A stretch of 64,000 nt of DNA from contig DHXV01000001.1 in assembly GCA_002415345.1 (NCBI GenBank), positions 248,907 through 312,906 of the forward strand, given 5' to 3'. The notes under the pieces are model-generated. The model was not told the origin of the DNA. It worked only from the letters and a program-made list of their open reading frames with translations, and ran no database searches. Both the position numbers and the translations under genes were made by a program. Numbering within the stretch: the first letter of the stretch is position 1; every line of letters begins with the position of its first letter. Positions 1 through 64,000 of the stretch are shown here, piece after piece. Origin of the DNA: Patescibacteria group bacterium UBA5147 (lineage in GTDB: Bacteria; Patescibacteriota; Saccharimonadia; UBA4664).

Positions 1-527
1 CCGAGAAATATCCCCTCTTTATACAGCGGGGAGGCCCTAATGGGCTGTGCTGCCTCAATTTGCTTAAGATTGAGAAACTGTTCCTGGGTGGCACACGGCT
101 GGGGTCTCGAACCCGCGGCGATGTTTTCCCTGAACTCACTCGATGCCCGCAAATTGCGGGCCATGCAACGCCATAAGCGTCAGCCGAGGGAGCGATCCCC
201 GACACAGTAGTCAACTGGCTTTATTGAGTAGGGTGACTAAACCCGGACCCAACTGATACTGCAGCGCCACGCAAGACGCCGACCGCACCCTCAGTAAGGC
301 ACGATACAAGAATGCCCCTCGGCCGTTTTCCATAAAAGAACTGGAATTCGACTTCGGTATACACCCTGCCAAATCTAATGCACGAGCCGGAAAGGAAACG
401 CCGAAGCGTCCGCTCGATTGGCCCATGCAAAATGTTTGCTACTTATGTAGCCTTAGCTAATCTCCTGGTTAAGAGACCAATTAACGCCACACAAGGTTAC
501 AGATTTCAAAGAATAATAAATATACTA

Positions 528-1490
528 TCATATGATTGTACTTGTGTCAATGATATTGCGGACACTGTCCGGCCCATCTCCAGAGGGCGCCAAATATAGC
601 TTAAGTGTATGCCGGGCGTTAGGCTCCAAATTCAGGCTCTGCATCGCCTCGGCGCCGGTCAGCCATACATGGCCCTGGGCTTCGTCGTCCAACACCACGC
701 GCTTCGATCCTACCTTGACTACATAATCACTAAAAATGTGGTTTACATGCTCCTGGTAGTAACCCGACCCCTTGAATTGATCGAAGGTCACAATATGCCG
801 GCCAACCTTGGCACGGAGCCCCGTCTCTTCCCTAACGCCGCGCACCAAGGCTTCATCGAGCCGCTCGCCCCGTCCGACTTTCTCACCGATCATCGAGTAT
901 CGGCCGCCCCATTTGTGGGTCTTTACGAACAGTAGCTCCGTTTCATTGGCGGCGGCGTATTCGATAATTGCTCCCACTGCCACCGTTGATCCCGGAACTA
1001 CCAAGCGCTGCCATAATCGGTGAATCAAGTACTCGTTCGGATCGATTAGCGGGGCCGGCAATCGATTATATTCACTGATGTAGTCCACTAGTTCACGTGG
1101 CGACCAAATCGAATTCTTCACCATATAGCCAGGATGGTCGATGGGCCGTTCCATGAAGAAGCAGCGGGTATTCGTGAGTTGAGCTATGCCCCACTCAAAC
1201 GACGTGCTGCGGCCGATATAGCCCCTGGGGTCAACGAAATAGCTGAAACCGTTGCCGCCCAACCGTTTCAGGTTATGGAGATACCGTGCCTCAATGTAAC
1301 GCGGGTCCAGATCTTCTTCGCCTTTGAGAACAGCAAAGCCGTCAGTCGAGGCAATAATATCAGTTGCTTCCGGAGCCAGAACCGTAAAGCCGGCGGCTTC
1401 GAAAACCTCGACTGCTTCGAGAATCTGGTCGAAGTGGCGGCGAAAGCTGCCGTGGACCACTATTCGAATATCGGCGGGCCGTAGTGCCAT
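528..1490 (-). CDS. Two-domain protein: uncharacterised N-terminal ~180-aa domain fused to a C-terminal NUDIX hydrolase domain
   Basis: 320-aa ORF. The C-terminal half carries a Nudix box (GGRYSMIGEKVGRGERLDEALVRGVREETGL = G-x5-E-x7-REuxEExGu). The N-terminal domain is not recognised. Antisense ORFs 609..935 and 1134..1484 are judged spurious. Confidence 0.6.
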   Translation of the reverse strand: MALRPADIRIVVHGSFRRHFDQILEAVEVFEAAGFTVLAPEATDIIASTDGFAVLKGEEDLDPRYIEARYLHNLKRLGGNGFSYFVDPRGYIGRSTSFEWGIAQLTNTRCFFMERPIDHPGYMVKNSIWSPRELVDYISEYNRLPAPLIDPNEYLIHRLWQRLVVPGSTVAVGAIIEYAAANETELLFVKTHKWGGRYSMIGEKVGRGERLDEALVRGVREETGLRAKVGRHIVTFDQFKGSGYYQEHVNHIFSDYVVKVGSKRVVLDDEAQGHVWLTGAEAMQSLNLEPNARHTLKLYLAPSGDGPDSVRNIIDTSTII

Positions 1491-2178
1491 AAGCCAAACT
1501 CTGTACTTATTTAAACCATGATATCACGCGGCGTTCCGTCACTTGACCCTACATACTTTTTTACAACACTTTGCCTCGGTATTTTTTTGAAAATATCCGG
1601 TGATTAACTAGACATTTCTGTAGTTTCGTATCAGGCATCGAACCGGCATAGTGAGTAAACTTTGTCTTACGTTCATCGAAATTTTGATGTTACGGAACAA
1701 CTTCCGGACAGTCCATGCAGTGGTAGCCTTCGCGGTGGCCATATGCGGAAGATTCGTTCGGTGGGCTGGTGTTTCGCGCAAGCGACACGCCAGTGGCCAG
1801 CTGCTTCTCACAGCTGCCAATGGATGGAGAAGGCTGTGGCGCAAGCTATCGTCTAATCCAACCTCCACTCTCCGGGTTACCTGGTTCTGCGGAATCACGG
1901 TCCAAAAACGATAGTGGGCAACCACGTGCGGGTAACCGCGTCTAGGAGAGGATCTTCGGTCGGTAATGGTAACGAATCGCTTCGGCGAGGAATGCTTCCG
2001 GGTAAAATGGGGCCAAAAGCTTCAGAGAAGCCAGAGGAAACTGGTGGTTGGGCGACCGACCTACAAATGACATGTGGAGATGACGAATCCGAAGTTCGCC
2101 GTCTCCACCACCCCCAACTTTCGTTGGGACACAGGTCTACCTTAACGGGTGGGCCTTTTTCCATTTTAGCTTTTCTTT

Positions 2179-2775
2179 ATGCTTATGCTTTGTCATACTG
2201 GATGTAGAGCGACAGCCGCTTGCACCTTGGCCCTTAAGGAGCCGGATATGACATTGATCAGTCTGGCCGTCAGGCCATCGGACGACCCGAACCCGCAGCC
2301 TCACACCGACAATGGCGAAGACGTGTTCATGGCGTTCCTGTGCGGCCTTGGATACCGGTTCGAAATTGAGCCGGATACGCTCGAAATCGAGCCGACCCGA
2401 CTTGGACGTACAGCCGCGGGAATAACGCCGGACATCAAGCTCTGCGCCCTGCAGGACGGACGGACGGTGGACGGGCTCTACCTGGAGCTGACCGAGGCCG
2501 ACCGTTATCTGGCCGAGGCACAGCTACCAGTTGGCGTGGGCCGAAAGAACCGCCGTCAAAGTGCCAGCCGCCGCGCCTACATTTCCCCGCAGGAGTATCT
2601 GCAGCGCAAACAGCTCAAAATCGATGCCGCCATCAGGCATCACGACGTCGATATCATCCTGTTGGACTCGGTGGCGCAAGCCCAGCTCATGGCCGACCCC
2701 GCCAAAATCGCTGCTTTACTTGCCCCTTACCTTCCCGCCGCCATCCGCCGTTCTACCAACCATGCCGCCTTATAG
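2179..2775 (+). CDS. Hypothetical protein (start uncertain, possibly Met at ~2248)
   Basis: 198-aa ORF with coding-like GC3 bias. No recognisable motif. Confidence 0.3.
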   Translation: MLMLCHTGCRATAACTLALKEPDMTLISLAVRPSDDPNPQPHTDNGEDVFMAFLCGLGYRFEIEPDTLEIEPTRLGRTAAGITPDIKLCALQDGRTVDGLYLELTEADRYLAEAQLPVGVGRKNRRQSASRRAYISPQEYLQRKQLKIDAAIRHHDVDIILLDSVAQAQLMADPAKIAALLAPYLPAAIRRSTNHAAL

Positions 2776-2843
2776 GCGGCATTTACTTTACGGCAGTGAA
2801 CACAATATATTTATCAACCGAGCTGAATTCCAAGGTTGAGGCC

Positions 2844-2872
2844 TTGACTAAACATAAGTTTAATGCTATATT
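2844..2872 (+). promoter_or_regulatory. Sigma-70-like promoter (TTGACT-N17-TATATT) upstream of a 54-aa sORF
   Basis: Near-consensus -35 and -10 hexamers with 17-nt spacing. It lies ~60 nt upstream of an ATG that has an AGGGG RBS. Confidence 0.4.
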
Positions 2873-2931
2873 AGCATAATCCGTTTGGATAACTCTTGTG
2901 CTAATGCACACATACCTTAGGGGCAAATCTT

Positions 2932-3096
2932 ATGCGCACCAAGAGCTTCAATGAGATCACCAACGGCACCCAGTTCCGGCTTGTCAAAGACACCAACGCA
3001 TCCATCTACACCAAACAGGGCAAAAATGGCCTGCTCAATGGTCCCGAAGGTGGCCAGATCAAGATCGCCGGCTCCACCACGGTCCACACGCTTTAA
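2932..3096 (+). CDS. Small ORF (54 aa, MRTKSFNEITNGTQFRLVKDTNASIYTKQGKNGLLNGPEGGQIKIAGSTTVHTL), hypothetical
   Basis: Own promoter, an RBS (AGGGGcaaatcttATG) and a downstream GC-rich hairpin plus U-tract (3126..3163). It is absent from the >=60-aa track. It competes with the antisense track ORF 2917..3186. Confidence 0.4.
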   Translation: MRTKSFNEITNGTQFRLVKDTNASIYTKQGKNGLLNGPEGGQIKIAGSTTVHTL

Positions 3097-3125
3097 CCAC
3101 CCCCACCACGTCGCACAAACGACGT

Positions 3126-3163
3126 AAGGCCCCACTGCTTGCAGCGGGGCCTTACTCTTGTTC
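3126..3163 (+). terminator. Rho-independent terminator-like hairpin (AAGGCCCC...GGGGCCTT followed by ACTCTTGTTC)
   Basis: 8-bp GC-rich stem with a U-rich tail directly after the sORF stop. Confidence 0.4.
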
Positions 3164-3196
3164 TGACACTTGCTACCAGGTAACACCTTTTACGTC

Positions 3197-3463
3197 TTAA
3201 AAGGTGGCCAGGTCCTGATCCAATGAATTGGCGTCATTGCTATTGTCATCGATAGCAGCAGCGTCCAGGCTCTGCTCGGCGGTCACGAGGTCGGCCTTGG
3301 AGGTGATCTGTGGTGCCGGTGCGACGGTGGCCTGGGCAGCCGTTTCGGAGGCTACGTTATCGTGGTTCTTAACGGCCATCACAATGACGAACCCAAACAC
3401 CGCGACAAAGGCTACCACCAGCGTCAGTTCGATAAAGGAAAAACCGGATTGGCGTGATTTCAT
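3197..3463 (-). CDS. Type IV pilin / pseudopilin-like protein (prepilin N-terminal cleavage-methylation motif)
   Basis: N-terminus KSRQSGFSFIELTLVVAFVAV matches the class III signal (G|FxxxE followed by a hydrophobic helix). 88 aa. Confidence 0.65.
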   Translation of the reverse strand: MKSRQSGFSFIELTLVVAFVAVFGFVIVMAVKNHDNVASETAAQATVAPAPQITSKADLVTAEQSLDAAAIDDNSNDANSLDQDLATF

Positions 3464-4089
3464 TATTTATCTCCTTCAGCGGACTGAACTGATTTTACGG
3501 CCACGATCAAATTCTTAACCGCGGTCTTGTAAGCCTTAAGGTCGGCTACTACCAGCTTGGTCTTGGTTTTAAAAGCTTCGACTGAGCCCTTGGGGTCGGC
3601 ACTGTCGCAAGTAAAGGCTCCGGTAGCCTTGAGGGCGGCAATATTGGTTTCGGCCTTAAGTTTGGCCGTAGCGGCAGCGGCTACCAGGATGTCATATCCG
3701 GCGACGGTCTTGCCCTTGGAGAGGTAAAACGCCTGGGTGCGGTCGGAAATCTTGGTGAAAACGGCTAGCTGGGCCGTTGCTCGCTCGGTAATGCGGTTCA
3801 TCACCTGGTTAACGTGCTTGGTCTTCTTGACGCAGACGTTGAGATTGGTTTTGGTGAGTCGCTTGGACTCGGACGGCTCGGGACTGGATGATGCATGCTC
3901 GATCTCAGTCTTATTTTCCACTTCCGCGGTGCGGACGCTAGGACGTGCCGTAGTCGATGGTTGTGGCGAGGACGAGACTTCAACTTCGTTGTTCGACCCG
4001 TTTTGAGCCAGCACAACTCCGGTCATACCCGACAATGACAACACCGTCACCGCTCCGAGCACGCTTAGTTTATGAGTAATTCTAACCAT
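3463..4089 (-). CDS. Secreted hypothetical protein (signal peptide, Ala/Lys-rich)
   Basis: N-terminal signal peptide (LSVLGAVTVLSLSGMTGVVLA). 1-nt overlap with the downstream pilin gene. Confidence 0.45.
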   Translation of the reverse strand: MVRITHKLSVLGAVTVLSLSGMTGVVLAQNGSNNEVEVSSSPQPSTTARPSVRTAEVENKTEIEHASSSPEPSESKRLTKTNLNVCVKKTKHVNQVMNRITERATAQLAVFTKISDRTQAFYLSKGKTVAGYDILVAAAATAKLKAETNIAALKATGAFTCDSADPKGSVEAFKTKTKLVVADLKAYKTAVKNLIVAVKSVQSAEGDK

Positions 4090-4130
4090 ACGTTTGATAA
4101 ACCTGTTTACTTAAAAAAAGCTTAACCTTT

Positions 4131-4586
4131 TTACGTTTTGTCTGCAATTTTGAAACGACATGCGGAGCAGAGGCCGGTAAGTTCAACCTGATGGTTCGCA
4201 AGCAAATAACCCTGATCCATTGCCAGCTTCACCAACACCTGTTCCAAGCCCTTGTCTTCAAATACCGCCGACCGGCCGCAGTCAGTGCAGGTCAGATGGT
4301 GATGGTGGGGATCAAATCTGTCGCCAAGCTCCACCATCGGGCGCCAGCCGGCCGCGACATCACGGATAAACCCCAGCTTTCGGAATAGTCCGACGGTCCG
4401 GTAGACGCTGGCACGGTCCATCTGAGATTCCAGCAGGCCGGCGAGAGTACTGACCGCAACCGGTCCGTCCGCCCGGTGCAAGGCCTCGAACACCTGCAGG
4501 CGCGGCCGGGTCACGCTCTGGCCGGCGTCTTTGAGGGCCTTGGTAATTGATGAAGTCATAGCAAAATCATAGTGTTTTTGCGACAA
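4131..4586 (-). CDS. zur: Fur-family metalloregulator, probably Zur (likely true start at ATG 4559)
   Basis: HHHHLTCTDCG...CSAC metal-site motifs typical of the Fur family. Divergent from a ZIP zinc importer. The track start is TTG; an in-frame ATG lies at 4557-4559. Confidence 0.75.
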   Translation of the reverse strand: MSQKHYDFAMTSSITKALKDAGQSVTRPRLQVFEALHRADGPVAVSTLAGLLESQMDRASVYRTVGLFRKLGFIRDVAAGWRPMVELGDRFDPHHHHLTCTDCGRSAVFEDKGLEQVLVKLAMDQGYLLANHQVELTGLCSACRFKIADKT

Positions 4587-4588
4587 GT

Positions 4589-4607
4589 TTGCAAATAGTT
4601 CTTCAGT
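4589..4607. promoter_or_regulatory. Candidate Zur/Fur operator (imperfect palindrome TTTGCGACAAGTTTGCAAA) in the zur-zupT divergent region
   Basis: TTTGC...GCAAA inverted repeat between the divergent regulator and transporter starts. Only the outer 5 nt are complementary. Confidence 0.25.
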
Positions 4608-4624
4608 TTGGTAGGGTTATCCTA

Positions 4625-5359
4625 ATGTTACCTACTATTTTTGCGCTGACCACATTCTTTTCAACCGCACTCGGCGGGTTTTTTGCTCTAAAATACCGGG
4701 ACCATCTGCATCGTATATTGGGCTTTACCGCCGGCGTACTGCTGGGCGTCATAGCCTTCGATTTGCTTCCGGAGATATTCGCGCTGCTGAATTCGACAAA
4801 ATCCGACCCCGTCGTGCCTATGATCGCCCTGGTCATCGGGTTTTTGACATTCCATATCGTCGAAAAACTCACCCTCATCCACAGCGCTCATGAGGGCGAG
4901 TATGAACACGGCCATAAGCATCCGCGAGTCGGCTTCTTTTCGGCGCTGGCCTTATCGGCGCACTCGTTCTTTGACGGAATTGGGATCGGCTTGGCTTTCC
5001 AGGTCAACGTCCAGGTGGGACTGGCGGTCGCCATTGCCGTGATCGCCCATGACTTTTCGGACGGCCTCAACACCGTCAGCCTCATGTTGAGCCACAAGAA
5101 TTCCGTCCGCAAAACTTTGTGGGTTCTGGCCTTGGACGCCCTCGCACCAGTTGCCGGTGCCGCCTCCACTTTACTGTTTAGGCTCAATGGCACCCAGTTG
5201 TTGGTTTACCTGGGATTCTTCGCGGGATTTCTGCTCTACATCGGTGCGTCCGACATCCTGCCGGAAGCCCACTCCAAACACCCCTCCCGGATTACTTTGC
5301 TCCTGACGATTCTTGGGGTAGCTATTATCTTCGGCATTTCCCGCGTTTCAATCGGTTAA
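4625..5359 (+). CDS. zupT: ZIP-family zinc transporter (ZupT-like)
   Basis: Multi-TM protein with His-rich loops and ZIP signatures (HSFFDGIGIG, HDFSDG). ATG 4625 has a GGTAGGG RBS. The track start 4589 is TTG. Confidence 0.75.
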   Translation: MLPTIFALTTFFSTALGGFFALKYRDHLHRILGFTAGVLLGVIAFDLLPEIFALLNSTKSDPVVPMIALVIGFLTFHIVEKLTLIHSAHEGEYEHGHKHPRVGFFSALALSAHSFFDGIGIGLAFQVNVQVGLAVAIAVIAHDFSDGLNTVSLMLSHKNSVRKTLWVLALDALAPVAGAASTLLFRLNGTQLLVYLGFFAGFLLYIGASDILPEAHSKHPSRITLLLTILGVAIIFGISRVSIG

Positions 5360-5439
5360 TTCCGCTAGGCTTTGCCCCCTGCCCTATCTCATTTATAATG
5401 ACATCGCATCACTCCCTACTCTGATTGTGGTGAGAACCT

Positions 5440-6060
5440 ATGTTATCCCGAGACCGTCTCCAGCTATGGGGCCCGGTCATTGGGGCCGGATTGTCATTTA
5501 TTATACTGGGTGCCCTACTGACAGGCAGCGCCCGTGCCTTCTCGTCATCGGCTTTGGCCGGCCTGGGTTATGAGCTGCTGTTCGATGGCAGCTACTACCT
5601 GGTGGGAGGTCTGCTGAGCCACCTGTTCGCCCGTTCCGACACGCACTTTTGGAGCTGTTGGACTCGCGAAACCCTTGAACTTGTGGCTCTCTTGGCAGGA
5701 ACCTTCTTCTTTGCACTTGGCGCATTCCTGCAACCAAGCTCGGAAACCAGCTTGGCACAAATGGTGGCGGGGCTCGTTTTTGCACCTATCGCCATTCCGC
5801 TCAATTGGTATTGGCACCGTCGGCTGGAGCCGCCGACTGGCGGGCATCACCATACCGGCTTTGACACCCACATGAAGATTGATGCTGCAACGGCCGCACT
5901 GGTTGCCGCCTCCGGCGTGGTGGCCTTTGCCACGCACAACCCGATATGGAATTCGTTTTTTGCTGGCATAGTAGTCGGAATCGCTATCAGCTTGAGCATC
6001 AAGCCAGCTTTCCACATCATGAGCCGCATGTCCCATCGGGCGCACAACCACAACAACTAG
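5440..6060 (+). CDS. Histidine-rich integral membrane protein, hypothetical (possible metal-handling role)
   Basis: 206 aa with 5-6 predicted TM helices. GGHHHTG and HRAHNHNN His clusters. Located next to zur/zupT. Confidence 0.4.
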   Translation: MLSRDRLQLWGPVIGAGLSFIILGALLTGSARAFSSSALAGLGYELLFDGSYYLVGGLLSHLFARSDTHFWSCWTRETLELVALLAGTFFFALGAFLQPSSETSLAQMVAGLVFAPIAIPLNWYWHRRLEPPTGGHHHTGFDTHMKIDAATAALVAASGVVAFATHNPIWNSFFAGIVVGIAISLSIKPAFHIMSRMSHRAHNHNN

Positions 6061-6143
6061 GTATAAACCCGACCATATCCACCCATGGGTGACCCGCATA
6101 GGGCCACCCGTTTTTCTATCTAGACGAAGTAAAAGCCTAGCGT

Positions 6144-6316
6144 TATAATCTGGGCATAAGTTAATAAAAGGAGGTGATCATTGCAAAGTCCTAGATCTAA
6201 CGGGCAGGCAACGAACAAGTAAACGCGGGAGGTACGCGTCCTTTAACCCCTTTCCTGAACAGCCTGCCTAAGTAGGCCGAATACCTTAGCCGCTCCCCTC
6301 GGGAGCGGCTTTCGAG
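6144..6316 (+). ncRNA. Candidate short transcription unit: -10 TATAAT (6144-6149), RBS GGAGGTG plus a 13-codon ORF (TTG 6181..6222), internal hairpin, intrinsic terminator hairpin GCCGCTCCC-CTC-GGGAGCGGC plus TTTCGAG (6289-6316)
   Basis: All elements are seen directly in the sequence. No family assignment is possible. Confidence 0.25.
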
Positions 6317-6376
6317 TATTATGGCCGTTGGCGTTTATGCTATACGATGTTATAGCACTAACCTACTCGATGCGGA

Positions 6377-6928
6377 TTGGATGTGGTTACCGTGAGTACG
6401 CCCATAGGCATTATTGCTTTTGCATATGGTCAACGAAAAATTGAGCCCGGCCCATCCAATCAAAAGTTGGCCGATTGGGTCAAGCGGATCAGGGCCGAGC
6501 TCGAGAGCCAAGGCCATGAGGTGTTTGTCGGGGCACAGTGGCAGATTGCCATGCAGCTCGACTATTACGACTGGTGCGTACGGCCGGACTTACTCAGCTA
6601 TCAGGGGTCGGTTGATGTCGTATCCGAATGCAAAGACAAGCTTTTCGGCCCGAGAGGCTGCACCACTGTGATACCCGTGGTGCAGCCGTTTCTGCAATCC
6701 TTCGCCGTTTATCGCCACCTGAAGCGGGATGGATTCAACGTCGACAGACGCAAGATTCGTGGGATTTACCACGACCTCGAGTCATTGCAACCACATACGC
6801 AAAGCGCCTGCGAGTTGGCCTGGTACGCTGCCCGCCAGATGCTCACCGGCCATGAAGGCAACCTCGTCGTCACGGACCAGATGCGCCGATTGGTGGAGCT
6901 AGGGCAGCCGCCACGGACCAGACCGTAA
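6377..6928 (+). CDS. Hypothetical protein
   Basis: 183-aa ORF (TTG start) followed by a strong bidirectional terminator hairpin at 6943-6975. Confidence 0.4.
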   Translation: MDVVTVSTPIGIIAFAYGQRKIEPGPSNQKLADWVKRIRAELESQGHEVFVGAQWQIAMQLDYYDWCVRPDLLSYQGSVDVVSECKDKLFGPRGCTTVIPVVQPFLQSFAVYRHLKRDGFNVDRRKIRGIYHDLESLQPHTQSACELAWYAARQMLTGHEGNLVVTDQMRRLVELGQPPRTRP

Positions 6929-6942
6929 AGCGCTCACATAAG

Positions 6943-6975
6943 AGGCGGCCTCCCATTGGGAGGCCGCCTCAAAGC
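6943..6975. terminator. Bidirectional intrinsic terminator (GAGGCGGCCTCCC-ATT-GGGAGGCCGCCTC)
   Basis: 13-bp perfect GC-rich stem with T/A-rich runs on both sides, between convergent genes. Confidence 0.6.
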
Positions 6976-6990
6976 TTTTATATGACTCGG

Positions 6991-7629
6991 CTACTGCTTG
7001 AGCGCAGCATCTACCGCATCCCGAAGAGTATTGTAGTCGTGAGCAGTCATTATCTTGCCATCAACATAAATCGTTGGTGTCGAGTTTACCTGCAAGGCTG
7101 TTCCATCCGCCGCGTCCTTATCGATTTTGACTTTGTAAGTCTGGTTCTTAATAGCATCCTTAATCTTGGCACCGTCCAGCCCCATCGCCGTAGCGTACTG
7201 GGCGAACGTGTCTGATGGATCCGCCAAGTTGCTCCACTCAAGTTGGGTCTCATACAGCTTGTCGTGCATTTCCCAATATTTCCCCTGTGCCCCGGCGGCT
7301 TCGGCGGCTTCGGCACTACTGGTCGAGTTTTTGTGTTGAGTCAGCGGGAAGTTGCGAAACACGAACGTTACCTTGCCGTCATAGGCTCCGAGCAGCTGCT
7401 TCAGTACCGGGTAGACGGTACCGCAGGCTGGACACTGATAGTCGCCGAACTCAACGACTTGTACCTTACCGGTTCCGGTCTTGTTACTATCGCTGCGGAC
7501 CAGCACGGACGCGTCGGCCTTGGTGGTATCAGCTGAATTAGTGCCGCCGTTGGCCATGACGAACAAACCGATCATTCCGGCCACTACCAGCAATAATATG
7601 CCGGTCAGGACTTTAGCTTCTTTCGACAT
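6991..7629 (-). CDS. Membrane-anchored DsbA-like thiol:disulfide oxidoreductase (BdbD-like)
   Basis: Thioredoxin-fold CxxC active site (GDYQCPACG). N-terminal TM anchor. Overlaps the downstream DsbB-like gene. Confidence 0.75.
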   Translation of the reverse strand: MSKEAKVLTGILLLVVAGMIGLFVMANGGTNSADTTKADASVLVRSDSNKTGTGKVQVVEFGDYQCPACGTVYPVLKQLLGAYDGKVTFVFRNFPLTQHKNSTSSAEAAEAAGAQGKYWEMHDKLYETQLEWSNLADPSDTFAQYATAMGLDGAKIKDAIKNQTYKVKIDKDAADGTALQVNSTPTIYVDGKIMTAHDYNTLRDAVDAALKQ

Positions 7630-8074
7630 TCTTGTGTTCCTTCCAGTAAAAATATAGACAAACCGTAATGGCGACGAACGAGAGGAAACCCAAAAACGGA
7701 ATTGTAATGAATCCTAACAGATTTAGCTGCTTTGTGGCACAGCTTATGCCGCTGCGGCAGGGAGCGATGGCTTCGGGGATGATTCCCCACTGCAAAAACG
7801 AGTGGTATAGCGATAGCACCACGCCGCCAATGCTTAGCGGCATCGCATAGAGCGCCCAGTTATGATCCTTGCGTAATATTCCGACCGCTCCGATGGCGAC
7901 TATAGGATACATAAGGATGCGCGAGTACCAACACAACGTGCATGGTACCCAGCCCACAACGTCAGATAGGTACAGGCTGCCGAGCATGCCGACAAGAGCT
8001 ACCGTCCAGGCACCGTAATTGCCGTAACGTCCCAGCAGTTGGATCTTTTTTCTGATTACATCCATAATGGTCAT
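7613..8074 (-). CDS. Disulfide bond formation protein B (DsbB/BdbC family)
   Basis: 4-TM protein with a VPCTLCWYSRI motif and a second Cys pair (CRSGISC), typical of BdbC. Confidence 0.7.
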   Translation of the reverse strand: MTIMDVIRKKIQLLGRYGNYGAWTVALVGMLGSLYLSDVVGWVPCTLCWYSRILMYPIVAIGAVGILRKDHNWALYAMPLSIGGVVLSLYHSFLQWGIIPEAIAPCRSGISCATKQLNLLGFITIPFLGFLSFVAITVCLYFYWKEHKNVERS

Positions 8075-8211
8075 GCTAACCGAACCTCCTGTGAATTAAC
8101 TGAACAATTTAGCACTGTCCTACTCATCTTAGCAGGCTAGAGGTTAATTGACTCGCCCGACCATGCTATACTATCGCCACCGACTACTCCGCGAGACCGG
8201 AAGGCATCCCT

Positions 8212-8697
8212 ATGGACCCCCAAGACGCGCCGGAGCACATTGACTGGCCGCAAAAGTTCGTCGAGTTGGATGACGCCATGACCGAAGCTGATGTCATCGA
8301 ACAGGACCTTGTTGCCGCTAAGCGCAAGGAACAAGACGCCAAGACCATCTTTAAGGCGGCCATGATCGTGGTTAGAGATATCGATGACCAAAAAACCACC
8401 AACCGCAATCGAGTTGGCTATGTCATGGGGCGGCACTTGAATGACCACCCCGTACGCATCATCCACGGAACCGCGGTGGCCAAGGATAAGCACCCGGATA
8501 GCAGCATGCATGATTTTGCGAGGGACGACACCGTTCTAGACGGCGAGGACGCCACAGTCTTTAGCGGTGGCAATCTCCGTACTCAGCAAAGTCTCGGACG
8601 TCGCGGCTTCGGACTCACCGTTAGGGTTGGCAAGCAGCTCTACATCATCGTGCCGACCGAGTGTGAACTTGAAATCGGCGAAATCCCCCCGGCGTAA
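8212..8697 (+). CDS. Hypothetical protein
   Basis: 161-aa ORF, acidic N-terminus, no motif recognised. Confidence 0.35.
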   Translation: MDPQDAPEHIDWPQKFVELDDAMTEADVIEQDLVAAKRKEQDAKTIFKAAMIVVRDIDDQKTTNRNRVGYVMGRHLNDHPVRIIHGTAVAKDKHPDSSMHDFARDDTVLDGEDATVFSGGNLRTQQSLGRRGFGLTVRVGKQLYIIVPTECELEIGEIPPA

Positions 8698-8721
8698 GTA
8701 CCCTGCAGTACTTACGCTCTT

Positions 8722-9831
8722 TTATTCCCAGCGGAAGACACGGAAGGCCAGGACGTAGATGACTATGATCCACGCCCCAATCAGACCAAGCTGTGGTCCC
8801 AACTCCAGCAGGGATTTGTTTTCTGTCGCGATCATGCGCAAGCCGTCGATGACCGGGCTCAACGGAATGAAGGCCGAAGCATTCTGCAACCATCCCGGCA
8901 TCAAGTACCGTGGGAAAAATACCCCGGAGAGGAACATCATGGGAAACGACACCAAGTTGCCAAGGGGTGCCGACTGTTTCTCATCGTTGGCCCAGCCGCC
9001 CACGGCCATGCCGAACCCAAAGACCATGATGGCCGACAGGAGGGCAAAGATGGTGAATTCAAAGATATTGCCCCGCATATGGAAATGGAAAAAGCTGATG
9101 GCGACTACGAACTGAACGCCGATCGATACCACTCCGGCCGCCAGGGCCGATATCATATAGGCGATCACGAACTGCAGCGGACGCAGCGGAGTCGTACGAA
9201 AGCGACGGAGGGCGCCGGTTTTCTTGAGGGCGGGCAGCGTGTTGATCGGCCCAAAGATACCTAGACCAAGCAGAGAGAACCCCAACAGGCCGGTAAAAGC
9301 GTAATCAAACGCGCTCAACCCCGATTGGGCAGTCGACTTAGAGACGACCCCCAGCGGCGGCGTAATTCCCGTAACCTTGGCGTTAATGCCGGTAAAGATG
9401 CCGTCTAAAATTGACGCCACCGCCTGGCCGGCCTGGGCACCGCTCTGGTCGTAGAGGACCTGGGCCTGTCCGCCCGGGAAATGCTGCGCGTTTGCTTCGC
9501 CGAATCCCGATGGCAGCACGATGATGCTGACGATTTCGCTGCGTCCCAGTTTGGTCTTGGCCTCGTCGAGCGTCCCGACGTCCTTAACCTTGAGAATGGC
9601 GCTGTTGTGGAGGGAGCCGTCAAACTGCTTGGAAAAGGTTGTTCGGGCCTGGTCAATGACCGCGACGTTAAATGACCCGCCATTTGATTTACCAAAGATC
9701 CCGCCAAAAATAAACAGCAAAATCAGCGGGAATAAGACGCTGAAAAACAACGCTGTTTTCGAACGAAAATAGCGCTTGGTGAACAGGACCGACAAGTGCC
9801 AAGTGGTAAACAGATATCGCTTGATGGTCAT
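8722..9831 (-). CDS. ABC-2 type transporter permease
   Basis: 369 aa. N-terminal TM helix, large extracytoplasmic loop, then a C-terminal 5-TM bundle typical of ABC-2 exporters. 4-nt overlap with the upstream ATPase gene. Confidence 0.7.
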   Translation of the reverse strand: MTIKRYLFTTWHLSVLFTKRYFRSKTALFFSVLFPLILLFIFGGIFGKSNGGSFNVAVIDQARTTFSKQFDGSLHNSAILKVKDVGTLDEAKTKLGRSEIVSIIVLPSGFGEANAQHFPGGQAQVLYDQSGAQAGQAVASILDGIFTGINAKVTGITPPLGVVSKSTAQSGLSAFDYAFTGLLGFSLLGLGIFGPINTLPALKKTGALRRFRTTPLRPLQFVIAYMISALAAGVVSIGVQFVVAISFFHFHMRGNIFEFTIFALLSAIMVFGFGMAVGGWANDEKQSAPLGNLVSFPMMFLSGVFFPRYLMPGWLQNASAFIPLSPVIDGLRMIATENKSLLELGPQLGLIGAWIIVIYVLAFRVFRWE

Positions 9832-10589
9832 TCTCGCAGGTCCTTGCCGGTTAAGTCGATAAACACGTCTTCCAGCGTGGCGGCCTGGACATCAACGTGA
9901 GGTTTAAAGCCGCGCTCCAGCAGATCCTTGATAAGTTTCTTTGGGGCATCCAGAGCAATAATCTTGCCGTCGTCCATGATGGCCACGCGGTCACAGAGCA
10001 CCTGGGCCTCTTCCATGTAATGAGTGGTGAGAATGACGGTCACGCCCTCGTCGCGGATCGACCGGACCAGCCCCCACAGGTTGCGGCGGGCCTGCGGATC
10101 AAGGCCGGTAGTCGGCTCGTCTAAAAACAGTACCTTGGGCCGGTGAACCAAGGCCACGGCAATACTGAAACGTTGCCGTTGCCCTCCTGAGAGCTGCTCC
10201 GGATAGGCTTTGGCCTTGGACTCCAGCCCCACTTTGCCGAGCAAGCCCATTACGTCGGCCTTGCCGCCATACATGGCGGCAAACGCGACGATCAGTTCGC
10301 CGAGGCGTACCTCATCCAAAAAAGCCGAGCTCTGCGGCTGGACGCCAATGATTTCTTTGACGCGCTCCACGTTCGAGGCCACGTCAATGCCGTCGATTGC
10401 AACCGAGCCTCCGGTGATATCCCGCAGCCCCTCCATCATCTCCAGAGTCGTGGTTTTCCCCGCGCCATTGGGACCCAGGATACCGAAGACTTCACCGAGT
10501 TTGACGTCGAAGGATATACCCTTGACGGCTTTGATTTCGCCGTAGGTTTTCCTGAGCTCCTGAACTGAAATAAAAGCGTTTTCTGGCAT
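9828..10589 (-). CDS. ABC transporter ATP-binding protein
   Basis: Walker A GPNGAGKTT, ABC signature LSGGQRQR, Walker B VLFLDEPTTGLD. Confidence 0.9.
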   Translation of the reverse strand: MPENAFISVQELRKTYGEIKAVKGISFDVKLGEVFGILGPNGAGKTTTLEMMEGLRDITGGSVAIDGIDVASNVERVKEIIGVQPQSSAFLDEVRLGELIVAFAAMYGGKADVMGLLGKVGLESKAKAYPEQLSGGQRQRFSIAVALVHRPKVLFLDEPTTGLDPQARRNLWGLVRSIRDEGVTVILTTHYMEEAQVLCDRVAIMDDGKIIALDAPKKLIKDLLERGFKPHVDVQAATLEDVFIDLTGKDLRE

Positions 10590-10675
10590 ATACTATGCCA
10601 GCTTAACACCAACGAATTGGCACGGCAAACGTGTTCGGCACTGCAATTATCGGATGCAGCGAAAGGCTGCGGTAC

Positions 10676-10882
10676 TTATGCCAGTTTCTTAAGAACGAGC
10701 AAGCCGGTCTTGGCGTTTTCGGTCACGCAACGACCAGAGGGAATCGCGTCAATCGGACGGCCTTTGGGATTGATTGCCTTGCCGAAGAAATAATTTACAT
10801 AAATCCGGCCGCCCTTGAGCGATGAATCAAACTCATGAAGATAGTACGTTACGCCCTTTGAATTGACCTGCGAATATGACAT
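10676..10882 (-). CDS. Small hypothetical protein (68 aa)
   Basis: ORF with an upstream RBS-like sequence. No known motif. Confidence 0.3.
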   Translation of the reverse strand: MSYSQVNSKGVTYYLHEFDSSLKGGRIYVNYFFGKAINPKGRPIDAIPSGRCVTENAKTGLLVLKKLA

Positions 10883-11016
10883 AAAGGTTCCTGCTCACTT
10901 ATTAATCTTTAGTTAATAATATGCTTACGCTTATTTTAATGTCAACAGATAACCATTTACTGATTTCAGCTCGTTCGGCTAAGCCGACTAACTCAAACAT
11001 CCAAGACTGCGAGCAT

Positions 11017-11324
11017 CTAGACGTCAGCGAACAGCGTTACCTCATTGACGTTAACCCGGAGGATCCCCCGAGCGATGTTGAACTCCAATCTCTGATAGCC
11101 GGTATTAACCACGACGGTTCCTCCAGAAAGCAACGAGAAGAAGTTGATATGTCCGGGCAGCACGTCAAAGGGACCGGTCCGGTTGGCGGCGGTGAGGCTG
11201 GTCGCCTCCCCTTGGTAGTACGTTTGGTAAGGCGAAAAAATCTTCACCTGGAATCGCTGCTCGGCCTTGCTGTCTTTGGCCGCGACTTGCGCCGCCTGGT
11301 AGGTGCCACCGCTCGAGAGCGCCA

Positions 11325-11325
<1 letters not shown>
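11017..11325 (-). CDS. atpC: F1Fo ATP synthase epsilon subunit
   Basis: 102 aa. Motif FDVLPGH (compare G-x-LPGH of epsilon). Start overlaps the atpD stop. Confidence 0.7.
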
Positions 11326-12653
<1,328 letters not shown>

Positions 12654-12668
12654 TTAAACTGCACTTGC

Positions 12669-13526
12669 TTATCCATTCAACACGTTCATGGCGTTGACGA
12701 TTTCCTTGATCCGGTTGTCCGCCTCTCCGCGTTTGGCCCGGTTATAGTCCATGACCATGGCCATCTGGAGCTCCTTGGCCCGGGTCTTGGCGGCCGACAT
12801 GGCCGTGAACCGGGAGGCGTACTGAGCCAAACGACTTTCCAGGATGACCTGGCTGAGGGCGATTTCCATCATGACGCTCTCCAGATAGCGAACGACTTCC
12901 TCAACGTTGGGTTCGAACAGGTACTCATGCGGGCTGATGATTTCGTCTTTTTTGTCTGCCTCGGCGTCGGAGCCCAAAGCCCGCACCCGGCCCAGCAGGT
13001 CGATGCGGCCCGGCTCCTGCTCGCCCAGGTTGATATAGCGTTGGAAGTAGACGGTAGACACCTTGTACCCCACCAACTGGTCGATAATCGGCGAAACGTC
13101 GATGGCCTGGTCGACGTCCGGCAGGCGGAAATACCGCTTTATCTTGATTTTGTTCTGCACGAACTGCGTGGCGCCATGGGCACCGATTACGATGAGGTCG
13201 GTGGTAGCGGGGTCAAAATTCTCAATGACCTTATGCACGATTCGGGCGTCAATGTCACCGGACAGGCCGCCCTCGCTCGTCAAAGCCAGACAAACATTGG
13301 GCTTGTCCCGCTTGACGTGGCTGGCGCCGGTCAGCCGGGTTTTAGGGTCAACCCGCAATTGGCTGTAAATGTGCCACAGCTCGTCAAAGAAGGTCTGGGA
13401 ACGAGTCACCTTGTCTTTAATCTTGGCGATGCGAATGCTGGCTATACTTTCAAAGATACCTGTAAGGTCGGTAATGGTACCGATCTGCCCGGCCTCTTTC
13501 TGAATAGTTGTGGCCAGCCTGGCCAT
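12669..13526 (-). CDS. atpG: F1Fo ATP synthase gamma subunit
   Basis: 285 aa. N-terminus LATTIQKEAGQIGTITDLTGIFESIASIRIAKI and a C-terminal helix typical of gamma. Position between alpha and beta. Confidence 0.9.
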   Translation of the reverse strand: MARLATTIQKEAGQIGTITDLTGIFESIASIRIAKIKDKVTRSQTFFDELWHIYSQLRVDPKTRLTGASHVKRDKPNVCLALTSEGGLSGDIDARIVHKVIENFDPATTDLIVIGAHGATQFVQNKIKIKRYFRLPDVDQAIDVSPIIDQLVGYKVSTVYFQRYINLGEQEPGRIDLLGRVRALGSDAEADKKDEIISPHEYLFEPNVEEVVRYLESVMMEIALSQVILESRLAQYASRFTAMSAAKTRAKELQMAMVMDYNRAKRGEADNRIKEIVNAMNVLNG

Positions 13527-15064
13527 TATTTATTGCCTTCGGCGGCGGCCATCGCTACGGGCGGTGCGATGGGTGCGCCGGGGGCCGGAGGCGGCGTTCC
13601 CGGTGCCATTGGAGCTGGGCCGCCGACGGGTGCCAATGGAGCCGTGGGCGCCTGAACGGTAGTTGCGGCTAGCAGACCGGCAACTGCCCCGTCCCAGTCC
13701 GAATCGGCCGTCATTGTGGGCGCCATCTCCACGGCCTTACGCTTGAGGCTGTCGATATTGATGCTGATTTTGCCTTCGGTCTTCATGACCGTGCCCAAAA
13801 TCAGGTCCTGCTCGTTGGGGGAGTAAATTATGTCCGGCGGCTGTTTGAGCGCCTCATAGATTTTTTTGCCCAGTTCAAGGTCGTATTTGCTCTCCAGGGC
13901 GAGCTCGGAACCGAAGTGGCTGAATTCGGCGGCCTGGCGGTAGGAAGCCAGCTTCTTGAACAAGCTGCCGGTCAGTTTTTTCTGCCGCATGTTTTGCCCG
14001 ATGCCACCGACGCGGGAGACGGACAGGCCCACCGATACGGCGGGGCGGATGCCCGCTCTGAAGGCGTTGGAATCAAAAATTATCTGGCCGTCGGTAATGG
14101 ACATGATCGATGTCGGCAACGGGGCGGTAATGTCGTTATTCGGGGTCAGGATAACCGGAATAGAGGCCAGGGTGGCCCCGTTCTTGACGAGGCGGCCGGC
14201 CCGTTCCAGCAAGCTCGAGTGCGCGTAGAACATATCGCCGGGGAAAGAAGCGCGGCCGGGACTCACCTTGAGCAGCAAAGATAGTTCGCGATAAACTTTG
14301 GCGTGATTGGAGAGGTCGTCGTAAAATATGATGCCGTCTTTACCGCTATGCCAGAAATACTCCGCAATCGTCGCACCGACATAGGGTGCCAGGTAGCTCT
14401 GGGTCAACGAATCGAAGACGGTCGCCACAATGACGATGCAGTAGCTCATTGCACCGGTGGCATTGAGCTTGTTAATGAGATAGTCGACATCGGCCTTACG
14501 TTTGGCAATGAGCACGTGAATGACGACGTGTCCGGTATCTTTTTGGGCGAGGGTCATTTGCATGGTGAAAGCACTCTTACCCGTCTTGTTATCACCAAGT
14601 ACGGCGATACGCTGCCCTTTAACCAGAGGAAAGAGCTGATCGGTTATGGCGACACCTGTCGGGAGCGGGTCGGTTAACGCCTGACGCTCAATGATGCCCG
14701 GTGCCTGCGTAAAGACCGGCCACTGTTCCTTAAACGTGATGGGGCCCTTGCCGTCGAGCGGCTGGCCGGTAACTGATACCACCCGGCCGAGTAAAGCGTC
14801 GCCTACGCCGGTTACCAGCTCATCTGCCTCATTTACGGCCAGCGTCCCGATATCGATACTTTCGGACGACATGTTAAGCACCATGACGGTGTCCTCGTGG
14901 ACCTCGCGGACGAGTCCCTGATGGCCGTTGGCAAAGTAAATCAAAGCGTTGATACCCACTTCGCCCAGCCCACGAACGGTTACCAGGAAGCGGTCAACGC
15001 CGATCACCTCGCCGGTCGCGTGGCCGTCGGATACCAGTTTTGCGAATTTTGGATTATCAAACAT
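13526..15064 (-). CDS. atpA: F1Fo ATP synthase alpha subunit with an unusual ~45-aa Pro/Ala-rich C-terminal extension
   Basis: P-loop GDNKTGKSAF. 512 aa. The C-terminus reads ...DGAVAGLLAATTVQAPTAPLAPVGGPAPMAPGTPPPAPGAPIAPPVAMAAAEGNK. Confidence 0.95.
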   Translation of the reverse strand: MFDNPKFAKLVSDGHATGEVIGVDRFLVTVRGLGEVGINALIYFANGHQGLVREVHEDTVMVLNMSSESIDIGTLAVNEADELVTGVGDALLGRVVSVTGQPLDGKGPITFKEQWPVFTQAPGIIERQALTDPLPTGVAITDQLFPLVKGQRIAVLGDNKTGKSAFTMQMTLAQKDTGHVVIHVLIAKRKADVDYLINKLNATGAMSYCIVIVATVFDSLTQSYLAPYVGATIAEYFWHSGKDGIIFYDDLSNHAKVYRELSLLLKVSPGRASFPGDMFYAHSSLLERAGRLVKNGATLASIPVILTPNNDITAPLPTSIMSITDGQIIFDSNAFRAGIRPAVSVGLSVSRVGGIGQNMRQKKLTGSLFKKLASYRQAAEFSHFGSELALESKYDLELGKKIYEALKQPPDIIYSPNEQDLILGTVMKTEGKISINIDSLKRKAVEMAPTMTADSDWDGAVAGLLAATTVQAPTAPLAPVGGPAPMAPGTPPPAPGAPIAPPVAMAAAEGNK

Positions 15065-15533
15065 TTTTTATGATCCCCGCAAGTTTATCCCGGCCGTCCA
15101 CCAGCTGCTGCCGCCAAGAGTAATCGAGCACATGATTCGGCGTACGCACCATGACCCCGCCGCCCAAATTGCGGTCAGCTACAAAGGCGACTAACATCTC
15201 GGGGTTGATTTGGCTGCGGAACCAGTCCACGAGCGAGGCACGCTGAGTATGGTTGGGCAGGGCCGCCATCGTCACGTGGACCACCGGCAGTTTCAAGCCG
15301 CGCAAATGCGTCAATAACTCCTCGATCCCCCCGACCGTCGGTTTCTTGCCTTCGAACCAGGCTTCAATGGTCTGGACCGTCTCGCCGGTGAAACTAGGTT
15401 CTTCGGCCACTTTGGCACCCACCGTCTTATGGACGTGTGCCTCTCGGTACCAATCCAGGTACTGCCCAGTCTCGTAAACTACGCTCTCGATCAGCGACGG
15501 GCTATACACGCTTTCGGGTAGTTTAAACGCCAC
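15057..15533 (-). CDS. atpH: F1Fo ATP synthase delta (OSCP) subunit
   Basis: C-terminal GGVMVRTPNHVLDYSWRQQL matches the delta-subunit consensus. Operon position between b and alpha. Confidence 0.7.
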   Translation of the reverse strand: MAFKLPESVYSPSLIESVVYETGQYLDWYREAHVHKTVGAKVAEEPSFTGETVQTIEAWFEGKKPTVGGIEELLTHLRGLKLPVVHVTMAALPNHTQRASLVDWFRSQINPEMLVAFVADRNLGGGVMVRTPNHVLDYSWRQQLVDGRDKLAGIIKNV

Positions 15534-16125
15534 TCATCAAATCCTTCTTGAGTTCGTCTTTGTGCGCCTCAAGCGATGCCATAATGAATTGCATCTGGGC
15601 GCCCAGATCGACACCGCCGCCAAGCGATTCGGCAAAGTAGGACGCGACGATGTCGCCCATCTTGGTATCGAATTTGGCGGCCAGTTTGTCATGTTCGACA
15701 GCCAGATCGGCCTCCATGCCCTGGCGCAACTCTACACGCTGCTGTTCCACTGCGGTCCGAATCTTATCCATGGCTTCAACCGCAGTGTGGCGGACTTCTT
15801 CGAGCGTCTTCTGATATGATTCAAGCTCTTCTTCAATGACGCTGGTGGTAAGGCGCGATACCTGCTCGCTGAGACGCGTGGAGGTGCCCTTGAGGTCTTC
15901 GCCGAAGGTAGCGGTAGCCTCCACGATCTTGGCGTCATAGGCCGCCTTAAGCCGGGCCTCCAGCTCGGCCGCCGTCGGTTCGCTTACCGTAATCGGTTTG
16001 GGCTGAAGACTTAATTTTGCCAGCTTCCCTTTTAGCCCGCTCAGCTGCAGGGACTGGATTAATGTAAGCACGGCCAGAATACCGATTACACCCGCCAATA
16101 TATAAATTACTAAATTCATACTCAC
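15523..16125 (-). CDS. atpF: F1Fo ATP synthase subunit b
   Basis: Single N-terminal TM helix followed by a long charged coiled coil. 200 aa. Position upstream of atpH. Confidence 0.75.
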   Translation of the reverse strand: MSMNLVIYILAGVIGILAVLTLIQSLQLSGLKGKLAKLSLQPKPITVSEPTAAELEARLKAAYDAKIVEATATFGEDLKGTSTRLSEQVSRLTTSVIEEELESYQKTLEEVRHTAVEAMDKIRTAVEQQRVELRQGMEADLAVEHDKLAAKFDTKMGDIVASYFAESLGGGVDLGAQMQFIMASLEAHKDELKKDLMSGV

Positions 16126-16952
16126 CTCGTTATCACCAGATACATCGCGCCGATTCCTACGCCCAGGACCGCTGCGGCAATCAGGAGAACCTGAAGCATG
16201 CCTTTGTAAACCGCGCTGCGCGATAGCGGGTTACGCCCTATAGATATAATGCTATTGCGTACGGCAGCATAGAGCAAGACGGTAACGCTTATCATCGAGA
16301 CTATCAGGATAATCCCGGCAATGATTATCCGAACTGGGGTGACTGGTTTCCCGGCCAGGACGTTGGAAAAATTCTGTAGCCATAGCGGCACGCTATAATT
16401 CTGACCATCACTGGTCGTATAGTTGGTTACACTGATGACAACCGGAATCTGCCCGATAGCTACTTCTTTCTTACCGCTTCCCGTATCAATGGTCCGGCGG
16501 GTAACATTGACGCCTGAACCGTCAAAATCGACTTGCGCCGTACCTATGACCCGGGTCTTGCCGAGCGCCTTCTGCCCCACGCCGGCGATCGGGGAAACAG
16601 CAATGTAATCGCCCACATGGATGGCGCCGTTGGTGTTGGTGACAAAGACGGTGGCGCTGCCCGTTGTAGCTACCTGCACCTGACCGGCATTGCCTGAGCC
16701 AAGCGAAATATCAGCTGACGACGGCGAAACCGCTACTCCGAACAGCCGCTCACTGTTATTGATGTCGGCAACCACTACATTGCCCGTGGTTTTGGCATCC
16801 AGAGCGACTAGACTGCCGACGGCGACCGGGGTGGTGGTGGCAAAGCCCTGCGACAAACTGGCCACGGCGACCGGCGCGACAAACAGCACCGCGATCAAAG
16901 CCGCCGTACCCCTACCAATGCTGCGCGTCACCCAGGCGCGGCGTGCCGTCAT
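16122..16952 (-). CDS. Membrane-anchored hypothetical protein, first gene of the ATP synthase operon (N-terminal TM, Thr/Gly/Val-rich beta-type ectodomain, C-terminal TM hairpin)
   Basis: 276 aa. Its stop overlaps the atpF start (ATGA). It occupies the position where atpB/atpE are normally found. The C-terminal hairpin is Gly-rich but lacks the conserved carboxylate of c subunits. Confidence 0.5.
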   Translation of the reverse strand: MTARRAWVTRSIGRGTAALIAVLFVAPVAVASLSQGFATTTPVAVGSLVALDAKTTGNVVVADINNSERLFGVAVSPSSADISLGSGNAGQVQVATTGSATVFVTNTNGAIHVGDYIAVSPIAGVGQKALGKTRVIGTAQVDFDGSGVNVTRRTIDTGSGKKEVAIGQIPVVISVTNYTTSDGQNYSVPLWLQNFSNVLAGKPVTPVRIIIAGIILIVSMISVTVLLYAAVRNSIISIGRNPLSRSAVYKGMLQVLLIAAAVLGVGIGAMYLVITR

Positions 16953-17072
16953 GTATCACCTCTATAATTGTTATGATTATATCAGTACGGAGGCCAATAC
17001 CGCAAAGATTACTGGACTAACTATTCTGATGTTGGTACCATAAGCCTAATGAAAGTTTAGGAGTTTTTTAGA

Positions 17073-17597
17073 ATGGAGTTTCGTCAACAACCACAAAGCC
17101 AGCGCCCGGTAGGTTCTCCTATCGCCTCGCCTGTCGCCGCAGTCACCGCAGATGGTGGCGGTAGTTTTCTTGCCAAATTATTGACCGTGTTCCTGATTCT
17201 GGCTGCCGTAACCTTTATCGGCGTATACTTGTCCCGCGCCGTCGGAAGCCTGACGTCCAATTCCGCCGTCAATGGCAAGGAGTTCCAAGCCGTCTTCCTG
17301 ACCAACGGCCAGGTTTACTTCGGCAAAGTATCAAAAGTAGATTCAAGCTATGTCAAACTGACCAACATCTACTACCTGCAGGTAACCGCAGCTGCCAACG
17401 GTTCTCAGACCGTCCAGCCCAAGGCCAGCGATACCGCCAACCAGCAAGTTTCCTTGGCGAAGCTCGGAGGTGAGCTCCACGGACCCGAGGACACCATGTT
17501 CATCTCTCGCCAGCAGGTTCTCTTCTGGGAAAACCTCAAGAGCGACGGTAAAGTTGCCAAGGCAATTGCCGACTACGTGGCCCAGGGAAAGAAATAA
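17073..17597 (+). CDS. Signal-anchored hypothetical protein
   Basis: 174 aa. TM segment LLTVFLILAAVTFIGVYL. Followed by an intrinsic terminator. Confidence 0.45.
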   Translation: MEFRQQPQSQRPVGSPIASPVAAVTADGGGSFLAKLLTVFLILAAVTFIGVYLSRAVGSLTSNSAVNGKEFQAVFLTNGQVYFGKVSKVDSSYVKLTNIYYLQVTAAANGSQTVQPKASDTANQQVSLAKLGGELHGPEDTMFISRQQVLFWENLKSDGKVAKAIADYVAQGKK

Positions 17598-17610
17598 TCC
17601 CTCAAACCTA

Positions 17611-17640
17611 AAAAGAGCCCTACGGGGCTCTTTTTTTGTG
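17611..17640 (+). terminator. Intrinsic terminator (AAAAGAGCCC-TAC-GGGGCTCTTTTTTTG)
   Basis: Perfect stem plus a T7 run immediately after the 17597 stop. Confidence 0.7.
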
Positions 17641-17809
17641 TTAGTTAGGGGTTTGGATTGTTCTTGCGCAGCTCCGTCGGGTAGTGGATAAGAACTGCCC
17701 AAATCGATCAAGAACTCGCACCACCACAAAAAACCCACGTCACCTTAGAAGAAATATCCGAATCTCACAGACTCAGCAGCATGATACTTCTACGACCAAA
17801 GCCAAACTA

Positions 17810-17837
17810 AAAAAGAGCCCGAAGGCTCCTTTTTAAT
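17810..17837 (-). terminator. Intrinsic terminator for the RRM-protein gene (reads GGAGCCTTCGGGCTCTTTTTT on the minus strand)
   Basis: Stem-loop plus a U-run downstream of 17851 on the minus strand. Confidence 0.65.
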
Positions 17838-17850
17838 ACGAACTGATCGA

Positions 17851-18120
17851 CTATGCGCGAGGCGCGAAGTCAGCCTTAGGACGAGCTTCGCTGACGGTCA
17901 AGCGGCGGCCGTCCATCTCGGCGCCGTCAGCCTTGGCAATGGCTGCATCGGCTTCTGCGTCGTTAGTCATCTCAACAAAGCCGAAGCCCTTTGAGCGACC
18001 GGTTGCGCGGTCCATGATGACGGCGGAGCTCATGACTTCACCGAACTGAGCGAAAAATTCACCCATAGATTCATTAGTAGTTGTATAAGGCAGGTTGCCT
18101 ACGAACAGTTTCTTGGCCAC
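17851..18120 (-). CDS. RNA-binding protein with a single RRM domain
   Basis: RNP2 LFVGNL and RNP1 KGFGFVEM. 89 aa. Confidence 0.8.
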   Translation of the reverse strand: MAKKLFVGNLPYTTTNESMGEFFAQFGEVMSSAVIMDRATGRSKGFGFVEMTNDAEADAAIAKADGAEMDGRRLTVSEARPKADFAPRA

Positions 18121-18223
18121 GTTTGGTTGGCTCCATATATTACATCGTTTTGGGCCTGTGGCCGGGACGACAGTTCCGCTGGTGCGGGTTTTAATCTAAC
18201 GCACGTATTATAGCTTAAATAAG

Positions 18224-18829
18224 CTAGTCTGTAAATGCCTTTTCATTAAACCAGGGGGTAAATGTCAGCTGAGCACCAACCAATATCAGATATAGTTGCG
18301 ACGAAAGTCCGATTATCGCTCCCGCTAAAGCGACTGTATTACCCAGGCTAGGGCCATCAAAAAACGGTACCGCCATCAACTGCCACAAAGCGTTACCGGG
18401 AACGAGGAGCATTAATAGGAGGATCAACCCAAGCGCACAAAGTACTTTTATCCCCAATGTCGCCCATGGCCCCTGCCATTTTCCCGAGTTCATGTAGCTG
18501 ACTTTGATTGCGACTTCGTTCCGTGCCTGGATATAGACTCCGTAAAGCGACCAGCAGACCAAATATACGATCATCCCGACCGCGGCCCAGAACATAATTA
18601 GGACGATACTTCCCACAATCGGCGAGTTAAGAACAAAATGAAACTTTTCCTGAAATGTTGCGCCGGCTGCATTCACCCCGTCGGTCGTGATGCCGAAAAC
18701 CCGCAAAATGACCGCGCTGCGACCCGCCACAATAAGGGCAGCCGAGGCTGCCACGACGAGCAGTACCTGCCCCATTGTCGGCACGAGTTCCCGGCCGAAA
18801 CGGTTAAACAGTGGAATTTTAGCGCTCAC
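18224..18829 (-). CDS. Integral membrane protein, hypothetical
   Basis: 201 aa with 5 predicted TM helices. Confidence 0.45.
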   Translation of the reverse strand: MSAKIPLFNRFGRELVPTMGQVLLVVAASAALIVAGRSAVILRVFGITTDGVNAAGATFQEKFHFVLNSPIVGSIVLIMFWAAVGMIVYLVCWSLYGVYIQARNEVAIKVSYMNSGKWQGPWATLGIKVLCALGLILLLMLLVPGNALWQLMAVPFFDGPSLGNTVALAGAIIGLSSQLYLILVGAQLTFTPWFNEKAFTD

Positions 18830-19361
18830 GCTTGTTTCTCCTGATTGTCATAAACCCAGCCATGATGAGGGTGGCCACCCCGCCCAGCAGTAAGGATCCG
18901 GCAGCATCGGGAGTCCATATAGGTGACCCATAGGCAAAAACGAAATCACTGGCCTTAGGTGCCGCCACCTGGGAAGGTGCAGGGGCCGCTACTAGCCGCT
19001 TGGAAACGTAATCCTGGACGCAACGCGCTTGCGTTATCGAGTCGGTGTGGCCTGAGCAGGCTTGCTGGGCCGCACTATAGAGCTGGGAGCTGGATGCGGA
19101 GGAGTCCGACTGGGCTCGAGCCTGAGCCTGCGCGCGCTGGAGAGCGGCGGTCAAGGTAACCGAGGAACTACCATTGGTATGGGTGGCGGCATAGCTTTTG
19201 AGCGCGCTCAGCTCGGCTTCAACCCCTTGACCGCTGTTATCTTTAGCAATTATCGCAGCAACTTGAGTCTGTGCTTCATTGTGGTTCAAAATGGCCAGCC
19301 AACCGCCTGCTCCCAATAGCAAGAGACCGACTATCACCAGGATTCGTTTTGTCATAGCCAA
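18819..19361 (-). CDS. Signal-anchored hypothetical protein
   Basis: 180 aa. N-terminal TM, Ala/Gln/Ser-rich ectodomain, second TM near the C-terminus. Confidence 0.4.
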   Translation of the reverse strand: MAMTKRILVIVGLLLLGAGGWLAILNHNEAQTQVAAIIAKDNSGQGVEAELSALKSYAATHTNGSSSVTLTAALQRAQAQARAQSDSSASSSQLYSAAQQACSGHTDSITQARCVQDYVSKRLVAAPAPSQVAAPKASDFVFAYGSPIWTPDAAGSLLLGGVATLIMAGFMTIRRNKRER

Positions 19362-19446
19362 AGCGTACTATTTTCCCTGCCCCCAGGCAAGCACCCTTGA
19401 TACTTGCAAATTGCGTGATAGGGTTAAATCATCACTTAGAGGCGTC

Positions 19447-19689
19447 ATGGCTCACCCTATCGTCCGCAAAACTTGGGTTACCTTTGCCGGAATAGCCGTA
19501 ATACTGGTTGGAATCGCACTCCTGGTACTGCCCGGACCGGGCCTGGTAACCATTGCCGCCGGTCTTGCCATATTGGCTTCTGAATTCGTCTGGGCACAAA
19601 AGCTCATGGAGCCGGTCAAACGGCGTCTCGAGCAGGCCAAAACCAAGCTCAGCGATACCAAAAACACCAGCCGACGATCCAAAGACTAA
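19447..19689 (+). CDS. Small PGPGW-motif membrane protein
   Basis: MAHPIVRKTWVTFAGIAVILVGIALLVLPGPGLVTIAAGLAILASEF contains the PGPGW-family signature. The track ORF 19279..19689 has its first in-frame ATG at 19447. Confidence 0.5.
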   Translation: MAHPIVRKTWVTFAGIAVILVGIALLVLPGPGLVTIAAGLAILASEFVWAQKLMEPVKRRLEQAKTKLSDTKNTSRRSKD

Positions 19690-19728
19690 CCACACTAGTG
19701 GCAGCAAACCCTTGCATGATCTCGTGAC

Positions 19729-19751
19729 TTAGTGTATGTTTAACACTATAA
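19729..19751. promoter_or_regulatory. Palindromic operator TTAGTGTATGTTTAACACTATAA overlapping the nadE -10 region (candidate NrtR site)
   Basis: Inverted repeat TAGTGT-N7-ACACTA 16 nt upstream of the nadE GTG start. The same motif occurs at 30922-30945 and 22461-22481. Confidence 0.5.
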
Positions 19752-19766
19752 ATGAGGTCTTAACTC

Positions 19767-21692
19767 GTGAATCAACTCAAAGATATCATTCAAGCGACTG
19801 CCGCCACACCGCGACTAACGGTCGGCGACGTTACGTTTAACGTCGATCAGACTATTGAAACCGCTCGCTCGCTGACTGACTCTTCCCTCATCGTCTTCCC
19901 CGAACTGGGCCTCACTGGCTACACATTGGCCGATTTGGTGCACCAACCAACGCTCCTGACTGCGGCACGGCTTGGACTCCTAGAATTAGCCGAACAGTCC
20001 GCCGATATCCCGGCCATTCTCATCGTCGGGCTGCCGCTTGACGTCCAAAGCCGGCTGTTTAACGTGGCGGCAATCGTTTACGTCGGCCAGATTCTAGGCA
20101 TCGTCCCCAAGGTCTACCTGCCCAACTACCAGGAATTCTACGAGGCACGCTGGTACGTGAGCGGCGAGAACCTTACAGCAAGCGAAGTTACCATCGGCAA
20201 TCAGACCGTACCCATCGGCACCGATCTGCTCTTTGACTGCCCTGCCGTCCCCGGTCTCACGCTGGGAGTGGAAATTTGCGAAGACCTGTGGGTTCCGTTG
20301 CCGCCCAGCACGTTCATGGCCTTAAGCGGTGCCACCGTCATCGCCAATCTCTCGGCGTCCAATGAACTGGCGGGCAAGGCCGGCTATCGCCGCGATCTGG
20401 TGGTGCAACAATCGGCCCGGTTGCGCGCGGGGTACGTCTACGCCTCGGCCGGGGTGGACGAATCCACCACCGACCTGGTGTTCGGCGGCCACAACCTGAT
20501 TGCCGCTAACGGCCAACTATTGGCCGAATCCCAGCGGCTGGTGCGCGCCTCAACCGCCATCAGCGCCGACATCGATCTGGCTCACCTGGCCTTTGACCGC
20601 CGCCGCGCCGGAACGTTCCGCTTACCGGCCGGCCTGCCCGCGCCCAATTACCGCCGCATCCCCGTGCCGCTAGAGGCCAAAGCCGATTCGCACCTAATCA
20701 AACCACCGTCCGCGGCGCCGTTTGTCCCGTCGAACGGACCCGAACTAGACGAGCGCACCCAGGAAATATTCAACCTCCAGGCCGCCGCGCTCGCCAGTCG
20801 CCTGCAGCAATCGGGCATCCGTGAGGTCGTACTGGGGCTGTCGGGCGGGCTCGATTCCACCCTGGCGCTCCTGGTCGCCGTCCGCGCGCTGAGCGAGCTA
20901 GGCGAGCCGCTCACCCGGCTCCACGCCTTTACGCTGCCCGGCATGGCAACCTCCGGCCGCACCAAATCGAACGCCCACCGCCTGGGCCAGGCTCTGGAAA
21001 TCCAGGTCGAGGAAATTGCCATTTCCGAGGGCAGCCTGGGGCAGCTGCGCGATATCGGCCATGACGCAACCACCCAGGACGTCACCTACCAAAACGCTCA
21101 GGCCCGGTACCGGACCACCTTACTGCTAAACAAGGCCAATCAGCTGGGCGCGATGGTGCTTGGAACCGGCGACCTCTCCGAAATCGCCCTGGGTTGGGCC
21201 ACCTTTAACGGCGACCACATCTCCCACTACCACGTCAACGCCGGTGTCCCCAAGACGCTCGTAAGGCACCTGGTAACCTGGGCAGCACGTCAAAGGGAGT
21301 TCACAACCGCCCGCGCTACGCTGCTGGATATCGTCGATACGCCTATCTCCCCTGAGCTCACTAGCGGCGGCAAGGACGCCCTCGACCAGTCGACAGAAGC
21401 CCTTATCGGCCCCTACGAACTGACCGATTTTTATCTTTACCACTTCATTCGGTGGGGCGATAATCCGGCCAAGATCCTGGCCCTGGCAGGGGAGTCCTTT
21501 GCAGGCATTTACACAGGTGACGAGCTAAAACTTTGGCTCACCTCGTTCATCAAGCGCTTCTTCGGTGCCCAATGGAAACGGTCCGTCATGCCGGATGGCC
21601 CCAAAATAGGCTCCGTTTCCTTGAGTCCTCGGGGTGACTGGCGCATGCCGTCCAGCATGACTGCCGAAACCTGGCTCCGTGAGTTACAATAA
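19767..21692 (+). CDS. nadE: Glutamine-dependent NAD+ synthetase (N-terminal nitrilase/CN-hydrolase domain plus C-terminal NAD synthetase domain)
   Basis: 641 aa. C-terminal PP-loop SGGLDS. N-terminal carbon-nitrogen hydrolase fold with catalytic-Cys context (GVEICEDLW). Confidence 0.9.
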   Translation: MNQLKDIIQATAATPRLTVGDVTFNVDQTIETARSLTDSSLIVFPELGLTGYTLADLVHQPTLLTAARLGLLELAEQSADIPAILIVGLPLDVQSRLFNVAAIVYVGQILGIVPKVYLPNYQEFYEARWYVSGENLTASEVTIGNQTVPIGTDLLFDCPAVPGLTLGVEICEDLWVPLPPSTFMALSGATVIANLSASNELAGKAGYRRDLVVQQSARLRAGYVYASAGVDESTTDLVFGGHNLIAANGQLLAESQRLVRASTAISADIDLAHLAFDRRRAGTFRLPAGLPAPNYRRIPVPLEAKADSHLIKPPSAAPFVPSNGPELDERTQEIFNLQAAALASRLQQSGIREVVLGLSGGLDSTLALLVAVRALSELGEPLTRLHAFTLPGMATSGRTKSNAHRLGQALEIQVEEIAISEGSLGQLRDIGHDATTQDVTYQNAQARYRTTLLLNKANQLGAMVLGTGDLSEIALGWATFNGDHISHYHVNAGVPKTLVRHLVTWAARQREFTTARATLLDIVDTPISPELTSGGKDALDQSTEALIGPYELTDFYLYHFIRWGDNPAKILALAGESFAGIYTGDELKLWLTSFIKRFFGAQWKRSVMPDGPKIGSVSLSPRGDWRMPSSMTAETWLRELQ

Positions 21693-22374
21693 TGGCATGC
21701 CTAACTTTCCTAAGCCGTTACCGGAAATCCAGATGACGGTGGACGTCATTATTTTCACCGTTACCGCCGGCCAATTGAACGTACTGCTCATCCGCCGCCA
21801 AAGCGAGCCGTTCGCCGGTACCTGGGCACTGCCCGGCGGCTATTTGCAGGCCGATGAAATCTCGGAGGACTCCGCCATTCGCGTCCTGCGCGACAAAGCC
21901 GGCGTGCGTGAGCCGTTCATCGAGCAACTCTATACCTTTGACGCCCTTGACCGCGACCCGCGAGGCCGCCTGGTCTCCATCGTCTACTACGCGCTGGTGC
22001 CGGAAGAGTCGCTCAAGATTAACACTCGTCCCGACCTGCAGAATCCCACGCTCGTGCCCGTCACCGCCCTGCCCGACCTGGCCTTCGACCACGCCGACAT
22101 GGTGGAATACGCCATCACGCGCCTGCAGTCAAAGCTGGAGTACACCAACGTAGTCTTCTCGCTGCTGCCGCCCACCTTCACCTTTACCGAGTTGCAGCGC
22201 ACCTACGAGGCCATCCTTGAGCGACCGCTCGACAAGCGCAACTTCCAGAAGAAATTCGCCTCGCTGGGCCTGATTGAAGCCACTAGCGAGATGACCTCCG
22301 GCGACAAACACCGTCCGGCCCGTCTCTACCGTTTCATCGATAACAAACCGACCGAACTGAAGAAGTTCTTCTAA
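21679..22374 (+). CDS. nrtR: NrtR-like Nudix-related transcriptional regulator (degenerate Nudix domain plus C-terminal winged-helix-like domain). Start probably ATG 21697
   Basis: 231 aa. Nudix-like segment GGYLQADEISEDSAIRVLRDKAGV with degenerate catalytic residues. Embedded between nadE and pncB. The track start is GTG and overlaps the nadE stop. Confidence 0.65.
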   Translation: MSYNNGMPNFPKPLPEIQMTVDVIIFTVTAGQLNVLLIRRQSEPFAGTWALPGGYLQADEISEDSAIRVLRDKAGVREPFIEQLYTFDALDRDPRGRLVSIVYYALVPEESLKINTRPDLQNPTLVPVTALPDLAFDHADMVEYAITRLQSKLEYTNVVFSLLPPTFTFTELQRTYEAILERPLDKRNFQKKFASLGLIEATSEMTSGDKHRPARLYRFIDNKPTELKKFF

Positions 22375-22460
22375 AACGGCGCCTGATCGTATTAGGTTGA
22401 TGCTTTGTCATGACTTAGTGTTGACAATACAGTAACTAGGGTATATATTCAATTTGTAAG

Positions 22461-22481
22461 GTGTAATAAATACACTAAGCA
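22461..22481. promoter_or_regulatory. Palindromic operator-like site AGGTGTAATAAATACACTAAG upstream of pncB. A related half-site CTTAGTGT lies at 22415-22422 overlapping a TTGACA -35 box
   Basis: GTGTA-N5-TACAC palindrome with a right half matching the nadE and PP2C-operon sites. ~20 nt upstream of the pncB RBS. Confidence 0.4.
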
Positions 22482-22500
22482 ACTTGATAAGGAGCCCCTA

Positions 22501-23733
22501 ATGCTAACCGACCGCATCATCCAATCTTTGCTCGACAACGACTTCTACAACTTCACCATGGGTCAGCTCATCTGGCAGCACTTCGCCACCGTCGACGTGA
22601 GCTACCGCTTCATCAACCGCACCCGCGGCGGAGCGGATCTGGCCACCCTGGTGGACCCTCACGAGTTCGATAGTCAGGTGCAGGCGGTGCGGAAGCTACG
22701 GTTCGGCAACCAAGAGCTGGCCTACCTCCGAACGCTCGGAATATTTGACGAGGGCTACCTCGCCTACCTGCGCAACCTGGAACTTCCGGTCGTCACCCTG
22801 AACGTGCGTGACGGCGAGCTTGGCATCGACTACCACGGCCCGTGGGCGGCGGCCATCCTTTGGGAAACGCCTCTGCTTGCCATCGTCAACGAACTAGCTG
22901 CCCGTACCCTGGGCAGCGGCCGCGAGGCGCAGATTGAAGCCGAGGCCCGCCGGCGTTTTGAGGCCAAGCTCGTCACTCTTAAGGCCAGCCCCGACGTGAA
23001 GTTCGTGGAGTTCGGTACCCGCCGTCGCGCCAGCTTCGCTCATCAACGATGGGTTCTGCAGCGCTTGGCAGCTGAGGTGCCCGCCCAGCTGCTCGGAACG
23101 TCCAACGTGGAACTGGCTCGCCAAACCGGCCTCACCCCCATGGGAACCATGGCCCACCAGTTGTTCATGGTGACGACGGCCCTTGAGGCAGCCGCCGGCA
23201 GCGACCACCCCATCGCCACCTCTCAAGCCAAGGTACTGGACCTCTTTGAGGCCGAATACGGCGGCGTCCGGGGCGGCAAGCTGCTCACCTTCCTGCCGGA
23301 CACCTTCGGCACGGAGACGAGTCTGGCCCTCCTGGAACCAAGCCGCGCCGCCCGCTGGGCCGGCTTCCGTCAGGACTCCGGTGACCCGTTTGAGGTCGGC
23401 GAGAGGCTCATCACCTATTGGGAGCAGGGCGGCATCGACCCGCAGGCCCAAAGCCTGATGTTTAGTGACGGTCTGGATTTGGACCTGATGAAGCGGCTGG
23501 CGGCGCGCTTTGGCAACCGCACCAACGTCGCCTTTGGCTGGGGCACCAACCTCACCAACGACACGCCGGTTCCGCCGCTGTCCATCGTCATCAAGCCGGT
23601 GGCAGCCAATGGCTACGCCGTCGCGAAACTCAGTGACAACCTGGCCAAGGCCACGGGAGAGGCGGCCACAATCGCCTCCCTCAAGCAGGAAGCGGGTTAC
23701 CATGTCACCTTCCGTATGGCGACCGTTTACTGA
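22501..23733 (+). CDS. pncB: Nicotinate phosphoribosyltransferase
   Basis: N-terminus DRIIQSLLDNDFYNFTMGQ is the PncB signature. 410 aa. Strong AAGGAG RBS. Confidence 0.85.
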   Translation: MLTDRIIQSLLDNDFYNFTMGQLIWQHFATVDVSYRFINRTRGGADLATLVDPHEFDSQVQAVRKLRFGNQELAYLRTLGIFDEGYLAYLRNLELPVVTLNVRDGELGIDYHGPWAAAILWETPLLAIVNELAARTLGSGREAQIEAEARRRFEAKLVTLKASPDVKFVEFGTRRRASFAHQRWVLQRLAAEVPAQLLGTSNVELARQTGLTPMGTMAHQLFMVTTALEAAAGSDHPIATSQAKVLDLFEAEYGGVRGGKLLTFLPDTFGTETSLALLEPSRAARWAGFRQDSGDPFEVGERLITYWEQGGIDPQAQSLMFSDGLDLDLMKRLAARFGNRTNVAFGWGTNLTNDTPVPPLSIVIKPVAANGYAVAKLSDNLAKATGEAATIASLKQEAGYHVTFRMATVY

Positions 23734-23803
23734 TCCACCCGCCCCGTCTGCGCGAAATGCGCAGACGAGGCCTTCTCATGTATGCTAAGTCCAAGGAATC
23801 ATT

Positions 23804-24589
23804 ATGCAACCCACGATTATAACCGCCCCCACCGAGACAGCCCGAAAGGCCCATAAGCAGCTGCAGGCGGCTCTCGAAAGCACCACGCTCCACCTGGACC
23901 GACCGGTCGTCTTTGCGGTGGGCGGCGACGGCACCATGCTGCGCGCCATCCGCGAATCCTGGCAAGACGACCCGATATTCGTCGGTATAGCGGCTGGCCA
24001 TTTGGGATTTTTGCAGGCCTTTGAACCCGAGCAAATCCCGGAGGTCCTGACTGCCCTTAACACGCTTAAGCCACAGACGATTTCCGCCCCGCTGATCGCG
24101 GCCTGGGACCAAACTGGCCAGCCCTTTGGCTACGGTTTCAACGACATTTCACTGGAACGCTCCGGGGCGCGGGCCAGCCGGTTCCATTTGGACATCGATG
24201 GTTCAACCGGCAGTTTCATCGGCGACGGCGTCATCTTTGCGACGGCCTTCGGGTCCACCGCCTATTCGTTGGCGGCCGGCGGCCCCGTCATCGATTCGCG
24301 CCTCCGCGACGTCTTTGTGGTCACCCCCAACAATCCGCACGTCTCAACCCAATACTCCAGCCTCCAGCGCCCGCACGTCCTGCAGCGCGGGCGCCAGGTT
24401 AAACTGCATCTGACAACCGAGGACGCCGTCGAGCGGCCGACCCAGCTCGTCATCGACGGCAATACGGTCGAGAAGCAACTCACTGGGACCGTGACCATAG
24501 CTCTGTCGAATAAGACCATCTCCTTTTTACAGCTTGAGGCCGACAGCTTCCATGCGCGACTCGATGCCAAGCGGCTGGGGCGATCATGA
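23804..24589 (+). CDS. nadK: NAD kinase
   Basis: GGDGT motif (VVFAVGGDGTMLRAI), NE/D motif, DGxxxxTxxGSTAYSLAAGGP. Confidence 0.85.
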   Translation: MQPTIITAPTETARKAHKQLQAALESTTLHLDRPVVFAVGGDGTMLRAIRESWQDDPIFVGIAAGHLGFLQAFEPEQIPEVLTALNTLKPQTISAPLIAAWDQTGQPFGYGFNDISLERSGARASRFHLDIDGSTGSFIGDGVIFATAFGSTAYSLAAGGPVIDSRLRDVFVVTPNNPHVSTQYSSLQRPHVLQRGRQVKLHLTTEDAVERPTQLVIDGNTVEKQLTGTVTIALSNKTISFLQLEADSFHARLDAKRLGRS

Positions 24590-26181
24590 GCATCACCAAC
24601 ATCCTTATTCCCGGCCGTCATCACGTTCTGACGAATTTCCAGCATGACTATTTGAGCCAACTCATAGCTGACCCGACCAGCGTTCGCGATACCGGCGGTA
24701 AGGCTGTGAATTTGGGCTCTGAACTCAAGTTTATCTGGGCCGTCACCAGCGCCAACCATGCAGGCACCCGCCGCAATCCCCTGCCCGGCCACCGGCGCGA
24801 AGCGGCTATCGAAAAATTCGCTTTGGGCGCGCCATCATACGTTTTTCCAATCGATAACGTCGGTGAATCACCGCGGTTCGCCGACCATACCATCAAGGAA
24901 ATCGAGGTGCTCAGCCGCGGACAGTTCAGGTTGACTCCAAAAAATACCGTCGTGGCGGTGTCGACGCCGGCGGTCATCGACCTGTATGAGAAACTCGGCT
25001 TTGTCATCCTGCCAATGGAACTATCGAGTCGTGAAACCGGCGCGTCGTCCGCTCCCCGCGCTTGGGATATCGTCCTGGCGATTGCGGCGGCCGGTGCGGA
25101 GTGGCGCGCCGATAAGACCTATCTTGAGCTGGTTCATCCGGCATCAAAAGATATCTTGGAGCGCTACCGTCTCGGCGATTTGATCGTGGACGTCCACAAC
25201 GACCCGCTGCTAAGCGACGAAGGCGACATCACCGAACATCGCGATTACGCCACCTACCGCCAGGCCTTTGACGAGGGTGCCGAACGCAAATACGGCCCGA
25301 TGAGTGGCTATATCAAGCCCGGTCGCATAGTGGATGTTGGCAGTGCCACGGGTTCCATCATCAAACTCATGAGCGACGACCCGGCCTTAGCCGATGCGGA
25401 TTTGTACGGCATTGAAGTTGCCCGGCCGCTGTATGAAATCTGCCGGCAGCGCAAGGCCAACGAGGAATTTGGCAACGAAAACACCTTCTTTTATCAACGC
25501 AACATCATGACGGGCAAGCTCTTCCCCGATAATACCGTCAATACCACTACCACATTTGCCCTGACCCATGAGATTGATTCCTACATCGGCCGCGACGGAT
25601 TGAACAAATTTATAACCCAAGTCTACGACCAAACCGCTCCTGGCGGCGTTTGGATAAATTCTGACGTCGTCGGGCCAGAGGGCGGTGAGAAAATTGTTTG
25701 GCTGTGGCTAGCTACTACCGACGGGCAAAACGAGACCGACGAGCAAAAGTCGGCCAATTCTCCGGCCTCGGGCGGGTATCTGGCGAACCTGCCCACCGCC
25801 GCGCGCTTCAAGCGTTTTACCCAAGACTTCCGCGCCGACGAGGGCGATGGTTTCACGGCCGAAATAGCCCTGCGCGAAGGCAAAACCTACGCCTTGCTCC
25901 GTCTGGCCGACGCCGTGGAGTTCATGGTTACCAAAGACTACACGCAGAGCTGGTACAGCGAAATGCACGAGCGATTCTGCTACTGGTCGATTGATGATTG
26001 GAGGCAGGCCGTTACCGCTGCCGGCTTCACCGTCCATCCCGATTCCGCCGCCACCCGCAACGATTGGATAGTCCACAACCGCTGGGCCGGCCACGTCGCA
26101 CTGCTGCGCGAAACCGGCGGCAAGCTTGAGCCGATGGAATTTCCGGTAACGAACATGTTGCTTATAGCCGAGAAAAAATAG
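24586..26181 (+). CDS. Fusion protein: N-terminal ~230-aa domain (possible nucleotidyltransferase-like, His-rich PGRHHVLTNFQHDYL segment) plus C-terminal class I SAM-dependent methyltransferase domain
   Basis: SAM motif I IVDVGSATGSI. 531 aa. ATGA overlap with nadK. Domain assignments are by eye only. Confidence 0.5.
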   Translation: MSITNILIPGRHHVLTNFQHDYLSQLIADPTSVRDTGGKAVNLGSELKFIWAVTSANHAGTRRNPLPGHRREAAIEKFALGAPSYVFPIDNVGESPRFADHTIKEIEVLSRGQFRLTPKNTVVAVSTPAVIDLYEKLGFVILPMELSSRETGASSAPRAWDIVLAIAAAGAEWRADKTYLELVHPASKDILERYRLGDLIVDVHNDPLLSDEGDITEHRDYATYRQAFDEGAERKYGPMSGYIKPGRIVDVGSATGSIIKLMSDDPALADADLYGIEVARPLYEICRQRKANEEFGNENTFFYQRNIMTGKLFPDNTVNTTTTFALTHEIDSYIGRDGLNKFITQVYDQTAPGGVWINSDVVGPEGGEKIVWLWLATTDGQNETDEQKSANSPASGGYLANLPTAARFKRFTQDFRADEGDGFTAEIALREGKTYALLRLADAVEFMVTKDYTQSWYSEMHERFCYWSIDDWRQAVTAAGFTVHPDSAATRNDWIVHNRWAGHVALLRETGGKLEPMEFPVTNMLLIAEKK

Positions 26182-26197
26182 GCCTGCCCACAAGAAA

Positions 26198-26232
26198 AGC
26201 CCGCTTTAGATGTAAGTCCAAAGCGGGCGTTG
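26198..26232. terminator. Bidirectional intrinsic terminator (AAAAGCCCGCTTTAGATGTAAGTCCAAAGCGGGCGTTGT)
   Basis: GCCCGCTTT/AAAGCGGGC stem between convergent genes. Confidence 0.55.
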
Positions 26233-26238
26233 TAGTTC

Positions 26239-27042
26239 TTAGCCGCCGAAGCCACCCATGCCGGTGAGCTGCGAGAAGTTCGCGGCCTGCGAGGCGCGGA
26301 CGGCGGACTGGCTGACGGTCTGGAAAGCGCGGCGGATCTCACTGGGGCTGTTGCCCGGGGTGAGGATCCATTCGTCCAGGATGCCCATGTCACGGAAGAC
26401 CTGGTGGAAGTCCGTGTAGCCGTCGTCGATGCCCATGCCGATGATGATGTGGGCCTCGGTGCGAAGCAGGCCTGCGACCATCTGGCGGACGCTGGCGGCG
26501 TCTTGGGCGTACGAATGAGCGTCGGCGCCGTCGGTGACGATGACCGTGACGGCCCGGGCGGCGACGCCGCCTTGTTCGAACTCGGCCATTTTGGCGGCCA
26601 CACCGGTGAGGGTAACGGCCGTCTGATCGTAGAGCGGGGTGCCACCCATGGGGTCGTAGTTGCCCGAATCCAGGCGCTCGGCCCCATCCAAGGTGCGGTA
26701 CGGGTAGAGCACGCCATGGTCGGTGCCGCGGCTATCGTTGAGGTAGCGGCAACTGGCCAATACCGCGGCGGACTGCTTAGTGGCTTTGAGCGAATCGATG
26801 ATCAGGTTGTGGCCGTCGCGTACCAACTGGGCGTTGGAGCCGAAACGGATCGAGCCGGAGTCATCGAGCAGCTGGGTAACCAGCAGGACCTCGGAGCTCT
26901 CGATGTCGTCGAGCTTGACCGAGCCGAGGCCGGCCATGATGGCGGGACCCATGGTGTCGGCGGCAAGCTGCATGGTTTGGGTGGCCTGGTCGTCCAGGCC
27001 CGCATCGCCCAGGAGGGCGGTGAGGTTAGCGGTGGAGCTCAT
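26239..27042 (-). CDS. von Willebrand factor A domain protein (TerY-like)
   Basis: MIDAS motif DDSGSI (DxSxS) and VIVTDGADA. 267 aa. Last gene of the PP2C-kinase operon. Confidence 0.7.
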   Translation of the reverse strand: MSSTANLTALLGDAGLDDQATQTMQLAADTMGPAIMAGLGSVKLDDIESSEVLLVTQLLDDSGSIRFGSNAQLVRDGHNLIIDSLKATKQSAAVLASCRYLNDSRGTDHGVLYPYRTLDGAERLDSGNYDPMGGTPLYDQTAVTLTGVAAKMAEFEQGGVAARAVTVIVTDGADAHSYAQDAASVRQMVAGLLRTEAHIIIGMGIDDGYTDFHQVFRDMGILDEWILTPGNSPSEIRRAFQTVSQSAVRASQAANFSQLTGMGGFGG

Positions 27043-27105
27043 AGCAGTGTCCTTTCAGGACGGGAGTGGGCGGGGGGGCCGGTCGGCCGCCCCGCGGGTT
27101 GAGCG

Positions 27106-28170
27106 TTACAGCTTGATGTCGGGCCACTGCTCCATCGGCGTGGTCGACGAGACGACGTGCATTCCGGCGGCCTTGAACTTGTCGAAGGCCGCGGTGGCGT
27201 CAGCCTCGTAGCTGTAAATCAGGTTGCCGGCCGGGTCCTTTACCACGATGGGCGTGGTGCAGTCTTCCAGCAGGTAGACCTTGCGGGCCAGCGACGGATC
27301 CTTGGCCGCGATTTCGCGGATCAGGTCATCGATGGTCCAGGCGACGCAGTGGCTCTTGGCCTGGCCAAAAATCACCAATACGTCGTAATCGAGCAGCTTC
27401 TGCACGAAGGCCGTGTTGCGCGGCACCGGTGTGCCGTTGAACAACTCCTTGACCTCCGGGCCCAACACCGAGTAGTTCTCGACCCAGGGGTTGGTCCCCT
27501 TGACCTCGAACCCGGTCTGGGCGCCGCGGGCCACCGCGTGGAAGAACGCCGCCTCTTCGACGCCGCTCACCAGGGTGTGTCCCTTGCCGCCGAGCATGCC
27601 GTGGAACGGCCAGATGGTCAGGGCGTAGCGCCCGGCCTTCTCGAGCTCACGGGTGTAGTGCTCCAGCTGCCTCTGGGCCGCCGGGTAACTGGTACCCAGA
27701 GCCGAGCAGAGCTGAGGACTGACGTGCCATTGACCGCTCTGCACCTCGTCGTGAGTGACGTTGGTGAACGGTGCGGGGTGGTTACCGTCGGGGTCGACCA
27801 GGAAGGTCTGATGGAAGACGGCGTAGGCGCGGTGAGTGTCCAGAGTGAAATCAAGCCCCGTCAGACGGTGCATGTTCCGGTAGAGCCACTCGGTGGTCCG
27901 GATGCTGTCATCGACGGCTCCGGTGCCGGAAGCTCCGGCGACGTAGAGCTCGCCGTGCGGGTTGCAGAACGTCTCCTGGACATCGATACCCAAGGCGCCG
28001 ATGCGGACATGGTCGGTGGATGCCGCCTTGATCCCCTGCTGACCGCGCCAATTACGGGCAGCGGCCTCCAGGGCCTGGTAGTTGACCCACCGCGTGTGGT
28101 CGACGACTCCTTTGGGGTCGTAGTGCGGGGGCAGCGGGAGTTCGTTGTGGTTCATCTTGTTCTCCTTCAC
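27106..28170 (-). CDS. pncA: Long-type nicotinamidase / isochorismatase-family cysteine hydrolase (PncA/Pnc1-like). Likely start ATG 28155
   Basis: Matches to the Pnc1/PncA family: GIDVQETFC (compare VVDMQNDF), DTHRAYAVFH, IWPFHG, and VLVIFGQAKSHCVAWTIDD (compare VVGIATDHCV, catalytic Cys). An AAGGAG RBS lies before the internal ATG. Confidence 0.65.
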   Translation of the reverse strand: MKENKMNHNELPLPPHYDPKGVVDHTRWVNYQALEAAARNWRGQQGIKAASTDHVRIGALGIDVQETFCNPHGELYVAGASGTGAVDDSIRTTEWLYRNMHRLTGLDFTLDTHRAYAVFHQTFLVDPDGNHPAPFTNVTHDEVQSGQWHVSPQLCSALGTSYPAAQRQLEHYTRELEKAGRYALTIWPFHGMLGGKGHTLVSGVEEAAFFHAVARGAQTGFEVKGTNPWVENYSVLGPEVKELFNGTPVPRNTAFVQKLLDYDVLVIFGQAKSHCVAWTIDDLIREIAAKDPSLARKVYLLEDCTTPIVVKDPAGNLIYSYEADATAAFDKFKAAGMHVVSSTTPMEQWPDIKL

Positions 28171-30032
28171 TTGATGGTGAGCAGGCTGATGACGCGGGCG
28201 GAAACAGCGTAGATTCCGCCTGGCCCCGGGTGGAGCCGGGTGGTGCGGTCAACGAAGCTGGCGGTATCCGGGAAGGTTTGCGTCACGGAGATGGCTCCGT
28301 TATCGGCTACGATCCTAAGGATACCGTCGTCGGTGGCGGCAAACAGCGAAGTGCCACCTGCGAACCGACCATGAATGCCGGCTGCCAGCCAGGAATCTTC
28401 GTCCTGATTGGCCTCGGCGTGGGCTATGACCGTACCTGAGCCGTCGATCACGTAGCAGTGGTTCACTAGGCGGCCGCTGCGTTGAACGGTAGCTAGGAGC
28501 CAGGCGTAATGATCGGAGATGGCGCAGGTCGCGTCGATGAGCTGGCCGGTGAAGGCCGGGATATCGACGCGGTCGTTGACGGCCTGGCCGCCTGTTGCGA
28601 ACACGAAGGCCCGCATCAGGCTTCCCGCCTGGTAGAACCCGAGGCCGAAGCTGGGGCCCGCCCAAAACAAGGTACGGCCGGTCAGTACGTCACCGACGTA
28701 GTCGCTGCCAAGCCGGGTACTGCGCCGGAGTTGGCCGTTTTGGAGCCAGAACCAACGCGTTCCCGCGGTATCAAAGACCGGCGTGCTACCGGCCGTATCG
28801 ACCGCCAGACGCTGCGGAGCCTGGTCGGGACTCAGAACGATGAGCCGATTGCCCCGCCCGATGAGCGTAGCGTCTTCGGCAATCCCGTAGCGTACGCCGG
28901 GTTCGAGTACTCCGGCCAGAACCTCACGGTCATTCTCCCGACGGAAACTATTGCCCTCATGGTAGAGGTAGCGCAGTTTGTCGCCGGTGGTCGTAACCTT
29001 GAGGATTCGGCCGGTGGTCTTAAAGACCTGCGTCGCCGTGACCGTTCCGCGGATCACCACGGTTTGGCGGACGACTCCAGGCCTCGCACACCCCGGACAA
29101 CTGTCCCGGGCGTGGCTCAGGCCGCACTGATTGCAAACCGTCCAACGGGCCGCCTGCAGGAGAGCGAGCGGAAATTCCTCGCGGCGGTCCCGGTTAAAGA
29201 CGGCCGCAAATCGTTCCGCCAGCTCGTCGGGCAGGACGCCCAGCGGCAAGGCCGGCTTGGGGTAGATAACCTCCGGCGAACCGATCCCGAGGCGCTTCAG
29301 GACGCGAGCGTCATGTTGCAACCGCGGGCCCGTCGCCGGCCGGTGAACGCCGCCATAAGGCCCGGCGTAAAGCAGGGTCTGATGGAGCATCACCGCAAAG
29401 GCGTACCAGTCCGACGCCGAATTATGCGGTCGGAGCGGCGTGAGACTGCCTGAACCGCAGATGAGTGGATCCACGAACCGCGCCGTATAGGCGTGACAGA
29501 GGAACCGTCCGAACTGCAGGCTGTCGGCATCTACTAGGTGGAGCTGGCCGTCAGTTTCGACGAGCACGTTCAAGTCGTTGAAATCGGCGATGACGATGCC
29601 GAGCCGGTGGAGGGCTGCAACGACCCCGTGGAGTCGCACGAACACCTGCAAGGCCTGATTGCCGTCAATGGCTCCGGATTCCCGGAAGTGCCGGTCGCCG
29701 AAGCGCAGCAACGGTTGGGTGCCGATCAGCAGCGGCATGGCGTAGCCGACGATTCGCCGGCCGGAGCCGGAACGGGCCAACTGCCCGGGGACTACCACTT
29801 GTGGCGGCAGGCCGCTCGGAAAAGCCGGTAGCTTGGTCTGGTGTTCGCTGATCCGGTGGGTCGCACCAATCTGGGCCAGATGGTCGGCAGCGTAGGCGGG
29901 GTCGCTGGCTAGTTTATACAGCTTGAGTACCCGGTCGCCGCCGATATCGTAGATATCCGCCTCGCCCCCGCTGCCGATGATGGCGCGGGGATCGAGCCGG
30001 AGCCGTTTTCCGCCGAGCGTGACCTCGGTCAT
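28167..30032 (-). CDS. Ser/Thr protein kinase (Hanks-type, TerY-P triad-like) with C-terminal Cys4 zinc-ribbon and a ~300-aa beta-rich domain
   Basis: Gly loop IGSGGEADIY. VLK lysine. Catalytic loop LHRLGIVIADFNDLNVLV. A DAD in place of DFG (LVDADSLQFG). CNQCG...CPGC. 621 aa. ATGA overlap with the PP2C gene. Confidence 0.7.
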   Translation of the reverse strand: MTEVTLGGKRLRLDPRAIIGSGGEADIYDIGGDRVLKLYKLASDPAYAADHLAQIGATHRISEHQTKLPAFPSGLPPQVVVPGQLARSGSGRRIVGYAMPLLIGTQPLLRFGDRHFRESGAIDGNQALQVFVRLHGVVAALHRLGIVIADFNDLNVLVETDGQLHLVDADSLQFGRFLCHAYTARFVDPLICGSGSLTPLRPHNSASDWYAFAVMLHQTLLYAGPYGGVHRPATGPRLQHDARVLKRLGIGSPEVIYPKPALPLGVLPDELAERFAAVFNRDRREEFPLALLQAARWTVCNQCGLSHARDSCPGCARPGVVRQTVVIRGTVTATQVFKTTGRILKVTTTGDKLRYLYHEGNSFRRENDREVLAGVLEPGVRYGIAEDATLIGRGNRLIVLSPDQAPQRLAVDTAGSTPVFDTAGTRWFWLQNGQLRRSTRLGSDYVGDVLTGRTLFWAGPSFGLGFYQAGSLMRAFVFATGGQAVNDRVDIPAFTGQLIDATCAISDHYAWLLATVQRSGRLVNHCYVIDGSGTVIAHAEANQDEDSWLAAGIHGRFAGGTSLFAATDDGILRIVADNGAISVTQTFPDTASFVDRTTRLHPGPGGIYAVSARVISLLTIK

Positions 30033-30868
30033 GTTGGATCACTTCCTTTGGCAAGTCGGCCGACGATCATGGTGGTATCGTCAGGCAGCAATCCGTGGTC
30101 GGTCGTTACCCCGCCGGTCGGCGTGCGACGGGTTACGTCGCGGCCAATCAGTTTCAGGCGGCGGCTTAGCACGGCCGGATTGCGGAAAACCGCCTCATCC
30201 GTCCAGAATTGGGCTATGGGCCCAACCGGAACCGATGAACCGGGCAGGGGATGGCCCGCCAGTCTCAGCAGGTCGCAGGCTCCGTCCGTTCCAATGAGGA
30301 ACGATTGCAGCTGCGCCATGGAAACCTCGCGAACCAGTTCAAACCGCGGACCCTCCCCGGATAGTAGCCCATACCCCAGGTATGGCGGCTGATTTCCGGG
30401 AAACGGACCGAGTTCAATCACCTCGTCGTTAACTACGACGAGGCCGTCACCAACGGCGACGAAGCGAGCGGTTTGGGCGGTCATAACGCAGGCGACCAGC
30501 GTGAACAGGAAGTATTCCTGGACGTTGGCCTCGTAGCTGCCGCCCAGATTGCCGGCCAGCTGATGCAGACCGGCCAGGATATGGCGTTCAACCAGCCGCC
30601 AATCGACGGCTCCCTGGCGCTCTAACTGCCATTGGATGCTGCTGATAGCCAGCCTGGCGCCCAGCACTGCCCCAACCTCGCTCCGCGCGCTCGAACCACA
30701 ACCATCGGTAACGACGGCGACAGCGAAATCGGGCGTGCTGACGAAGGCGGAAGCGTCCTGAGAATTGCGCGGGATAACCCGGTGGTCACGGCCGATGACA
30801 CTGCCAGCGGCAAGTTCGAAACTCCGGAGATCCATGATGCCTCCCTTGGTAATGAGACTAAGTTTCAA
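30029..30868 (-). CDS. PP2C-family Ser/Thr protein phosphatase (likely start ATG at 30835 with an AAGGGAGG RBS)
   Basis: Metal-binding motifs VAVVTDGCGSS, VAVGDGLVV, GTDGACD. The track start is TTG. First gene of a four-gene coupled operon. Confidence 0.7.
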   Translation of the reverse strand: MKLSLITKGGIMDLRSFELAAGSVIGRDHRVIPRNSQDASAFVSTPDFAVAVVTDGCGSSARSEVGAVLGARLAISSIQWQLERQGAVDWRLVERHILAGLHQLAGNLGGSYEANVQEYFLFTLVACVMTAQTARFVAVGDGLVVVNDEVIELGPFPGNQPPYLGYGLLSGEGPRFELVREVSMAQLQSFLIGTDGACDLLRLAGHPLPGSSVPVGPIAQFWTDEAVFRNPAVLSRRLKLIGRDVTRRTPTGGVTTDHGLLPDDTTMIVGRLAKGSDPT

Positions 30869-30921
30869 TGAACCTTAGTTAATGTAGAATTAACAGTAAC
30901 TGTATTCAGTGTAGGACCACC

Positions 30922-30945
30922 TTAGTGTATTGTCAACACTATTAA
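30922..30945. promoter_or_regulatory. Palindromic operator TTAGTGTATTGTCAACACTATTAA upstream of the PP2C-kinase-pncA-vWA operon (candidate NrtR site). An adjacent ACAGTAACTGT palindrome lies at 30894-30904
   Basis: Near-identical to the nadE operator (TAGTGT-N7-ACACTA). ~90 nt upstream of the PP2C ATG. Confidence 0.5.
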
Positions 30946-30975
30946 TAATGCCTTACTTCATATGTATCTGGCGAA

Positions 30976-32172
30976 TTATTTCGAGACCGGGCCCAGGCGG
31001 TAAATGGCGTCATCCCCGGCGCGGGGCGTGCCGCGCCCGTCGCGGTTGGAAGTCAGCAGATACAACGCCCCGTCGGGTCCCTGTACCACTCCCCTCACCC
31101 GGCCGACGTTGACGTCCGCCAGCTTTTGGTTGGAGACGGTCTTGACCGGGTCGGTCTTATCGAAGATTACCCGGTATACACCCTCCCCCTTGAGCGCGGC
31201 AAAAAACAGGTTGCCGGTAAACTGCGGCAGGACCGAGCTGGTATAAAAGGTGGCCCCGCTGGGCGCCACGGCCGGCGTGTAAACCAGCAGCGGCGTCACA
31301 AAACGCGGGTCGGTCTGGGTATGGCTGATTACAGGCCACCCGTAATTGGCGCCTTTGATAATACGGTTGATTTCATCGCCGCCAGGCGCGCCGTCGGTGC
31401 CGGACGGGCCGTGTTCAGTGGCAAAGAGCTGATTGGTTCCCGGTTGCCAGGCCAATCCCTGCGAGTTGCGATGGCCTAAACTCCAAACTGGCGAGCCAGT
31501 GAACGGATTGTCAGTCGGAATACTGCCGTCCGAATTAATGCGCAGGATTTTGCCCGACAAGGCCGTCACCTGCTGCGCGCTCGACGGATTCATGGCGTCG
31601 CCAGTTGTTATATAGAGCTTCTTGTCGACCGGGCCAAAACTTAACTGGCAGCCGGCGTGGTTCTGGGCGGCCGGAATTCGATCGATTACCGTAGTGAGCG
31701 GCCCGATGGTTGTTATTCTATCCTCGAATTTGACTACCCGGTCGGTCAGAACACTGCCGCGAGCCATGGTGTAGCAGGCGTAGAGCAGTTTGTTCTTGGC
31801 GTAATCAGGATCCATCACCATCCCCATTGCCCCGCTCTCGCCCAGGCTCGTCACCTGGTCAAAGCGTGCCAAGGGTTCCGGCGCCAGCTTGCCGTCCTCA
31901 ATTACCCGAATCGTGCCGGGCCGCTCCGTCACCAGCCAGCGCGTCGGGCTCGCAAAGACCAGGCTCCATGGCACGTTGAGACCAGTGACCATTTGAGTCG
32001 CTGCGTAGGCGACAGAGGTCGGCTTAGGTTTAGGGGTAGTCGAAACCACCGGCCGCGGCAATAAACGGGTGGCTTCTTGTCGGGAGAGTACGTAGGCCCA
32101 GGCTGCCGCCGATAACAGGACTATTACCGCCAAACTTACACTCAGAGCTTTGCTGGTAACCCATTGCTTCAT
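30976..32172 (-). CDS. PQQ-dependent soluble sugar (glucose/sorbosone) dehydrogenase family protein, membrane-anchored
   Basis: 398 aa. N-terminal TM. Beta-propeller-type motifs GMVMDPDY and GANYGWP, typical of SGDH/YliI-family quinoproteins. Confidence 0.7.
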   Translation of the reverse strand: MKQWVTSKALSVSLAVIVLLSAAAWAYVLSRQEATRLLPRPVVSTTPKPKPTSVAYAATQMVTGLNVPWSLVFASPTRWLVTERPGTIRVIEDGKLAPEPLARFDQVTSLGESGAMGMVMDPDYAKNKLLYACYTMARGSVLTDRVVKFEDRITTIGPLTTVIDRIPAAQNHAGCQLSFGPVDKKLYITTGDAMNPSSAQQVTALSGKILRINSDGSIPTDNPFTGSPVWSLGHRNSQGLAWQPGTNQLFATEHGPSGTDGAPGGDEINRIIKGANYGWPVISHTQTDPRFVTPLLVYTPAVAPSGATFYTSSVLPQFTGNLFFAALKGEGVYRVIFDKTDPVKTVSNQKLADVNVGRVRGVVQGPDGALYLLTSNRDGRGTPRAGDDAIYRLGPVSK

Positions 32173-32276
32173 GAGCCTGACTCCCTTGATTCAACGCCTT
32201 GATTTCTGCCTTTAGTGTACGCTTTTACGGCGATATGCCAACCTGGCGAGCGCGGTTATCCGGTGTCCTTTCCGCT

Positions 32277-34175
32277 TTATATTTTTGATTTATTGAGCAG
32301 GAGAGAACTGGTTACCACGGATACCGAGCTAAAGGCCATGGCCAGACCTGCCAGAGCGGGATTCAGGACCAGCCCCACCGAGGCGAACACTCCGGCGGCA
32401 ATCGGGATGCCGGCCAGGTTGTAAACGAAGGCCCAGAACAAGTTGAGTTTAATCCGCGCGAAGGTGCGCTGGCTTAAGGTTAAAGCTCGCTGAACATCTT
32501 CCAAGTTGTTCTTGACCAGAACGATGCCGCCGGCTTCCATGGCTATGTCCGTGCCGGAGCCCATGGCGATACCAAGGTCTGCCATGGCCAGCGCCGGAGC
32601 GTCGTTAATGCCGTCACCCACAAAAGCCACCCGGCCGTGCTGTTGGAGCGCCTTGATGTGGTCCGCTTTCTCGCTCGGCAGGACTTGGGCAATTACCTCG
32701 GTTATGCCAACTTGCGCGGCAATAGCTTGAGCGGTGGCTTTATTGTCGCCGGTCAGCATAACCGGCTTGAAGCCGCGTTTCTGTAAATTTTGCATGGCAG
32801 ACAGAGCCATCGTTTTGGGCCTGTCCTGAACTGCCACGAGCCCAAGTATTTTTTTATCAAGGGCGACCAGCATGACGGTCTTACCCTGCTGTTCCAGCTC
32901 CGCAAGTTTGCCATCGTATCCGGTTGTCGAAATTCCCAGGTCGGCCATGAGCGCGCGGTTGCCGATAGCGGCGTCTTTGGCATTAATACTCCCCACGACG
33001 CCTTTGCCCTCGACGGCACGAAAATCCTTAGGCTTAACCAACTGCACATTTTCGGCCGCGGCTTTCTCAAGAATCGCCGAGGCCAGCGGGTGTTCGGACA
33101 ATGCCTCAAGCGCCGCCGCCAAAGCCAGGGTTGCTTCGGCTTCATCTGAGATGATATCGGTTACCACCGGCTTGCCTTCCGTAATAGTACCTGTCTTATC
33201 GAACACGATATATTTGATGTCGCGGGCCGATTCCAACACTTCCCCACTCTTAATCAGAATACCGAGACGCGCGCCGCGGCCGGTCCCGACCATCAAAGCC
33301 GTTGGCGTAGCTAGCCCCAAGGCACAGGGGCAGGCAATGACGATAACCGCCACGGCAAACAACAGCGCCTCGACAAAGCTGACCCCAAGCAGGACGAACC
33401 AGACATTAAAAGTAACGACCGCAATGATCAGGACCACCGGCACGAAGATGCCGGACACCTGGTCGGCAAGTTTTTGGATTGGCGCCCGGCTGGATTGGGC
33501 TTTGCGCACCAGCTCCACTATTTGCGACAGCAGGGTGTCGCTGCCAACCTTGGTAGCGGTAAAGGTTATGGCGCCGGTCTTGTTAATGGTGGAGCCAATT
33601 ACCCGGTCCCCGGCCTTTTTGGTCACCGGGAAGCTTTCGCCCGTTACCATCGACTCATCGATGGTGGTCGAACCGTCCTTAACCTCACCGTCAACGGCGA
33701 TCTTCTCTCCCGGCTTAACCAAGACCTGATCGCCGACCTTAACCTCCTCCAGTGGGACTTGTACTTCATTACCATCACGGATGACCGTGGCGTGCTTGGC
33801 CTGGAGGCCGACCAACTTCTCGATGGCGCTCGACGCCCGATTGCGCGTCAGGTCCTCAAACAGCTTGCCAAGCAGGATGAAGGTAATCAGCAGAGCCGCG
33901 ATTTCAAAGTACACTGCCTGCCCTACTCCCACGGCATAAACGCTGTAGATGTAAGCCACGCCCACCCCGAGGGCCACCAATGTATCCATGCTCGCTTGAC
34001 GGTGCTTAAAAGCCGACCAGGCACCACTAAAGAACGGGTAACCGCCAATTACGACCACCGGGGTTGCCAGTGCCCACATGGCCAGTTCGCCTCCAGGGAG
34101 CATCAATCCGAACATGGTCAGAGCCAGCGGCAGCGAAAACACCAGGCTGATGATGAACCGTATTTTCACGCTCAT
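32277..34175 (-). CDS. copA: Copper-translocating P1B-type ATPase (no N-terminal HMA domain)
   Basis: CPC motif (IACPCALGLATP), DKTGT phosphorylation site, GDGINDAP hinge. 632 aa. Confidence 0.9.
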   Translation of the reverse strand: MSVKIRFIISLVFSLPLALTMFGLMLPGGELAMWALATPVVVIGGYPFFSGAWSAFKHRQASMDTLVALGVGVAYIYSVYAVGVGQAVYFEIAALLITFILLGKLFEDLTRNRASSAIEKLVGLQAKHATVIRDGNEVQVPLEEVKVGDQVLVKPGEKIAVDGEVKDGSTTIDESMVTGESFPVTKKAGDRVIGSTINKTGAITFTATKVGSDTLLSQIVELVRKAQSSRAPIQKLADQVSGIFVPVVLIIAVVTFNVWFVLLGVSFVEALLFAVAVIVIACPCALGLATPTALMVGTGRGARLGILIKSGEVLESARDIKYIVFDKTGTITEGKPVVTDIISDEAEATLALAAALEALSEHPLASAILEKAAAENVQLVKPKDFRAVEGKGVVGSINAKDAAIGNRALMADLGISTTGYDGKLAELEQQGKTVMLVALDKKILGLVAVQDRPKTMALSAMQNLQKRGFKPVMLTGDNKATAQAIAAQVGITEVIAQVLPSEKADHIKALQQHGRVAFVGDGINDAPALAMADLGIAMGSGTDIAMEAGGIVLVKNNLEDVQRALTLSQRTFARIKLNLFWAFVYNLAGIPIAAGVFASVGLVLNPALAGLAMAFSSVSVVTSSLLLNKSKI

Positions 34176-34543
34176 TTCACCACCACCTTGCCGCTGAACA
34201 TCTGCATGCCGCAGGTATATTTGAATTCACCGGCCCGACTGGGATTGATAGTGATCTCCGTCTTTTCTCCTAGGGGTAACATCCTGGAAATACCGAAGTC
34301 CGGTAACAGTACCTCATCCAGACAACCCGATGGGTCCTGGCGGTTGAACACCAGCTTGGCCGGGACACCCGCCTTCAACTGGACGGTGCGCGGGAGGTAG
34401 CCGCCGTCCACCATGATTTCCACCGTCTGAACGCCGCCGACGTCCTCGGCCAGCTTGGCATCGTCCTCGCGCTTGCCGAAGAACCACCAGACGATGAACC
34501 CGATAGCCAGGAGTGAGGCTATGATCGAAATATATTTTTCCAT
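34172..34543 (-). CDS. Membrane-anchored cupredoxin-like domain protein
   Basis: N-terminal TM plus a ~100-aa domain ending ...KYTCGMQMFSGKVVVK. Homologous to the C-terminus of the 34798..35874 product. Coupled to copA (ATGA). Confidence 0.55.
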   Translation of the reverse strand: MEKYISIIASLLAIGFIVWWFFGKREDDAKLAEDVGGVQTVEIMVDGGYLPRTVQLKAGVPAKLVFNRQDPSGCLDEVLLPDFGISRMLPLGEKTEITINPSRAGEFKYTCGMQMFSGKVVVK

Positions 34544-34788
34544 GACGACCCTTTCTTGTCACTATTGTTAGCTAAGGTTTCCGGAGTTGCAATGTAGCCC
34601 ATGGCTGAAACAGCCTGAACAATGCCTTCCGGCGTCATTGCCTCTTCCAGATATTCGACCTTCATGGTTAATTTTTTAAAGTTAACGTCGACTTTTTGAA
34701 CGCCATCGAGGTCGTCTTCCATCCCTTCAAGATGCATGACGCAGGAGGAGCAACTGAGGTTTTGTAATTTGAAGTGTTGGGTAGCCAT
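34519..34788 (-). CDS. copZ: Copper chaperone CopZ (HMA domain)
   Basis: MxCxxC metal-binding motif (LSCSSCVMHLE). 89-aa track ORF; the core domain is ~70 aa. Confidence 0.75.
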   Translation of the reverse strand: MATQHFKLQNLSCSSCVMHLEGMEDDLDGVQKVDVNFKKLTMKVEYLEEAMTPEGIVQAVSAMGYIATPETLANNSDKKGSSWKNIFRS

Positions 34789-34797
34789 AACGTTTTC

Positions 34798-35874
34798 CTA
34801 TTTAACGACAATCTGGGCGTTATACATGCCCATGGTGCAGGTCAGATGGATCCGTCCCGGCTGCTGCGCCGGCAGTTCAAGCGTATCCGTGCCGGTGGCC
34901 GCAAATACCCTCTGGATACCCAGGGATGTGATAACCAGCGCCCGGGCACAGCTCTGAACGTTTGCGGTCGTTACCTTGAGCTTGATGGGTTGCCCGGCTT
35001 TGGCCTCCATCACCGCCGGTGTATAGGCCGCGTCGGTGATGTTCATCACCACTTCGTTATCCACACTGGCCGGAGCAGCCTCAACGCCCTGGCTCTGTGC
35101 CTCCAGGCCGGATTGACGGGCGTTCTTCAGACTCGTGGCGAGAGTTTGCTTGATAGCGGCCGACGACAACGGTGAACCTACCAGGTTGAGCCCGCCATCA
35201 ATCGCCAGCAGACCCAGAATGAGCACCGCCACCCCGGCAAACTTCCAGAACCGGTCCTGCAGCTTGGCGCCAAGCTTGGTGGCAAGGTAGGCCAGAGTAA
35301 AGAAAACCGGTGTCGTCCCAAGCACGAATGCAAACATAATCAGCGCCCCGGACACCGGGCTGCCGCTGGCAATCGCCAGAGCCATCATCGCCTGGGTAAT
35401 GCCGCAGGGTATGAGCACCGTGAGAGCCCCTAAGAAGGTCGGCGCCAACCAATTATCATTGGAGTTTTTAGTTTTTCGTCTGATGTAGCGTGTAACCGCC
35501 TTGGGCGGCTCAATGGCAAAGTGGCGAAAGAACGGGTGGACGTTTAAGAGGCGCAGGGCCGTTCCGACCATAAAAATCCCGATGGCGATCTGCAAGAACG
35601 CCCGCATTATCGGGGTTAGTTGCAACACCGAGCCAAGCCAGCCCAGAGCCAGTCCCAAAATGGTGTAGGCGACCAACTTTGAACTCAGAAACAGCAGTAT
35701 CGGGGTCGCAAGACGTGGCTCCTTGAAGGCCGGCGCGCCGGATTTTAGCTTATTAGTGATAGTGTCTTCGGTCTTGCCGACTAGCGAGCTGGCGAGCATG
35801 CCACCCTGAACGGCCAGGCAGCTCAAACCGCCAGTTGTCAGGCCGGTAGCGAATATTAAGGCTAAGTTAGCCAT
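34798..35874 (-). CDS. Polytopic membrane permease (TauE/DsbD-like topology) fused to a C-terminal cupredoxin-like domain
   Basis: 8 predicted TM helices. The C-terminal ~100 aa (...GRIHLTCTMGMYNAQIVVK) are paralogous to the 34172..34543 product. Strong AGGAGAG RBS. Confidence 0.55.
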   Translation of the reverse strand: MANLALIFATGLTTGGLSCLAVQGGMLASSLVGKTEDTITNKLKSGAPAFKEPRLATPILLFLSSKLVAYTILGLALGWLGSVLQLTPIMRAFLQIAIGIFMVGTALRLLNVHPFFRHFAIEPPKAVTRYIRRKTKNSNDNWLAPTFLGALTVLIPCGITQAMMALAIASGSPVSGALIMFAFVLGTTPVFFTLAYLATKLGAKLQDRFWKFAGVAVLILGLLAIDGGLNLVGSPLSSAAIKQTLATSLKNARQSGLEAQSQGVEAAPASVDNEVVMNITDAAYTPAVMEAKAGQPIKLKVTTANVQSCARALVITSLGIQRVFAATGTDTLELPAQQPGRIHLTCTMGMYNAQIVVK

Positions 35875-35917
35875 TTATCTCTCCTAATTAATTACCGAGT
35901 ACGTAATTAGGAGTGAT

Positions 35918-36283
35918 TCATTCCAAATAGTTGACGTATAGACTGACGAGGTTGGGTGACGGCCTCGGCCTGGCGGCATATATCATAAAAATCAATGCCA
36001 GAAGCGCGGGTAAGACTAAACTCACAACTTGAGCTACGGCGGCGTTCAGTAATTGCCCTGTCTGCTGGATAACCGGCAGAACATTATGGATTGGCACGTT
36101 TGACAGGCAGCTACTCAAGCAATCGGCACTGCCGTGCTGCATCATCACAGTATGGTCGCCAGTGATCTGCATAGTAATGGCCACAAAACCGGTCAGGCTC
36201 AGTGGGATGGTGATTAGAATTGCCGCGACCAGGCGCGTTACTCGGTTCATAACACCATTATACCCTAATACGATTCGGGTCAA
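35918..36283 (-). CDS. Small membrane protein, hypothetical
   Basis: 121 aa with 2 TM helices and several Cys (CLSSC). 4-nt overlap with the upstream gene. Confidence 0.35.
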
Positions 36284-38499
36284 ATTAAACCGATAAGCAG
36301 CGAAGTTCCCTCGTAAGCCCCCAGGGTGAGCTTAATTTGGTGCTTTTTATCAATTGTGCCCAACGGTTGGTCGCTGAACATGTCGGTTACGACGGCGTAA
36401 AGCGGAAAATAACCTGAAGCGACGGTAGTCGTAAGCTGCTTGTCGGAGAAGTTGAGGACCGTCGCCTGAAGCGGCCCGTCAGAAGTTTTGCGATGAACCA
36501 TTATCAGGACTGCCTTGTTATCGGGCTCAGGAATATCGATTTGATAGGCGGTATCAATGGCGTAGGCCGCCCGGACCGCCAGAACATGCTTCAGTCGGTT
36601 GGCAAAGGAGTTATCGTCGGCCAATTGATCAGGGAGCGTGCCGTAGAGGGCCTTGGCCTTGGGCATTCCCGTTGAAGAGGCATGCGCGGCCAAGTTTTGA
36701 CCCATCAGGTCGTAGGCCCCACGGTTGATCCACCGTGTGTCGCCGTCGGCGATGAGGCTGTCCACCTGGGTGGCGGGCAACGTAAACGCCCCGGTCAGGT
36801 CCCAGCCCGACAGGGCAAAGACTCCGGGCTGCAAGGCGTTGAACATCACCAGCAGCAAATGGGCCTGGCGGATTCGCTCGATATCGCCGGCCTCAAGTTC
36901 CTCCACCGACCCGTAGCCAAGAATGGCGGCAATCGCGCTGGTAGTGGTGCAGGCGATACCGTTCTCGGTAAACAACAGGTTATAAGGAGTCTTTGGAGAG
37001 ACGATTGCCCGGCGCAAGTCACTGCGGATAATCTCGCGCAACTCTCCGCCCTTCACCGAATAGCCGTGGTAATTGTAGTCATCATCTTGGTGGTGGTGCC
37101 AGAAATGCACCAGTTCATATGTTAAGTCATCGTGATTTTGAAGGGCGTGTACCAGAGAGGCTGGGTCGATGCCTAGTTCAAGGGAAGTTCGCAGCGTCAG
37201 GCGCAAGAATTCGGTATCGGCCGTCGCCAGGGCGTGATGATAAGCCGGGCGGTTGATGAAGTCATACGAGAGGTCAGTGCCGCCGTCAGCCATCGAGGCT
37301 ATATCCTCAAAGGACAGGTTGAGTTCCTGGAAGGTAAAACCGCCCAGTTTGCGGACCATGCCGGCAATCAACTGGTTGGCAGCTTTGGAAAGCGGATGCC
37401 CCTCCGACCAGGCGGCCTCGCTGCCACCTCCCACCTCAACGCCCAGAAAGCCGTTGGCATCCAGACGCAAGCCCGTGGACCCCAATTCCCCCAGCGAGTG
37501 GAGCGCGTCCCCTACCACCACCTGCATGCCGGCAAACGACGGGTCGAGCCAGTTTATAGTCGGCTGTCCCGCCTTGAAATAGTGCAGGTAGACCCACCGG
37601 CGTTTCACACCGTCGACGCCGCGAACGGGCTTGGTGGCGCTCCAGTTGGTTTCTTTGACGCCGGGCTCAAAGAAAATGACCCGCCGGAACTTGCCGACAA
37701 TATAGCCGGCCTCTTTAATGGCCGTCTCATGGCCCTGACTGAGGTTGGCCGAGTCGCGGCCGGCGGGTACCTTCGGCAGCATTCCCCAGTCCTCTCTTTT
37801 GATCTCAATCATGTGGTAGATGCCAGGGTAATTGCCGTACCCCATTTCCGCCAAGCGGAAATCCGCACCCTTGCCCGTATGACCGGGGATAATATCGTCA
37901 AGAATAATTCCACCGTAGCTAGCCGCGACCTTGCACATAGCTTTAAACTCGGCCTCGCTGCCAAACAGCGGGTCAATACGGGTGCTGATACGGTCAAAGT
38001 GCCCGTCGATACTTGGCGTAGCTTTCCAGCCGTCCAAGCCGCCGGCCTCCTTGACCGGACCGGTATGTAGCGCCGTGATGCCGATCTGCTCAAAGGCACG
38101 CCACATCCGCTCATCCCCTAAGGTATCTATTATGGAGCCGCCGCTGCGCGTGATAGTCGATATCGGATAAGAGGTATACCAAACGGAGGCCTGCTCCAAA
38201 GCTGCCCGGGGCCGGGATCGGGCGTACGGTTTCTGCCACATCACCCCTTGGCCGGAGTATTTCAGAGCCTGTTTCCTGGCGCGTGCCAGCATCGATTTCG
38301 CTTCCAGCCACTTGAGATAATAGGCATTAGAAAAGTTTGCGAATCCAAGGTGCTGGGTAAGCAAGTTGGCGGTGTCGACCCGTTTGTAAACTATGGAGTA
38401 GGCTTTCTCCAACAATTGCTCCGGCCGTGCCGGAAAAAAACTCTCAGAAAAAGAGCGCCTGGTTGGTTTGGGTGGGGTGATGTCGCGTTTCATACTCAA
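36280..38499 (-). CDS. Glycoside hydrolase family 13-like (alpha-amylase superfamily) enzyme
   Basis: 739 aa. GH13 region II-like GLRLDANGF and [11 protein letters not shown]. Precise specificity is not assignable by eye. Confidence 0.55.
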
Positions 38500-38819
38500 A
38501 GAAGTTTATCCTGCCGCGGTACTCGAGGCAAGGAATTTACGGCCTCCTGAAACGCCGCCTCACCAACCCCTATCTCCAACGTCTTATACCGCGAAGTCCA
38601 GCCCTTCACCACTGATATCTGGCTCTTGGCTATACCTAGCCAACCGGCCAGCACCACGACGAGCCGCTCATTGGCCGCGCCCTCAACCGGCGGCGCTGCA
38701 ACGACAGCAATCAGCTGGACGCCGTCCCAACCCAACGACTCCCGCTGACGGCCTGGTTTTACGAAAGCATGGACTTGCATACTCCTATTATAGGCCTTCG
38801 GCGACGAGGTAATTTCCAA
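38496..38819 (-). CDS. DUF167/YggU-family protein (likely start at Met MQVHAFV..., ~38782)
   Basis: [20 protein letters not shown]...[31 protein letters not shown] matches the UPF0235 pattern. Confidence 0.5.
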
Positions 38820-38847
38820 CTTCGGGCGGAAGCGTCATAATGGAGGC

Positions 38848-39096
38848 ATGAACCAAAGTTTCACCAAGGATAAATCCGGGAAGGTCGTGCTGTGGCAAGC
38901 GCCCAACCGGGCCTTACTGGGCTGGGCGGCTTTCGCGCTGTTGAGCTATCTCACGCACTCGCAGCTGCTGGGTTTGATTGGCACCACGTTCCTTTTGGCC
39001 TGGGCATTTTTGGAATTATTCCAGGGGGTGAATTATTTTCGACGCCTGCTGGGCCTGATCATTTTGATTTTTATTATCCGCTCACTATTCAGATAA
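38848..39096 (+). CDS. Small membrane protein, hypothetical
   Basis: 82 aa with 2 TM helices. Confidence 0.35.
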   Translation: MNQSFTKDKSGKVVLWQAPNRALLGWAAFALLSYLTHSQLLGLIGTTFLLAWAFLELFQGVNYFRRLLGLIILIFIIRSLFR

Positions 39097-39230
39097 TCGA
39101 ATTCGCTTGAAACAATCCAGATGGACGGCGGAACCAGAAATGACGAGGCCCGGACGCGCTATTCTTAATGTAAATGATTTACATTAATGATAATTCTGAT
39201 TATACTGGAATTTAGAAAGGGTTAAATCAC

Positions 39231-39629
39231 GTGCAGCCACAGACCGTTAAACAGCGGCAGACGAAATATTGCGACGCCATTGAGGATACACTTTCGCGGC
39301 TCGGTCACGCCACGAACTCGGAACTGTTGCAGTTCATCAGAACAAGCTTCCCGGAAGTGAGCGCCACCACCGTACATCGTGCCACTACCCGTCTCGCCGA
39401 ACGCGGAACTATCGGGATCGCCCCCGCCGCTCGTGACGGATCGATGCGTTACGACACCAATGTTGCGCCGCATGATCACTTTATGTGCAACCAATGCGGG
39501 GTGATACGCGACACGGACGTCATTGACCGCGTTAAGCCGATACTAGAACAATCAATCGCCGGATGCGCCATTGAGGGCCGCCTCACCATCAGCGGCATAT
39601 GTAAACAATGCAGGGAGAAACATTCGTGA
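39231..39629 (+). CDS. Fur-family transcriptional regulator (PerR/Fur-like)
   Basis: HDHFMCNQCG ... CKQC motifs. 132 aa. GTG start with a GAAAGGG RBS. Confidence 0.75.
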   Translation: MQPQTVKQRQTKYCDAIEDTLSRLGHATNSELLQFIRTSFPEVSATTVHRATTRLAERGTIGIAPAARDGSMRYDTNVAPHDHFMCNQCGVIRDTDVIDRVKPILEQSIAGCAIEGRLTISGICKQCREKHS

Positions 39630-40012
39630 AGACGACCGTAATAATCATCGTGGCAATCGTAATTCTAGGAGGAATCTATATGTTCAACCAACAACCTAAC
39701 GGCGGAAGCGATACGCTTGCCTTTGATACCGTGAAGGCCGACGTCGCCAGCGGCGGCCGTCTCATAGACGTCCGATCACGGGCTGAATATGACTCTGGCC
39801 ATATCGATGGTGCCATTAACCTGGACGTCCAGGCCATACAGGCCGGCAGCCTGCCGCAAGTCGCCAAAACCCAAAAGGTCTACGTCTACTGCCGGAGTGG
39901 TAGCCGTTCGGGCCAGGCCGCTTCAATTCTAAAAAGCGCCGGTTTCCAAAACGTCATCGACCTTGGCGCAATGACCAAAGTGCAGTCAATCGGCGGAACC
40001 ATCGCATATTAA
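39608..40012 (+). CDS. Membrane-anchored rhodanese-domain sulfurtransferase
   Basis: Active-site loop YVYCRSGSRSGQA. N-terminal TM. 134 aa. Confidence 0.75.
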   Translation: MQGETFVKTTVIIIVAIVILGGIYMFNQQPNGGSDTLAFDTVKADVASGGRLIDVRSRAEYDSGHIDGAINLDVQAIQAGSLPQVAKTQKVYVYCRSGSRSGQAASILKSAGFQNVIDLGAMTKVQSIGGTIAY

Positions 40013-40024
40013 GGAGAACCAACT

Positions 40025-40276
40025 ATGAAGATAACCGTTTACAGTACCCAGACCTGCGCCTACTGCGCCATGCTCAAGCGTTGGCTCGATGAACGATCGC
40101 TGAAGTATACCAACCATAACGTCGACGAGGACAGGAATGCCGCCGCCGAAATGGTGAGCTTGAGCGGACAAATGGGCGTCCCGTTCAGCACCATCGAACT
40201 TGATGACGGCCGCAAAGCCAAAATTCTCGGCTTTGACGTGGAAAAATTCGAAGCGGTGTTAAGCGCAGCCAAGTGA
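40025..40276 (+). CDS. Glutaredoxin-like protein (NrdH/YruB-type)
   Basis: CAYC active site at residues 11-14. 83 aa. Thioredoxin fold. Confidence 0.75.
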   Translation: MKITVYSTQTCAYCAMLKRWLDERSLKYTNHNVDEDRNAAAEMVSLSGQMGVPFSTIELDDGRKAKILGFDVEKFEAVLSAAK

Positions 40277-40308
40277 AACGGTAAGAATAATCTCGGAGGA
40301 TTTGAATA

Positions 40309-40527
40309 ATGAAGTTCGCGAAATTTATAGTAAGCACCTGGGGACGATTGATAAGGATTGTTGCGGGTTTGGCACTGGTGTATTACGGCTTCATCGTGCT
40401 TGGTAGCACGCTCGGAGTTGTGGTTGGACTGGTCGGTCTGGCTCCAGTGATGGCCGGAATCTTCGACTTTTGTATCTTTGCCCCGCTCTTCGGCGCCCCG
40501 TTCTGGGGTGAGGACATTAGAAAATAG
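40309..40527 (+). CDS. DUF2892 (YgaP-like) small membrane protein
   Basis: 72 aa. WGRLIRIVAGLALVYYG...GIFDFCIFAPLFGAPFWG pattern typical of the rhodanese-associated DUF2892. Confidence 0.5.
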   Translation: MKFAKFIVSTWGRLIRIVAGLALVYYGFIVLGSTLGVVVGLVGLAPVMAGIFDFCIFAPLFGAPFWGEDIRK

Positions 40528-40862
40528 CCGCTTGTAAACTAGCCTGGAATAATCGATACCGAATACGCTCCAGATTAATTTGAATATGATACCAAAAAGC
40601 GGCCTTGCGGCCACCTCCGGGAGCCGAATGTCCGGCTCGGGTTATTTTGTGATGCTAGAACAGATTCCCGCCATCAAATAACACTTCATCTATCGACTTT
40701 GGTCTATCGATCTTACTTTCTTGAGGGGGTTCCAATATCTGGTTGTCGGTAATCGGACGTTCCGCTGTTTCGCCTTTGGTATACCGCAGCGGAGCCAAGA
40801 AGTCTGCTATCAAGAAGGGGCGCTTTGGCAGCTCCTTCTTCCATATTGGAAAACCCTCCATA

Positions 40863-41249
40863 TTAGTTGTCGGATCCGTCGTGGCCGGAGCCAGAACCGT
40901 GACCGCTTGAGTGGATTTCGGTCGTGTCATTGTCATCGGCTTTGAGGCCGTCGTTCATGCGATCTTCAACAGCTGGAGTAGCCGTTGGCGACGGGCTGGC
41001 TGATGGAGTCGGAGTGGCTTCAGCCGCTTCCTCAGTCTGGTTCTCATTGGCGTCATTCTCGTTGGCATCATTTTTATTGGAATCGTCGGCTATATTCTGC
41101 AACTTCCCGTGGTTGTCGCCAAGCTGAGCCATGACGCCACGGTCCTCTTGTCGAACATCGGTCGCAGCCTTGGGAGTGGTAACTTCGCCTTGGTGCGCCA
41201 GGGCAACAACAGGAACCGCAATTGAGGCTGCAGCAATTAAGGTTATAAT
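40863..41249 (-). CDS. Secreted low-complexity acidic protein (signal peptide, DANEN repeats, Gly/Ser/His-rich tail)
   Basis: Signal peptide MKKYIITLIAAASIAVPVVALA. The track ORF extends to 41318. Confidence 0.4.
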   Translation of the reverse strand: MITLIAAASIAVPVVALAHQGEVTTPKAATDVRQEDRGVMAQLGDNHGKLQNIADDSNKNDANENDANENQTEEAAEATPTPSASPSPTATPAVEDRMNDGLKADDNDTTEIHSSGHGSGSGHDGSDN

Positions 41250-41305
41250 ATACTTCTTCATTCTGATAGACTCCTTAATTATTAACTTCATACCAGGTGT
41301 AACGG

Positions 41306-41827
41306 ATGGGCTCGCCATTCGTTACACTAGGCAGAGAGAAATTTATGTATCGCAAGCGCAGGTTCAGCACAATGTACTCACGTTACGCGAATGATATATT
41401 TCGCTTTATCTACATGTTCGTCCGGGACGAGGCACTGGCGGAGGATTTAACCGCTGACACCTTTGCCAAGGCCTGGAAGAATCTTGAAAGCTTCGATTTT
41501 CGTCACCCCAAGGCATGGCTGTACCAAATAGCGCGCAATCTTGTAACCGATCACTGGCGCAAACACAAAACGCTGCCCCTGGATGAGGACTTCGAGATTG
41601 CCGATACCAGGGACACGCCGGAAGTGGAGGTTGGGCGCAAGTTGGCCGACGCCAACCTTATGAGCAAAGTAGGTCAACTGCCACAAGAGAGTCAGTCGAT
41701 TGTAACGCTGCGATTTATTCTCGGCTACTCGGCCCGCCAGACCGCCGAAGCATTAGGAATGACCGAGGCCAACGTCCGCGTTAAGCAACACCGGGCGCTT
41801 AAGAAACTCAAGGAGTTATTGCAATGA
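41306..41827 (+). CDS. ECF-type RNA polymerase sigma-70 factor
   Basis: Region 2 (YLQIARNLVTDHWRK) and region 4 HTH (LRFILGYSARQTAEALGMTEANVRVKQHRALKKL). Probable start at Met 41363/41372. Confidence 0.8.
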   Translation: MGSPFVTLGREKFMYRKRRFSTMYSRYANDIFRFIYMFVRDEALAEDLTADTFAKAWKNLESFDFRHPKAWLYQIARNLVTDHWRKHKTLPLDEDFEIADTRDTPEVEVGRKLADANLMSKVGQLPQESQSIVTLRFILGYSARQTAEALGMTEANVRVKQHRALKKLKELLQ

Positions 41828-42447
41828 AATGGAATTTTTACAAGAAGGAGCTTCGCCACGAGGCGGCCGATGCAACTGAAGCTGCCGAACTGGCGGCTTT
41901 GGCCCGGCAGGTTTCCCAGGTGAAGTTGCCGGAGCTGAGCGCTGGGGCCAAAGCGCGGATTGCAGGCAATCTAGGCATCACCACCCACCGGATTGTCCAG
42001 CCGTGGGTGCTCGGCAGCGCCATGGCGGCCGCTATCGTACTGGTGTCAGTCGTAACTCTGGCCCAATTCTCGCGCCCAGGCTCGCCGCTCTACTCGATCA
42101 AGCACCAGACGGACAAACTCCAGCAGTTTATTAATCCTGAGCCGAGCAAATCCCCCGTTCCGGCTACACGCGACCAAACGAGCAATCCTGCGGGAGAGCA
42201 CGAATCAGGATCAGACGACCGTAAAGTCGGCGCCACACCCATCCCAACCGGCAGCACAATTGATGATAAGTCCGGATCGGGTAGCGATGGCGGCACGGGT
42301 GGCTCAAGCGGTTCCGGCGGGACAAGCGGCTCAGGTGACACCAGTGGTTCCGGTGGCTCCAGCGGTCCGTCCGTCGATAGCGGGACAAGTGGCGGGGATT
42401 CTACCTCCGGCGGGCGTGACGCCACTAGCGGCCACGACGGGACTTAG
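41824..42447 (+). CDS. Candidate anti-sigma factor (single TM, Gly/Ser-rich extracytoplasmic tail)
   Basis: Overlaps the sigma-factor stop (ATGA). TM helix WVLGSAMAAAIVLVSVVTL. Confidence 0.45.
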   Translation: MKWNFYKKELRHEAADATEAAELAALARQVSQVKLPELSAGAKARIAGNLGITTHRIVQPWVLGSAMAAAIVLVSVVTLAQFSRPGSPLYSIKHQTDKLQQFINPEPSKSPVPATRDQTSNPAGEHESGSDDRKVGATPIPTGSTIDDKSGSGSDGGTGGSSGSGGTSGSGDTSGSGGSSGPSVDSGTSGGDSTSGGRDATSGHDGT

Positions 42448-42484
42448 GCCGCAGGCTGCTCCCGGCAGCGAGGTGATGTTAGAA

Positions 42485-42973
42485 CTAAAATACAAATAGC
42501 GTAACCTCGCCAGCAGGAGTTTGTTGAGTACCGACTTCTGTTGCCCCGAATTGGAGCAAGGTTCGCTTAACATGCTTGTTTTGACTCCATGTCCCACAAA
42601 CGGGAACAGCCCCTCGCTCCCTAACATCATTCAATCTGTAGACAAGCAAGGATCTCCAGATACCGCGGCCGCTTAATGCCGGGTCCACAAACGCACCACC
42701 TAATTCGATAAGGCGGACATTCTTGGAGGCGTTGACCCCTTTTCGCCATACCGGCATGTGCTCCGGGTTGGGTTCTTCAATCATTCCATGGCCGACAATT
42801 CGACCCGCCATAACCGCAACGTAACGCTCAATGGCTTTTCTGGCATACAGTAGTTTGCCAAGCTCATTCGGGGGATAAATTGCGGGGTTGGGAAGTAATG
42901 TAGCGGCTTGCGACCTTTGATATAGCCTGACAATCTCGGCCCTATCAGATCGTTTAGCTTTTCGAATTTCCAT
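42485..42973 (-). CDS. GNAT-family N-acetyltransferase (cassette 8)
   Basis: 162 aa with an acetyl-CoA-binding-like segment. The stop codon abuts a GTTCTAAC repeat copy. Confidence 0.45.
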   Translation of the reverse strand: MEIRKAKRSDRAEIVRLYQRSQAATLLPNPAIYPPNELGKLLYARKAIERYVAVMAGRIVGHGMIEEPNPEHMPVWRKGVNASKNVRLIELGGAFVDPALSGRGIWRSLLVYRLNDVRERGAVPVCGTWSQNKHVKRTLLQFGATEVGTQQTPAGEVTLFVF

Positions 42974-43053
42974 ATCCTCATAATAGCAAAAAGAGCCCGT
43001 AAAGGCTCTTCTCAGAGTATAATCACTGCCCCATCATTGTCGGCAGGCGTATG

Positions 43054-43248
43054 CTACAAATGCAAAAAGGTCAGAAACGCATGGACAAGAAATGCCGGCC
43101 AGAATATGGCCTTGAAAATGCCAACGATTACCAACCAGAAACTAGTGGCATGCTGAAAGTAGTAAATGGCCGCCCCAATCAGGCCAAGTCCATATACCGC
43201 GTCACCACCACCCCGATTCACGCTCGCGCTCTTTAGTCTTGCTCTCAT
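43054..43248 (-). CDS. Small membrane protein, hypothetical
   Basis: 64-aa track ORF with 2 TM helices. Confidence 0.3.
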   Translation of the reverse strand: MRARLKSASVNRGGGDAVYGLGLIGAAIYYFQHATSFWLVIVGIFKAIFWPAFLVHAFLTFLHL

Positions 43249-43250
43249 TT

Positions 43251-43559
43251 CTATGCCTCCTTATCTTCAGGAAGACCGGCAAAGTCCTTCTTCGTCTGGA
43301 TATACCATCCCATTCCCGCGATGGGATTTTTCCATCTGCCCTGCATCAACTTCAAGGCGCTCTGGTGCGTTTCGTCACCCCCTGCAACCATCGCTTTTAG
43401 ATGGGCGTCTTCCGCTTTGATAACGTCATCGGCCGTTTTTCCGTGGAAGGCTACATCACATGGACCACCCATTTGTTTACACGTCATTGTCTTCATAATG
43501 CTTCTCACTTTCATACGCATTATAGCGTAATGTTTCGTGAGCGATATTAGAACCGCCAT
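43251..43559 (-). CDS. DUF1059-like small protein (probable start MKTMTCKQMGG at ~43509)
   Basis: MTCKQMGGPCDVAFHGKTADDVIKAEDAHL resembles the DUF1059 family. Confidence 0.45.
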   Translation of the reverse strand: MAVLISLTKHYAIMRMKVRSIMKTMTCKQMGGPCDVAFHGKTADDVIKAEDAHLKAMVAGGDETHQSALKLMQGRWKNPIAGMGWYIQTKKDFAGLPEDKEA

Positions 43560-43570
43560 AGTTTTTCAGT

Positions 43571-44086
43571 CTAAGCCAAGCTCAGGGTAGCCGAATAGTC
43601 TCCCGGGTTCTCTTTGAACGTGGCGCCATTCTTCCTCCATATCCGCACCGACGCTGCAGCAGTTTTTGGAATGGTTGCCACCAGCTTGCTATCGCCGTTT
43701 GCCTTGGCCTCGTCGATTATCAAATCAAAGGCCTTTGTGGCATATCCTTGGTTCCACTTCGCACTCGAAAGCCAATATCCAACTCTTGCGCAGCCTTGCT
43801 CCAAACCTTTCCGAGAAATAGATATGGTGCCTATCGGCATATCACCAAGCAGAAGGCAGTATGTCTGCCCGTCCTGCCTTTCCATCCACTCTTCACATGT
43901 ACGCAAGAAACTGCTGGCATCGATATGCCCGTGGCTGCCCAAGACGGCTTGTAACTCAGCGTCCGTCTGGAGAATTCGGACAAGATCCGAGGCATGCTGT
44001 CGGCCTAAAGGTTGGAGATGAATAGGCATAGTATATGTCCTTTTACTACGGATCGTGGCGGAAGTTAGAACCATAATGGCCGGCAC
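43571..44086 (-). CDS. GNAT-family N-acetyltransferase (probable start MPIHLQPLG at ~44031)
   Basis: GNAT pattern (VGYWLSSAKWNQGYATKA). The upstream in-frame extension contains a degenerate repeat copy and is probably non-coding. Confidence 0.55.
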   Translation of the reverse strand: MPAIMVLTSATIRSKRTYTMPIHLQPLGRQHASDLVRILQTDAELQAVLGSHGHIDASSFLRTCEEWMERQDGQTYCLLLGDMPIGTISISRKGLEQGCARVGYWLSSAKWNQGYATKAFDLIIDEAKANGDSKLVATIPKTAAASVRIWRKNGATFKENPGDYSATLSLA

Positions 44087-44497
44087 TTACATAAATTCGT
44101 GACGATACTTTTCGACATTGGCTTCAAATGGCAGCTTCGAAATCTCAACTTCTACGACAGATTCTGGCAATCCTGAAATATCAAAACATCTTACCGGTTT
44201 GCCCGTTTTATTAAACGTATTTATCTCCGAGAGCATCCCATCACTTATGTCTCCATACACCCACAGCTCATCACATCGGAGAAGCAGGTTGTTGTTACCA
44301 TTACGTACCATGTCACGCTCGACCAACTCGTACAGGTAATAGCCAAAAACATTGAAGGGATTAATGGGCACTACGCCTTCGTTAAATGCATGCCGACAAA
44401 TCAACATTCGTTGATGAAAGTTCTTGGCTGACTGGGCTGTAAATACAACCAACTTTTCCGCAACCAATTTGTCCGCTGAATGTTGAAAGCTATTCAT
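44087..44497 (-). CDS. Hypothetical protein (136 aa)
   Basis: Cassette ORF, low GC, no motif recognised. Confidence 0.4.
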   Translation of the reverse strand: MNSFQHSADKLVAEKLVVFTAQSAKNFHQRMLICRHAFNEGVVPINPFNVFGYYLYELVERDMVRNGNNNLLLRCDELWVYGDISDGMLSEINTFNKTGKPVRCFDISGLPESVVEVEISKLPFEANVEKYRHEFM

Positions 44498-44545
44498 AGC
44501 ATGAGTATAACAAAAGAGGCCATCGCTTGGCCTCTGTTGAGTTGA

Positions 44546-44582
44546 ATAATATCTGGCTCCGGGTCGTGGTCGATGTTAGAAC
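44546..44582 (-). repeat. Cassette-associated direct repeat copy R4 (AATAATATCTGGCTCCGGGTCGTGGTCGATGTTAGAAC on the + strand)
   Basis: Abuts the stop of 44582..45013 and is followed by an intrinsic terminator hairpin (AGAGGCCAAGCGATGGCCTCT plus TTTTGTT on the minus strand). Confidence 0.8.
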
Positions 44583-45013
44583 TATGCTAACGCAGAATCT
44601 ACGTCTTGCTGCGTAACGTCAGAAAACGGCACTCTCGGATCGTTGTAGTGACGAGTTCGGTAAATTTTGTTATCTCTTACCTCGCAAACGGCTACCTGAG
44701 GTGTTAGATACAATTGACCCGTTTTGGGATTTGGATAGCTCTCAACAAACTCGATCATGACTGTTTGCTTGGACTCATCAGCCATAGCATTCACGAATTG
44801 ATATTTGCGATCCTTAATCTGATATACCTCACCTATGCTTTTCCGAGCCGTTCCTGCACTAACATATGGGAACAGAACGTTGCCTCTGTTACCCATCGAC
44901 ATTTCGGTAGCCTTAAAATCATCGGCCACCAGTTCAAGGCCCCGAGTAACGTCATTCTGGCGTTCTGCTTCGAAAGAACCAAGTACCAATTTGAGTAAAT
45001 TTTCGCTAGTCAT
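44582..45013 (-). CDS. NTF2-like / SnoaL-like small protein
   Basis: 143 aa with an NTF2-like fold pattern by eye. Cassette ORF. Confidence 0.4.
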   Translation of the reverse strand: MTSENLLKLVLGSFEAERQNDVTRGLELVADDFKATEMSMGNRGNVLFPYVSAGTARKSIGEVYQIKDRKYQFVNAMADESKQTVMIEFVESYPNPKTGQLYLTPQVAVCEVRDNKIYRTRHYNDPRVPFSDVTQQDVDSALA

Positions 45014-45059
45014 ACTAGTATAATATCAAAGATGAGCCCTAATGGGCTCATCTTTGGGG

Positions 45060-45098
45060 AATAATATCTGGCTCCGGGTCGTGGATGACGTTAGAACC
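45060..45098 (-). repeat. Cassette-associated direct repeat copy R3 (AATAATATCTGGCTCCGGGTCGTGGATGACGTTAGAAC)
   Basis: Lies 2 nt beyond the stop of the Nudix cassette gene. Followed on the minus strand by the terminator hairpin AGATGAGCCCTAATGGGCTCATCT plus TTTGATATT. Confidence 0.8.
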
Positions 45099-45099
45099 G

Positions 45100-45618
45100 C
45101 TATTTATTAAGGAGCGTCTTCAAAACCGGAATTACCCTCCCTAGGTAAGATGAAATCTTCATCTCAGGCGAGGGTGATTGGAGTGACTCATAAGTATAAA
45201 AACTTGCAGTCTCGATTGCGGCTTCTTCTAAGGTAAATGGACCATTGTGCTTGGCAATAAATACCGACACCATTTCGTTATATTCCGCAGAATAAAATTT
45301 TTCTGTCAGCTGCAATTCTGCGGAAACTCCAAGTTCCTCATACAGCTCCCTATTAGCAGCATCAATATATGACTCTCCTGCTCGCACGTGTCCAGCCGCG
45401 GAACCCGACCAGTACAATGGAAGGGACTTTTTGGTCGACTTTCTTTGTTGCAGGAAAACTTTTCTATCGTCGTTTATTAGCAAAACAAATACAACTCGAC
45501 ATGTCTGATTAGATGCGATTGCATGGGTCTTTGGCATAACCCCTATAACCTTATCGTCTGAATCTACAACATCTATATACTCCACTTCTAATGGACTGGC
45601 AGGGCTGTTTGTAGTCAT
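45100..45618 (-). CDS. NUDIX hydrolase
   Basis: Nudix box GHVRAGESYIDAANRELYEELGV. 172 aa. Confidence 0.7.
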   Translation of the reverse strand: MTTNSPASPLEVEYIDVVDSDDKVIGVMPKTHAIASNQTCRVVFVLLINDDRKVFLQQRKSTKKSLPLYWSGSAAGHVRAGESYIDAANRELYEELGVSAELQLTEKFYSAEYNEMVSVFIAKHNGPFTLEEAAIETASFYTYESLQSPSPEMKISSYLGRVIPVLKTLLNK

Positions 45619-45672
45619 ATAGCCATTATGGGCTAGTCTGATTCAAACGTCCAAAGTAAACAGTTTTGTATG

Positions 45673-45710
45673 AATAATTCCTGGCTCTGGGTCGTGGTCG
45701 ATGTTAGAAC
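45673..45710 (-). repeat. Cassette-associated direct repeat copy R2 (AATAATTCCTGGCTCTGGGTCGTGGTCGATGTTAGAAC)
   Basis: ~45 nt downstream of the stop of 45757..46080. Confidence 0.8.
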
Positions 45711-45756
45711 TCTGATTAGATCAGGCTCTTATACAAATATTTCGCGCAATTATATT

Positions 45757-46080
45757 TTAGCGACTCTTCTCGCGAAATAGCGTATACCAGCCAAGAATAT
45801 TGGGAAGTCGTTTCCCGCCGTCACTGAATTTCAATTCTATGCTCCATTCATCCCCAAGCTTCACGACTTCATGCGATAGCCCATCTTTTAAGTATGAGCC
45901 GTCTGGATAATCTTCATACAGAAGTACGTACTCCCTGCCCTGAATTTGGAAGTGGTGCGCCCATGCGTCTAAATCGACTTTTCCATGGCTGACCCATGCT
46001 ATTTTATCGAGTTTAATAATACCTTCGTAGCGAGGTAAAATAACAGCTTCATAAAATTGTTCGAGAAACTTCTCGTTCAT
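45757..46080 (-). CDS. Small hypothetical protein (107 aa), possible partner/immunity-like protein of the upstream coiled-coil protein
   Basis: Follows 46178..47248 after a terminator-like hairpin. No motif recognised. Confidence 0.35.
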   Translation of the reverse strand: MNEKFLEQFYEAVILPRYEGIIKLDKIAWVSHGKVDLDAWAHHFQIQGREYVLLYEDYPDGSYLKDGLSHEVVKLGDEWSIELKFSDGGKRLPNILGWYTLFREKSR

Positions 46081-46118
46081 AATAATTCCTATTCTAGCAG
46101 CTCTAAAAAACTACGGAA

Positions 46119-46153
46119 GGGCGTCCCGCTGCAAGTTGCACAGCGGGACGCCC
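46119..46153 (-). terminator. Intrinsic terminator (GGGCGTCCCGCTG-loop-CAGCGGGACGCCC followed by a U-run on the minus strand)
   Basis: 13-bp perfect stem. Minus-strand tail TTCCGTAGTTTTTTAG. Confidence 0.6.
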
Positions 46154-46177
46154 CAATTATCTCTTACATCCGTTAAG

Positions 46178-47248
46178 TTACCGGAGATCGTCGTAGATGA
46201 GCGTGTGAGGGTCATCTCTGAGAGCTACGGCATGATGGTGGCCAGGGGCGAACGGCCCGTTGGGACCGTAGTAGATATCAATCTTCGGTTGCTCCTGATT
46301 ATTCGTGTTCGATTCCACAAAGGCGTCGTATCCACGAAACCGGCACCGAAAGCCAAATTCTCCGACACTTGTGTTCTCGGCGCCGATTACGTCGTCGTAA
46401 TCCTGCTGGGCGTCAGTGAAGTTCTGACCTCCATGCTCGTCGAAAGGCTCTCGACGGTACGTCACGTTGCCGTAGGAATCCATGGCGTAGTGACCGTGAC
46501 CAGGACCGTTGGCAGAACCGGAGCCACCGAAGTAAATATTGACCGTACCGTCAGGCGCGGTCGTTACCCACAAGTCGTCCAAGTACTGATACGGCACACC
46601 GGCCTGCTCAGCCAGTGCGCGCTTGTCAGTCTGGCGCCGCTGCCGTTCATCGCGAACGGCTTCCAGGCGAGCCTGGAATGCACTTTTTGCACTGTTGAAA
46701 ACTGCTTTGGTGCGCCTAAACTCCTCCTGCTTCTGTTCGTGGTCGGATTTTGCACGGGCATGCTCGGCTCGCGCAGTGTCGAACTCGGCCTTGGCACGCT
46801 GGAAGGCGGGCGTGGCAGCTGTGTGCCGATCTTTGGCGTCCCGAAGTTCCTGAACAAGCTGCCGCCGTTCCGCGACTGCTTCTTGGGATTCGGCCTTGTA
46901 GCGGTGGCCCTCGTCAGCGTACGTGCGCGCCGACAGACCATCGCGCGCATCGTGAGCCGACGAGGCTCGGTCGAATGCGTCTTTCATATTCTCGAACGCG
47001 GCTTCTTGCCGTGAATTGAGCATTTCGATTCGCGGGCCATAGCTGTCACGCAACCGCTGAAGATCCTCCCAGACAGATTGCTGGGCTTCGTACGCTGTCT
47101 GCTTGGCATGATACGCTCGATCCATCACCTCGCGTGCGGCCTGGCGCCGCTTCCAGGCTTCATCTTGTGCCAGCCACGCTGTCTGGTTTTGCTGGTACGC
47201 GTACGTTTGTTGCATCTTGAATCGGTCGAGCTCTATGTCTCGGGCCAT
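46178..47248 (-). CDS. Coiled-coil protein with a C-terminal Gly/His/Tyr-rich globular domain, hypothetical (polymorphic-toxin-like architecture is speculative)
   Basis: 356 aa. The N-terminal ~200 aa form a heptad-rich Arg/Glu/Ala/Gln coiled coil. The C-terminus contains GGSGSANGPGHGHYAMDSYGNVTYRREPFDEHGG. Confidence 0.4.
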   Translation of the reverse strand: MARDIELDRFKMQQTYAYQQNQTAWLAQDEAWKRRQAAREVMDRAYHAKQTAYEAQQSVWEDLQRLRDSYGPRIEMLNSRQEAAFENMKDAFDRASSAHDARDGLSARTYADEGHRYKAESQEAVAERRQLVQELRDAKDRHTAATPAFQRAKAEFDTARAEHARAKSDHEQKQEEFRRTKAVFNSAKSAFQARLEAVRDERQRRQTDKRALAEQAGVPYQYLDDLWVTTAPDGTVNIYFGGSGSANGPGHGHYAMDSYGNVTYRREPFDEHGGQNFTDAQQDYDDVIGAENTSVGEFGFRCRFRGYDAFVESNTNNQEQPKIDIYYGPNGPFAPGHHHAVALRDDPHTLIYDDLR

Positions 47249-47427
47249 GTCACGTCACCTACTTGTATAAGGAGCGAAGTTCACGCGGATAGCGTGAATA
47301 GATAATTTGGCACAAAATCAACAATAAAGCAATGTTAGAATCTTTGATTCTAATCCAAAATGCAACTATGCCCATGAATAAATAAATCGATCTTCGACAA
47401 AAAAGAAGCTAAAGTTAGCCTCTTTTT

Positions 47428-47470
47428 AAGCATAATTCCTTTGGCTCCGGGTCGTGGTCGATGTTAGAAC
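47428..47470 (-). repeat. Cassette-associated direct repeat copy R1 (AAGCATAATTCCTTTGGCTCCGGGTCGTGGTCGATGTTAGAAC). Its first 23 nt match the tRNA-Asn 3' end and flank at 48697-48720 at 22 of 23 positions
   Basis: Preceded by a copy of the tRNA's downstream terminator (AAGAAGCTAAAGTTAGCCTCTTTTT versus GAGGCTGAAATTAGCCTTATTTT). Confidence 0.8.
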
Positions 47471-47533
47471 TAATCTCACTACGAATACGATGACGAGCTA
47501 GACATCAAAAAGCTGCCATGAGACCCTATTGGT

Positions 47534-47791
47534 ATGAACAAACGTTATTTAGCAATTGCCGGATACTTAGTAGCCCTAGCTTTGATAGTCGTCTCGATAG
47601 TCTATTTTACTACCCCAGCAGATCACCTGCCGACACTTTTTCCCGGTCATGACATCGCCTCTACCAAGACCCACGCCAAACATGGTCTTGCCGCCATTCT
47701 GCTCGCTCTTGGAGCGGTGGCGTTTGCTTGGTTCCAAGGAGGGCCCAGCTCACCGAAGGAAGAACAGCGAGGACCCAATTCCGACAACTAG
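47534..47791 (+). CDS. Small membrane protein, hypothetical (convergent overlap with the uppP 3' end)
   Basis: 85 aa with 2 TM helices. 42-nt overlap with uppP lowers confidence. Confidence 0.3.
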   Translation: MNKRYLAIAGYLVALALIVVSIVYFTTPADHLPTLFPGHDIASTKTHAKHGLAAILLALGAVAFAWFQGGPSSPKEEQRGPNSDN

Positions 47792-48604
47792 GCAATAAAT
47801 GCCAAACGGTGTCAGCGAGTTGGTCTTGAAGTACCGCGTCAAAAACTTTACGGAAAAATAGGCGCTCACAGCCGTAAAAATTGCCCCAACGATACAGGGA
47901 CCGATAAGCCCCGCGTTACTTGCCTGAAACAATTCGGGCAACTTAAGGACTGCCGCCGCCAGTATGATTGGCGTGGCCAACAGGAAGGCAAATTCGGCCG
48001 CATCCTCATGCGAGAGCCCGTTGAGCAGTCCGCCCGCCATCGCTGAGCCCGACCGCGATAGACCCGGGATTAGTGCCAGTGCCTGGGCGCCTCCAATCAT
48101 CATCGAATTAACCCAGGATAACCGGCTAAGGCGACTCACGGCGTCGCCAGAGCCGGAACTTGCTGCTCTGCGGCGTAAGTATTCCGCCCCTAGTAGGATA
48201 AGCCCGTTTATGGCCAAGAAAAACGCCGCTGATTTACCGGTCACGAAAATCATCCTTATCTGATCCTGAAACATAACCCCGATGAGGCCGGCAGGAATCG
48301 TTCCTACGATCAACAACCAGCCCAATTTTGCGCTATAATCCGTACTTTTAATCTCACGCTGCTGGATTGAGCGGATAATCCCAGTCCCGATTCTTATCCA
48401 TGTGTGCCTATAAAACCCAATTAGCACCAGTGCCGTCGCCAGATGCGTAGCCACCAGGAAAACTAAAAACGAGTTATCGTTTTCATGAATATTCCACCCC
48501 AGCAGGCTCGGGAGAATGACGCTGTGCCCCAGGCTCGATACCGGAAATAGCTCCGCAGCACCCTGGAGGAGACCCAAAATAATGGCTTGGACGTAGTTGA
48601 TCAT
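47750..48604 (-). CDS. uppP: Undecaprenyl-diphosphate phosphatase
   Basis: BacA/UppP motifs SSLGHSV, PGLSRSGSAMAGGL. 8 TM helices. 284 aa. Confidence 0.85.
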   Translation of the reverse strand: MINYVQAIILGLLQGAAELFPVSSLGHSVILPSLLGWNIHENDNSFLVFLVATHLATALVLIGFYRHTWIRIGTGIIRSIQQREIKSTDYSAKLGWLLIVGTIPAGLIGVMFQDQIRMIFVTGKSAAFFLAINGLILLGAEYLRRRAASSGSGDAVSRLSRLSWVNSMMIGGAQALALIPGLSRSGSAMAGGLLNGLSHEDAAEFAFLLATPIILAAAVLKLPELFQASNAGLIGPCIVGAIFTAVSAYFSVKFLTRYFKTNSLTPFGIYCLVVGIGSSLFFLR

Positions 48605-48711
48605 TGAGGTAACGTTACACGATTAGGCCAAGCGGCGCAAAGTCTGACATGCGGTAGCGTATACAAAGCAAAATGAGGCTGAAATTAGCCTTATTTTAAG
48701 CATAAGTCCTT

Positions 48712-48786
48712 TGGCTCCGGAGGCCGGGCTCGAACCGGCGACCCAGCGATTAACAGTCGCTTGCTCTACCACTGAGCTACTCCGGA
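48712..48786 (-). tRNA. tRNA-Asn (anticodon GUU), CCA encoded
   Basis: Reverse complement reads TCCGGAG-TA-GCTCAGTGGTAGAGC-A-AGCGA-CTGTTAA-TCGCT-GGGTC-GCCGG-TTCGAGC-CCGGC-CTCCGGA-G-CCA. 7-bp acceptor stem, GTT anticodon in a 7-nt loop. Followed by the terminator AGGCTAATTTCAGCCT plus CATTTTGC. Confidence 0.85.
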
Positions 48787-48840
48787 ATATGGTAAGTACC
48801 AGGTGATTATATCTAGGGCATCAGCCACGGTCAATGCCGG

Positions 48841-50058
48841 GTGGCAAAAAATGGCCTTGCCGACTACAATATGGCTACTATGCTGGAAAAATCGATTATC
48901 TCAGCTTTGTTCAGGCGATTGCGGGTTGGTGGAGTGCGCGTAATCGACTGGACGGGCGGCGAGGCGACCTATGGCCCCGGCGAGCCCTATTTGACCCTGC
49001 ATATTCACCACCCCAGGGCGATTCGGGCCATGATGCGCAGCCTGACCCTGGGTTTTGGCGAGAGTTACATGAAGGGCGATATCGATATCGACGGCGATAT
49101 CCGCCGGCTGGGCGAGCTGGTGTCCCAAAACCAGGCGGCCTTCAGTCATCCGGCGCTTAACCGTCTACCGCACGTCGGCCGCCGCAACACCAAGCGCCGA
49201 CAGCGCAAATTCGTGGCCCACCACTACGACCTGGGCAACGATTTCTACCGGTTGTGGCTCGATAAGACCATGACTTATTCCTGCGCCTACTTCAAGTCGC
49301 CATCCGACGCTCTGGAAGCGGCCCAGGCCCAAAAGCTCGCCCACACCCTGGCCAAGCTCCAGTTAAAACCCGGCATGAGGCTGCTCGACATCGGTTCGGG
49401 CTGGGGCCAACTGTTGATTGCGGCCGTCCAGGCCTACGACGTGACCGGCCATGGCATCACCCTGAGCCAGGAGCAGTACGACCTGTCGCGGCAGAAGATC
49501 AAGGACCTGGGACTTGAGGACAAGATCACCATCGAGCTCATCAATTACCAGGATCTGGCGGCCCGCGACCTGACGTTTGACCGCGTCATCTCGGTGGGGA
49601 TGTACGAGCACGTCGGCCGGGGCAACCACCGCCAATACTTCAAAGCCGTGCATAAGCTGTTGGAACCGGGCGGTATTTCCCTGCTCCACACCATAACCAA
49701 CGAGCTGGAGACCAAGAGCGACCCCTGGATCGACAAGTATATTTTCCCCGGCGGCTATATCCCGTCGATTCGCGAAACCGTCCACGTTATGCCCGAATTC
49801 GACCTGCGGCTGCAGGATTTTGAGAACCTGCGGCTCCACTACGCGCTGACGCTTGATGAATGGCTGAAGCGGTACGACGAAAATTCGGCGGCCATTATCG
49901 CCAAGTACGGAACCAGTTTTTATCGGATGTGGCGGCTCTATCTGGCCGGCTCAATTACCGGCTTCCGCTACGACAACCTGAGCCTGTCCCAGTTCGTCAT
50001 GACCAAAGGACTGGTCAACGACGCCCCGTTGACCCGGGACTTCCTCTACCACCCCTAA
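48841..50058 (+). CDS. cfa: Cyclopropane-fatty-acyl-phospholipid synthase family methyltransferase
   Basis: SAM motif LLDIGSGWGQL. CFA/mycolic-acid cyclopropane synthase C-terminal pattern (YDVTGHGITLSQEQ). 405 aa. Confidence 0.85.
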   Translation: MAKNGLADYNMATMLEKSIISALFRRLRVGGVRVIDWTGGEATYGPGEPYLTLHIHHPRAIRAMMRSLTLGFGESYMKGDIDIDGDIRRLGELVSQNQAAFSHPALNRLPHVGRRNTKRRQRKFVAHHYDLGNDFYRLWLDKTMTYSCAYFKSPSDALEAAQAQKLAHTLAKLQLKPGMRLLDIGSGWGQLLIAAVQAYDVTGHGITLSQEQYDLSRQKIKDLGLEDKITIELINYQDLAARDLTFDRVISVGMYEHVGRGNHRQYFKAVHKLLEPGGISLLHTITNELETKSDPWIDKYIFPGGYIPSIRETVHVMPEFDLRLQDFENLRLHYALTLDEWLKRYDENSAAIIAKYGTSFYRMWRLYLAGSITGFRYDNLSLSQFVMTKGLVNDAPLTRDFLYHP

Positions 50059-50262
50059 ATAACCCCAGCGACCGGTTGGCTGGCCACGGAGTCGAAGGTT
50101 GCCAGCAAGCTGCGGAACCCGGGCTCAATCAGGTTTTCGAAGCTGACCGATTCCAGGCGGATGATGCGCCGGGGGCCGGTTTCGAGCGGCATGACTAGGT
50201 TAATGGCCCCCTTGGTGGCCACGTACATCTGGCAGTCGAATTTACTGAAGCGCTGTGCCACG

Positions 50263-50880
50263 TTAGTACTTTCGGATAAGGCCGATAACGGTTCCCTGGA
50301 TTTCAATCTGGGTGCCCGGTTTGATGATGATAGGCTCCATCGCGGAGTTGGACGGCTGCAGGCGGATGTGGGTCTTCTCTTTGAAGTAGCGCTTGAGGGT
50401 AGCTTCCCCGCCGTTGATGAGAGCGATGACCATTTCGCCGTTGGAGGGAACTTCTTTTTCCTGCACCACGACGTAATCGCCGGAGTTAATGCCTTCATCG
50501 ACCATCGAGTCGCCCTTGACCTGGAGAACGTAGGAGTTGCGGCGGCCGACCATGAACGGCGGTACTTCCAGGGTTTCGGCGTGGCGGCCGAGGGTTTCGA
50601 TCGGCTGGCCGGCGGCAACCAGGCCCATGATGGGCAGTTCGACCGAATGCGAGAGGTCCATGTCCTGTTTGACCAGCTGGATAGAGCGGGCCTCGTTGTC
50701 GCCCTTTTGGAGCATACCCTTGGTGACCAGCGAATCGATGTGCTCGGCGACGGTTGCGACCGAACCGTACTTGAAGTGCGCGGCGATCTCGCGGTAACTG
50801 GGTGCGTAACCGTAGAGCTCGATGAACTGCGTGACGTAATCGAGGACTTCATGTTGTCGTTTTGTTAGTGGCTCGGCCAT
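50263..50880 (-). CDS. lexA: LexA repressor
   Basis: N-terminal wHTH (LTKRQHEVLDYV). Ala-Gly cleavage site (VAAGQP). Ser/Lys dyad (GDSM ... KRY). 205 aa. The overlapping antisense 265-aa ORF is judged spurious. Confidence 0.9.
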   Translation of the reverse strand: MAEPLTKRQHEVLDYVTQFIELYGYAPSYREIAAHFKYGSVATVAEHIDSLVTKGMLQKGDNEARSIQLVKQDMDLSHSVELPIMGLVAAGQPIETLGRHAETLEVPPFMVGRRNSYVLQVKGDSMVDEGINSGDYVVVQEKEVPSNGEMVIALINGGEATLKRYFKEKTHIRLQPSNSAMEPIIIKPGTQIEIQGTVIGLIRKY

Positions 50881-50910
50881 TGGTAACCCTCCAGGCTTAT
50901 TTCTGATTCA

Positions 50911-50940
50911 ATGCTACCGAACAAAAGCCGAAGTGTCAAG
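50911..50940 (-). promoter_or_regulatory. lexA promoter (minus strand TTGACA-N17-TAGCAT) with GGAGGG RBS downstream
   Basis: Consensus -35 with 17-nt spacing. A TGTTCGG...TGAATCA segment overlapping the -10 could be a divergent SOS box, but there is no canonical GAAC-N4-GTTC. Confidence 0.4.
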
Positions 50941-50974
50941 CTAAAATATAACCGGGCGCCTATCTGGCGACGGG

Positions 50975-52771
50975 CTAATTAAACTGTTTTTGTACCGGGA
51001 AATCGAGGCTGGACTGGTAGAAAGTGTTGATGGTGTCGGTCGAGGTGACGGCGCCGGCTAGGTCCAGCACGTCGCGGTAGAAGACGGTGTGGGAGGCCTT
51101 GGTGACATCATTGGAGCCGGTAACGAACTGCGGGCCGCGGATGACGCCGGACTTGGTCTTGGTGCCGTAGTAATCGAACGTCAGCGTGGTACCGACCATC
51201 GTGGTCTGGATCAGGATGTAGCCGGGGGTATCGTTCTTGAATTTGAAGTCGACCTGCGGGTAGTAAATGGTGGCATCGACCCCCGGGACGCCGTAGGGCG
51301 TGGTGTAGTAGCTGATGGCAAAGGAGTGGTTGTGGCGCTCCAAAATCGGCAGGCCGGCTAGCAATGCGGCGCGGTAGGCCGTCGAGGACACCTGGCACAG
51401 GCCGCCGCCGTACTGCTTCTCCTCGTGGTCGCCCAGGATGACCAGCTCCGGTACGTAGCCGGTCTGCGGTCCGACGTCGCCCAGCAGGGCGCCGAAGCTG
51501 AAGACCTCACCGGGCTTGAGCAAGACGCCGTTGAAGCGGTTGGCCCCGGCCCGCACGTTAATCAGCCGGGTAGAGGGCGAGCCCGGGAAGAAGGTCTTGC
51601 CTTCGGAAATGAGTTCCTTGATGCCCAGCTGGTCCAGATTGTCCGACCGGACGTCGGCCTGGGTGATGGTGGCCTTTAAGGTCAGGTCGCGGCTGCCGCT
51701 GAGGCCGATGGCGGTGATGATGGCGGCGGTTGCGGCGGACTGGTCCAGCTTGAGGCCGTCTTGGGCGGGGCGGGTCACGGTCAGGGCCCCGTTCTGCATT
51801 GAGATGACGGCGTTCTGGGGCGCTTGGTCCACCTTGTTGGCGAGATCAATGACGTATTTTGACACCTGGGTCTTGTCGAGGCCCAGCGACAGGCTGGCCG
51901 GCGCCGGGAACAGGTCCTCGAGCTTGAGGGTGGTCAAGAAGTCGCGCTGGGGAGGCTGGGTGACGTTGATCCAGGTGGCGATGGTCGGTTGGGTGACTTC
52001 CCGGCTGGAAGTGCCATATTTGAGCTGGATCGGGGCGGACAGGTAGATGCCTGCCTGCTCGGCGGTCTTCTTGAGCTCGTCGGAGCTGATGGCGGCCGAC
52101 AACCGGTACACCGGGGCGGGCAAGGAACTGACATCGGTGGTGCGGAGGCGGTCCTGGATCATCTGGAGCAGCTGGCCCATGTCCAGGCGGTCGCCGGTTT
52201 TGGATTCGGTGATTTTGACGGCGCCGTTGCCGTAATCCAGGCCGGCGTTGGCCACGGGCGTCACCACGTCGTCGACGATATCGGAGATGTAGGGCCGGAG
52301 CTTGGTCTCGTCGTAGGAGTACTTGTCGAAGCTGGTGCTGCCGCCCAGCAGCGCCCGGGCCTGCTCCTTGGCCTGCTGCAAGATACCGCCGCGGCGGCCG
52401 TAGGCGTAGGCCGATACTGCCCCGCCGGCCGCGTCGTAGGTCACGCCCAGCGAGTTGACCGGAATCCGCACCGTGGTCGAGCCGTAGGTAATGGGCAGCG
52501 CGTGCCCGGAGAAATCCGCAATCTTGTCCGACAAGGCGCGTCCGGCCGAGGTCTTGGACAGCCCGCCCAGGTACACGCCGTCGGCGCTAACGCCCGGGTA
52601 CACCTTACCCGCGTACACCAGCTCAAAGCTGCCGACGAGGAGCAATAACACCACGAAAGCCCCGCCCGTGAGCCTGACCACCAGGGGCAGTCGTTTGGTT
52701 TCAGCCGGTTGATCGGTGTCGGTTGTCTCGTCCATAGTGTCGTTAGCCATTAGTAACATTATGCCATACAT
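50975..52771 (-). CDS. VanW-family protein (membrane-anchored)
   Basis: C-terminal VanW-domain motifs (YGGGLCQVSSTAYRAALLAGLPILERHNHSF). 598 aa with an N-terminal TM. Confidence 0.7.
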   Translation of the reverse strand: MYGIMLLMANDTMDETTDTDQPAETKRLPLVVRLTGGAFVVLLLLVGSFELVYAGKVYPGVSADGVYLGGLSKTSAGRALSDKIADFSGHALPITYGSTTVRIPVNSLGVTYDAAGGAVSAYAYGRRGGILQQAKEQARALLGGSTSFDKYSYDETKLRPYISDIVDDVVTPVANAGLDYGNGAVKITESKTGDRLDMGQLLQMIQDRLRTTDVSSLPAPVYRLSAAISSDELKKTAEQAGIYLSAPIQLKYGTSSREVTQPTIATWINVTQPPQRDFLTTLKLEDLFPAPASLSLGLDKTQVSKYVIDLANKVDQAPQNAVISMQNGALTVTRPAQDGLKLDQSAATAAIITAIGLSGSRDLTLKATITQADVRSDNLDQLGIKELISEGKTFFPGSPSTRLINVRAGANRFNGVLLKPGEVFSFGALLGDVGPQTGYVPELVILGDHEEKQYGGGLCQVSSTAYRAALLAGLPILERHNHSFAISYYTTPYGVPGVDATIYYPQVDFKFKNDTPGYILIQTTMVGTTLTFDYYGTKTKSGVIRGPQFVTGSNDVTKASHTVFYRDVLDLAGAVTSTDTINTFYQSSLDFPVQKQFN

Positions 52772-52792
52772 CCCCGGCCCTTAATACGCCGC

Positions 52793-53842
52793 TTACGGGG
52801 TTGGCTTCACGTAATTATCGAACAACGCCAGTGACTGGGCGATCAGCGTGGTCATATCTTTGCCTTTATATACATGGCCGGCACCCGGTTGAATATAGGT
52901 CGGGGTCGGGTGTCCCGCCGCCGTCATCGCCGCCGAGAACTGCTGCGTAAAGCGGACGGGAATAACCCGATCGGCCGCTCCGTGGCTCAGCAGGAGTGGC
53001 GTCGTAATTTGGGCGGCGTAGGTAATCGGCGAGACTTTGGTCCAAAAGGCGGGATCATGGGCCGGATCGCCGAATAGCTTAGTGATGGCCCGGCGATCCT
53101 CGGCGGCTTCGGGATTATCGACGTCGGACGGCGGATGCCAGTTGGCGTACATGTCCCCGATATCCCCCACCCCGGCGCTCGCAATGACCGCCGCCTTAAA
53201 GCGGTTGGGCGCCACCGTCACGGCGCCGAGCGCCACATGTCCGCCCATACTATGACCGAACAACCCGACGCGGGAGGCATCGACCGGATGATAGAAGGAC
53301 AGGCTGGCGGCCAGGTTCAACAGGTCGGCGTTATCGGAAGCACTATAGTAGCCACTCTGGGCCACGCCGGTGGAACTGCCGAGGCCGCGAAAGTCCGGCT
53401 TGATGACTACATACCCGGCTCGGGCGAAGGCCCGAATGTAGTCCCGGTACTCCGGCCCGTCGGTACGGTATTTACTGGCCGCCATGTAGCCGTGGGCGAG
53501 AATTATCACCGGATAGCCGAAGAACGGCCGCAGGGAGTCGGGGGTCGCCATCAGGCCGCTAATCTGGAAGCCGTCGGATGGATAAGATATGCGGCTCAGC
53601 TTGTAGCCCGGCTGCTGCCCGTACTGTTGCTCCACTTCCAGCTGGCCGCCCGGATAAGTGCGATTACGTTGAGCGGGGATCGTCAGTTGGTGCTGACCGC
53701 TCACCACGTCCGAGGTGGTCTCGTCCGAGACCTTCGGTGCCAGGAGCCGGCTAACCTGTGATCCAATGCCAATCCCACCGACCACCAACAGGGCGGCGAT
53801 GAAGTAGCGGCGGGCATGAAAATGGCGGTAATAGTGTTTCAC
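52793..53842 (-). CDS. Membrane-anchored alpha/beta-hydrolase (esterase/peptidase S9-like)
   Basis: Nucleophile elbow GHSMGG. 349 aa with an N-terminal TM. Confidence 0.65.
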   Translation of the reverse strand: MKHYYRHFHARRYFIAALLVVGGIGIGSQVSRLLAPKVSDETTSDVVSGQHQLTIPAQRNRTYPGGQLEVEQQYGQQPGYKLSRISYPSDGFQISGLMATPDSLRPFFGYPVIILAHGYMAASKYRTDGPEYRDYIRAFARAGYVVIKPDFRGLGSSTGVAQSGYYSASDNADLLNLAASLSFYHPVDASRVGLFGHSMGGHVALGAVTVAPNRFKAAVIASAGVGDIGDMYANWHPPSDVDNPEAAEDRRAITKLFGDPAHDPAFWTKVSPITYAAQITTPLLLSHGAADRVIPVRFTQQFSAAMTAAGHPTPTYIQPGAGHVYKGKDMTTLIAQSLALFDNYVKPTP

Positions 53843-53907
53843 GGTATCTGGTTTTAAGTATAACCGTCACGACAGGCCCGTCCAACAGCCGGGTAAGGTA
53901 TACTGAT

Positions 53908-55086
53908 ATGGTTTTGAATAAACCTGCCGCCCAATTCACCGCCCGACTGAACTCGCTGGATATCCTGCGGGGCTGGTTCCTGGTGGTCATCGCCTGCGAC
54001 CACCTCATCCGCATCCCCAGCATGTTCGACCTGGTTACCGGCCGCGGTTTGCTCTGGGTCAGCGCCGCCGAGGGGTTCTTCTTTATTTCCGGGATGCTCG
54101 TGGGCATCGCCCGCGGCCGGCAGATGCAGCTCTCCGGCCTCAAAGCCGCCGCCATGCACGTGTGGGCCCGCGCCGGCAAATTATACGTGGCCAGCGTCGT
54201 CCTGACATTCGCCTACCTCTTCCTGGGCTACTGGCTCCAGTCCCGCGGTGTCAACGCCATCAAGGGCGGCCTGACGCACTTTTCGACCGTCGGCGATATG
54301 CTCTACAACGTCCTCAACCTTAATTACACCTATGGCTGGGCCGATTTCCTCAGTTACTACGCCGTCTTCCTGGGCCTGGCGCCCCTGGCCCTGTGGCTGC
54401 TGCGCCGTAAGTTGTGGTGGGTCATCGTGTGGGTCAGCCTGACGCTCTGGCTCATCAAGGGCGAAGTTACCCTGCCGTTTCTGAGTTTCTACGCCCTGTG
54501 GCAGGTCTACTTCTTCCTCGGGCTGGTCTTTGGCTACCACTACCACTCGCTGCGATCCTACTACCGCCTGCTGACGCCGCGCACCATCCAACTCCTGCGC
54601 CTCGGCCTCATTACGGCCACCGTCGCCACCGTCGTCGCCAGCATCGCCTTCACCTTCGGCACGCCGTTCTTCGCGCGCTACGGCCCAGGCTACGCGGGAC
54701 TGCTGCAACTGCTGCACCTGCCCTCGCCGCAAACGTTCTACGACTTCTTCAACAGCGTCAAAGAGAACGAAACCTTCAAGGAACTCTTCCAGAACGAGCG
54801 CGGCGGCCTCCTGCGACTGCCGATATTCCTGTTGTGGTTCGGTTGCCTCTTTTCATTGGTGCGACAGTATGAGGACTGGGTCGTCGCTAAGGTCGGTTGG
54901 CTGCTGCTGCCGTTGGGCAAGAATTCGCTCTACGTCTACATCATCCAGAGCGTCCTGGCCTTCGGCGTGCCTCTCCTGTACCTGCCGTTCGGCTACGTCG
55001 AGAATACTTTCATCAACATCGCGGCCGTCCTGATCTGCTGGGTGGCGGTGAAGCGGCGGTTTTTGTTTGCGCTCATTCCGCGTTAG
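53908..55086 (+). CDS. Acyltransferase-3/OpgC-like polytopic membrane protein
   Basis: 392 aa with ~10 TM helices. N-terminal LDILRGWFLVVIACDH pattern of acyltransferase 3 / DUF1624. Confidence 0.5.
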   Translation: MVLNKPAAQFTARLNSLDILRGWFLVVIACDHLIRIPSMFDLVTGRGLLWVSAAEGFFFISGMLVGIARGRQMQLSGLKAAAMHVWARAGKLYVASVVLTFAYLFLGYWLQSRGVNAIKGGLTHFSTVGDMLYNVLNLNYTYGWADFLSYYAVFLGLAPLALWLLRRKLWWVIVWVSLTLWLIKGEVTLPFLSFYALWQVYFFLGLVFGYHYHSLRSYYRLLTPRTIQLLRLGLITATVATVVASIAFTFGTPFFARYGPGYAGLLQLLHLPSPQTFYDFFNSVKENETFKELFQNERGGLLRLPIFLLWFGCLFSLVRQYEDWVVAKVGWLLLPLGKNSLYVYIIQSVLAFGVPLLYLPFGYVENTFINIAAVLICWVAVKRRFLFALIPR

Positions 55087-55149
55087 CCAAACGACAGTAT
55101 TTTTCGTAATATGTAATCGTTCATCTATTAACCTACCCGGGGAGGGTTC

Positions 55150-55608
55150 ATGAGCATCGATACAGCTAGCTTTCTGGATTCAATCGACAAATCAGGCTTC
55201 AGTATTGAGCCTCATTCTCGCATCGTGCCCAAGCCCTGGGGCCGCGAGCTGCTCCTGACGGCCGATTCCGAGCCCTACACCATGAAGATCATCGAGATCA
55301 ACCAGGGGGCTCGTCTCAGCCTGCAGGCTCATGACCAAAAGACTGAAACGTGGACAGTCCTCAAAGGCCGCGCCGGGGTCATGATCGAAGACGAGACCGG
55401 CAAGCTCCAGGAAATCGAGCTCACCTACGGTGTCGGTTACACTACCAAACTCGGCCAGCGCCACCGCCTCTACGGCATCACCGACTGCGCCATCGTCGAA
55501 GCTTCCACCCCGGAGCTTGGCACTACCCTGCGCCTGGAGGACGACTACGCCCGGCCGGACGAAACCGAAGCCATGCGTAAAGAACCCAACCGCGGCTACT
55601 CCGCATAA
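55150..55608 (+). CDS. Cupin-2 domain protein (mannose-6-phosphate isomerase type II C-terminal domain-like)
   Basis: 152 aa. WGRELLL...QAHDQKTETWTVLKGRAGV cupin motifs. Convergent with the mannose-1-P guanylyltransferase gene. Confidence 0.6.
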   Translation: MSIDTASFLDSIDKSGFSIEPHSRIVPKPWGRELLLTADSEPYTMKIIEINQGARLSLQAHDQKTETWTVLKGRAGVMIEDETGKLQEIELTYGVGYTTKLGQRHRLYGITDCAIVEASTPELGTTLRLEDDYARPDETEAMRKEPNRGYSA

Positions 55609-55616
55609 CACAAAAC

Positions 55617-55645
55617 CCCGGCAGATTGCCGGGGTGTTTTATTGT
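55617..55645. terminator. Bidirectional intrinsic terminator (AACCCCGGCA-GAT-TGCCGGGGTGTTTTATTG)
   Basis: 8-bp GC stem plus a T-run between convergent genes. Confidence 0.65.
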
Positions 55646-55654
55646 GCAGTGACT

Positions 55655-56710
55655 TTAAATTGTCGTTTTTCGAGTAGCTAGTTTCTTGGACAGCTCCCCA
55701 ACGAGCTGGGACTTCTCCTTGGAGCAGACGAGCAGCCCGTCTGGAGTGTCCACCACCACGATCCCCGACAGGCCAATTGCAATGATGGGCTTTGTGGTTG
55801 CGTGAATCATGGAATCCTCACACTCAATCATATGCACATCACCTTCAATTGCGTTACCATCGGTTGCTGCTTCACTCAGAATTTTATGAAGATCAAAGAA
55901 TGAACCGATATCGGCCCAATCAAAGCTGCCGGGTATTACGACTAAATTAGGCGTCTTTTCAATGAGAGCAGTGTCGATGGGGTGGCTTTCCAGCGCCAAA
56001 TAGGCGGCAGACTGAGCAGGTTCGTCACCATTTGTCGCTAGCAGATCATGGTAGGCTTTGCCCAAATCGGGTGCATAACGATCCATGTCGTGTTCGAAGA
56101 CTTCGATAGACGAGGCAAACAATCCCAGATTCCATAAGTAGTGTCCGGATTCCAAATACGCTTCCGCAACATCAACCGCCGGCTTCTCCTTAAAGGAAGT
56201 TACTTTATAAACCGGAAGTCCCCCCTCAACCGCCAGCTCTTCACCATATTGGATATAACCGAAACCTGTTGCCGGAAAGGTCGGCTGCAAACCTATGAGG
56301 GCGATTGCATGACGTGTTTTTGCGGCGCCAGCAGCAGCCCGTACGGTTAGAGCAAAACCTTCCGCATCGGTAATATGATGATCCGCATGGAGAAATACCA
56401 CCTCTTCCGATTCGGAATGATGTTGGCGTAATCGAGCCAAGGCCAAAGCAATACAAGAAGCCGTACCTCGGCGCCCGGGTTCAATGATGAGCTGGTGCGA
56501 CTCCAGGCTAGGCAGCTGTGTCGCTACTTCATCACTATGAGAAGCCTCAGTCACAACATACACTTCATTACCAATGAGCTTAGCTCGCTTGTATGTATTT
56601 TGCAGTAATGATGATTCACCGGTCAATGCCAGCAAGTGTTTGGGGTGATTGCCCTGCGAGAGGGGCCAGAGGCGAGTCCCAGATCCTCCGGCTATAATTA
56701 CGATAACCAT
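55655..56710 (-). CDS. manC: Mannose-1-phosphate guanylyltransferase (nucleotidyltransferase domain only)
   Basis: N-terminus VIIAGGSGTRLWPLS. 351 aa. GMPP-type C-terminal region. Confidence 0.8.
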   Translation of the reverse strand: MVIVIIAGGSGTRLWPLSQGNHPKHLLALTGESSLLQNTYKRAKLIGNEVYVVTEASHSDEVATQLPSLESHQLIIEPGRRGTASCIALALARLRQHHSESEEVVFLHADHHITDAEGFALTVRAAAGAAKTRHAIALIGLQPTFPATGFGYIQYGEELAVEGGLPVYKVTSFKEKPAVDVAEAYLESGHYLWNLGLFASSIEVFEHDMDRYAPDLGKAYHDLLATNGDEPAQSAAYLALESHPIDTALIEKTPNLVVIPGSFDWADIGSFFDLHKILSEAATDGNAIEGDVHMIECEDSMIHATTKPIIAIGLSGIVVVDTPDGLLVCSKEKSQLVGELSKKLATRKTTI

Positions 56711-56784
56711 GAATTGACTATATCACGGCCTATCTTACAGATGTGCTTATGGTAAAATAGAAGAGCAATTATTGAGGGCTTATC

Positions 56785-57336
56785 ATGAAGCGTCCGAGCA
56801 AACATTTTCTCATCGTCTCAGGTGTCCTGATTACTTTGGGCCTCGCTGGCGTAGCGTACTCGATGTATTCAGGAAAAATACAGATTCACAATACCACCGT
56901 CAACCCCGCCCAGGGGAGCTCGACGCCCATACCAAGCCCGGGTACAGCCGGTAACCCGGGTGATGCTGCCAAGAGCACCATTGGTGCGTCAACGAACCCG
57001 GCTACCCCCACACCTGCCAAGTCAGCGGCACCCTCATCGTCAGTCCTCACAATCTCCGACTTTACGCTTACACCCCAGAAAGGCAGCGGAAAGGTCTTCA
57101 TTACAAGCCAAATTTCCGGTATCACATCCGGTACCTGTTCATTGGTTTTGACTTCGCCCAGCTCTAAGACTCAAACAGCCGGCGGAACCATTGATTATGA
57201 CGGCCACTTCTACTTCTGCAGCATGAGCCTTATAAGCGGCGTGACTGAAGCTGGCACCTGGAGCGGAAAGCTCAATGTAAGCGGTCCCGGTAATGCCAGC
57301 GGCAGCCTAAGCACTCAATTCGTGGTGGCGAACTAA
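56785..57336 (+). CDS. Secreted Ser/Thr/Gly-rich hypothetical protein
   Basis: Signal anchor LIVSGVLITLGLAGVAYSMYS. 183 aa. Confidence 0.45.
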   Translation: MKRPSKHFLIVSGVLITLGLAGVAYSMYSGKIQIHNTTVNPAQGSSTPIPSPGTAGNPGDAAKSTIGASTNPATPTPAKSAAPSSSVLTISDFTLTPQKGSGKVFITSQISGITSGTCSLVLTSPSSKTQTAGGTIDYDGHFYFCSMSLISGVTEAGTWSGKLNVSGPGNASGSLSTQFVVAN

Positions 57337-57340
57337 ACCG

Positions 57341-59497
57341 ATGAGAATCACCCGCACCCTATCCACCCTTATAGCCGGCCTCGGCATCGTAGCTTCAACC
57401 CTGGTCTTTGCCGGTAATGCCAGCGCCATAACCGGCGCCGATTTCCAAGCGGGGCGCATCATAGACGACGGAGTCTTTTTTGACGGATACGCCATGAGCG
57501 CTCAGCAAATCCAGTCGTTTCTCTTTACCCAGGTTCCAACGTGTGACACCAATGGCACTCAAATTTTTATTGGGTATTACAACGGAACAGATACAAGCGT
57601 CACGCCGAATGTAAATCACTCCAAGTTCGCAGGCGGCCATACCTATACGCTTAGTGACAATGTCAAACGCAGCGATCTTGATAACCGCTACCCTGCTCCT
57701 TATACCTGCCTCAAGGACTATGTCGAAAACCCCACCACCCACGAAAACAACATCGGCCGCCCAACCTATGTTGTTCCCGGGGGTATGTCCGCTGCCAGCA
57801 TCATCGCGTCCTCGGCTCAAGCCTACAACATCAGCCCCAAGGTCTTACTGACGCTGATTCAAAAGGAATCCATCGGTCCCCTGACCACCGATGACTGGCC
57901 CTGGCCAAATGAGTACGTCCATCCGACTGGTTTCGCCTGCCCCGACACTGCAGCCTGCGATAGTACGTACAATGGCTTCTACAACCAAGTCAACAGTTCC
58001 GCTGCACAATTCCGCAAATATACCAACAACCCAACAAGTTATAACTATCGAATCGGCACTAACCAGATCCTATATAGCCCCGTTACTACAACCTGCCCTA
58101 ATCCGACGCGCGCGACAGTCAATATCGTCAACCAGGCGACCGCCGACCTCTACATTTACACTCCATACACCCCTAACCAGGCTGCGCTCGACAATCTTTA
58201 CGGTACGGGCGACGGTTGTAGTGCTTATGGTAATCGCAATTTTTGGCGAATTTACAATGATTGGTTCGGGAGCACATTAATTCCAAACTACGCCTGGAGC
58301 ATACAGAATATAAGCGTTAATGCTGACTTAGGAAATATGCTGCCCGGGCAGACGGCTACCTTTACCTATACCCTGATGAACACTGGTTCATCTACTTGGT
58401 CGCGGGATGGTTCCAATCCAGTGCGACTAGGAACCGCCAATCCTCAAGATCGCAACAGTGTATTCTGCAACTCCACTTGGCTTGGCTGCAACCGACCGGC
58501 AAGCATGCTCGAAGCAAGCGTACCCACAGGCAGCACCGGAACCTTCAGCTTTATAATCAAAGCCCCCTCCCAGACAGGCGAATATCGCGAGTACTTCAAG
58601 CCCGTGGTCGAAGGGCTAACGTGGTTCCCTGACAGTACCAACAACGTTTACATCAAAGTGGTTCCACCAGTTTATTCCTACAGCGTCAAAGGTCAGGGCG
58701 CCTTCACTGATTCCACTAAGACGACTCCTCTGGACTCTTCGCAATTAAGCCCTGGGCAGTCAGGCTGGTATACCTTAAAAATCACCAACACCGGCAACGT
58801 GGCGTGGTCGAACTCAGGAGCCAATCCTATGGATCTTGGTACCGATGGCGCCCGTGACAGGTCAAGTCGTTTTGCTGGGAGTGGCTGGTTAGGTCCTAAC
58901 CGCCCTGCCAGGCTTATTGAAAGCATCGTTCTGCCAGGACAAGATGGTACGTTTGAATGGTCATTCGTAACTCCTGCAGCCAACGGTATATCACGTGAAT
59001 ACTTCACTCCCGTTATTGAAGGTGTTACATGGCTCAACGCCACAGGACTCAACTACTACGCTCTCTTGAACGGGGCCTATTCATGGTCGCTGGCTGGCCA
59101 GTATGCCTATACCGATAGTTCAATGCTTACGTCCATTGATTTGGCCAACCTCCGATCCGGCCAACGAGTTTATGTGGGGATACGCGCAAAGAACACCGGC
59201 ACGGCAACATGGTATTCGGAAGGCATTTATCCTATGCATCTTGGTACTACACACTTCATAGACAGGCTAAGCCCGTTCTGTGACGCCTCATGGATTGGGT
59301 GCAACCGTCCGGCTAGCTTGAAAAATGCTTCAGATGCGTCCAAAACATCAGTTGCACCCGGTGAAACCGCCGACTTCGGATTCTGGTATAAAGCCCCGAC
59401 TAAAACCGGGACATACTACGAATATTTTAACCCCGTTGCGGAAAACATCACTTGGTTAAATGACTTGGGAGTAAATCACTATACTGTGGTTAAATAG
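57341..59497 (+). CDS. Secreted multi-domain protein: signal peptide, ~270-aa Cys-containing N-terminal domain, then ~3 copies of a ~110-aa repeat (W-x-GxNP-x-LGT...DR-x-S-x-F...WLGCNRPA...GTF-F...Y-EYF-PV-EG-TWL)
   Basis: 718 aa. Signal peptide MRITRTLSTLIAGLGIVASTLVFAGNASA. The repeats are shared with the downstream paralog. Confidence 0.6.
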   Translation: MRITRTLSTLIAGLGIVASTLVFAGNASAITGADFQAGRIIDDGVFFDGYAMSAQQIQSFLFTQVPTCDTNGTQIFIGYYNGTDTSVTPNVNHSKFAGGHTYTLSDNVKRSDLDNRYPAPYTCLKDYVENPTTHENNIGRPTYVVPGGMSAASIIASSAQAYNISPKVLLTLIQKESIGPLTTDDWPWPNEYVHPTGFACPDTAACDSTYNGFYNQVNSSAAQFRKYTNNPTSYNYRIGTNQILYSPVTTTCPNPTRATVNIVNQATADLYIYTPYTPNQAALDNLYGTGDGCSAYGNRNFWRIYNDWFGSTLIPNYAWSIQNISVNADLGNMLPGQTATFTYTLMNTGSSTWSRDGSNPVRLGTANPQDRNSVFCNSTWLGCNRPASMLEASVPTGSTGTFSFIIKAPSQTGEYREYFKPVVEGLTWFPDSTNNVYIKVVPPVYSYSVKGQGAFTDSTKTTPLDSSQLSPGQSGWYTLKITNTGNVAWSNSGANPMDLGTDGARDRSSRFAGSGWLGPNRPARLIESIVLPGQDGTFEWSFVTPAANGISREYFTPVIEGVTWLNATGLNYYALLNGAYSWSLAGQYAYTDSSMLTSIDLANLRSGQRVYVGIRAKNTGTATWYSEGIYPMHLGTTHFIDRLSPFCDASWIGCNRPASLKNASDASKTSVAPGETADFGFWYKAPTKTGTYYEYFNPVAENITWLNDLGVNHYTVVK

Positions 59498-59503
59498 CTG
59501 TTT

Positions 59504-62341
59504 ATGAGCACTCTGGGTTCTAGGAAATACACAAAATTAGTAGCGGCGCTTACCCTAGTTACCACAGTTACGAGTGTATTACTATCTTTGTATTATTCGG
59601 CTACTTCAACTATAAAATCAGAGACGATTCCCGTTCAAGGAAACTTAATAACTGCCCCCGCCGTCATTACATTGAAGCCGCAAGAGAATCGCACCCGCTT
59701 CTCATCACAAACATTTAAGGCCAAGTACCAATACAACGCTATTGCTCCTCACTGGAAGGAGTCTGGAGCCAGCGATGATAACCGCACCGTTTCGGTTCGC
59801 ACTTCACTCAACGGGCTTGAATGGAGTGAGTGGGCGAAAGTTGAAGCTATGCGGCCGCAAAAAGATGGAGCACCGCACTCGGACGAAGTCTTTCCGGAAG
59901 CCCCAATTATTACGTTGGGCAACTATTTCCAATATCGCGTAGATCTATCGCGCCCCGGTTCAACAACTCCGGCCGTCCGCGACATGACCATAACTTATAT
60001 CGATTCCCGCCCTACAACTGCTCAAAAAATCAGCTCGGCGCTTTATTCATTCTTTGCTCCTTCGGTAACTGCGTCCGGAACCGTTCCTAGGATCATTTCC
60101 CGTGCCGACTGGGGTAGCCCCGACCCGACTGGTAACGCCTTCCATGGCACGGACCAATATTGGACGCCTCAATACCACCCTGTCGGACAAGTATTCATAC
60201 ATCACACCGTTGATTCCAACTATAAATCACAGACCGACGGCGCCTCATTGGTGCGGGCAGTATGGCAATACCACACCTACACCCTGGGTTGGGGTGACAT
60301 TGGCTACAACTATCTGGTAGACGAGAGCGGTAATGTGTACCAGGGACGTGCCCATGGCGACAACATAGACGGCGGCCATGTCTATGGCTACAACTCTGGA
60401 TCGATGGGCGTAGCGCTGCTTGGATGCTTCCAGCCAAACGACTCAACGTGCGCGCAGCTAAACAACTACTCCACCGCTGGTCCCTCCAGCCCAATGCTGA
60501 CTGGCCTGACGGACTTGCTGGCATACAAATTAACAAGCTATGAAATTGATCCCGAGGCACAGCATACCTTCTGTAAGGGCGATGGCTCTGCATGCCTCAA
60601 CCTCAACACGATTAGCGGCCACCGCGACGCCTACCCAACATCCTGCCCGGGCGATTTGGCCTACGCCGACCTTCAATACGTTCGCGACACTACTGCGGCT
60701 AAAAAGGAGCAGGGTTTTCGTTACTCAGCTAAACAGACCACATTTCCTGAAACCTCTCTCGGCGACAAGACAGAGTCGACTATAACCCTGAGTTATAAAA
60801 ACACCGGGACCGCCACATGGTTCAGCCCCATTAGCGGGCAGCCGAATCCTGTTGTCCTTGGTACAGGAAATGTTACTGACCACGTTTCTGTGTTTCAGGG
60901 CACTGGCTGGCCATCAAATACGCGCGCAGCTTTCCTGAACGAGCTAAGTGTAGTTCCGGGAGCCATTGGGACATTCACTTTTAATATCAAAAATCCTCTG
61001 GGTTATTACGGGAAATATTATGAATATTTTCGACCGCTGGCTGAAGGTTTGACCGACTTCTCATCATTCACAGGTGTACCTATTCTGACACGTAGCCTAT
61101 CTTACGATATAACCTCACAAGAGGCGTACACCAACAGCAGTAAAGCAACGCCGCTTAATATGGACAGCTTATCGCCGGGGCAGAGTGGGTGGCTCGTACT
61201 CAAGATTAAGAACACAGGCAATACTACCTGGAATAGAGACGGCATTAATCCTATTCATCTTGGCACCGACGTAACCCAAGATAATGCAAGCCCATTCTGT
61301 GCCGTCGGATGGCTGGGCTGCAATAGGCCGGCGAAGCTTATCGAAGCGACCGTAACCCCCGGCCAAACTGGAACATTTGAGTGGCCAATTACTGTCCCAA
61401 ATATCTCAGGAGTTTATCGCGAATATGTTACACCAGTTATGGAGGGAGTGGGATGGCTTAACTCAACTGGCCTAAACTTCTATATGAACATAAACCACGG
61501 ATACACCTGGTCGTCTGCCGGCCAGTATGCCTACTCCGACAGCACCAAGACGACTAGCGTCGACCTACTCTCGCTTTCTCCTGGACAGAAAGTGTATGTT
61601 GGCTTACTAGCAAGGAATACTGGCGATACTATATGGTATCGAGACGGTTTATACCCAGTGCATCTTGGAACAACTCATAATATAGACAGAAGCAGTAGTT
61701 TCTGTGACACGACTTGGCAAAGCTGCAATCGACCGGCCCAACTAGTAAATGCATCAGACACAACAAAAACTAGTGTTTCACCGGGCGAAATGGCGGATTT
61801 TGGATTTTGGTACGTAGCGCCAGGACCGGGAACTTACTATGAATATTTCAATCCTGTCGTCGAAAATATTACCTGGATGAACGATCCAGGGGTTAATCAT
61901 TACACCCATGTAAACGGGGGGTACAATTGGGAGGTTGCTGGTCAATATGCCTATACGGACAACACCAAGAAGATAGGAGCGGACCTGACAAATCTATCGC
62001 GTGGCCAGCGTGTCTATGTCGGAATCCTCGCTAAAAACACGGGCGACACTGTTTGGTACCAAAATGGGCGTTACCCGGTTAATCTCGGTACATCTTCACC
62101 TTTAGACCGCTCCAGCAGGTTCTGTGAAAGCACTTGGCTTGGGTGCAATAGACCCGTGGCCATGAAAAATTCAGTAGATTACTCAAAAATATCAGTTAGA
62201 CCGGGCGAAATAGCTGAATTTGGATACTGGTATACCGCCCCTCAAGAAATCGGCACATACTTTGAAGGATTTACTCCGGTTGCCGAGAACCTTGGATGGC
62301 TCAAAGATATTGGAGTAAACCACTATTCAGTAGTTAAATAG
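59504..62341 (+). CDS. Membrane-anchored cell-wall hydrolase: N-acetylmuramoyl-L-alanine amidase (Amidase_2/PGRP) domain followed by ~5 copies of the same ~110-aa repeat
   Basis: Amidase_2 motifs (HHTVDSNY...GWGDIGYNYLVDESGNVYQGR...GGHVYGYNSGSMGVALLG...ISGHRDAYPTSCPGD). N-terminal TM. 945 aa. Lower GC (~45%). Confidence 0.65.
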   Translation: MSTLGSRKYTKLVAALTLVTTVTSVLLSLYYSATSTIKSETIPVQGNLITAPAVITLKPQENRTRFSSQTFKAKYQYNAIAPHWKESGASDDNRTVSVRTSLNGLEWSEWAKVEAMRPQKDGAPHSDEVFPEAPIITLGNYFQYRVDLSRPGSTTPAVRDMTITYIDSRPTTAQKISSALYSFFAPSVTASGTVPRIISRADWGSPDPTGNAFHGTDQYWTPQYHPVGQVFIHHTVDSNYKSQTDGASLVRAVWQYHTYTLGWGDIGYNYLVDESGNVYQGRAHGDNIDGGHVYGYNSGSMGVALLGCFQPNDSTCAQLNNYSTAGPSSPMLTGLTDLLAYKLTSYEIDPEAQHTFCKGDGSACLNLNTISGHRDAYPTSCPGDLAYADLQYVRDTTAAKKEQGFRYSAKQTTFPETSLGDKTESTITLSYKNTGTATWFSPISGQPNPVVLGTGNVTDHVSVFQGTGWPSNTRAAFLNELSVVPGAIGTFTFNIKNPLGYYGKYYEYFRPLAEGLTDFSSFTGVPILTRSLSYDITSQEAYTNSSKATPLNMDSLSPGQSGWLVLKIKNTGNTTWNRDGINPIHLGTDVTQDNASPFCAVGWLGCNRPAKLIEATVTPGQTGTFEWPITVPNISGVYREYVTPVMEGVGWLNSTGLNFYMNINHGYTWSSAGQYAYSDSTKTTSVDLLSLSPGQKVYVGLLARNTGDTIWYRDGLYPVHLGTTHNIDRSSSFCDTTWQSCNRPAQLVNASDTTKTSVSPGEMADFGFWYVAPGPGTYYEYFNPVVENITWMNDPGVNHYTHVNGGYNWEVAGQYAYTDNTKKIGADLTNLSRGQRVYVGILAKNTGDTVWYQNGRYPVNLGTSSPLDRSSRFCESTWLGCNRPVAMKNSVDYSKISVRPGEIAEFGYWYTAPQEIGTYFEGFTPVAENLGWLKDIGVNHYSVVK

Positions 62342-62393
62342 GCTTTCATCAGATAGCGCACAAACTGCCTATGCCTTATAATATTACAATGAC

Positions 62394-63641
62394 GTGTCGT
62401 GCTTCATGGAAAAACTAAAGCACTTGGATGGACTCCGCGGCCTTGCTTCGCTTATCGTGGTCATTCATCACTATGCATGTGCATTTTTACCCGCAATTGT
62501 CTTCGGATCGCAAGCGGTTAGGCATTTTCCGTTCGAGGTGTATCTTTATAGCACACCTCTTTCGCTATTTTTTAATGGCAATTTCGCCGTGACGGTATTC
62601 TTTGCTCTGAGTGGCTTCGTACTGACATACCGATTCTTTCTAAAGCAAGATCACGAAATTCTAGTTCGTAGTGCTGCAAAACGATATTTCCGATTAATGC
62701 CCCCAGCAGCAGTTTCGATACTAGCGGCCTATATTATCCTGAAGACGGGAAATTTTTATAACCTTCAGATTGTTACATCTACGCACTCGTCAATGTGGAT
62801 GGCCGATATCTGGAATTTTACCGCAAGCGCAAAAGAAGCAGCAAAACAGGCACTTTACGGGGTGTTTATATCCGAAAATCATACATATAACACCAATTTA
62901 TGGACAATGAAATATGAGTTCATGGGTTCCTTCATGGTTTTTGGAATCGCTAGCTTATTCGGCAAGATGCAACGTAGGTACTTGGTATATGCGGTTCTCT
63001 GCCTTGTTTTCATAAAATCATACTACTTAAGTTTTGTCCTAGGCATGGCAGTAGCTGATATTTGGGTCACAATGCGCGACAATGAGCGTTTCAACCGAAT
63101 CGCATCAAGTATCGCCCCCTTAAGCATGCTGTTAGGTTTACTGGTGGGTAGCTATCCATTGCGGAACACTTCGGACACTGTTTTTTCTGCGCTCTCACTC
63201 ATCCCCCTACTTACCCATGACGAGCTTTTTGTTTTCTGGCACAACCTCGGAGCAGTTCTCTTAGTTGCAGGTTTTCTTTACAGCTATAGGGCACGGCACA
63301 TCTTCTCAAGCCGAATCTTTGCTATGCTTGGTAAGCACTCATTCTCTCTCTATCTGGTACACCTTATCGTTATTGGTTCGTTTTCTAGTTACCTGTTCAT
63401 TGCGCTTTCCACGCAATTCGGATATCTGACTAGTTTGATTCTAATGTTCATTATTTCCATGGTTCTCATTTTTGCCATTTCAATTCTTTACACCCGATAT
63501 GTCGATGAGCCTTCCACATTGCTCGCTTCCAGAATTGGTAACTTTGTTGTGCGGAAATCTAATTCCAGCCCAAATAAAGCACAGACGGTCACGGCAATTC
63601 CTCAACAACTAAAGTCTACCCCCTCAGTAGTACAACAATAG
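62394..63641 (+). CDS. Acyltransferase family 3 (OafA/OatA-like O-acyltransferase) membrane protein
   Basis: N-terminal LDGLRGLASLIVVIHH motif. ~10 TM helices. 415 aa. AT-rich. Confidence 0.7.
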   Translation: MSCFMEKLKHLDGLRGLASLIVVIHHYACAFLPAIVFGSQAVRHFPFEVYLYSTPLSLFFNGNFAVTVFFALSGFVLTYRFFLKQDHEILVRSAAKRYFRLMPPAAVSILAAYIILKTGNFYNLQIVTSTHSSMWMADIWNFTASAKEAAKQALYGVFISENHTYNTNLWTMKYEFMGSFMVFGIASLFGKMQRRYLVYAVLCLVFIKSYYLSFVLGMAVADIWVTMRDNERFNRIASSIAPLSMLLGLLVGSYPLRNTSDTVFSALSLIPLLTHDELFVFWHNLGAVLLVAGFLYSYRARHIFSSRIFAMLGKHSFSLYLVHLIVIGSFSSYLFIALSTQFGYLTSLILMFIISMVLIFAISILYTRYVDEPSTLLASRIGNFVVRKSNSSPNKAQTVTAIPQQLKSTPSVVQQ

Positions 63642-63650
63642 GACTCAAAG

Positions 63651-64000
63651 AATGAACATTAACAAACAATTCAAAAATGTATTAAAACTAGCCAACACCA
63701 GAACCGCGCGATCGTCGCTCATTATTTTCGCAGCAAGTATTTTTGCAGCTCTACTATCGTTCGTGGTAGCGTACTTCGCATCCCGACTGCTTGGTCCGTC
63801 TGATTACGGTCGCCTGGCAATTGCCAACGCAATTATTGCAATAGTTGTTGGGGTTACAGACTTCGGTCTAGCCACAACCCTTGTCAAACACACCTCACAT
63901 CGCCTCGAAGACAGGCTGAAAACGGCTCCTTTTTTCCAAACAGTATTCTGCATAGAGCTGGCGTTAGGTCTACTCATCTTAATTGCATGCCTGTTCACCA
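63651..64000 (+). CDS. Partial (5' end) polysaccharide-biosynthesis/flippase-like membrane protein, runs off the window
   Basis: ATG at 63651 (MNINKQFKNVLKLANTRTARSSLIIFAASIFAALLSFVVAYFASRLLGPSDYGRLAIANAIIAIVVGV...). Wzx/MOP-like N-terminus. No stop codon within the window. Confidence 0.4.

Follow-up and report, generated by a model that had tools for sequence, protein, structure and literature searches.

Does one repressor govern both the NAD genes of this locus and the unusual phosphatase operon that lies beside them? The 64-kb stretch of DNA analysed here (the window) contains nadE and pncB and, on the opposite strand, a cassette of four genes for a PP2C-type phosphatase, a protein-kinase-like protein, a nicotinamidase-like hydrolase and a von Willebrand A (vWA) protein. 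A previous sequence-only reading had proposed that an NrtR-like regulator binds a shared inverted repeat before all three transcription units. All of its gene calls were verified by domain and profile searches and structure predictions (Table 1), and its regulon interpretation is supported by the motif signature, the regulator family and comparative footprinting.

Table 1. Genes, operators and terminator-like hairpin of the locus (window coordinates).
Feature	Position	Strand	Description
O(nadE) operator	19729..19749	.	TTAGTGTATGTTTAACACTAT; exact TAGTGT-N7-ACACTA; 26.5 bits
nadE	19767..21692	+	Glutamine-dependent NAD synthetase, 641 aa; Pfam NAD_synthase, CN_hydrolase
nrtR	21697..22374	+	Nudix-related wHTH repressor (predicted), 225 aa from ATG 21697; ORF open from GTG 21679
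O1(pncB) operator	22415..22435	.	TTAGTGTTGACAATACAGTAA; 1 mismatch; 23.2 bits
O2(pncB) operator	22458..22478	.	AAGGTGTAATAAATACACTAA; 2 mismatches; 21.5 bits
pncB	22501..23733	+	Nicotinate phosphoribosyltransferase, 410 aa; Pfam NAPRTase, NAPRTase_N
nadK	23804..24589	+	NAD kinase, 261 aa; Pfam NAD_kinase, NAD_kinase_C
531-aa fusion	24586..26181	+	N-terminal NadM-type NMN/NaMN adenylyltransferase-like domain, class I SAM methyltransferase
Intrinsic-terminator-like hairpin	26199..26228	-	12-bp stem, 7 GC pairs, then T-run
vWA-domain protein	26239..27042	-	267 aa; complete MIDAS D60-x-S62-x-S64 ... T135 ... D171
Long-form nicotinamidase-like cysteine hydrolase	27106..28155	-	349 aa from ATG 28155; ORF open from 28170 (354 aa)
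Protein-kinase-like protein	28167..30032	-	621 aa: kinase domain, C4 zinc ribbon, unassigned ~300-aa C-terminal region
PP2C-type phosphatase	30029..30835	-	268 aa from ATG 30835; ORF open from TTG 30868
O2(PP2C operon) operator	30879..30899	.	Coding strand TTACTGTTAATTCTACATTAA; 2 mismatches; 22.1 bits
O1(PP2C operon) operator	30922..30942	.	Coding strand ATAGTGTTGACAATACACTAA; exact match; 26.6 bits

Palindromes on three core promoters

The window carries five copies of the palindrome TTAGTGT-N7-ACACTAA, all on the core promoters of nadE-nrtR, of pncB-nadK and the NMNAT-like::methyltransferase fusion, and of the PP2C operon. The three inverted repeats reported previously are all present and are non-random: TAGTGTATGTTTAACACTA (19730-19748) and TAGTGTATTGTCAACACTA (30923-30941) match TAGTGT-N7-ACACTA exactly, and the pncB-proximal repeat aggtgtaataaatacactaag exists but lies at 22459-22479, 2 nt from the position given for it (22461-22481). 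The count of three had to be raised to five: what had been taken for a CTTAGTGT half-site over the pncB -35 is a full site with one mismatch (TAGTGTTGACAATACAGTA, 22416-22434), and a further site of the PP2C operon, TAATGTAGAATTAACAGTA, was found at 30880-30898, spaced from its partner by the same 43 bp as the pncB pair. When up to two mismatches are allowed, six matches are found against 0.88 expected, a number that none of 100 dinucleotide shuffles of the window reached; the sixth (55426) is probably a chance match, given its low score in a matrix scan. That scan, with a 21-bp matrix trained solely on other genomes, returned exactly the five sites at 21.5-26.6 bits, with the next position at 11.7, while the top scores in Markov shuffles averaged 11.6 and never exceeded 17.7.

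Each of the five sites overlaps a promoter-like hexamer pair. The lone site over the nadE-nrtR core promoter precedes the nadE GTG by 18 bp and overlaps either of two candidate -10 elements (TATGTT, 19735-19740, or TATAAA, 19747-19752) in a promoter whose hexamers are weak and were assigned manually. At pncB (TTGACA-17-TATATT, 22421-22449; 11 of 12 positions matched) and at the PP2C operon (TTGACA-17-TACACT, 30936..30908; 10 of 12) the -35 hexamer (22421-22426 and 30936..30931, respectively) falls inside O1, and O2 follows just downstream of the -10, which at pncB is the transcription start or early leader, with its centre 43 bp from that of O1. The pncB gene of one relative (locus L015) has an operator/-35 layout identical to that of O1(pncB) and a second site at the same relative position as O2, and the 19-bp core of O1(PP2C operon) is identical to operators of L010 and L015.

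The regulator and its probable sites in relatives

The Nudix regulator claimed between nadE and pncB is borne out by Pfam matches to NrtR_WHD (2.4e-25, 88.9 bits) and NUDIX (50.4 bits). Its gene starts 5 nt past the nadE stop and is therefore probably co-transcribed with nadE and autoregulated. Among solved structures the closest homologue is BtAraR of Bacteroides thetaiotaomicron (PDB 5bs6/5dd4; 5bs6, E 9e-44), followed by SoNrtR (3gz5, 2e-32). The reading head, D179-K-R-N-F-Q-K185 with R206, aligns with BtAraR K179, R180, N181, K184 and R205, identical DNA-contact residues that ‘define GTGT’ in the solved BtAraR-DNA complex (PMC4666351); both the window protein and its orthologues keep the K-R-N-K contacts. 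In line with the sequence-only reading, the motif has the signature published for the NrtR family (PMC2330246), being palindromic, 21 bp long and built around GT-N7-AC, and its GTGT-N7-ACAC core and 21-bp architecture are also those of the BtAraR operators, which can occur in tandem 3 or 42 nt apart with one dimer on each (PMC4666351) and so resemble the paired sites of the window. A Variovorax orthologue with an altered helix (NKVSFRRK) has palindromes without GTGT. It is very probable that the NrtR repressor encoded at this locus binds the 21-bp palindrome.

Comparative footprinting gave a consistent picture. In a first set of ten loci (235 kb), the motif with no more than one mismatch was found 13 times, compared with 0.27 in shuffles, each time in the promoter region of nrtR, nadE, pncB or the cassette. 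These loci served to train a matrix that, applied at a threshold of ≥15 bits to 80 independent metagenome loci (689 kb), yielded 30 matches; nearly all of them precede nrtR, the cassette, pncB, nadE-nrtR, long pncA, pnuC-nadR, an ADP-ribosylglycohydrolase or a His-phosphatase gene. The cassette or its operon is preceded by a site in 10 of 10 first-set and 7 of 8 independent loci; no recognisable site was found at cassette locus L081. The cassette is conserved in Saccharibacteria-like bacteria, with proteins 36-83% identical to those of the window in the sampled relatives (46-83% for the long nicotinamidase). It adjoins nrtR in L001, L011, L014, L015, L018, L027, L028, L029, L031 and L105, and lies within NAD operons in L001 (nrtR-cassette-NMNAT-like-pncB), L015 (nrtR-pncB-cassette) and L081 (nadE-cassette). 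The proposal that the kinase/phosphatase/vWA operon belongs to the NAD regulon is thus supported by conserved sites, nrtR adjacency and NAD-operon context.

We entertained two readings in which NrtR would not act at these sites. Because the -35 hexamer TTGACA falls within three of the operators, the sites resemble one another partly through promoter sequence, and the palindromes might be mere promoter consensus, or a dispersed REP/MITE-like repeat, without operator function. Such an origin is scarcely credible, however, because the window has only the five sites and none elsewhere, because the hexamer does not include the conserved arms TAGTGT/ACACTA, which stay fixed while the spacer varies between orthologous sites, and because the site of L011, L014 and L016 is found past the -10 rather than on the -35. 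That some other transcription factor binds the palindrome, the proximity of nrtR being coincidental, is very improbable, if slightly less so. The NrtR-palindrome link is predicted from sequence, and nrtR is absent from the available sequence of L010 (an 8.8-kb contig only), L013 and L017, the last two having no nrtR gene within 10 kb of the site; against this, no regulator gene other than nrtR recurs as a neighbour, and it does so in divergent, upstream and convergent orders, nine loci (L001, L011, L014, L015, L027, L031, L035, L038 and L043) have a site in front of nrtR itself, and motif geometry and GTGT core agree with NrtR/AraR structural data.

Genes under the probable operators

NCBIfam models identify nadE (NF002730; 801.9 bits, cutoff 473) and pncB (NF003704; 391.7 bits, cutoff 379). 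Downstream of pncB, nadK has no operator of its own, and its stop is overlapped by the gene for the 531-aa fusion, which has weak methyltransferase Pfam matches and more than 1,300 full-length homologues. A profile of its N-terminal 235 residues finds the archaeal NMNAT MJ0541 (1f9a) at E 5.4e-05, making it a candidate for the missing adenylyltransferase step; its orthologue lies downstream of the cassette in L015 and upstream of it in L028 and L087. In the window, the hairpin separates the convergent fusion and vWA genes.

The PP2C gene (Pfam PP2C_2: 5.7e-16, 59.1 bits, cutoff 24 bits) heads the operon; its ATG is preceded by GGGAGG and agrees with orthologue starts, and the gene shares 4 nt with the start of the kinase gene. 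The kinase-like protein matches Pfam Pkinase below the gathering score (E 0.0017), the NCBIfam LanL kinase region at 1.8e-10 and, by profile, the catalytic-loop regions of S6K and PknE (E 0.013-0.02), with G22-G23, K37, D150/N155, D168/D170 and the zinc-ribbon cysteines C300, C303, C312 and C315 invariant. The vWA protein has no Pfam match; all top Foldseek PDB matches of its AF2 model (pLDDT 88.7) are vWA or integrin I domains, and both the MIDAS and the residues of an S/Q-rich C-terminal tail are invariant in sets of 9 and 27 orthologues.

The long nicotinamidase has no sequence match in Pfam, NCBIfam or the PDB, but at least 7,993 homologues. The top Foldseek matches of its AF2 model (pLDDT 87.8) are nicotinamidases (2wta, 3v8e, 2h0r, 3r2j and 3o91; E 3e-9 to 4e-5), and the model identifies the 354-aa protein as an enzyme of nicotinamidase fold. 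Like PncA/Pnc1 of A. baumannii (2wta), yeast (2h0r) and S. pneumoniae (3o91), its best structural matches, it has an isochorismatase-like fold and conserves residues read as the Asp-Lys-Cys triad and Asp-His-His metal site: D63, D111-x-H113, K224-G225, Y233-S234 and C275 are invariant and H120 nearly so. Unlike them, it carries ~140 additional residues, in an N-terminal extension and a ~100-aa insert, and is missed by the Pfam Isochorismatase model; identity to them is only 14-18%. Because L076 has both the long form and a classical PncA under the same motif, the long enzyme may be other than a plain nicotinamidase, with a substrate differing from that of PncA. About 65 of 80 long-PncA loci lack the PP2C/kinase/vWA triad, which is therefore an add-on.

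A model for NAD-responsive control

We consider it highly probable that the palindromes are operators of the NrtR-family repressor encoded between nadE and pncB, whose release by an NAD-derived ligand would turn on NAD salvage. By homology, the winged-helix domains of an NrtR dimer would dock on each TTAGTGT-N7-ACACTAA, with the GTGT/ACAC cores read by the K-R-N-K recognition helix. With all five sites placed on core promoters, NrtR bound there would keep RNA polymerase out: at pncB and the PP2C operon through a strong upstream operator holding the -35 TTGACA and a weaker one 43 bp downstream covering the transcription start, and at nadE-nrtR through a single operator overlapping the -10. An NAD-derived ligand, most likely ADP-ribose freed by NAD cleavage, would bind the dead Nudix domain, and the ligand-bound repressor would leave the DNA. 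The long nicotinamidase would then convert nicotinamide to nicotinate, PncB nicotinate to NaMN, the NadM-like domain of the fusion NaMN to NaAD (the least certain step) and NadE NaAD to NAD, with NadK and NrtR itself as further regulon output. Speculatively, the PP2C/Ser-Thr kinase-zinc-ribbon/vWA triad could be a phosphorylation switch on the nicotinamidase-vWA pair, or signal NAD status.

The choice of ADP-ribose as the most likely effector reflects the ligand pocket. The Nudix box, RVLRDK in place of REUxEE, is predicted to be catalytically dead; the ribose contacts R34, R86 and H132 are retained, and position 89 is Arg, like the ADP-ribose contact R98 of SoNrtR (Leu in the L001 orthologue). 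The closest solved homologue, however, is an arabinose-responsive AraR rather than an ADP-ribose-responsive NrtR, and the NCBIfam equivalog for ADP-ribose-responsive NtrR is matched well below cutoff (164.8 against 400 bits), so the effector is inferred from few residues. It is possible, though unlikely, that the operators are real and respond to NAD, another pyridine nucleotide or a free sugar, and the regulon would then answer another signal. The better match to BtAraR than to SoNrtR and the variety of effectors in the family (NAD for NdnR of C. glutamicum, arabinose for AraR; PMC4666351) favour this, but BtAraR, which senses L-arabinose and governs its utilisation, has Gly at position 89 and a pocket occupied by Tyr5, whereas the predicted targets here are NAD/ADP-ribose genes, with no pentose gene among them, and include ADP-ribosylglycohydrolase genes in relatives.

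A further reading, which we regard as improbable, takes the cassette for mainly an anti-phage or conflict system of TerY-P type, with the nicotinamidase-like hydrolase as effector rather than as the housekeeping first salvage step, and sharing the regulation of NAD genes for no other reason than that systems of this kind manipulate NAD. A defence version of the TerY-P triad was reportedly described by Gao et al. in 2020. The same three components occur in the window operon: vWA with MIDAS, PP2C and Ser/Thr kinase followed by a zinc ribbon fit the TerY-P definition of Anantharaman et al. 2012, as described in PMC11090510, and TerY-P-like modules function as stand-alone defence systems (PMC11090510). 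The weak match of the kinase to the defence kinase PD-T4-6, the separate classical PncA in L076 and the add-on character of the triad point the same way. Yet no PADLOC TerY-P model matched, even at E≤10, and in the sampled relatives the cassette lies in syntenic NAD loci, within NAD biosynthesis operons in three of them, outside variable islands. It further differs from TerY-P in the nicotinamidase-fold gene between the kinase and vWA genes, the extra ~300-aa C-terminal region of the kinase, and its placement under a metabolite-sensing repressor in NAD operons rather than in ter or restriction loci.

That NrtR regulators control NAD genes is already known; here NrtR would co-regulate NAD salvage genes together with the phosphatase-kinase-nicotinamidase-vWA operon. 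A literature search found no published case of NrtR governing a TerY-P-like phospho-signalling triad that has a divergent nicotinamidase set within it. Described NrtR regulons include #pncB-nadD-nrtR-nadE in Cyanobacteria, #pncB-nrtR-pncA and #nadE in Blastopirellula, and #nrtR-pncA and #pncB in Roseiflexus (Rodionov et al. 2008, PMC2330246). The window differs from these in its Saccharibacteria-like lineage (candidate phyla radiation), outside the taxa of Table 1 of that paper, in its divergent 350-aa nicotinamidase missed by Pfam, in the co-transcription of this gene with PP2C, kinase-zinc-ribbon and vWA genes, which is absent from the main text there, and in an adenylyltransferase step apparently assigned to a NadM-like::methyltransferase fusion. 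It shares with them a Nudix-like wHTH regulator gene within the NAD locus, a 21-bp GT-N7-AC palindrome overlapping promoters, and nadE, pncB, nicotinamidase and nrtR itself as predicted targets; the pnuC-nadR and DraG-like ADP-ribosylglycohydrolase targets of its relatives have likewise both been seen in NrtR regulons before.

Probable operator sites and promoter layout

The sequence-only reading had proposed that palindromes in front of nadE, pncB and the PP2C operon mark a candidate NrtR regulon. All three repeats are present, and the count was incomplete: the three promoter regions carry five sites, including a second one at the PP2C operon. The repeats upstream of nadE and of the PP2C operon are both exact. 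The pncB-proximal repeat lies 2 nt from where it had been placed, and what had been taken for a half-site over the pncB -35 is a complete site with one mismatch. With up to two mismatches allowed, the pattern occurs 6 times in the 64-kb window where 0.88 occurrences would be expected, a count that none of 100 shuffles attained. Scanned with a 21-bp matrix trained exclusively on sites from other genomes, the five sites scored 21.5-26.6 bits and the next best position in the 64 kb scored 11.7 bits; Markov shuffles of the window gave top scores with a mean of 11.6 and a maximum of at most 17.7. A sixth pattern match, at 55426, was set aside as chance because of its low matrix score. NrtR motifs have been described as palindromes of 21 bp, built around a conserved GT-N7-AC core and lying over promoters or between promoter and start codon (PMC2330246). 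The window consensus, TTAGTGT-N7-ACACTAA, fits that description, and all five sites are palindromes of this type placed on promoters. An Rfam search of the window returned a tRNA only; neither a riboswitch nor a leader RNA was found close to the operators.

Operators and genes of the NAD region, with leader elements of relatives (window coordinates unless a relative locus is named)
Feature	Position	Strand	Remarks
Operator, nadE	19730-19748		Upstream of nadE; exact TAGTGT-N7-ACACTA
Operator 1, pncB	22415-22435 (core 22416-22434)		Encloses -35 TTGACA; one mismatch
Operator 2, pncB	22458-22478 (repeat 22459-22479)		Begins 9 bp past the -10
Operator 1, PP2C operon	30923-30941		Upstream of the minus-strand operon; exact TAGTGT-N7-ACACTA
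Operator 2, PP2C operon	30899..30879 (core 30880-30898)		Second site, added to the earlier list
Plus-strand block		+	Five genes: nadE, nrtR, pncB, nadK, 531-aa protein gene
nadE		+	Glutamine-dependent; NCBIfam 801.9 bits
nrtR	21697-22374	+	Pfam NrtR_WHD 2.4e-25, NUDIX 3e-13
531-aa fusion	24586-26181	+	NMNAT-like N-terminus, class I SAM methyltransferase C-terminus
Minus-strand operon	Operators to hairpin terminator 26199-26228	-	Four proteins
PP2C phosphatase	Start probably ATG 30835	-	Pfam PP2C_2 5.7e-16
vWA267	26239-27042	-	AF2 model pLDDT 88.7, vWA fold
Leader element, L011	7262-7290
Leader element, L014	7262-7292
Leader element, L013	7230-7260
Leader element, L016	7225-7255
Leader element, L015	7240-7265
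Leader element, L017
Leader element, L018

The pncB promoter is TTGACA-17-TATATT, with its -35 inside operator 1. On the opposite strand, the promoter of the PP2C operon mirrors this layout, its -35 (30936..30931) lying within operator 1 and its -10 at 30913..30908; the 19-bp core of this operator is identical to operators at two relative loci, L010 and L015. The single nadE operator overlaps either plausible -10. Because the observed positions cover the -35, the -10 or the region just past the -10, NrtR bound at these core promoters would occlude RNA polymerase, as has been proposed for the family. The start of nrtR is most likely the ATG 5 nt past the nadE stop codon, and nadE-nrtR would therefore form one autoregulated unit. 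In the solved homologue BtAraR, one dimer occupies each of two paired sites (PMC4666351). We considered a fixed helical phasing of paired operators and rejected it: the two window promoters with paired sites share a 43-bp spacing, yet among relatives the spacing ranges over 22-48 bp, so no helical phasing is claimed.

The regulator, its predicted reading of DNA and its predicted effector

The gene between nadE and pncB had been called NrtR-like, and the tests that define the family bear this out. The protein combines an N-terminal Nudix-like domain (50.4 bits against a 21.1-bit Pfam cutoff) with a C-terminal winged helix (88.9 bits against a 27-bit cutoff, model positions 1-61 of 61), aligns over its full length to 5bs6 and 3gz5, belongs with operators of the family type, and is linked to, and predicted to be co-regulated with, NAD metabolism genes across genomes. 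Against the ADPR-responsive equivalog model NF050029 of NCBIfam it scored 164.8 bits, under the 400-bit cutoff; on these scores it is a family member and not an orthologue of the NF050029 seed.

The closest solved homologue is BtAraR, itself a regulator of the NrtR family (5bs6, E 9e-44), followed by SoNrtR (3gz5, 2e-32). The BtAraR operators, AAAGTGTTACTTTTACACCCA, AGAGTGTATTTGATACACCAA and AAAGTGTAAAAAAGACACTTA (PMC4666351), share the GTGT-N7-ACAC core of the window sites. In the BtAraR crystal structure, K179, R180, N181 and K184 together with R205 of the wing "define the GTGT motif" (PMC4666351), and the residues aligned with them in the window NrtR are likewise K, R, N, K and R (DKRNFQKK ... 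HRPA), as they are in all Saccharimonadia-type orthologues in our alignment. The orthologue from a Variovorax megaplasmid has the helix NKVSFRRK, and the two 21-bp palindromes of its divergent promoter keep the outer TTAGT/ACTAA without GTGT; the paired change is a covariation, small in scale but telling. At five loci from Chitinophaga, Spirosoma and Nibrella (L002-L006), the matrix also finds palindromes of 15-24 bits, TAATTGT-N7-GACATTTA or TAAGTGT-N7-ACACTAT, flanking Bacteroidota NrtR/AraR-like genes; the GT-N7-AC architecture is thus common to this branch of the family.

The REUxEE signature of the Nudix box is degenerate and reads RVLRDK, as in other non-catalytic NrtRs (PMC6800001). All three contacts to the ribose or arabinose hydroxyls (R34, R86 and H131 in BtAraR) are kept. 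One pocket position is G89 in the arabinose-binding BtAraR and R98, an ADP-ribose contact, in SoNrtR (PMC4666351); the window NrtR has Arg at this position and the orthologue in the relative locus L001 has Leu. The pocket residues, together with the content of the regulon, favour ADP-ribose or a related nucleotide as the predicted effector.

The probable operator and its genes in relatives

Comparative footprinting had been suggested as a check on the regulon, and in all ten loci of a first set the motif precedes the cassette (the PP2C, kinase-like, nicotinamidase-like and vWA genes) or the operon that contains it. This set comprised the window and nine cassette loci (L001, L010, L011, L013-L018; 235 kb); a scan of genome contigs with NrtR had yielded L001 as the sole useful relative, plus Bacteroidota AraR/XylR-like loci. 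The 235 kb contain 13 sites with one mismatch or none (0.27 in shuffles), every one of them in a promoter region of nrtR, nadE, pncB or the cassette. nrtR adjoins the cassette in several arrangements: upstream in the same operon (L001), as nrtR-pncB-cassette (L015), divergent (L018) or convergent (L011, L014). In L001 a cytidylyltransferase-like gene and pncB come after the vWA gene.

We then analysed an independent set of 80 further loci (689 kb), collected by a metagenome scan with a profile of the long nicotinamidase-like protein (long PncA). Its 30 matrix matches of at least 15 bits are spread over 12 loci, and nearly all lie directly 5' of the cassette (L027, L028, L029, L031, L076, L087, L105), nrtR, pncB, nadE-nrtR or nrtR-longPncA(-pncB) operons (L035, L038, L043, L060, L089). 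Further sites precede pnuC-nadR, an ADP-ribosylglycohydrolase gene, a histidine phosphatase gene, and a phosphoribosyltransferase-like gene (QRPTase_N Pfam match only) that is followed by a classical isochorismatase-family PncA; these are classic NAD and ADP-ribose functions. No site was found at the cassette locus L081, where a longer operon has the cassette directly behind its NAD synthase gene. Of the 80 loci, about 65 have the long PncA without the PP2C-kinase-vWA triad, and the triad is therefore an addition in a subset of lineages. We regard the predicted NrtR regulon as a well-supported new form of a known regulatory system, and hold this regulatory claim with high confidence.

Several of these loci have features of their own. 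L076 carries a near-identical double operator of ~43 bp twice, at 4653-4695 and 10108-10150 (ATAGTGTAATAT[T/A]TACTATAT and TTATTGTAAATAATACAATAA), one copy 5' of the PP2C cassette and the other 5' of the operon of the phosphoribosyltransferase-like gene and classical PncA. The segment looks like a duplicated promoter-operator module, and since the second operon encodes a classical PncA, the locus carries both classical and long nicotinamidase-like enzymes. An ADP-ribosylglycohydrolase (DraG-like) gene lies directly 3' of the vWA gene in L010 (5488-6498) and L028 (10060-11103), and the L028 gene has a separate predicted NrtR site at 10053; the matching position in the window lacks such a gene and is taken by the convergent 531-aa gene. 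A conserved leader element, roughly G-AC-TTAACAA-TTGGAACCA-ACA, lies 15-40 nt 5' of the PP2C ribosome-binding site in seven of nine aligned loci, including L015, where the cassette comes after pncB. The window and L010, whose leaders are short, lack this element. It could be a second regulatory signal, either a structured RNA or a further binding site.

In the 531-aa protein, the first 235 residues gave a profile match to the archaeal NMN adenylyltransferase MJ0541 (1f9a, NadM-type; E 5.4e-05), although the (H/T)xGH motif reads PGRHHxLTNFQ. More than 1,300 full-length homologues occur in Saccharibacteria, Planctomycetota and Gracilibacteria, and the gene often adjoins the cassette (L015, L028, L087). 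The protein could provide the NaMN adenylyltransferase step, which is otherwise missing.

On plasmid 2 of Variovorax sp. SRS16 (L025; NZ_LR594667.1, 5240-9915), an nrtR whose product is 46% identical to that of the window is transcribed divergently from a long PncA of 29% identity annotated as "cysteine hydrolase", with two TTAGT-N11-ACTAA palindromes between them. Downstream lie a distant vWA267 homologue (24% identity, E 2e-4), a nucleoside 2-deoxyribosyltransferase-like gene and NAD kinase, and upstream macro-domain and Nudix genes; a Vibrio vulnificus locus (L024) is similar. This gene set makes the nrtR-longPncA-vWA core cross-phylum, and possibly mobile. NrtR targets named "nrtX-nrtY" (Proteus mirabilis, Hahella, Kineococcus, Frankia, Streptomyces) are left unexplained in the 2008 study by Rodionov (PMC2330246), and might be the long PncA-vWA pair that accompanies nrtR in Variovorax. 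A literature search found no other paper using these names.

The cassette and its possible role

The operon had been read as PP2C-kinase-pncA-vWA, correctly, as judged by the Pfam PP2C match, invariant kinase residues, and nicotinamidase-like and vWA structure models. The PP2C and kinase genes overlap by 4 nt. Every HMM match of the 621-aa kinase-like protein is below its curated threshold (Pfam Pkinase 0.0017; LanL kinase region 1.8e-10; S6K/PknE 0.013-0.02), and the G-loop, Lys37, D150/N155, D168/D170 (DxD) and the cysteines of a C4 zinc ribbon are invariant in nine orthologues. Past the zinc ribbon follow ~300 conserved residues (~320-621; 28167-29070, minus strand) with many invariant Gly, Trp and Asp; this region had no family match and is possibly a sensor or propeller-like domain.

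Because the 354-aa and 267-aa proteins had no match in Pfam, NCBIfam or PDB sequence searches, their identities rest on AF2 models and Foldseek. The model of the 354-aa long nicotinamidase-like protein (pLDDT 87.8) best matches nicotinamidases (2wta, 3v8e, 2h0r, 3r2j, 3o91), which take Foldseek PDB ranks 1-14 (E 3e-9 to 8e-5, TM(target) 0.67-0.76); the predicted fold is isochorismatase-like and nearest to nicotinamidases. The Pfam Isochorismatase and NCBIfam PncA models gave no match at E<=1. D63, K224-G225, C275, D111-x-H113, H120 and Y233-S234 are invariant or nearly so, and motif reading places D63, K224 and C275, as a putative catalytic Asp-Lys-Cys triad, and D111, H113 and H120, as a putative Asp/His/His metal site, in PncA-like motifs (DxQxxFC, KG...YS, SHCV), the first and last of which align weakly with 3irv and 2wt9 in profile comparison. 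The family has at least 7,993 homologues, many named Candidatus Saccharimonadales or Saccharibacteria, and it is by the names of such nearest homologues that the window is assigned to Saccharibacteria. In vWA267 the MIDAS (DxSxS...T...D) is intact, with D60/S62/S64/T135/D171 invariant in orthologues. Its tail (residues 244-266, VSQSAVRASQ...FSQ..GGFG) is invariant or nearly so in 27 orthologues, the last residues having low model confidence. With its recurring S-Q motifs, the tail is a candidate target for phosphorylation by the kinase of the same operon.

The TerY-P system has been described as a vWA protein, a PP2C and a Ser/Thr kinase that carries a zinc ribbon (PMC11090510), and the window triad, with a kinase-like third member, fits this description. 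The cassette differs in its inserted nicotinamidase, the extra C-terminal region of its kinase and its NAD genomic setting. A PADLOC scan of the cassette proteins found no TerY-P match even at E<=10, returning weak PD-T4-6 kinase matches only, and we do not class the cassette among TerY-P defence systems. A tentative and rather unlikely reading is that triad and long nicotinamidase form a module signalling NAD status: an ADP-ribose-sensing repressor would switch it on during NAD cleavage, for example by phage-triggered or host-derived NADases, and phosphorylation, of the invariant S/Q-rich vWA tail or of the enzyme, would gate nicotinamide recycling. In that case a conflict module of the TerY-P type would be linked straight to NAD homeostasis, and this link would be conserved in the sampled cassette-bearing Saccharibacteria-like genomes and, in part (nrtR-long PncA-vWA), on Variovorax megaplasmids.

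That NrtR controls nadE and pncB is textbook knowledge from comparative genomics. We found no publication that reconstructs a transcription-factor regulon for Saccharibacteria-like bacteria (candidate phyla radiation), describes a widespread 350-aa nicotinamidase-like family missed by standard domain models, or reports the wiring of this family to a kinase/phosphatase/vWA triad. Literature searches for NrtR in Saccharibacteria or CPR and for nicotinamidase with vWA or PP2C gave nothing relevant, and no paper was found joining NrtR to the triad. Kinase/phosphatase/vWA triads are otherwise tied to tellurite resistance and phage defence. Saccharibacteria-like ultrasmall epibionts have reduced genomes and rely on salvaged cofactor precursors, and NAD sensing and restoration in them bears on host dependence. 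The operator is now precisely defined, the residues with which the regulator would read DNA are predicted, and the operon is a set of four genes; together these make phosphorylation control of NAD salvage directly testable.

The base composition of the window is uneven, with a mean GC of 0.55 and values of 0.63-0.65 in the NAD region and 0.43-0.50 at 43001-46000 and 59001-64000; these low-GC segments may be horizontally acquired.

Follow-up and report, generated by a model that had tools for sequence, protein, structure and literature searches.

The ultra-small Saccharimonadia (CPR) bacterium UBA5147 carries an island in which accessory-gene cassettes are stacked beside a tRNA-Asn gene. How does such an island arise? 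A first-pass annotation of the window, that is, the whole 64-kb stretch of DNA analysed here, had proposed serial site-specific accretion at a tRNA-Asn attB and had likened the array to integrons or CALINs. The accretion part is supported by repeats bound to the locus, by cassette turnover between relatives and by a bounded element that encodes a large serine recombinase (LSR). The likeness to integrons does not hold: the repeat is linear and non-folding (z ~0), and the recombinase found in relatives is an LSR. The locus is probably an island that collects genes by site-specific insertion, rather than an integron, because relatives tie its shared 29-base site to an LSR.

Organization of the island

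The anchor of the array is tRNA-Asn (GTT), at 48712–48786 on the minus strand (ARAGORN; Rfam tRNA 69.5 bits), followed on the same strand by a terminator hairpin (48676–48691; terminator scan). Comparison by blastn with the relative L044 delimits a variable island at 40277–48711 between conserved flanks: glutaredoxin, rhodanese and Fur on one side, tRNA-Asn, CFA synthase, LexA and VanW on the other.

Eight units fill this interval, with genes on the minus strand unless stated otherwise. Unit 1 contains an undecaprenyl-diphosphatase (BacA/UppP) of 284 aa (47750–48604; Pfam BacA 3.5e-68) and, on the plus strand, a membrane ORF of 85 aa (47534–47791) that gene prediction picks up on other contigs. 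Unit 2 (45757–47248) encodes a coiled-coil protein of 356 aa (46178–47248) and a 107-aa protein (45757–46080), both without a Pfam match, together with a terminator at 46113–46129 (terminator scan). The next four units hold a NUDIX hydrolase of 172 aa (unit 3, 45100–45618; Pfam 4.4e-16), a SnoaL/NTF2-like protein of 143 aa (unit 4, 44582–45013; weak match), a DUF7768 protein of 136 aa (unit 5, 44087–44497; Pfam 3.2e-11) and a GNAT acetyltransferase of 152 aa (unit 6, 43571–44029; Pfam Acetyltransf_3 1.2e-14). Unit 7 (42485–43496) comprises three genes: a DUF1059-like protein of 81 aa (43251–43496; weak DUF1059 match), a membrane ORF of 64 aa (43054–43248) and a GNAT of 162 aa (42485–42973; weak match). 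Unit 8 (40863–42447; Pfam), which is absent from L044, has an anti-sigma-like protein (41824–42447) and an ECF sigma factor (41306–41827) on the plus strand and an ORF of 132–151 aa (40863–41318) on the minus strand.

The accessory nature of the cargo, as first annotated, is confirmed by the BacA, NUDIX, GNAT and DUF7768 matches, those to SnoaL and DUF1059 being weak. The description of the units as single-gene cassettes needs qualification, as two to three genes share a unit in three or four of the eight cases; the low GC ascribed to the whole region is confined to 44–46 kb (43–44%).

The repeat and the cassette build

The units are punctuated by a direct repeat of 29 nt, which reads GTTCTAAC-RTC-NN-CCACGAC-CCGGAGCCA on the gene strand. 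Four intact and three to four decayed copies are present, all of them downstream of tRNA-Asn only. With up to 3 mismatches, its 28-nt core GGCTCCGGGTCGTGGTCGATGTTAGAAC has four matches, at 44555, 45070, 45683 and 47443, all on the plus strand, against none expected from shuffles, and no other match exists in the 64-kb window. As previously noticed, the repeat shares the 3' end of the tRNA: its final 9 nt are those of tRNA-Asn, and the similarity of the copy next to the tRNA, R1, continues over 51 nt at 86% identity, taking in the terminator as well as the 3' flank.

On the minus strand, R1 (47442–47470) matches the consensus at 29/29 positions and is followed by 18 nt resembling the tRNA flank and by a terminator (47400–47427). 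R2 (45682–45710) matches at 28/29 and R3 (45069–45097; terminator 45027–45056) at 26/29. R4 (44554–44582), again 29/29, takes as its first base the G of the unit 4 TAG stop codon; a terminator (44515–44535) and TTTTGTTATACT follow, with an ATG 6 nt on. R5 (44043–44071) is decayed, with 22/29 matches and an nhmmer E value of 5.7e-5. R6 (43535–43554), aligned with the homologous DUF1059 cassette of the relative L002, is truncated past CACGA, where it joins the promoter of the following gene directly. In the decayed R7 (42453–42484) the first 15 nt, GTTCTAACATCACC, are intact and the remainder carries indels. A further decayed candidate, R8 (40633–40661; GTTCTAGCATCAC...ACCCGAGCC, then a hairpin and TTTTTGGTATCAT), adds to the copies listed earlier and probably marks the island's distal end. 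The reported decay of identity away from the tRNA is thus real: mismatches run 0, 1, 3, 0 and 7, and then copies become truncated. By contrast, the partial copy claimed at 47332–47342 is a mere 10-mer with 1 mismatch inside a local palindrome, of which about 4 are expected per window. The placement of copies just past a minus-strand stop fails for R1, as the uppP end lies 280 nt off and the plus-strand 85-aa ORF intervenes. A terminator, said to follow most copies, is clear only after R1, R3, R4 and the tRNA itself.

Across 185,579 species genomes the repeat occurs in only five MAGs, all from Saccharimonadia/Patescibacteria and all as arrays; in four of these five GTDB genomes tRNA-Asn lies within one 8-kb block with the array, in matching orientation. 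It is therefore not a genome-wide dispersed REP element unlinked to the tRNA. A metagenome scan added 17 contigs of like build, and the copies in L044 and L045, fetched via a neighbouring protein, show 0–6 mismatches. Conservation falls into two blocks separated by a tolerant linker. Repeat positions 25–29, AGCCA, are conserved in 27–34 of 34 copies, a conservation not imposed by the search pattern, and a second repeat subfamily is variable directly to the right of CCGGAG.

The cassettes share a compact layout. Each has its own terminator and -10-like box, in the recurrent order of a flank of 18–20 nt, terminator, -10-like box and ATG at +44 to +63. The terminator starts 18–20 nt past CCA, which is the edge of a half-site of 24–25 bp. 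Unit size (n = 34) has a median of 662 bp and ranges from 371 to 8,544 bp, with the peak of the distribution at one small gene. The right half-sites form at least two classes (AAGGACTTATGC... and GRWATTATT...), and in our reading of these sequences their match to an inverted zinc-ribbon motif appears weak.

Cassette turnover between relatives

Comparison of the tRNA-Asn locus reveals extensive turnover. L044, whose CFA synthase is 91% identical, shares both flanks with the window and has wholly different cassettes: synteny (blastn) ends at window position 48710 and restarts at 40276. In the relative L045 it ends at 48712. L002 and La2 have common cassettes in a changed order, La2 with one additional tRNA-proximal unit, and reordering is likewise seen in L015 and L020. 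Within the source population the order is invariant on every contig examined (6 places that stand for 12 contigs, and 10 that stand for 19). Cassette-wise variation, whose absence was part of what would have refuted the earlier proposal, exists between relatives and is not seen on the examined contigs of the island's own population. A search for circular cassette contigs found none.

A large serine recombinase at the same site in relatives

Neither the window nor about 8–10 kb beyond either end (about 82 kb) encodes a recombinase, in agreement with the first-pass annotation, which found no integrase in the window and advised a search beyond its ends. The link to an LSR consequently rests on related genomes. 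In L045 the tRNA CCA and a 29/29 repeat, 8,544 bp apart, bound an 8.5-kb element, the one intact LSR element visible with both ends. It encodes an LSR of 507 aa with Resolvase and Recombinase domains (L045 8360–9880) and a Phage_CRI Rep, and close homologues of this LSR also contain a Zn_ribbon_recom domain. In all five clusters examined (64–100% identical, in three chromosomal contexts), the LSR ORF extends, in antisense orientation, into the 3' end of tRNA-Asn. The rebuilt circular junction (attP) keeps the LSR ORF open. Another genome, L005, retains a 94-aa C-terminal LSR remnant between the tRNA and the first repeat, which is a decay intermediate.

The tRNA and the repeat resemble each other as the two sites of such an enzyme would. 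The repeat's outer 9-mer, GGTTCTAAC, is identical at 7/9 positions to the tRNA T-loop 9-mer GGTTCGAGC (48728–48736, minus strand); nothing else in the tRNA reaches even 5/9. This 9-mer stands 21 nt before the core in the repeat and 16 nt before it in the tRNA, a 5-bp offset at which MAFFT inserted a 5-nt gap unprompted. In the sites of LI integrase, the zinc-ribbon motif spans bp 16–24 in attP and bp 11–19 in attB (PMC3783163); the offset seen here matches this attP/attB offset, which is known from serine integrases. A putative attB-type site would accordingly span 48692–48736 on the minus strand, comprising the T-loop 9-mer, the core CCGGAG (48715–48720), CCA (48712–48714) and ~20 nt of the 3' flank (AAGGACTTATGCTTAAAATA). 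If the LI integrase geometry is applied, crossover in either site would fall on the GG of CCGGAG. The same position appears to be bracketed independently in the alignments, on the left by the divergence of tRNA and P arm (the left arm of the repeat) directly before CCGGAG, and on the right by the subfamily variability.

Proposed mechanism and alternatives

The most probable reading, held with good but not full confidence, is that units, mostly recombinase-less cassettes, accreted into an island at the tRNA-Asn 3' end, which acts as the attB of an LSR. The island would be built by repeated site-specific insertion at this attachment site, and the enzyme would be the LSR of small, integrative, plasmid-like Saccharimonadia elements that also encode an HTH regulator, a SpoVG-like protein and Phage_CRI Rep. 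In the 29-nt repeat, the left half-site from the element side (the P arm) would be joined to the shared core. The P arm would consist of an outer motif for the zinc-ribbon domain (RGTTCTAAC), a linker that tolerates change (RTCNN) and an inner block (CCACGACCCG), after which crossover would occur inside CCGGAG. Every incoming DNA would have to bring the bases AGCCA, which lie right of the crossover, for the tRNA to be regenerated; therefore each insertion would push older units away from it and leave a copy of P arm and core at its own far end, and distal copies would then decay. A standard cassette would comprise a right half-site of ~18–20 nt, followed by a terminator and a -10-like box; an ORF, apparently leaderless, and a P arm would complete it. 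Such a cassette may be independently mobile, with the LSR supplied in trans.

Multiple insertion next to the tRNA has a particular requirement: the occupied site, tRNA plus incoming right half-site, is formally an attL and would have to serve repeatedly as target. Canonical serine integrases recombine attP with attB only. Reuse of attL-type sites is known for the Ccr recombinases of SCC elements, and we know of none among phage integrases. The two classes of right half-site with their weak zinc-ribbon match, the invariant order within the population and the lack of circular cassette contigs likewise speak against the proposed mechanism.

It is conceivable, though unlikely, that the cassettes are debris of successive whole LSR elements, which lost recombinase and Rep by internal deletion, kept one cargo gene and the far att site, and were never mobile singly. 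The L005 remnant, the decay of distal copies and the invariance of the array in its population are consistent with this, and the class-B right flanks (reverse complement AATAAT(ATC/TCC)TGG, N-N-I/S-W) resemble the LSR tail DDNNW. Random deletions would not be expected, however, to yield the recurrent compact build or a size peak at one small gene; the array in the window is free of LSR or Rep pseudogene fragments, and P arms are near-perfect among unrelated cassettes from distant samples. A less probable, rather doubtful account dispenses with a site-specific recombinase in cassette traffic: after natural transformation, RecA-dependent homologous recombination would use the junction module (repeat, flank, terminator and promoter) as portable homology. 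This module is indeed 75–92% identical over 70–90 nt between unrelated cassettes and genomes, and natural competence is reported for Saccharibacteria (PMC10633639). Moreover, strong homology of the cassette common to L002 and La2 does not start at CCA but inside the module, at the T-run/-10 box, and the hairpin differs, a break that fits mosaicism by homologous recombination. Such exchange leaves unexplained the anchoring of the module to the tRNA-Asn 3' end, the two-block conservation with its tolerant linker and an LSR element bounded by exactly the repeat sequence; the 29-nt block is also conserved far better than the rest of the module.

Two further readings are far less probable. An RNA-level role, as a 3'-UTR or a tRNA-3'-end mimic for processing or stability, or a REP-like dispersed element, is very improbable: transcription of each cassette gene takes in the repeat at the 3' end, and the repeat has CCGGAGCCA in common with the tRNA, but it has no predicted structure, Rfam family or complementary acceptor strand, is not dispersed, and an RNA role would explain neither cassette turnover nor the LSR element boundary. 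Least probable of all is a true integron or CALIN, with attC sites acting as folded single strands and an IntI-type tyrosine recombinase encoded elsewhere. Small co-oriented cassettes with a site directly past the stop codon suggest it, and GTTCTAAC loosely resembles, in our reading, the attC inverse core RYYYAAC. Folding, which the annotation had proposed as a check, gave no structure for the repeat on either strand (z -1.2 to +0.5); full intergenic units pair only at the adjoining terminator, and the noted absence of canonical R''/R' boxes is confirmed, with no R''/R' pairing. Kinship with integrons is contradicted by this, by conservation in sequence and not in structure, by the terminator and -10-like box in the cassettes themselves and by an associated recombinase of the serine type instead of IntI.

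Comparison with known systems

Integrons and CALINs share with the island mostly co-oriented small cassettes, a site past each stop codon, one fixed insertion end and arrays that often have no recombinase. Here, in contrast, attC hairpins and IntI are absent, the site is sequence-conserved and of double-strand type, each cassette brings a terminator and a promoter-like box of its own, and the anchor is a tRNA gene and not attI.

Serine integrase systems (A118/LI integrase, phiC31, Bxb1) have the same Resolvase–Recombinase–Zn ribbon domains and an int gene at the element edge that reads across attP. In the canonical case there is one insertion per attB and the occupied site is not reused, from which the array differs; we know of no arrays of recombinase-less cassettes for these enzymes. 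The 5-bp shift of the outer 9-nt motif between attP- and attB-type half-sites is likewise shared (PMC3783163).

In CIMEs, the cis-mobilisable elements of streptococci, accretion-mobilisation at ICE att sites places att-bounded, recombinase-less units in tandem with an autonomous element, as here. Unlike the present cassettes they depend on a tyrosine integrase, and they are larger elements that have not shrunk to a standard single-gene form.

For the Prochlorococcus tycheposons we know of no regular array of minimal cassettes. These tRNA-anchored islands also collect small elements with integration, replication and cargo genes at tRNA genes, newcomers push older elements inward, and partial-tRNA repeats and remnants are scattered in the island (10.1101/2020.12.28.424599). 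Tyrosine recombinases are, however, present in 910/937 tycheposon-type elements (10.1101/2020.12.28.424599). Their repeats are partial tRNAs, whereas here 9 nt are tRNA-derived and 20 nt form a conserved recombinase arm.

The SCC islands of staphylococci differ in target (rlmH/orfX versus a tRNA gene), in unit size (5–60 kb versus ~0.4–1.3 kb with a single gene), in host (staphylococci versus a CPR bacterium) and in recombinase, the single LSR here being not closely related to Ccr in anything tested; the autonomous element with Phage_CRI Rep is also unlike SCC. In SCC, Ccr large serine recombinases act at the rlmH/orfX 3' end and recombinase-less psiSCC units occur. SCC and SCC composite islands resemble this locus in three respects: a serine recombinase targets a conserved gene with a housekeeping role at its 3' end, units accrete in tandem with every junction marked by a direct repeat, and many units lack a recombinase and rely on its supply in trans (10.1101/336396, 10.64898/2026.03.31.715619).

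A repeat anchored at the tRNA-Asn gene

The single tRNA gene of the window, a tRNA-Asn(GTT) detected with Rfam at 48712–48786 on the minus strand, is followed on the same strand by direct copies of a 29-nt repeat which reads, on the gene strand, GTTCTAAC-RTC-NN-CCACGAC-CCGGAGCCA. The final nine nucleotides of the repeat, CCGGAGCCA, are those of the tRNA-Asn 3′ end, and R1, the copy nearest to the gene, also has a trailer and terminator in common with it (51 nt, 86% identical). The copies, all on the minus strand, are R1 (47442–47470, 29/29 positions), R2 (45682–45710, 28/29), R3 (45069–45097, 26/29), R4 (44554–44582, 29/29) and R5 (44043–44071, 22/29), followed by a truncated R6 (43535–43554) and a decayed R7 containing indels (42453–42484). 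When the window was searched for the 28-nt core, which reads GGCTCCGGGTCGTGGTCGATGTTAGAAC on the plus strand, four matches with no more than three mismatches were found in 64 kb, against none in 100 shuffles, and the core was not detected elsewhere within the 64 kb. Alignment across genomes resolves the repeat into two conserved blocks with a tolerant stretch between them: positions 25–29 (AGCCA), left free in the metagenome pattern, are still conserved in 27–34 of 34 copies.

A new candidate copy, R8 (40633–40661, minus strand), is decayed and reads GTTCTAGCATCAC...ACCCGAGCC, with a hairpin and TTTTTGGTATCAT after it. Located where the non-syntenic island has its distal edge, it lengthens the array past the limits proposed in the first-pass annotation. 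The partial copy proposed there at 47332–47342 was discarded, since approximately four such 10-mers with one mismatch are expected per window; it lies inside a local palindrome. The palindrome itself, TTAGAATCAAAGATTCTAA at 47322–47345, is perfect, is located upstream of a gene for a 356-aa coiled-coil protein and may be an operator. Contrary to most cassettes, this gene has a long leader and an AGGTGA Shine–Dalgarno sequence.

Distribution of the repeat

One genome per species, 185,579 species in all, was scanned for the pattern CYGGGTCGTGGNNGANGTTAGAAC. Matches were confined to seven 8-kb blocks in five Saccharimonadia/Patescibacteria MAGs, and all are arrays. The block also contains a tRNA-Asn, upstream of and co-oriented with two to six repeat copies, in four of these five genomes, and a metagenome scan for the repeat yielded 17 further contigs of the same layout. 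Repeat copies at the related loci L044 and L045, which were retrieved via a neighbouring protein and not by the pattern, carry between 0 and 6 mismatches. A scan of viral contigs for the repeat gave no match. Together the genome and metagenome scans indicate that the repeat is not dispersed and is an array element tied to tRNA-Asn. Repeats of the REP type are palindromic, with many intergenic copies scattered genome-wide; this identity was rejected since all copies in the window lie inside the island, the pattern occurs only as arrays in five of 185,579 species genomes and the repeat does not fold.

Low-GC subsurface metagenomes (L009, L014, L015 and L020–L024) contain a second repeat subfamily, which is preceded by AAACAG and whose conservation ends after CCGGAG; no tRNA was seen on these contigs, which are short. 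One small contig, L011, harbours two identical repeats in inverted orientation, at 841–873 (minus strand) and 1702–1734 (plus strand), an arrangement due either to inversion between the sites or to misassembly.

Cassette turnover between relatives

The array has a conserved neighbour in the CFA synthase gene, which lies upstream of the tRNA. At L044, whose CFA synthase is 91% identical, the flanks are the same, with LexA and VanW on one side and glutaredoxin, rhodanese and Fur on the other, and the cassettes between these common flanks are entirely different. Nucleotide synteny between the window and L044 breaks off two bases beyond the end of the tRNA, at 48710, and restarts at 40276; the island is therefore delimited to 40277–48711. 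The lexA gene (50263–50880, minus strand) lies two genes from the tRNA-Asn site, and its neighbourhood is kept in L044, L045 and L056.

Order also changes. L002 and La2, with flanks 77–85% identical, have two cassettes in common in a different order, and La2 holds one extra unit directly at the tRNA. Segments common to L015 and L020 are likewise arranged differently, and the DUF1059 cassette of the window is found again in L002. Several metagenome assemblies (JGI, ENA and Logan) contain Saccharimonadia contigs, the longest of 286 kb, that encode proteins identical to those of the window: the UppP protein is carried by 12 same-strain contigs and the SnoaL-like protein by 19, and in this population the cassette order is the same in all 6 and 10 places shown, respectively. 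Circular cassette contigs, sought as terminal overlaps, were not found.

Cassette anatomy and cargo

The units follow a common layout. After CCA come 18–20 nt resembling a tRNA trailer, of at least two classes (AAGGACTTATGCTTAAAA and GRWATTATT...), and then, in most units, a G+C-rich hairpin with a T-run and a TGnTAnnnT box that ends 6–7 nt before the ATG with no Shine–Dalgarno sequence. In at least 12 units, which come from many loci, the reading frame begins 44–63 nt after CCA; it ends 0–46 nt before the following repeat. Leaderless-looking starts of this kind are present in the window at 44498–44553, 45014–45068 and 45619–45681, and also in L002, L013, L018, L019 and L044. Judged from these motifs, the cassette genes appear to be leaderless and to possess their own promoter.

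Across 34 site-to-site distances the median unit size is 662 bp, with values between 371 and 8,544 bp. The description of the cassettes as single-gene holds for some units; others contain two or three genes. The accessory cargo is that listed by the first-pass annotation, to which Pfam added BacA/UppP and DUF7768. Between the cassette proteins of the window and the cargo of elements encoding a large serine recombinase (LSR), the matches are limited to a distant BacA (31%) and the DUF1059 cassette of L002. At 3775–4569 of L047 a BacA/UppP gene, 31% identical to the first cassette gene of the window, is cargo of an intact LSR element, next to copper/cation efflux genes. This suggests cell-envelope functions and metal resistance as recurrent cargo.

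A serine recombinase at related loci

In large serine recombinases, a catalytic Resolvase domain is combined with a Recombinase domain and with a zinc ribbon that bears a coiled coil. Proteins with this domain composition are encoded at related loci and not in the window. At L045/L046, where the CFA synthase is 83% identical, a 507-aa LSR occupies the space beside the tRNA-Asn: its Resolvase domain spans residues 4–117 and its Recombinase domain residues 182–263, the N-terminus matches the catalytic domain of the TP901-1 integrase, and Zn_ribbon_recom is present in close homologues. It is accompanied by genes for a Phage_CRI-type replication protein (Rep), a SpoVG-like protein, an HTH regulator and a NUDIX protein, and by a SocA_Panacea-domain protein with a small neighbouring ORF.

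The L045 element extends from the tRNA end ...CCGGAGCCA to a 29/29 repeat ...CCGGAGCCA, a span of 8,544 bp with the LSR at the tRNA edge; distal to it lie a small cassette and then another repeat. The LSR reading frame runs antisense into the tRNA-Asn, which supplies its 13 final codons. As long as the element is integrated, the tail WLRRPGSNRRPSD is read from the antisense strand of the tRNA-Asn (L045, 9842–9883), as it is in L047, L052, L056 and L057. When the ends of the L045 element are joined in silico, the frame stays open across the junction and the tail of the rebuilt circular form becomes WLRVVVDVRTFFVSA, encoded by the repeat.

Members of this LSR clade come from Saccharimonadia and Patescibacteria. 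Four further clusters (64–76% identical) have a common Rep/SpoVG/HTH backbone in three different chromosomal neighbourhoods, and in all four the LSR stop region overlaps the tRNA-Asn 3′ end; the LSR thus abuts tRNA-Asn in five of the five clusters examined. At L005 a 94-aa C-terminal remnant of an LSR persists beside the tRNA.

Geometry of the predicted attachment sites

In serine integrases, cleavage falls on a central dinucleotide that is not palindromic. Within the tRNA, the T-loop sequence GGTTCGAGC (7/9) is the one good counterpart of GGTTCTAAC, the outer 9-mer of the repeat, and the distance from this motif to CCGGAGCCA is 21 nt in the repeat versus 16 nt in the tRNA: MAFFT opens the 5-nt gap unaided. 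In the LI integrase, the 9-nt motif of the zinc-ribbon domain lies at bp 16–24 of attP half-sites versus bp 11–19 of attB (PMC3783163). The same 5-bp inward shift of the outer motif in attB relative to attP is seen here at the level of sequence, and when the LI integrase numbers are applied the crossover dinucleotide falls on the GG of CCGGAG in both sites. This prediction agrees with two independent limits which bracket the crossover to CCGGAG, as tRNA and repeat diverge immediately to its left and the second repeat subfamily is variable immediately to its right. The variable repeat positions 9, 12 and 13 would be in the inter-domain linker region.

Integrons and other identities

Integrons comprise an IntI-type tyrosine recombinase next to attI, and arrays of at least two attC sites without IntI are termed CALINs. 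The attC site is an imperfect palindrome (R″-L″...L′-R′) that forms a single-stranded hairpin and is conserved in structure, not in sequence, and integron cassettes are mostly promoterless and expressed from a common Pc promoter. The array had been likened to an integron or a CALIN, and it is indeed devoid of a recognizable integrase: recombinase Pfam families are absent from the called genes of the window and of the adjoining sequence, from ∼9.5 kb to the left to ∼8.3 kb to the right. The kinship itself did not survive a folding analysis. Windows of 49 nt around four copies, treated as single-stranded DNA on both strands, gave z-scores of −1.17 to +0.51 relative to shuffles, and in full intergenic units of 86–90 nt the terminator hairpin alone forms, leaving the 29-nt block unpaired. 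An attC-like site was thus rejected, as neither the repeat nor the whole intergenic unit folds and it is the sequence that is conserved across genomes. Because attC sites are absent, the locus is not a CALIN, and it fails the defining tests for integrons. Functionally, the LSR-less window does resemble the CALIN state.

Other identities were set aside. The repeat is not a tRNA 3′ half: its T-stem and acceptor registers are unpaired on inspection and Rfam detects the real tRNA alone. ATGTTAGAA resembles a XerD arm of a dif-like site, but inspection reveals no inverted partner arm. Genes for IS200-like Y1 transposases (Pfam Y1_Tnp) are found near arrays in L006 (208–930) and L020 (3275–3973); as they are absent from the window and from most loci, they were judged probably incidental.

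A model for array growth

In the proposed mechanism, an LSR-bearing circle with a P-core-P′ site would recombine with the tRNA end. The tRNA would be regenerated because the incoming DNA supplies AGCCA, and the P arm and core would end at the far side of the insert. Later insertions at the tRNA would push older units outward, where their sites would decay. Canonical serine integrases are not known to recombine attP with attL; Ccr recombinases are promiscuous. The same classes of right flank are found beside tRNAs and beside internal repeats, as would fit interchangeable right half-sites and a reversible, Ccr-like reaction. Full-element deletion, to which the L005 remnant points, and homologous recombination between the 70–90-nt junction modules probably both contribute.

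A more far-reaching reading, which we hold to be rather doubtful, makes the locus a serine-recombinase counterpart of the integron, in which the tRNA-Asn 3′ end would be a permanent insertion point where an LSR, visiting on a small Rep-bearing element, would capture, stack, excise and reshuffle minimal single-gene cassettes individually. Each cassette would then bring a complete attP-like site together with a terminator and a leaderless promoter of its own. Such a counterpart requires a right half-site that is interchangeable between attB and attP, in which case insertion would regenerate attB at the tRNA and leave attP at each junction. If true, a large serine recombinase would here work in a reversible, non-canonical way, and this would be a main route by which the reduced genomes of Saccharimonadia gain genes.

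Significance and comparison with known systems

CPR/Patescibacteria have tiny genomes with few recognized mobile elements, and their gain of accessory genes is poorly understood. The locus points to a defined route, made up of a landing pad at tRNA-Asn, a recognizable 29-nt site and one particular family of LSR/Rep elements, that is traceable in metagenomes by scanning for the site. It is notable for its minimal, standardized cassettes, for what it would require, unusually, of serine-integrase directionality and for its value as a tracer and tool in CPR genetics. Arrays of minimal cassettes with predicted attP sites, in which an occupied site would be reused, pose a mechanistic question for serine integrases. 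An LSR with a native attB in Saccharimonadia suggests a possible insertion tool for bacteria that are hard to manipulate, and the standard build of terminator, −10 box and leaderless ORF would provide natural expression modules. In a literature search of incomplete coverage, no prior description of such arrays or of this LSR/tRNA-Asn pairing in Saccharibacteria/Patescibacteria was found.

Functionally, SCC composite islands and tycheposon islands are closest, and the locus is a member of neither. SCC islands combine a serine recombinase, a target at the 3′ end of a housekeeping gene, and units devoid of a recombinase. Here, the window contains eight tandem units with a repeat at each junction and no LSR, and L045 has, besides its LSR unit, one or more units that lack a recombinase. 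Tycheposon islands are anchored at tRNA genes and carry an integrase, a replication module and cargo, with older insertions pushed inward. The SCC system relies on Ccr-family recombinases and targets rlmH; the target here is tRNA-Asn, and the LSR clade belongs to Saccharimonadia/Patescibacteria.

What the first reader, a model, noticed from the sequence alone, without database searches (positions are those of the whole stretch)
57341..62341. Two adjacent paralogous envelope proteins (one carrying a peptidoglycan amidase) share a novel ~110-aa tandem repeat with a conserved WLGCNRPA motif
The 718-aa and 945-aa products end with 3 and ~5 copies of a repeat with invariant positions: W-x-(S/R)-x-G-x-(N/Y)P-x-x-LGT...DR-S-x-F...(W/T)WLGCNRPA-x-L...PG-x-x-G-x-F-x-F...Y-x-EYF-x-PV-x-EG-x-TWL-x-x-x-G-x-N-x-Y.

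The second protein pairs the repeats with an Amidase_2/PGRP catalytic domain, suggesting a cell-wall-binding or targeting module. I cannot assign the repeat to a named family (it is not SH3b, LysM, CW_binding, SLH or PG_binding).

The block has lower GC than the backbone and continues into acyltransferase and flippase genes.
Basis: seen in the sequence. Interest (0 to 1): 0.55.

Follow-up and report, generated by a model that had tools for sequence, protein, structure and literature searches.

The report
NBR1-type Ig repeats on wall hydrolases
Two neighbouring secreted cell-wall-cutting enzymes of a Saccharibacteria (TM7) genome end in 3 and 4 copies of a repeat that is not new but a divergent bacterial form of the already named NBR1/"FW" Ig-like domain (Pfam PF16158), most likely serving to hold or aim the enzymes at the cell wall.

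Summary

The source is a Saccharimonadia genome. The gene for the first protein, preceded by a small conserved partner gene, always sits in a surface-polysaccharide locus. The repeat subfamily is mostly fused to peptidoglycan hydrolases, so a wall-targeting role is plausible but untested.

Verdict: a new member of a known kind, of modest interest.

The parts
56785..57336 (+). Small membrane-anchored partner protein (183 aa): an N-terminal TM helix, a Ser/Thr/Pro-rich linker, and a ~90-aa domain with two invariant Cys. It lies 4 nt upstream of P1.
   Evidence: ORF. No Pfam or PHROG hit. A homologous gene sits immediately upstream of the P1 homologue in all 5 other contexts examined.
57341..59497 (+). 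P1 (718 aa): signal peptide, lysozyme-like domain, then 3 FW (NBR1-like Ig) repeats.
57341..57427 (+). P1 predicted Sec signal peptide (aa 1-29, ...NASA|IT).
   Evidence: Hydrophobic stretch at aa 6-28. 'ASA' is conserved across the family. The cleavage site is inferred by eye, not by a predictor.
57428..58276 (+). P1 lysozyme-like (GH73/GH23-like fold) putative peptidoglycan glycosidase domain (aa 30-312). It has an invariant E176 at the end of helix 166-176 and six invariant Cys.
   Evidence: - AF2 pLDDT 87.5.
- Foldseek gives the same set, but not significant.
- Invariant residues.
- E176 is replaced by K/Q in the extra copies of tandem-array relatives.
- No Pfam, NCBIfam or PHROG model matches.
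58277..58684 (+). P1 FW repeat 1 (aa 313-448).
58685..59089 (+). P1 FW repeat 2 (aa 449-583). It lacks the Cys pair.
   Evidence: PF16158 18.7 bits. Alignment.
59090..59494 (+). P1 FW repeat 3 (aa 584-718).
   Evidence: PF16158 25.3 bits. Alignment.
59504..62341 (+). P2 (945 aa): N-terminal TM anchor, a domain of unknown function (aa ~41-187), a PGRP/T7-lysozyme-type amidase, then 4 FW repeats.
59534..59596 (+). P2 single N-terminal hydrophobic helix (aa ~11-31): a signal anchor or an uncleaved signal peptide.
   Evidence: Hydropathy analysis. No obvious AXA cleavage site (by eye).
60065..60676 (+). P2 N-acetylmuramoyl-L-alanine amidase domain (Amidase_2/PGRP type, aa ~188-391). The Zn-ligand motifs IHHT (232-235), GHRD (372-375) and CPG (381-383) are intact.
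   Evidence: PF01510 58.1 bits. PGRP3 4zxm E 3.9e-20 and T7 lysozyme 1lba E 6e-7. Motif positions. PHROG endolysin/amidase families.
60707..61108 (+). P2 FW repeat 1 (aa 402-535). It is the most divergent copy (WPSNTRAA), with no Cys pair.
   Evidence: No individual Pfam hit, but the repeat HMM scores 158.8 bits. Alignment.
61109..61513 (+). P2 FW repeat 2 (aa 536-670).
   Evidence: PF16158 19.8 bits. 57% identical to P1 repeat 2.
61514..61933 (+). P2 FW repeat 3 (aa 671-810).
   Evidence: PF16158 13.8 bits. 69% identical to P1 repeat 3.
61934..62338 (+). P2 FW repeat 4 (aa 811-945).
   Evidence: PF16158 14.7 bits. 59-61% identical to P2 repeat 3 and P1 repeat 3.
62394..63641 (+). Acyl_transf_3 membrane acyltransferase (415 aa), same strand, 52 nt downstream of P2.
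   Evidence: PF01757 77.7 bits.
63655..64000 (+). N-terminus of a Wzx-type polysaccharide flippase (Polysacc_synt). It runs off the end of the window.
   Evidence: PF01943 38.3 bits and PF13440 38.8 bits. The same gene follows the P2 homologue in L003.
53908..56710 (.). Upstream sugar-nucleotide and glucan genes of the same conserved locus: OpgC-like acyltransferase (53908-55086, +), mannose-6-P isomerase-type cupin (55150-55608, +), and ManC-type NTP transferase (55655-56710, -).
   Evidence: Same order in L003.

Best explanation
The locus encodes two extracytoplasmic peptidoglycan hydrolases of a Saccharimonadia (Saccharibacteria/TM7) bacterium. They are co-oriented and almost abutting, inside a cell-surface polysaccharide operon.

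- **P1** is a secreted enzyme with a lysozyme-like glycan-cleaving domain. E176 is the probable catalytic acid.
- **P2** is a membrane-anchored, Zn-dependent N-acetylmuramoyl-L-alanine amidase of the PGRP/T7-lysozyme type.

Both end in a head-to-tail array of 3 (P1) or 4 (P2) Ig-like beta-sandwich domains. These belong to a divergent bacterial subfamily of the known FW / NBR1-like domain (PF16158). The subfamily has a ~12-residue insertion and an adjoining loop (P-x-DR-x-S-x-F-x4-W-x3-NRPA). This loop carries most of the subfamily's invariant polar and aromatic residues, and a disulfide staples it in about a third of copies.

The arrays most likely act as the non-catalytic targeting or retention module of these autolysins. 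They would bind a repeating cell-wall ligand, either peptidoglycan or the wall-associated polysaccharide made by the neighbouring genes, so that catalysis is confined to the cell's own envelope during growth and polysaccharide assembly.

**Shown:** the gene structures, the domain identities and folds, the repeat number, extracytoplasmic signals, taxonomy, synteny, and the fusion partners of the repeat.

**Inferred:** enzymatic activities, the ligand-binding role of the repeats, and the identity of the ligand.
For: **Repeat identity**
- PF16158: 62.3 and 39 bits against a gathering score of 28. 6 of 7 copies hit in register.
- The only significant PDB sequence hit of the family profile is NBR1 4OLE (E 0.0019).
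- AF2 model pLDDT 96.3.
- hhalign 94%, E 1.5e-7.

**Extracytoplasmic location**
- N-terminal hydrophobic signals.
- The Cys64/Cys71 pair covaries: both present in 267 repeats, one alone in 3, neither in 487.

**P2 amidase**
- PF01510, PGRP and T7 lysozyme matches with an intact H/H/C motif set, and endolysin PHROGs.

**P1 glycosidase**
- AF2 pLDDT 87.5.
- E176 is invariant in 44 homologues.
- In relatives with 3-4 tandem copies of this domain, usually only one copy keeps E176, while D184, W186 and the Cys are retained.

**Targeting role**
- Of the 150 best subfamily representatives, 52 carry the P1-type domain and 20 carry Amidase_2.
- 48 of the rest were scanned with Pfam. Among those with a recognised extra domain, the commonest is SpoIID (10), alongside M23, CHAP and C39_2.
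- SpoIID + Amidase_2 + FW triple fusions exist.
- Close amidase homologues carry FG-GAP/VCBS or other modules in place of the FW array.
- The same catalytic domain is alternatively accompanied by apparently dead copies of itself.
- No other known wall-binding domain is present.

**Housekeeping context**
- The small partner gene plus P1 lies inside ManC / GT4 / Wzx-Wzy or Wzm-Wzt loci in all 6 contexts examined.

**Taxonomy**
- ATP synthase beta is 80-83% identical to named Ca. Saccharimonadia proteins.
Against: - No binding or activity data exist for any bacterial FW domain, and I found none in the literature.
- The repeat is also fused to non-wall enzymes: subtilases (7), GSDH (4) and glycosidases, of the 48 scanned. 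It may therefore be a general extracellular module.
- P2 already has a membrane anchor, so it does not need the array for retention.
- In eukaryotes the FW domain binds proteins, not glycans (PMC9233695).
- The acidic pocket residue used there is not conserved here.
- Foldseek support for the lysozyme-like fold of P1 is not significant (best E 0.24).
- No sequence model of GH73, GH23 or SLT matches P1.
- I could not inspect model coordinates, so I do not know whether the conserved loop residues form one surface patch.
Confidence: 0.6

Rival explanations
1. The FW arrays are passive spacers. A rigid string of 3-4 Ig-like domains would simply project or space the catalytic domains through the thick envelope or S-layer, with no specific ligand.
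For: - The repeats abut with no flexible linkers, and copy number varies from 2 to 14 between relatives. This is typical of stalk-forming Ig domains.
- The repeat is also fused to unrelated enzymes (S8 proteases, GSDH, GH1).
Against: - Residues in loops are invariant or nearly so across 757 repeats: N35, W41, S61, W68, R73, E105, W116. That is more than a scaffold needs.
- The arrays are C-terminal, distal to the catalytic domain and to P2's membrane anchor. They therefore do not sit between the anchor and the enzyme.
- In close homologues they are exchanged for other known binding-type modules.
Confidence: 0.17
2. As in eukaryotic NBR1, the FW domains mediate protein-protein recognition. One candidate ligand is a free N-terminal peptide of a partner: the conserved small upstream protein, an S-layer or pilus subunit, or a free amino terminus of a peptidoglycan stem or bridge peptide.
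For: - The only mechanistically characterised FW domain binds a free N-terminal Gly-Gly in a pocket between beta1 and beta6 (PMC9233695).
- The aromatic at the W763-equivalent position is kept as F107 (82%), next to the near-invariant E105.
- A conserved small partner gene always precedes P1.
Against: - Only 1 of the 4 signature Trp residues is retained.
- The position aligned to the pocket Asp is variable: N 26%, D 26%, G 15%.
- The strongest conservation lies in a subfamily-specific insertion that NBR1 lacks.
- The small partner is present with P1 but not needed for the many other FW fusion proteins.
Confidence: 0.1
3. The two enzymes are host-directed weapons of an epibiotic Saccharibacterium. 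The FW arrays would recognise the host (e.g. actinobacterial) surface, and the hydrolases would breach the host wall for attachment or feeding.
For: - The window is from Saccharimonadia, whose cultivated members are obligate epibionts on Actinobacteria (PMC10633639 abstract).
- The amidase resembles phage endolysins.
Against: - The same architectures occur in Chloroflexi (Dehalococcoidia, Anaerolineae), which are not known epibionts.
- P1 is embedded, with conserved synteny, in the cell's own surface-polysaccharide biosynthesis locus.
- There is no secretion-system or immunity-gene context, although the small upstream protein could in principle be an inhibitor.
- P2 is anchored to the producer's membrane.
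Confidence: 0.1
4. One reading: a genuinely novel ~110-aa repeat family unrelated to any named domain.
For: - Individual copies score below the Pfam gathering threshold in 6 of 7 cases, and one copy gives no hit at all.
- The eye-catching motif lies in a region that NBR1 lacks.
Against: - Whole-protein PF16158 scores are above the gathering threshold.
- NBR1 and ILRUN FW domains are the top two structural matches.
- The profile-profile probability is 94%.
- Precomputed PF16158 annotation is present on thousands of relatives, along with NCBI 'NBR1-Ig-like' names.
Confidence: 0.03

Closest known systems
FW / NBR1-like Ig domain (Pfam PF16158 N_BRCA1_IG; human NBR1 PDB 4OLE, ILRUN PDB 6VHI; Chaetomium Nbr1 FW, PMC9233695)
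   Same: - It is detected by the Pfam model above threshold.
- It shares the 'KNTG..W' and 'AP..G.Y' blocks.
   Different: - It is extracytoplasmic and in tandem arrays of 3-4, whereas eukaryotes have a single cytosolic copy.
- It has a ~12-aa insertion plus the W-x3-NRPA loop, with an optional disulfide.
- Only one of the four name-giving tryptophans is kept.
- The pocket Asp is not conserved.
- It is fused to wall hydrolases rather than to PB1/ZZ/UBA autophagy-receptor domains.
Previously described bacterial FW proteins (XRE-FW transcription regulators; Marchbank et al. 2012, PMC3357945)
   Same: They are bacterial members of the same domain family. The FW domain is at or near the C-terminus.
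   Different: Those proteins are cytoplasmic, with one FW domain after a helix-turn-helix. Here the proteins are secreted or anchored, carry repeated FW domains, and have peptidoglycan hydrolase catalytic domains. Saccharibacteria were not among the clades listed in that paper.
Modular Gram-positive autolysins and endolysins with repeated C-terminal wall-binding domains (LytB/LytA choline-binding repeats, Atl GW/SH3b, CWB2, SLH, LysM)
   Same: - The overall logic is the same: a signal peptide, a catalytic domain (glycosidase or amidase), and a tandem array of non-catalytic repeats.
- Repeat modules are exchanged between paralogues.
- The genes are adjacent to wall-polymer biosynthesis genes. 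From general knowledge, this resembles CWB2 proteins next to the PSII locus, or SLH proteins with csaB.
   Different: The repeat is none of those families. Binding to any wall polymer has not been demonstrated.
GH73 endo-beta-N-acetylglucosaminidases and GH23 lytic transglycosylases / g-type lysozyme (LytB 7PJ3, Acp 5WQW, AtlE 4PI7, MltE 4HJY)
   Same: - They are the best structural matches of the P1 N-terminal domain.
- P1 has an invariant Glu at the C-terminal end of a helix, as in lysozyme-like enzymes. This is the residue selectively lost in the extra copies of tandem-array relatives.
   Different: - No sequence-model match to PF01832 or PF01464, even at E <= 10.
- Three conserved disulfides.
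- Extra beta-hairpin insertions.
- Foldseek E-values are not significant.
PGRP / T7-lysozyme type N-acetylmuramoyl-L-alanine amidases (Pfam PF01510)
   Same: The P2 domain matches at E 1.5e-15 (Pfam) and 4e-20 (PGRP3), with the His/His/Cys Zn-binding motifs intact.
   Different: It has an extra ~150-aa N-terminal domain of unknown function, a membrane anchor, and four FW repeats.

Membership tests
Pfam PF16158 N_BRCA1_IG (FW / NBR1-like domain) | Score at or above the curated gathering threshold (28 bits) of the family HMM | tested here: met
   P1 scores 62.3 bits and P2 39 bits. For single copies: 31.2, 18.7, 25.3, none, 19.8, 13.8 and 14.7 bits, all in register on profile positions ~5-90.
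Pfam PF16158 N_BRCA1_IG (FW / NBR1-like domain) | Ig-like beta-sandwich fold closest to solved FW domains | tested here: met
Pfam PF16158 N_BRCA1_IG (FW / NBR1-like domain) | Four conserved tryptophans (the 'FW' signature) | tested here: not met
   In the hhalign alignment to the human NBR1 FW domain, only W41 is retained. The others align to non-Trp residues (L51, F107, and a variable position ~32). The subfamily has its own invariant W68 and W116.
Pfam PF16158 N_BRCA1_IG (FW / NBR1-like domain) | Conserved acidic/aromatic pocket between beta1 and beta6 that binds a free N-terminal dipeptide (PMC9233695) | tested here: inconclusive
   The aromatic at the W763-equivalent position is kept (F107, 82%), and E105 is 93% conserved. 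The position aligned to pocket residue D658 is variable (N 26%, D 26%, G 15%). Beta1 was not alignable.
Pfam PF01510 Amidase_2 (PGRP / T7 lysozyme amidase) | HMM score above the gathering threshold, and presence of the Zn-ligand His, His, Cys | tested here: met
   58.1 bits against a threshold of 26. IHHT at 232-235, GHRD at 372-375 and CPG at 381-383 align to PGRP3 and T7 lysozyme.
Pfam PF01510 Amidase_2 (PGRP / T7 lysozyme amidase) | Amidase activity on MurNAc-L-Ala | not testable with these tools
   Requires a biochemical assay.
GH73 (Pfam PF01832 Glucosaminidase) / GH23 (PF01464 SLT) lysozyme-like glycosidases | Match to the family sequence model | tested here: not met
   No Pfam hit for P1 aa 1-320 apart from a chance DUF at E 0.11, even with max E = 10. 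No NCBIfam, PHROG or PDB sequence hit.
GH73 (Pfam PF01832 Glucosaminidase) / GH23 (PF01464 SLT) lysozyme-like glycosidases | Lysozyme-like alpha/beta fold with the catalytic Glu at the end of a helix | tested here: inconclusive
- Foldseek ranks the same set first, but the best E is 0.24.
- E176 ends helix 166-176 and is invariant.
- E176 is replaced by K/Q in the supernumerary copies of tandem-array relatives.
- This supports superfamily-level similarity, not membership of a specific GH family.
Known bacterial cell-wall-binding repeats (SH3b, LysM, SLH, CW_binding_1/2, PG_binding_1-4, GW) | Match to any of these Pfam models | tested here: not met
   None are listed for P1 or P2 at E <= 0.1, or for single repeats at E <= 10.

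The most novel reading that the evidence does not exclude
The disulfide-stapled, insertion-bearing bacterial FW subfamily is a previously unrecognised class of cell-wall-binding module. Its ligand would be peptidoglycan or a wall-linked polysaccharide.

- It would be the main way that Saccharibacteria, and also Chloroflexi, target their autolysins.
- It would be evolutionarily related to the cargo-recognition domain of the eukaryotic autophagy receptor NBR1.
- The conserved pair of small anchored protein plus lysozyme-like/FW enzyme in every polysaccharide locus would be a dedicated machine coupling wall cleavage to surface-polysaccharide assembly.
Probability: 0.3. Interest if true: 0.55.

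Novelty: new member of a known kind. Interest (0 to 1): 0.3.

Why it matters
As posed (a novel repeat), the finding does not hold. The domain has been in Pfam, CDD and InterPro for years, and thousands of relatives already carry the label.

What remains of value is contextual:
- **No assigned function in bacteria.** Bacterial FW domains have no experimentally assigned function. Here a large, well-defined subfamily is seen mostly on peptidoglycan hydrolases of ultrasmall Saccharibacteria and of Chloroflexi. This gives a concrete, cheaply testable hypothesis for what the domain does outside eukaryotes, and possibly for what the ancestor of the NBR1 cargo-binding domain recognised.
- **An unmodelled catalytic domain.** The lysozyme-like catalytic domain is widespread (>3,900 hits), yet current sequence libraries miss it.
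- **A conserved gene pair.** The two-gene module is embedded in Saccharibacterial surface-polysaccharide loci. This is relevant to how these poorly understood epibionts build and remodel their envelope.

Tried and rejected
- **Source genome:** The search for related loci in genome contigs with P2 returned only two distant Saccharibacteria loci.
- **Organism names:** The listing of cluster members on 10 'other-architecture' representatives gave no organism names and almost no product names, so the taxonomic spread of the non-hydrolase fusions stays unknown.
- **afdb50:** this fold library was unavailable.
- **PDB sequence searches:** nothing for the P1 N-terminal domain or for the small upstream protein profile.
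- **PHROGs:** no hit for the P1 N-domain, the repeat, or the small protein.
- **NCBIfam:** nothing meaningful.
- **Foldseek against PDB:** for the P1 N-domain it gave the right kind of hits, but none was significant.
- **Promoter/terminator scan of 56.5-64 kb:** nothing above shuffled expectation. The operon inference rests only on 4-52-nt gaps and shared strand.
- **Literature:** searches linking NBR1/FW to peptidoglycan, wall binding, Saccharibacteria or Patescibacteria found no relevant paper. The Saccharibacteria genetics paper PMC10633639 does not mention amidase, lysozyme or peptidoglycan.
- **Horizontally acquired low-GC island:** considered and rejected. GC is heterogeneous across the window, and the locus order is conserved across Saccharibacteria.
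- **Recent DNA-level duplication of the repeats:** considered and rejected. Copies are only 28-69% identical at the protein level, and they are collinear between P1 and P2.
Full report
**1. Observation**

- BLASTP of the two proteins shows strong similarity confined to the C-terminal parts: 56% identity over 383 aa, E 9e-138, plus off-register matches typical of internal repeats.
- Anchoring on the LGT motif and aligning gives seven copies. P1 has aa 313-448, 449-583 and 584-718. P2 has aa 402-535, 536-670, 671-810 and 811-945.
- The copies are 134-140 aa long and 28-69% identical.
- A profile built from the seven copies, run on the six-frame translation of the whole window, finds these 3 + 4 copies and nothing else.
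Three details need correcting: there are 7 copies rather than ~8, the period is ~135 aa rather than ~110, and the exact string WLGCNRPA is present in only 2 of 7 copies.

**2. What the repeat is**

- Pfam assigns both proteins to PF16158 (N_BRCA1_IG, the Ig-like "FW" domain of the autophagy receptor NBR1) with 62.3 and 39 bits, against a gathering score of 28.
- Scanned singly, six of the seven copies hit the same model in the same register. Only one of them is above threshold on its own.
- A profile of 49 family repeats has human NBR1 (PDB 4OLE) as its only significant PDB sequence match (E 0.0019).
- An AlphaFold2 model of P1 repeat 1, built on that alignment, is very confident (pLDDT 96.3, pTM 0.87).
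- hhalign against the human NBR1 FW sequence gives 94% probability (E 1.5e-7).
- The repeat is therefore an FW/NBR1-like domain by sequence and by fold.
- Database annotation already reflects this. Nearly all of the >3,900 P1 homologues carry a precomputed PF16158 hit, and some NCBI records are named "NBR1-Ig-like domain-containing protein".
- The literature has noted bacterial FW domains since 2011-2012, mainly as XRE-FW regulators, without assigning them a function (PMC3357945, PMC9582228, PMC9233695).

**3. What is particular about this subfamily**

"ANPQDRNSVFCN" is a 12-residue insertion, and the following "WLGCNRPA" aligns only nominally.
- In the model this whole stretch (residues ~55-74) is a long loop between strands 3 and 4.
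- Across 757 repeats extracted from relatives, the near-invariant positions are N35 (100%), W41 (100%), S61 (96%), W68 (99%), R73 (96%), F90 (97%), E105 (93%) and W116 (92%).
- The two cysteines flanking the loop covary almost perfectly: both present in 267 repeats, one alone in 3, neither in 487. This indicates an optional disulfide and hence an extracytoplasmic location.
- Only one of the four tryptophans that give the FW domain its name is kept (W41).
- The acidic pocket residue that binds a free N-terminal amine in Chaetomium Nbr1 aligns to a variable position.
- An exhaustive profile search of 1.84 billion representatives finds 5,074 proteins at E <= 1e-3 and 692 at E <= 1e-30, with 2-14 copies each. 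This is a sizeable, pre-existing family, not a local invention.

**4. The catalytic parts**

*P2*
- Residues ~188-391 are a PGRP/T7-lysozyme-type N-acetylmuramoyl-L-alanine amidase: PF01510 at 58 bits, PGRP3 at E 4e-20, T7 lysozyme at E 6e-7, and endolysin PHROGs.
- The Zn-ligand motifs IHHT, GHRD and CPG are intact.

*P1*
- Residues 1-320 have no hit in Pfam, NCBIfam, PHROGs or PDB sequences.
- They are nevertheless highly conserved in 44 aligned homologues, with an invariant E176, D184, W186 and six Cys.
- The AlphaFold model is confident (pLDDT 87.5).
- Foldseek ranks the same set first, but without significance (best E 0.24).
- E176 sits at the C-terminal end of helix 166-176, the canonical place for the catalytic acid.
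- Independent support comes from relatives made of three or four tandem copies of this domain with no FW repeats (P0012, P0013, P0037, P0099). Usually only one copy keeps Glu at this position. The others have K or Q while retaining D184, W186 and the cysteines.
- I conclude that P1 is a lysozyme-like wall glycosidase of a family not yet covered by sequence models. I do not claim membership of GH73 or GH23.

**5. Topology, organism and context**

- P1 starts with a typical signal peptide (...NASA|IT). P2 has a single N-terminal hydrophobic helix.
- ATP synthase beta from elsewhere in the window is 80-83% identical to proteins named Candidatus Saccharimonadia, Saccharimonadales or Saccharibacteria. 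Named P1 and P2 relatives come from the same group.
- The genes run small protein, P1, P2, acyltransferase, flippase on one strand with gaps of 4, 6, 52 and 13 nt.
- The closest relative (82% identity) has the same order, from OpgC through ManC, the small protein, P1 and P2 to Wzx and GT4 genes.
- Four more distant contexts keep the small protein plus P1 inside a polysaccharide locus, with either Wzx/Wzy or Wzm/Wzt export, but lack the amidase.
- The small proteins are homologous to each other.
- The block is thus a conserved envelope locus, not a recently acquired island. Its lower GC (0.49-0.52) lies within a generally heterogeneous window (0.435-0.644).

**6. Function of the repeats**

The evidence is indirect but coherent.
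- Of the 150 best subfamily representatives, 52 have the P1-type domain and 20 have the amidase.
- Of 48 others scanned, the most frequent recognised catalytic domain is SpoIID (10), with M23, CHAP and C39_2 also present. Subtilases (7), GSDH (4) and glycosidases occur as well.
- SpoIID + Amidase_2 + FW triple fusions occur.
- Close amidase homologues carry other C-terminal modules where P2 has the FW array.
- The P1 catalytic domain is alternatively accompanied by apparently inactive copies of itself.
- No other known wall-binding domain is present.
- This is the pattern of an interchangeable targeting module of modular autolysins. I therefore favour a wall-targeting or retention role (confidence ~0.6). 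The ligand is unresolved between peptidoglycan and the locus-encoded polysaccharide.
- The rivals are a passive Ig-like stalk, NBR1-style protein or N-terminal peptide recognition, and host-directed attack by an epibiont. None is excluded, and each is given a lower weight for the reasons listed in the rival explanations.

**7. Verdict**

The finding's headline, a novel repeat, is refuted. It is a divergent bacterial subfamily of a named domain, already annotated on thousands of relatives.

The functional guess of a wall-targeting module is reasonable and gains circumstantial support.

- P1's unmodelled lysozyme-like domain;
- the insertion and disulfide anatomy of the motif;
- the conserved pair of small protein and P1 in Saccharibacterial polysaccharide loci.

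Novelty: a new member of a known kind. Interest is modest (0.3), with a moderately interesting upside if the FW arrays prove to be a bona fide wall-binding module.

Noticed in passing
window 56785-57336 (+); also L003:4569-5063, L005:9483-10004, L008:7456-7992, L009:7446-7997, L010:7375-7992: A small (164-205 aa) protein with no hit in any library lies immediately upstream of every P1 homologue examined. It has a TM helix, a Ser/Thr/Pro-rich linker, and a ~90-aa domain with two invariant Cys and one invariant Trp. It could be an inhibitor, activator or anchor for the lysozyme-like enzyme.
   Followed up: partly
L003, L005-L007, L008, L009, L010: P1 homologues always sit inside a surface-polysaccharide biosynthesis locus (ManC, PMM, epimerases, GT4/GT2), whether export is by Wzx/Wzy or by a Wzm/Wzt ABC transporter. 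The amidase P2 accompanies P1 only in the window and in its closest relative.
   Followed up: partly
proteins P0012, P0013, P0037, P0099 (from; contigs of 380-730 kb): These proteins consist of a signal peptide plus 3-4 tandem copies of the P1-type lysozyme-like domain, with no FW repeats. Glu at the E176 position is kept in only one copy (two in P0037) and is replaced by K or Q in the others. This looks like one active domain plus several dead, possibly substrate-binding, copies.
   Followed up: partly
window 59504-59671 (start of P2) versus protein P0386: An identical protein in a JGI 286-kb contig is called 56 residues shorter (889 aa), which removes the N-terminal membrane anchor. The long form is supported by the 938-aa homologue in L003, so the JGI start call is probably wrong.
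   Followed up: no
window 50975-52771 (-): A 598-aa protein with two PG_binding_4 domains and a VanW domain is another wall-associated protein a few kb upstream. It shows that this genome also uses a classical putative peptidoglycan-binding domain.
   Followed up: no
window 36280-38499 (-), 28167-30032 (-), 24586-26181 (+): Three large ORFs (739, 621 and 531 aa) have no Pfam hit at E <= 1e-5. The latter two lie in the highest-GC part of the window (0.58-0.64), where long ORFs overlap on both strands, so their reality was not checked.
   Followed up: no
window 1-64000: GC content is strikingly heterogeneous for a small Saccharibacterial genome. It ranges from 0.435 (44-46 kb) and 0.44 (62-64 kb) to 0.64 (26-30 kb).
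   Followed up: no
window 48841-50058 (+): A cyclopropane-fatty-acyl-phospholipid (mycolic acid cyclopropane) synthase homologue (CMAS, E 1e-95) is present in a lineage generally thought to lack its own fatty-acid synthesis. This may be relevant to modification of scavenged lipids.
   Followed up: no
proteins P0431, P0434, P0450-P0453, P0473: Triple fusions SpoIID + Amidase_2 + FW repeats (~1,040-1,175 aa) occur in other uncultured bacteria. They combine a lytic-transglycosylase-type domain and an amidase domain on one FW-bearing polypeptide, where this window uses two adjacent genes.
   Followed up: no
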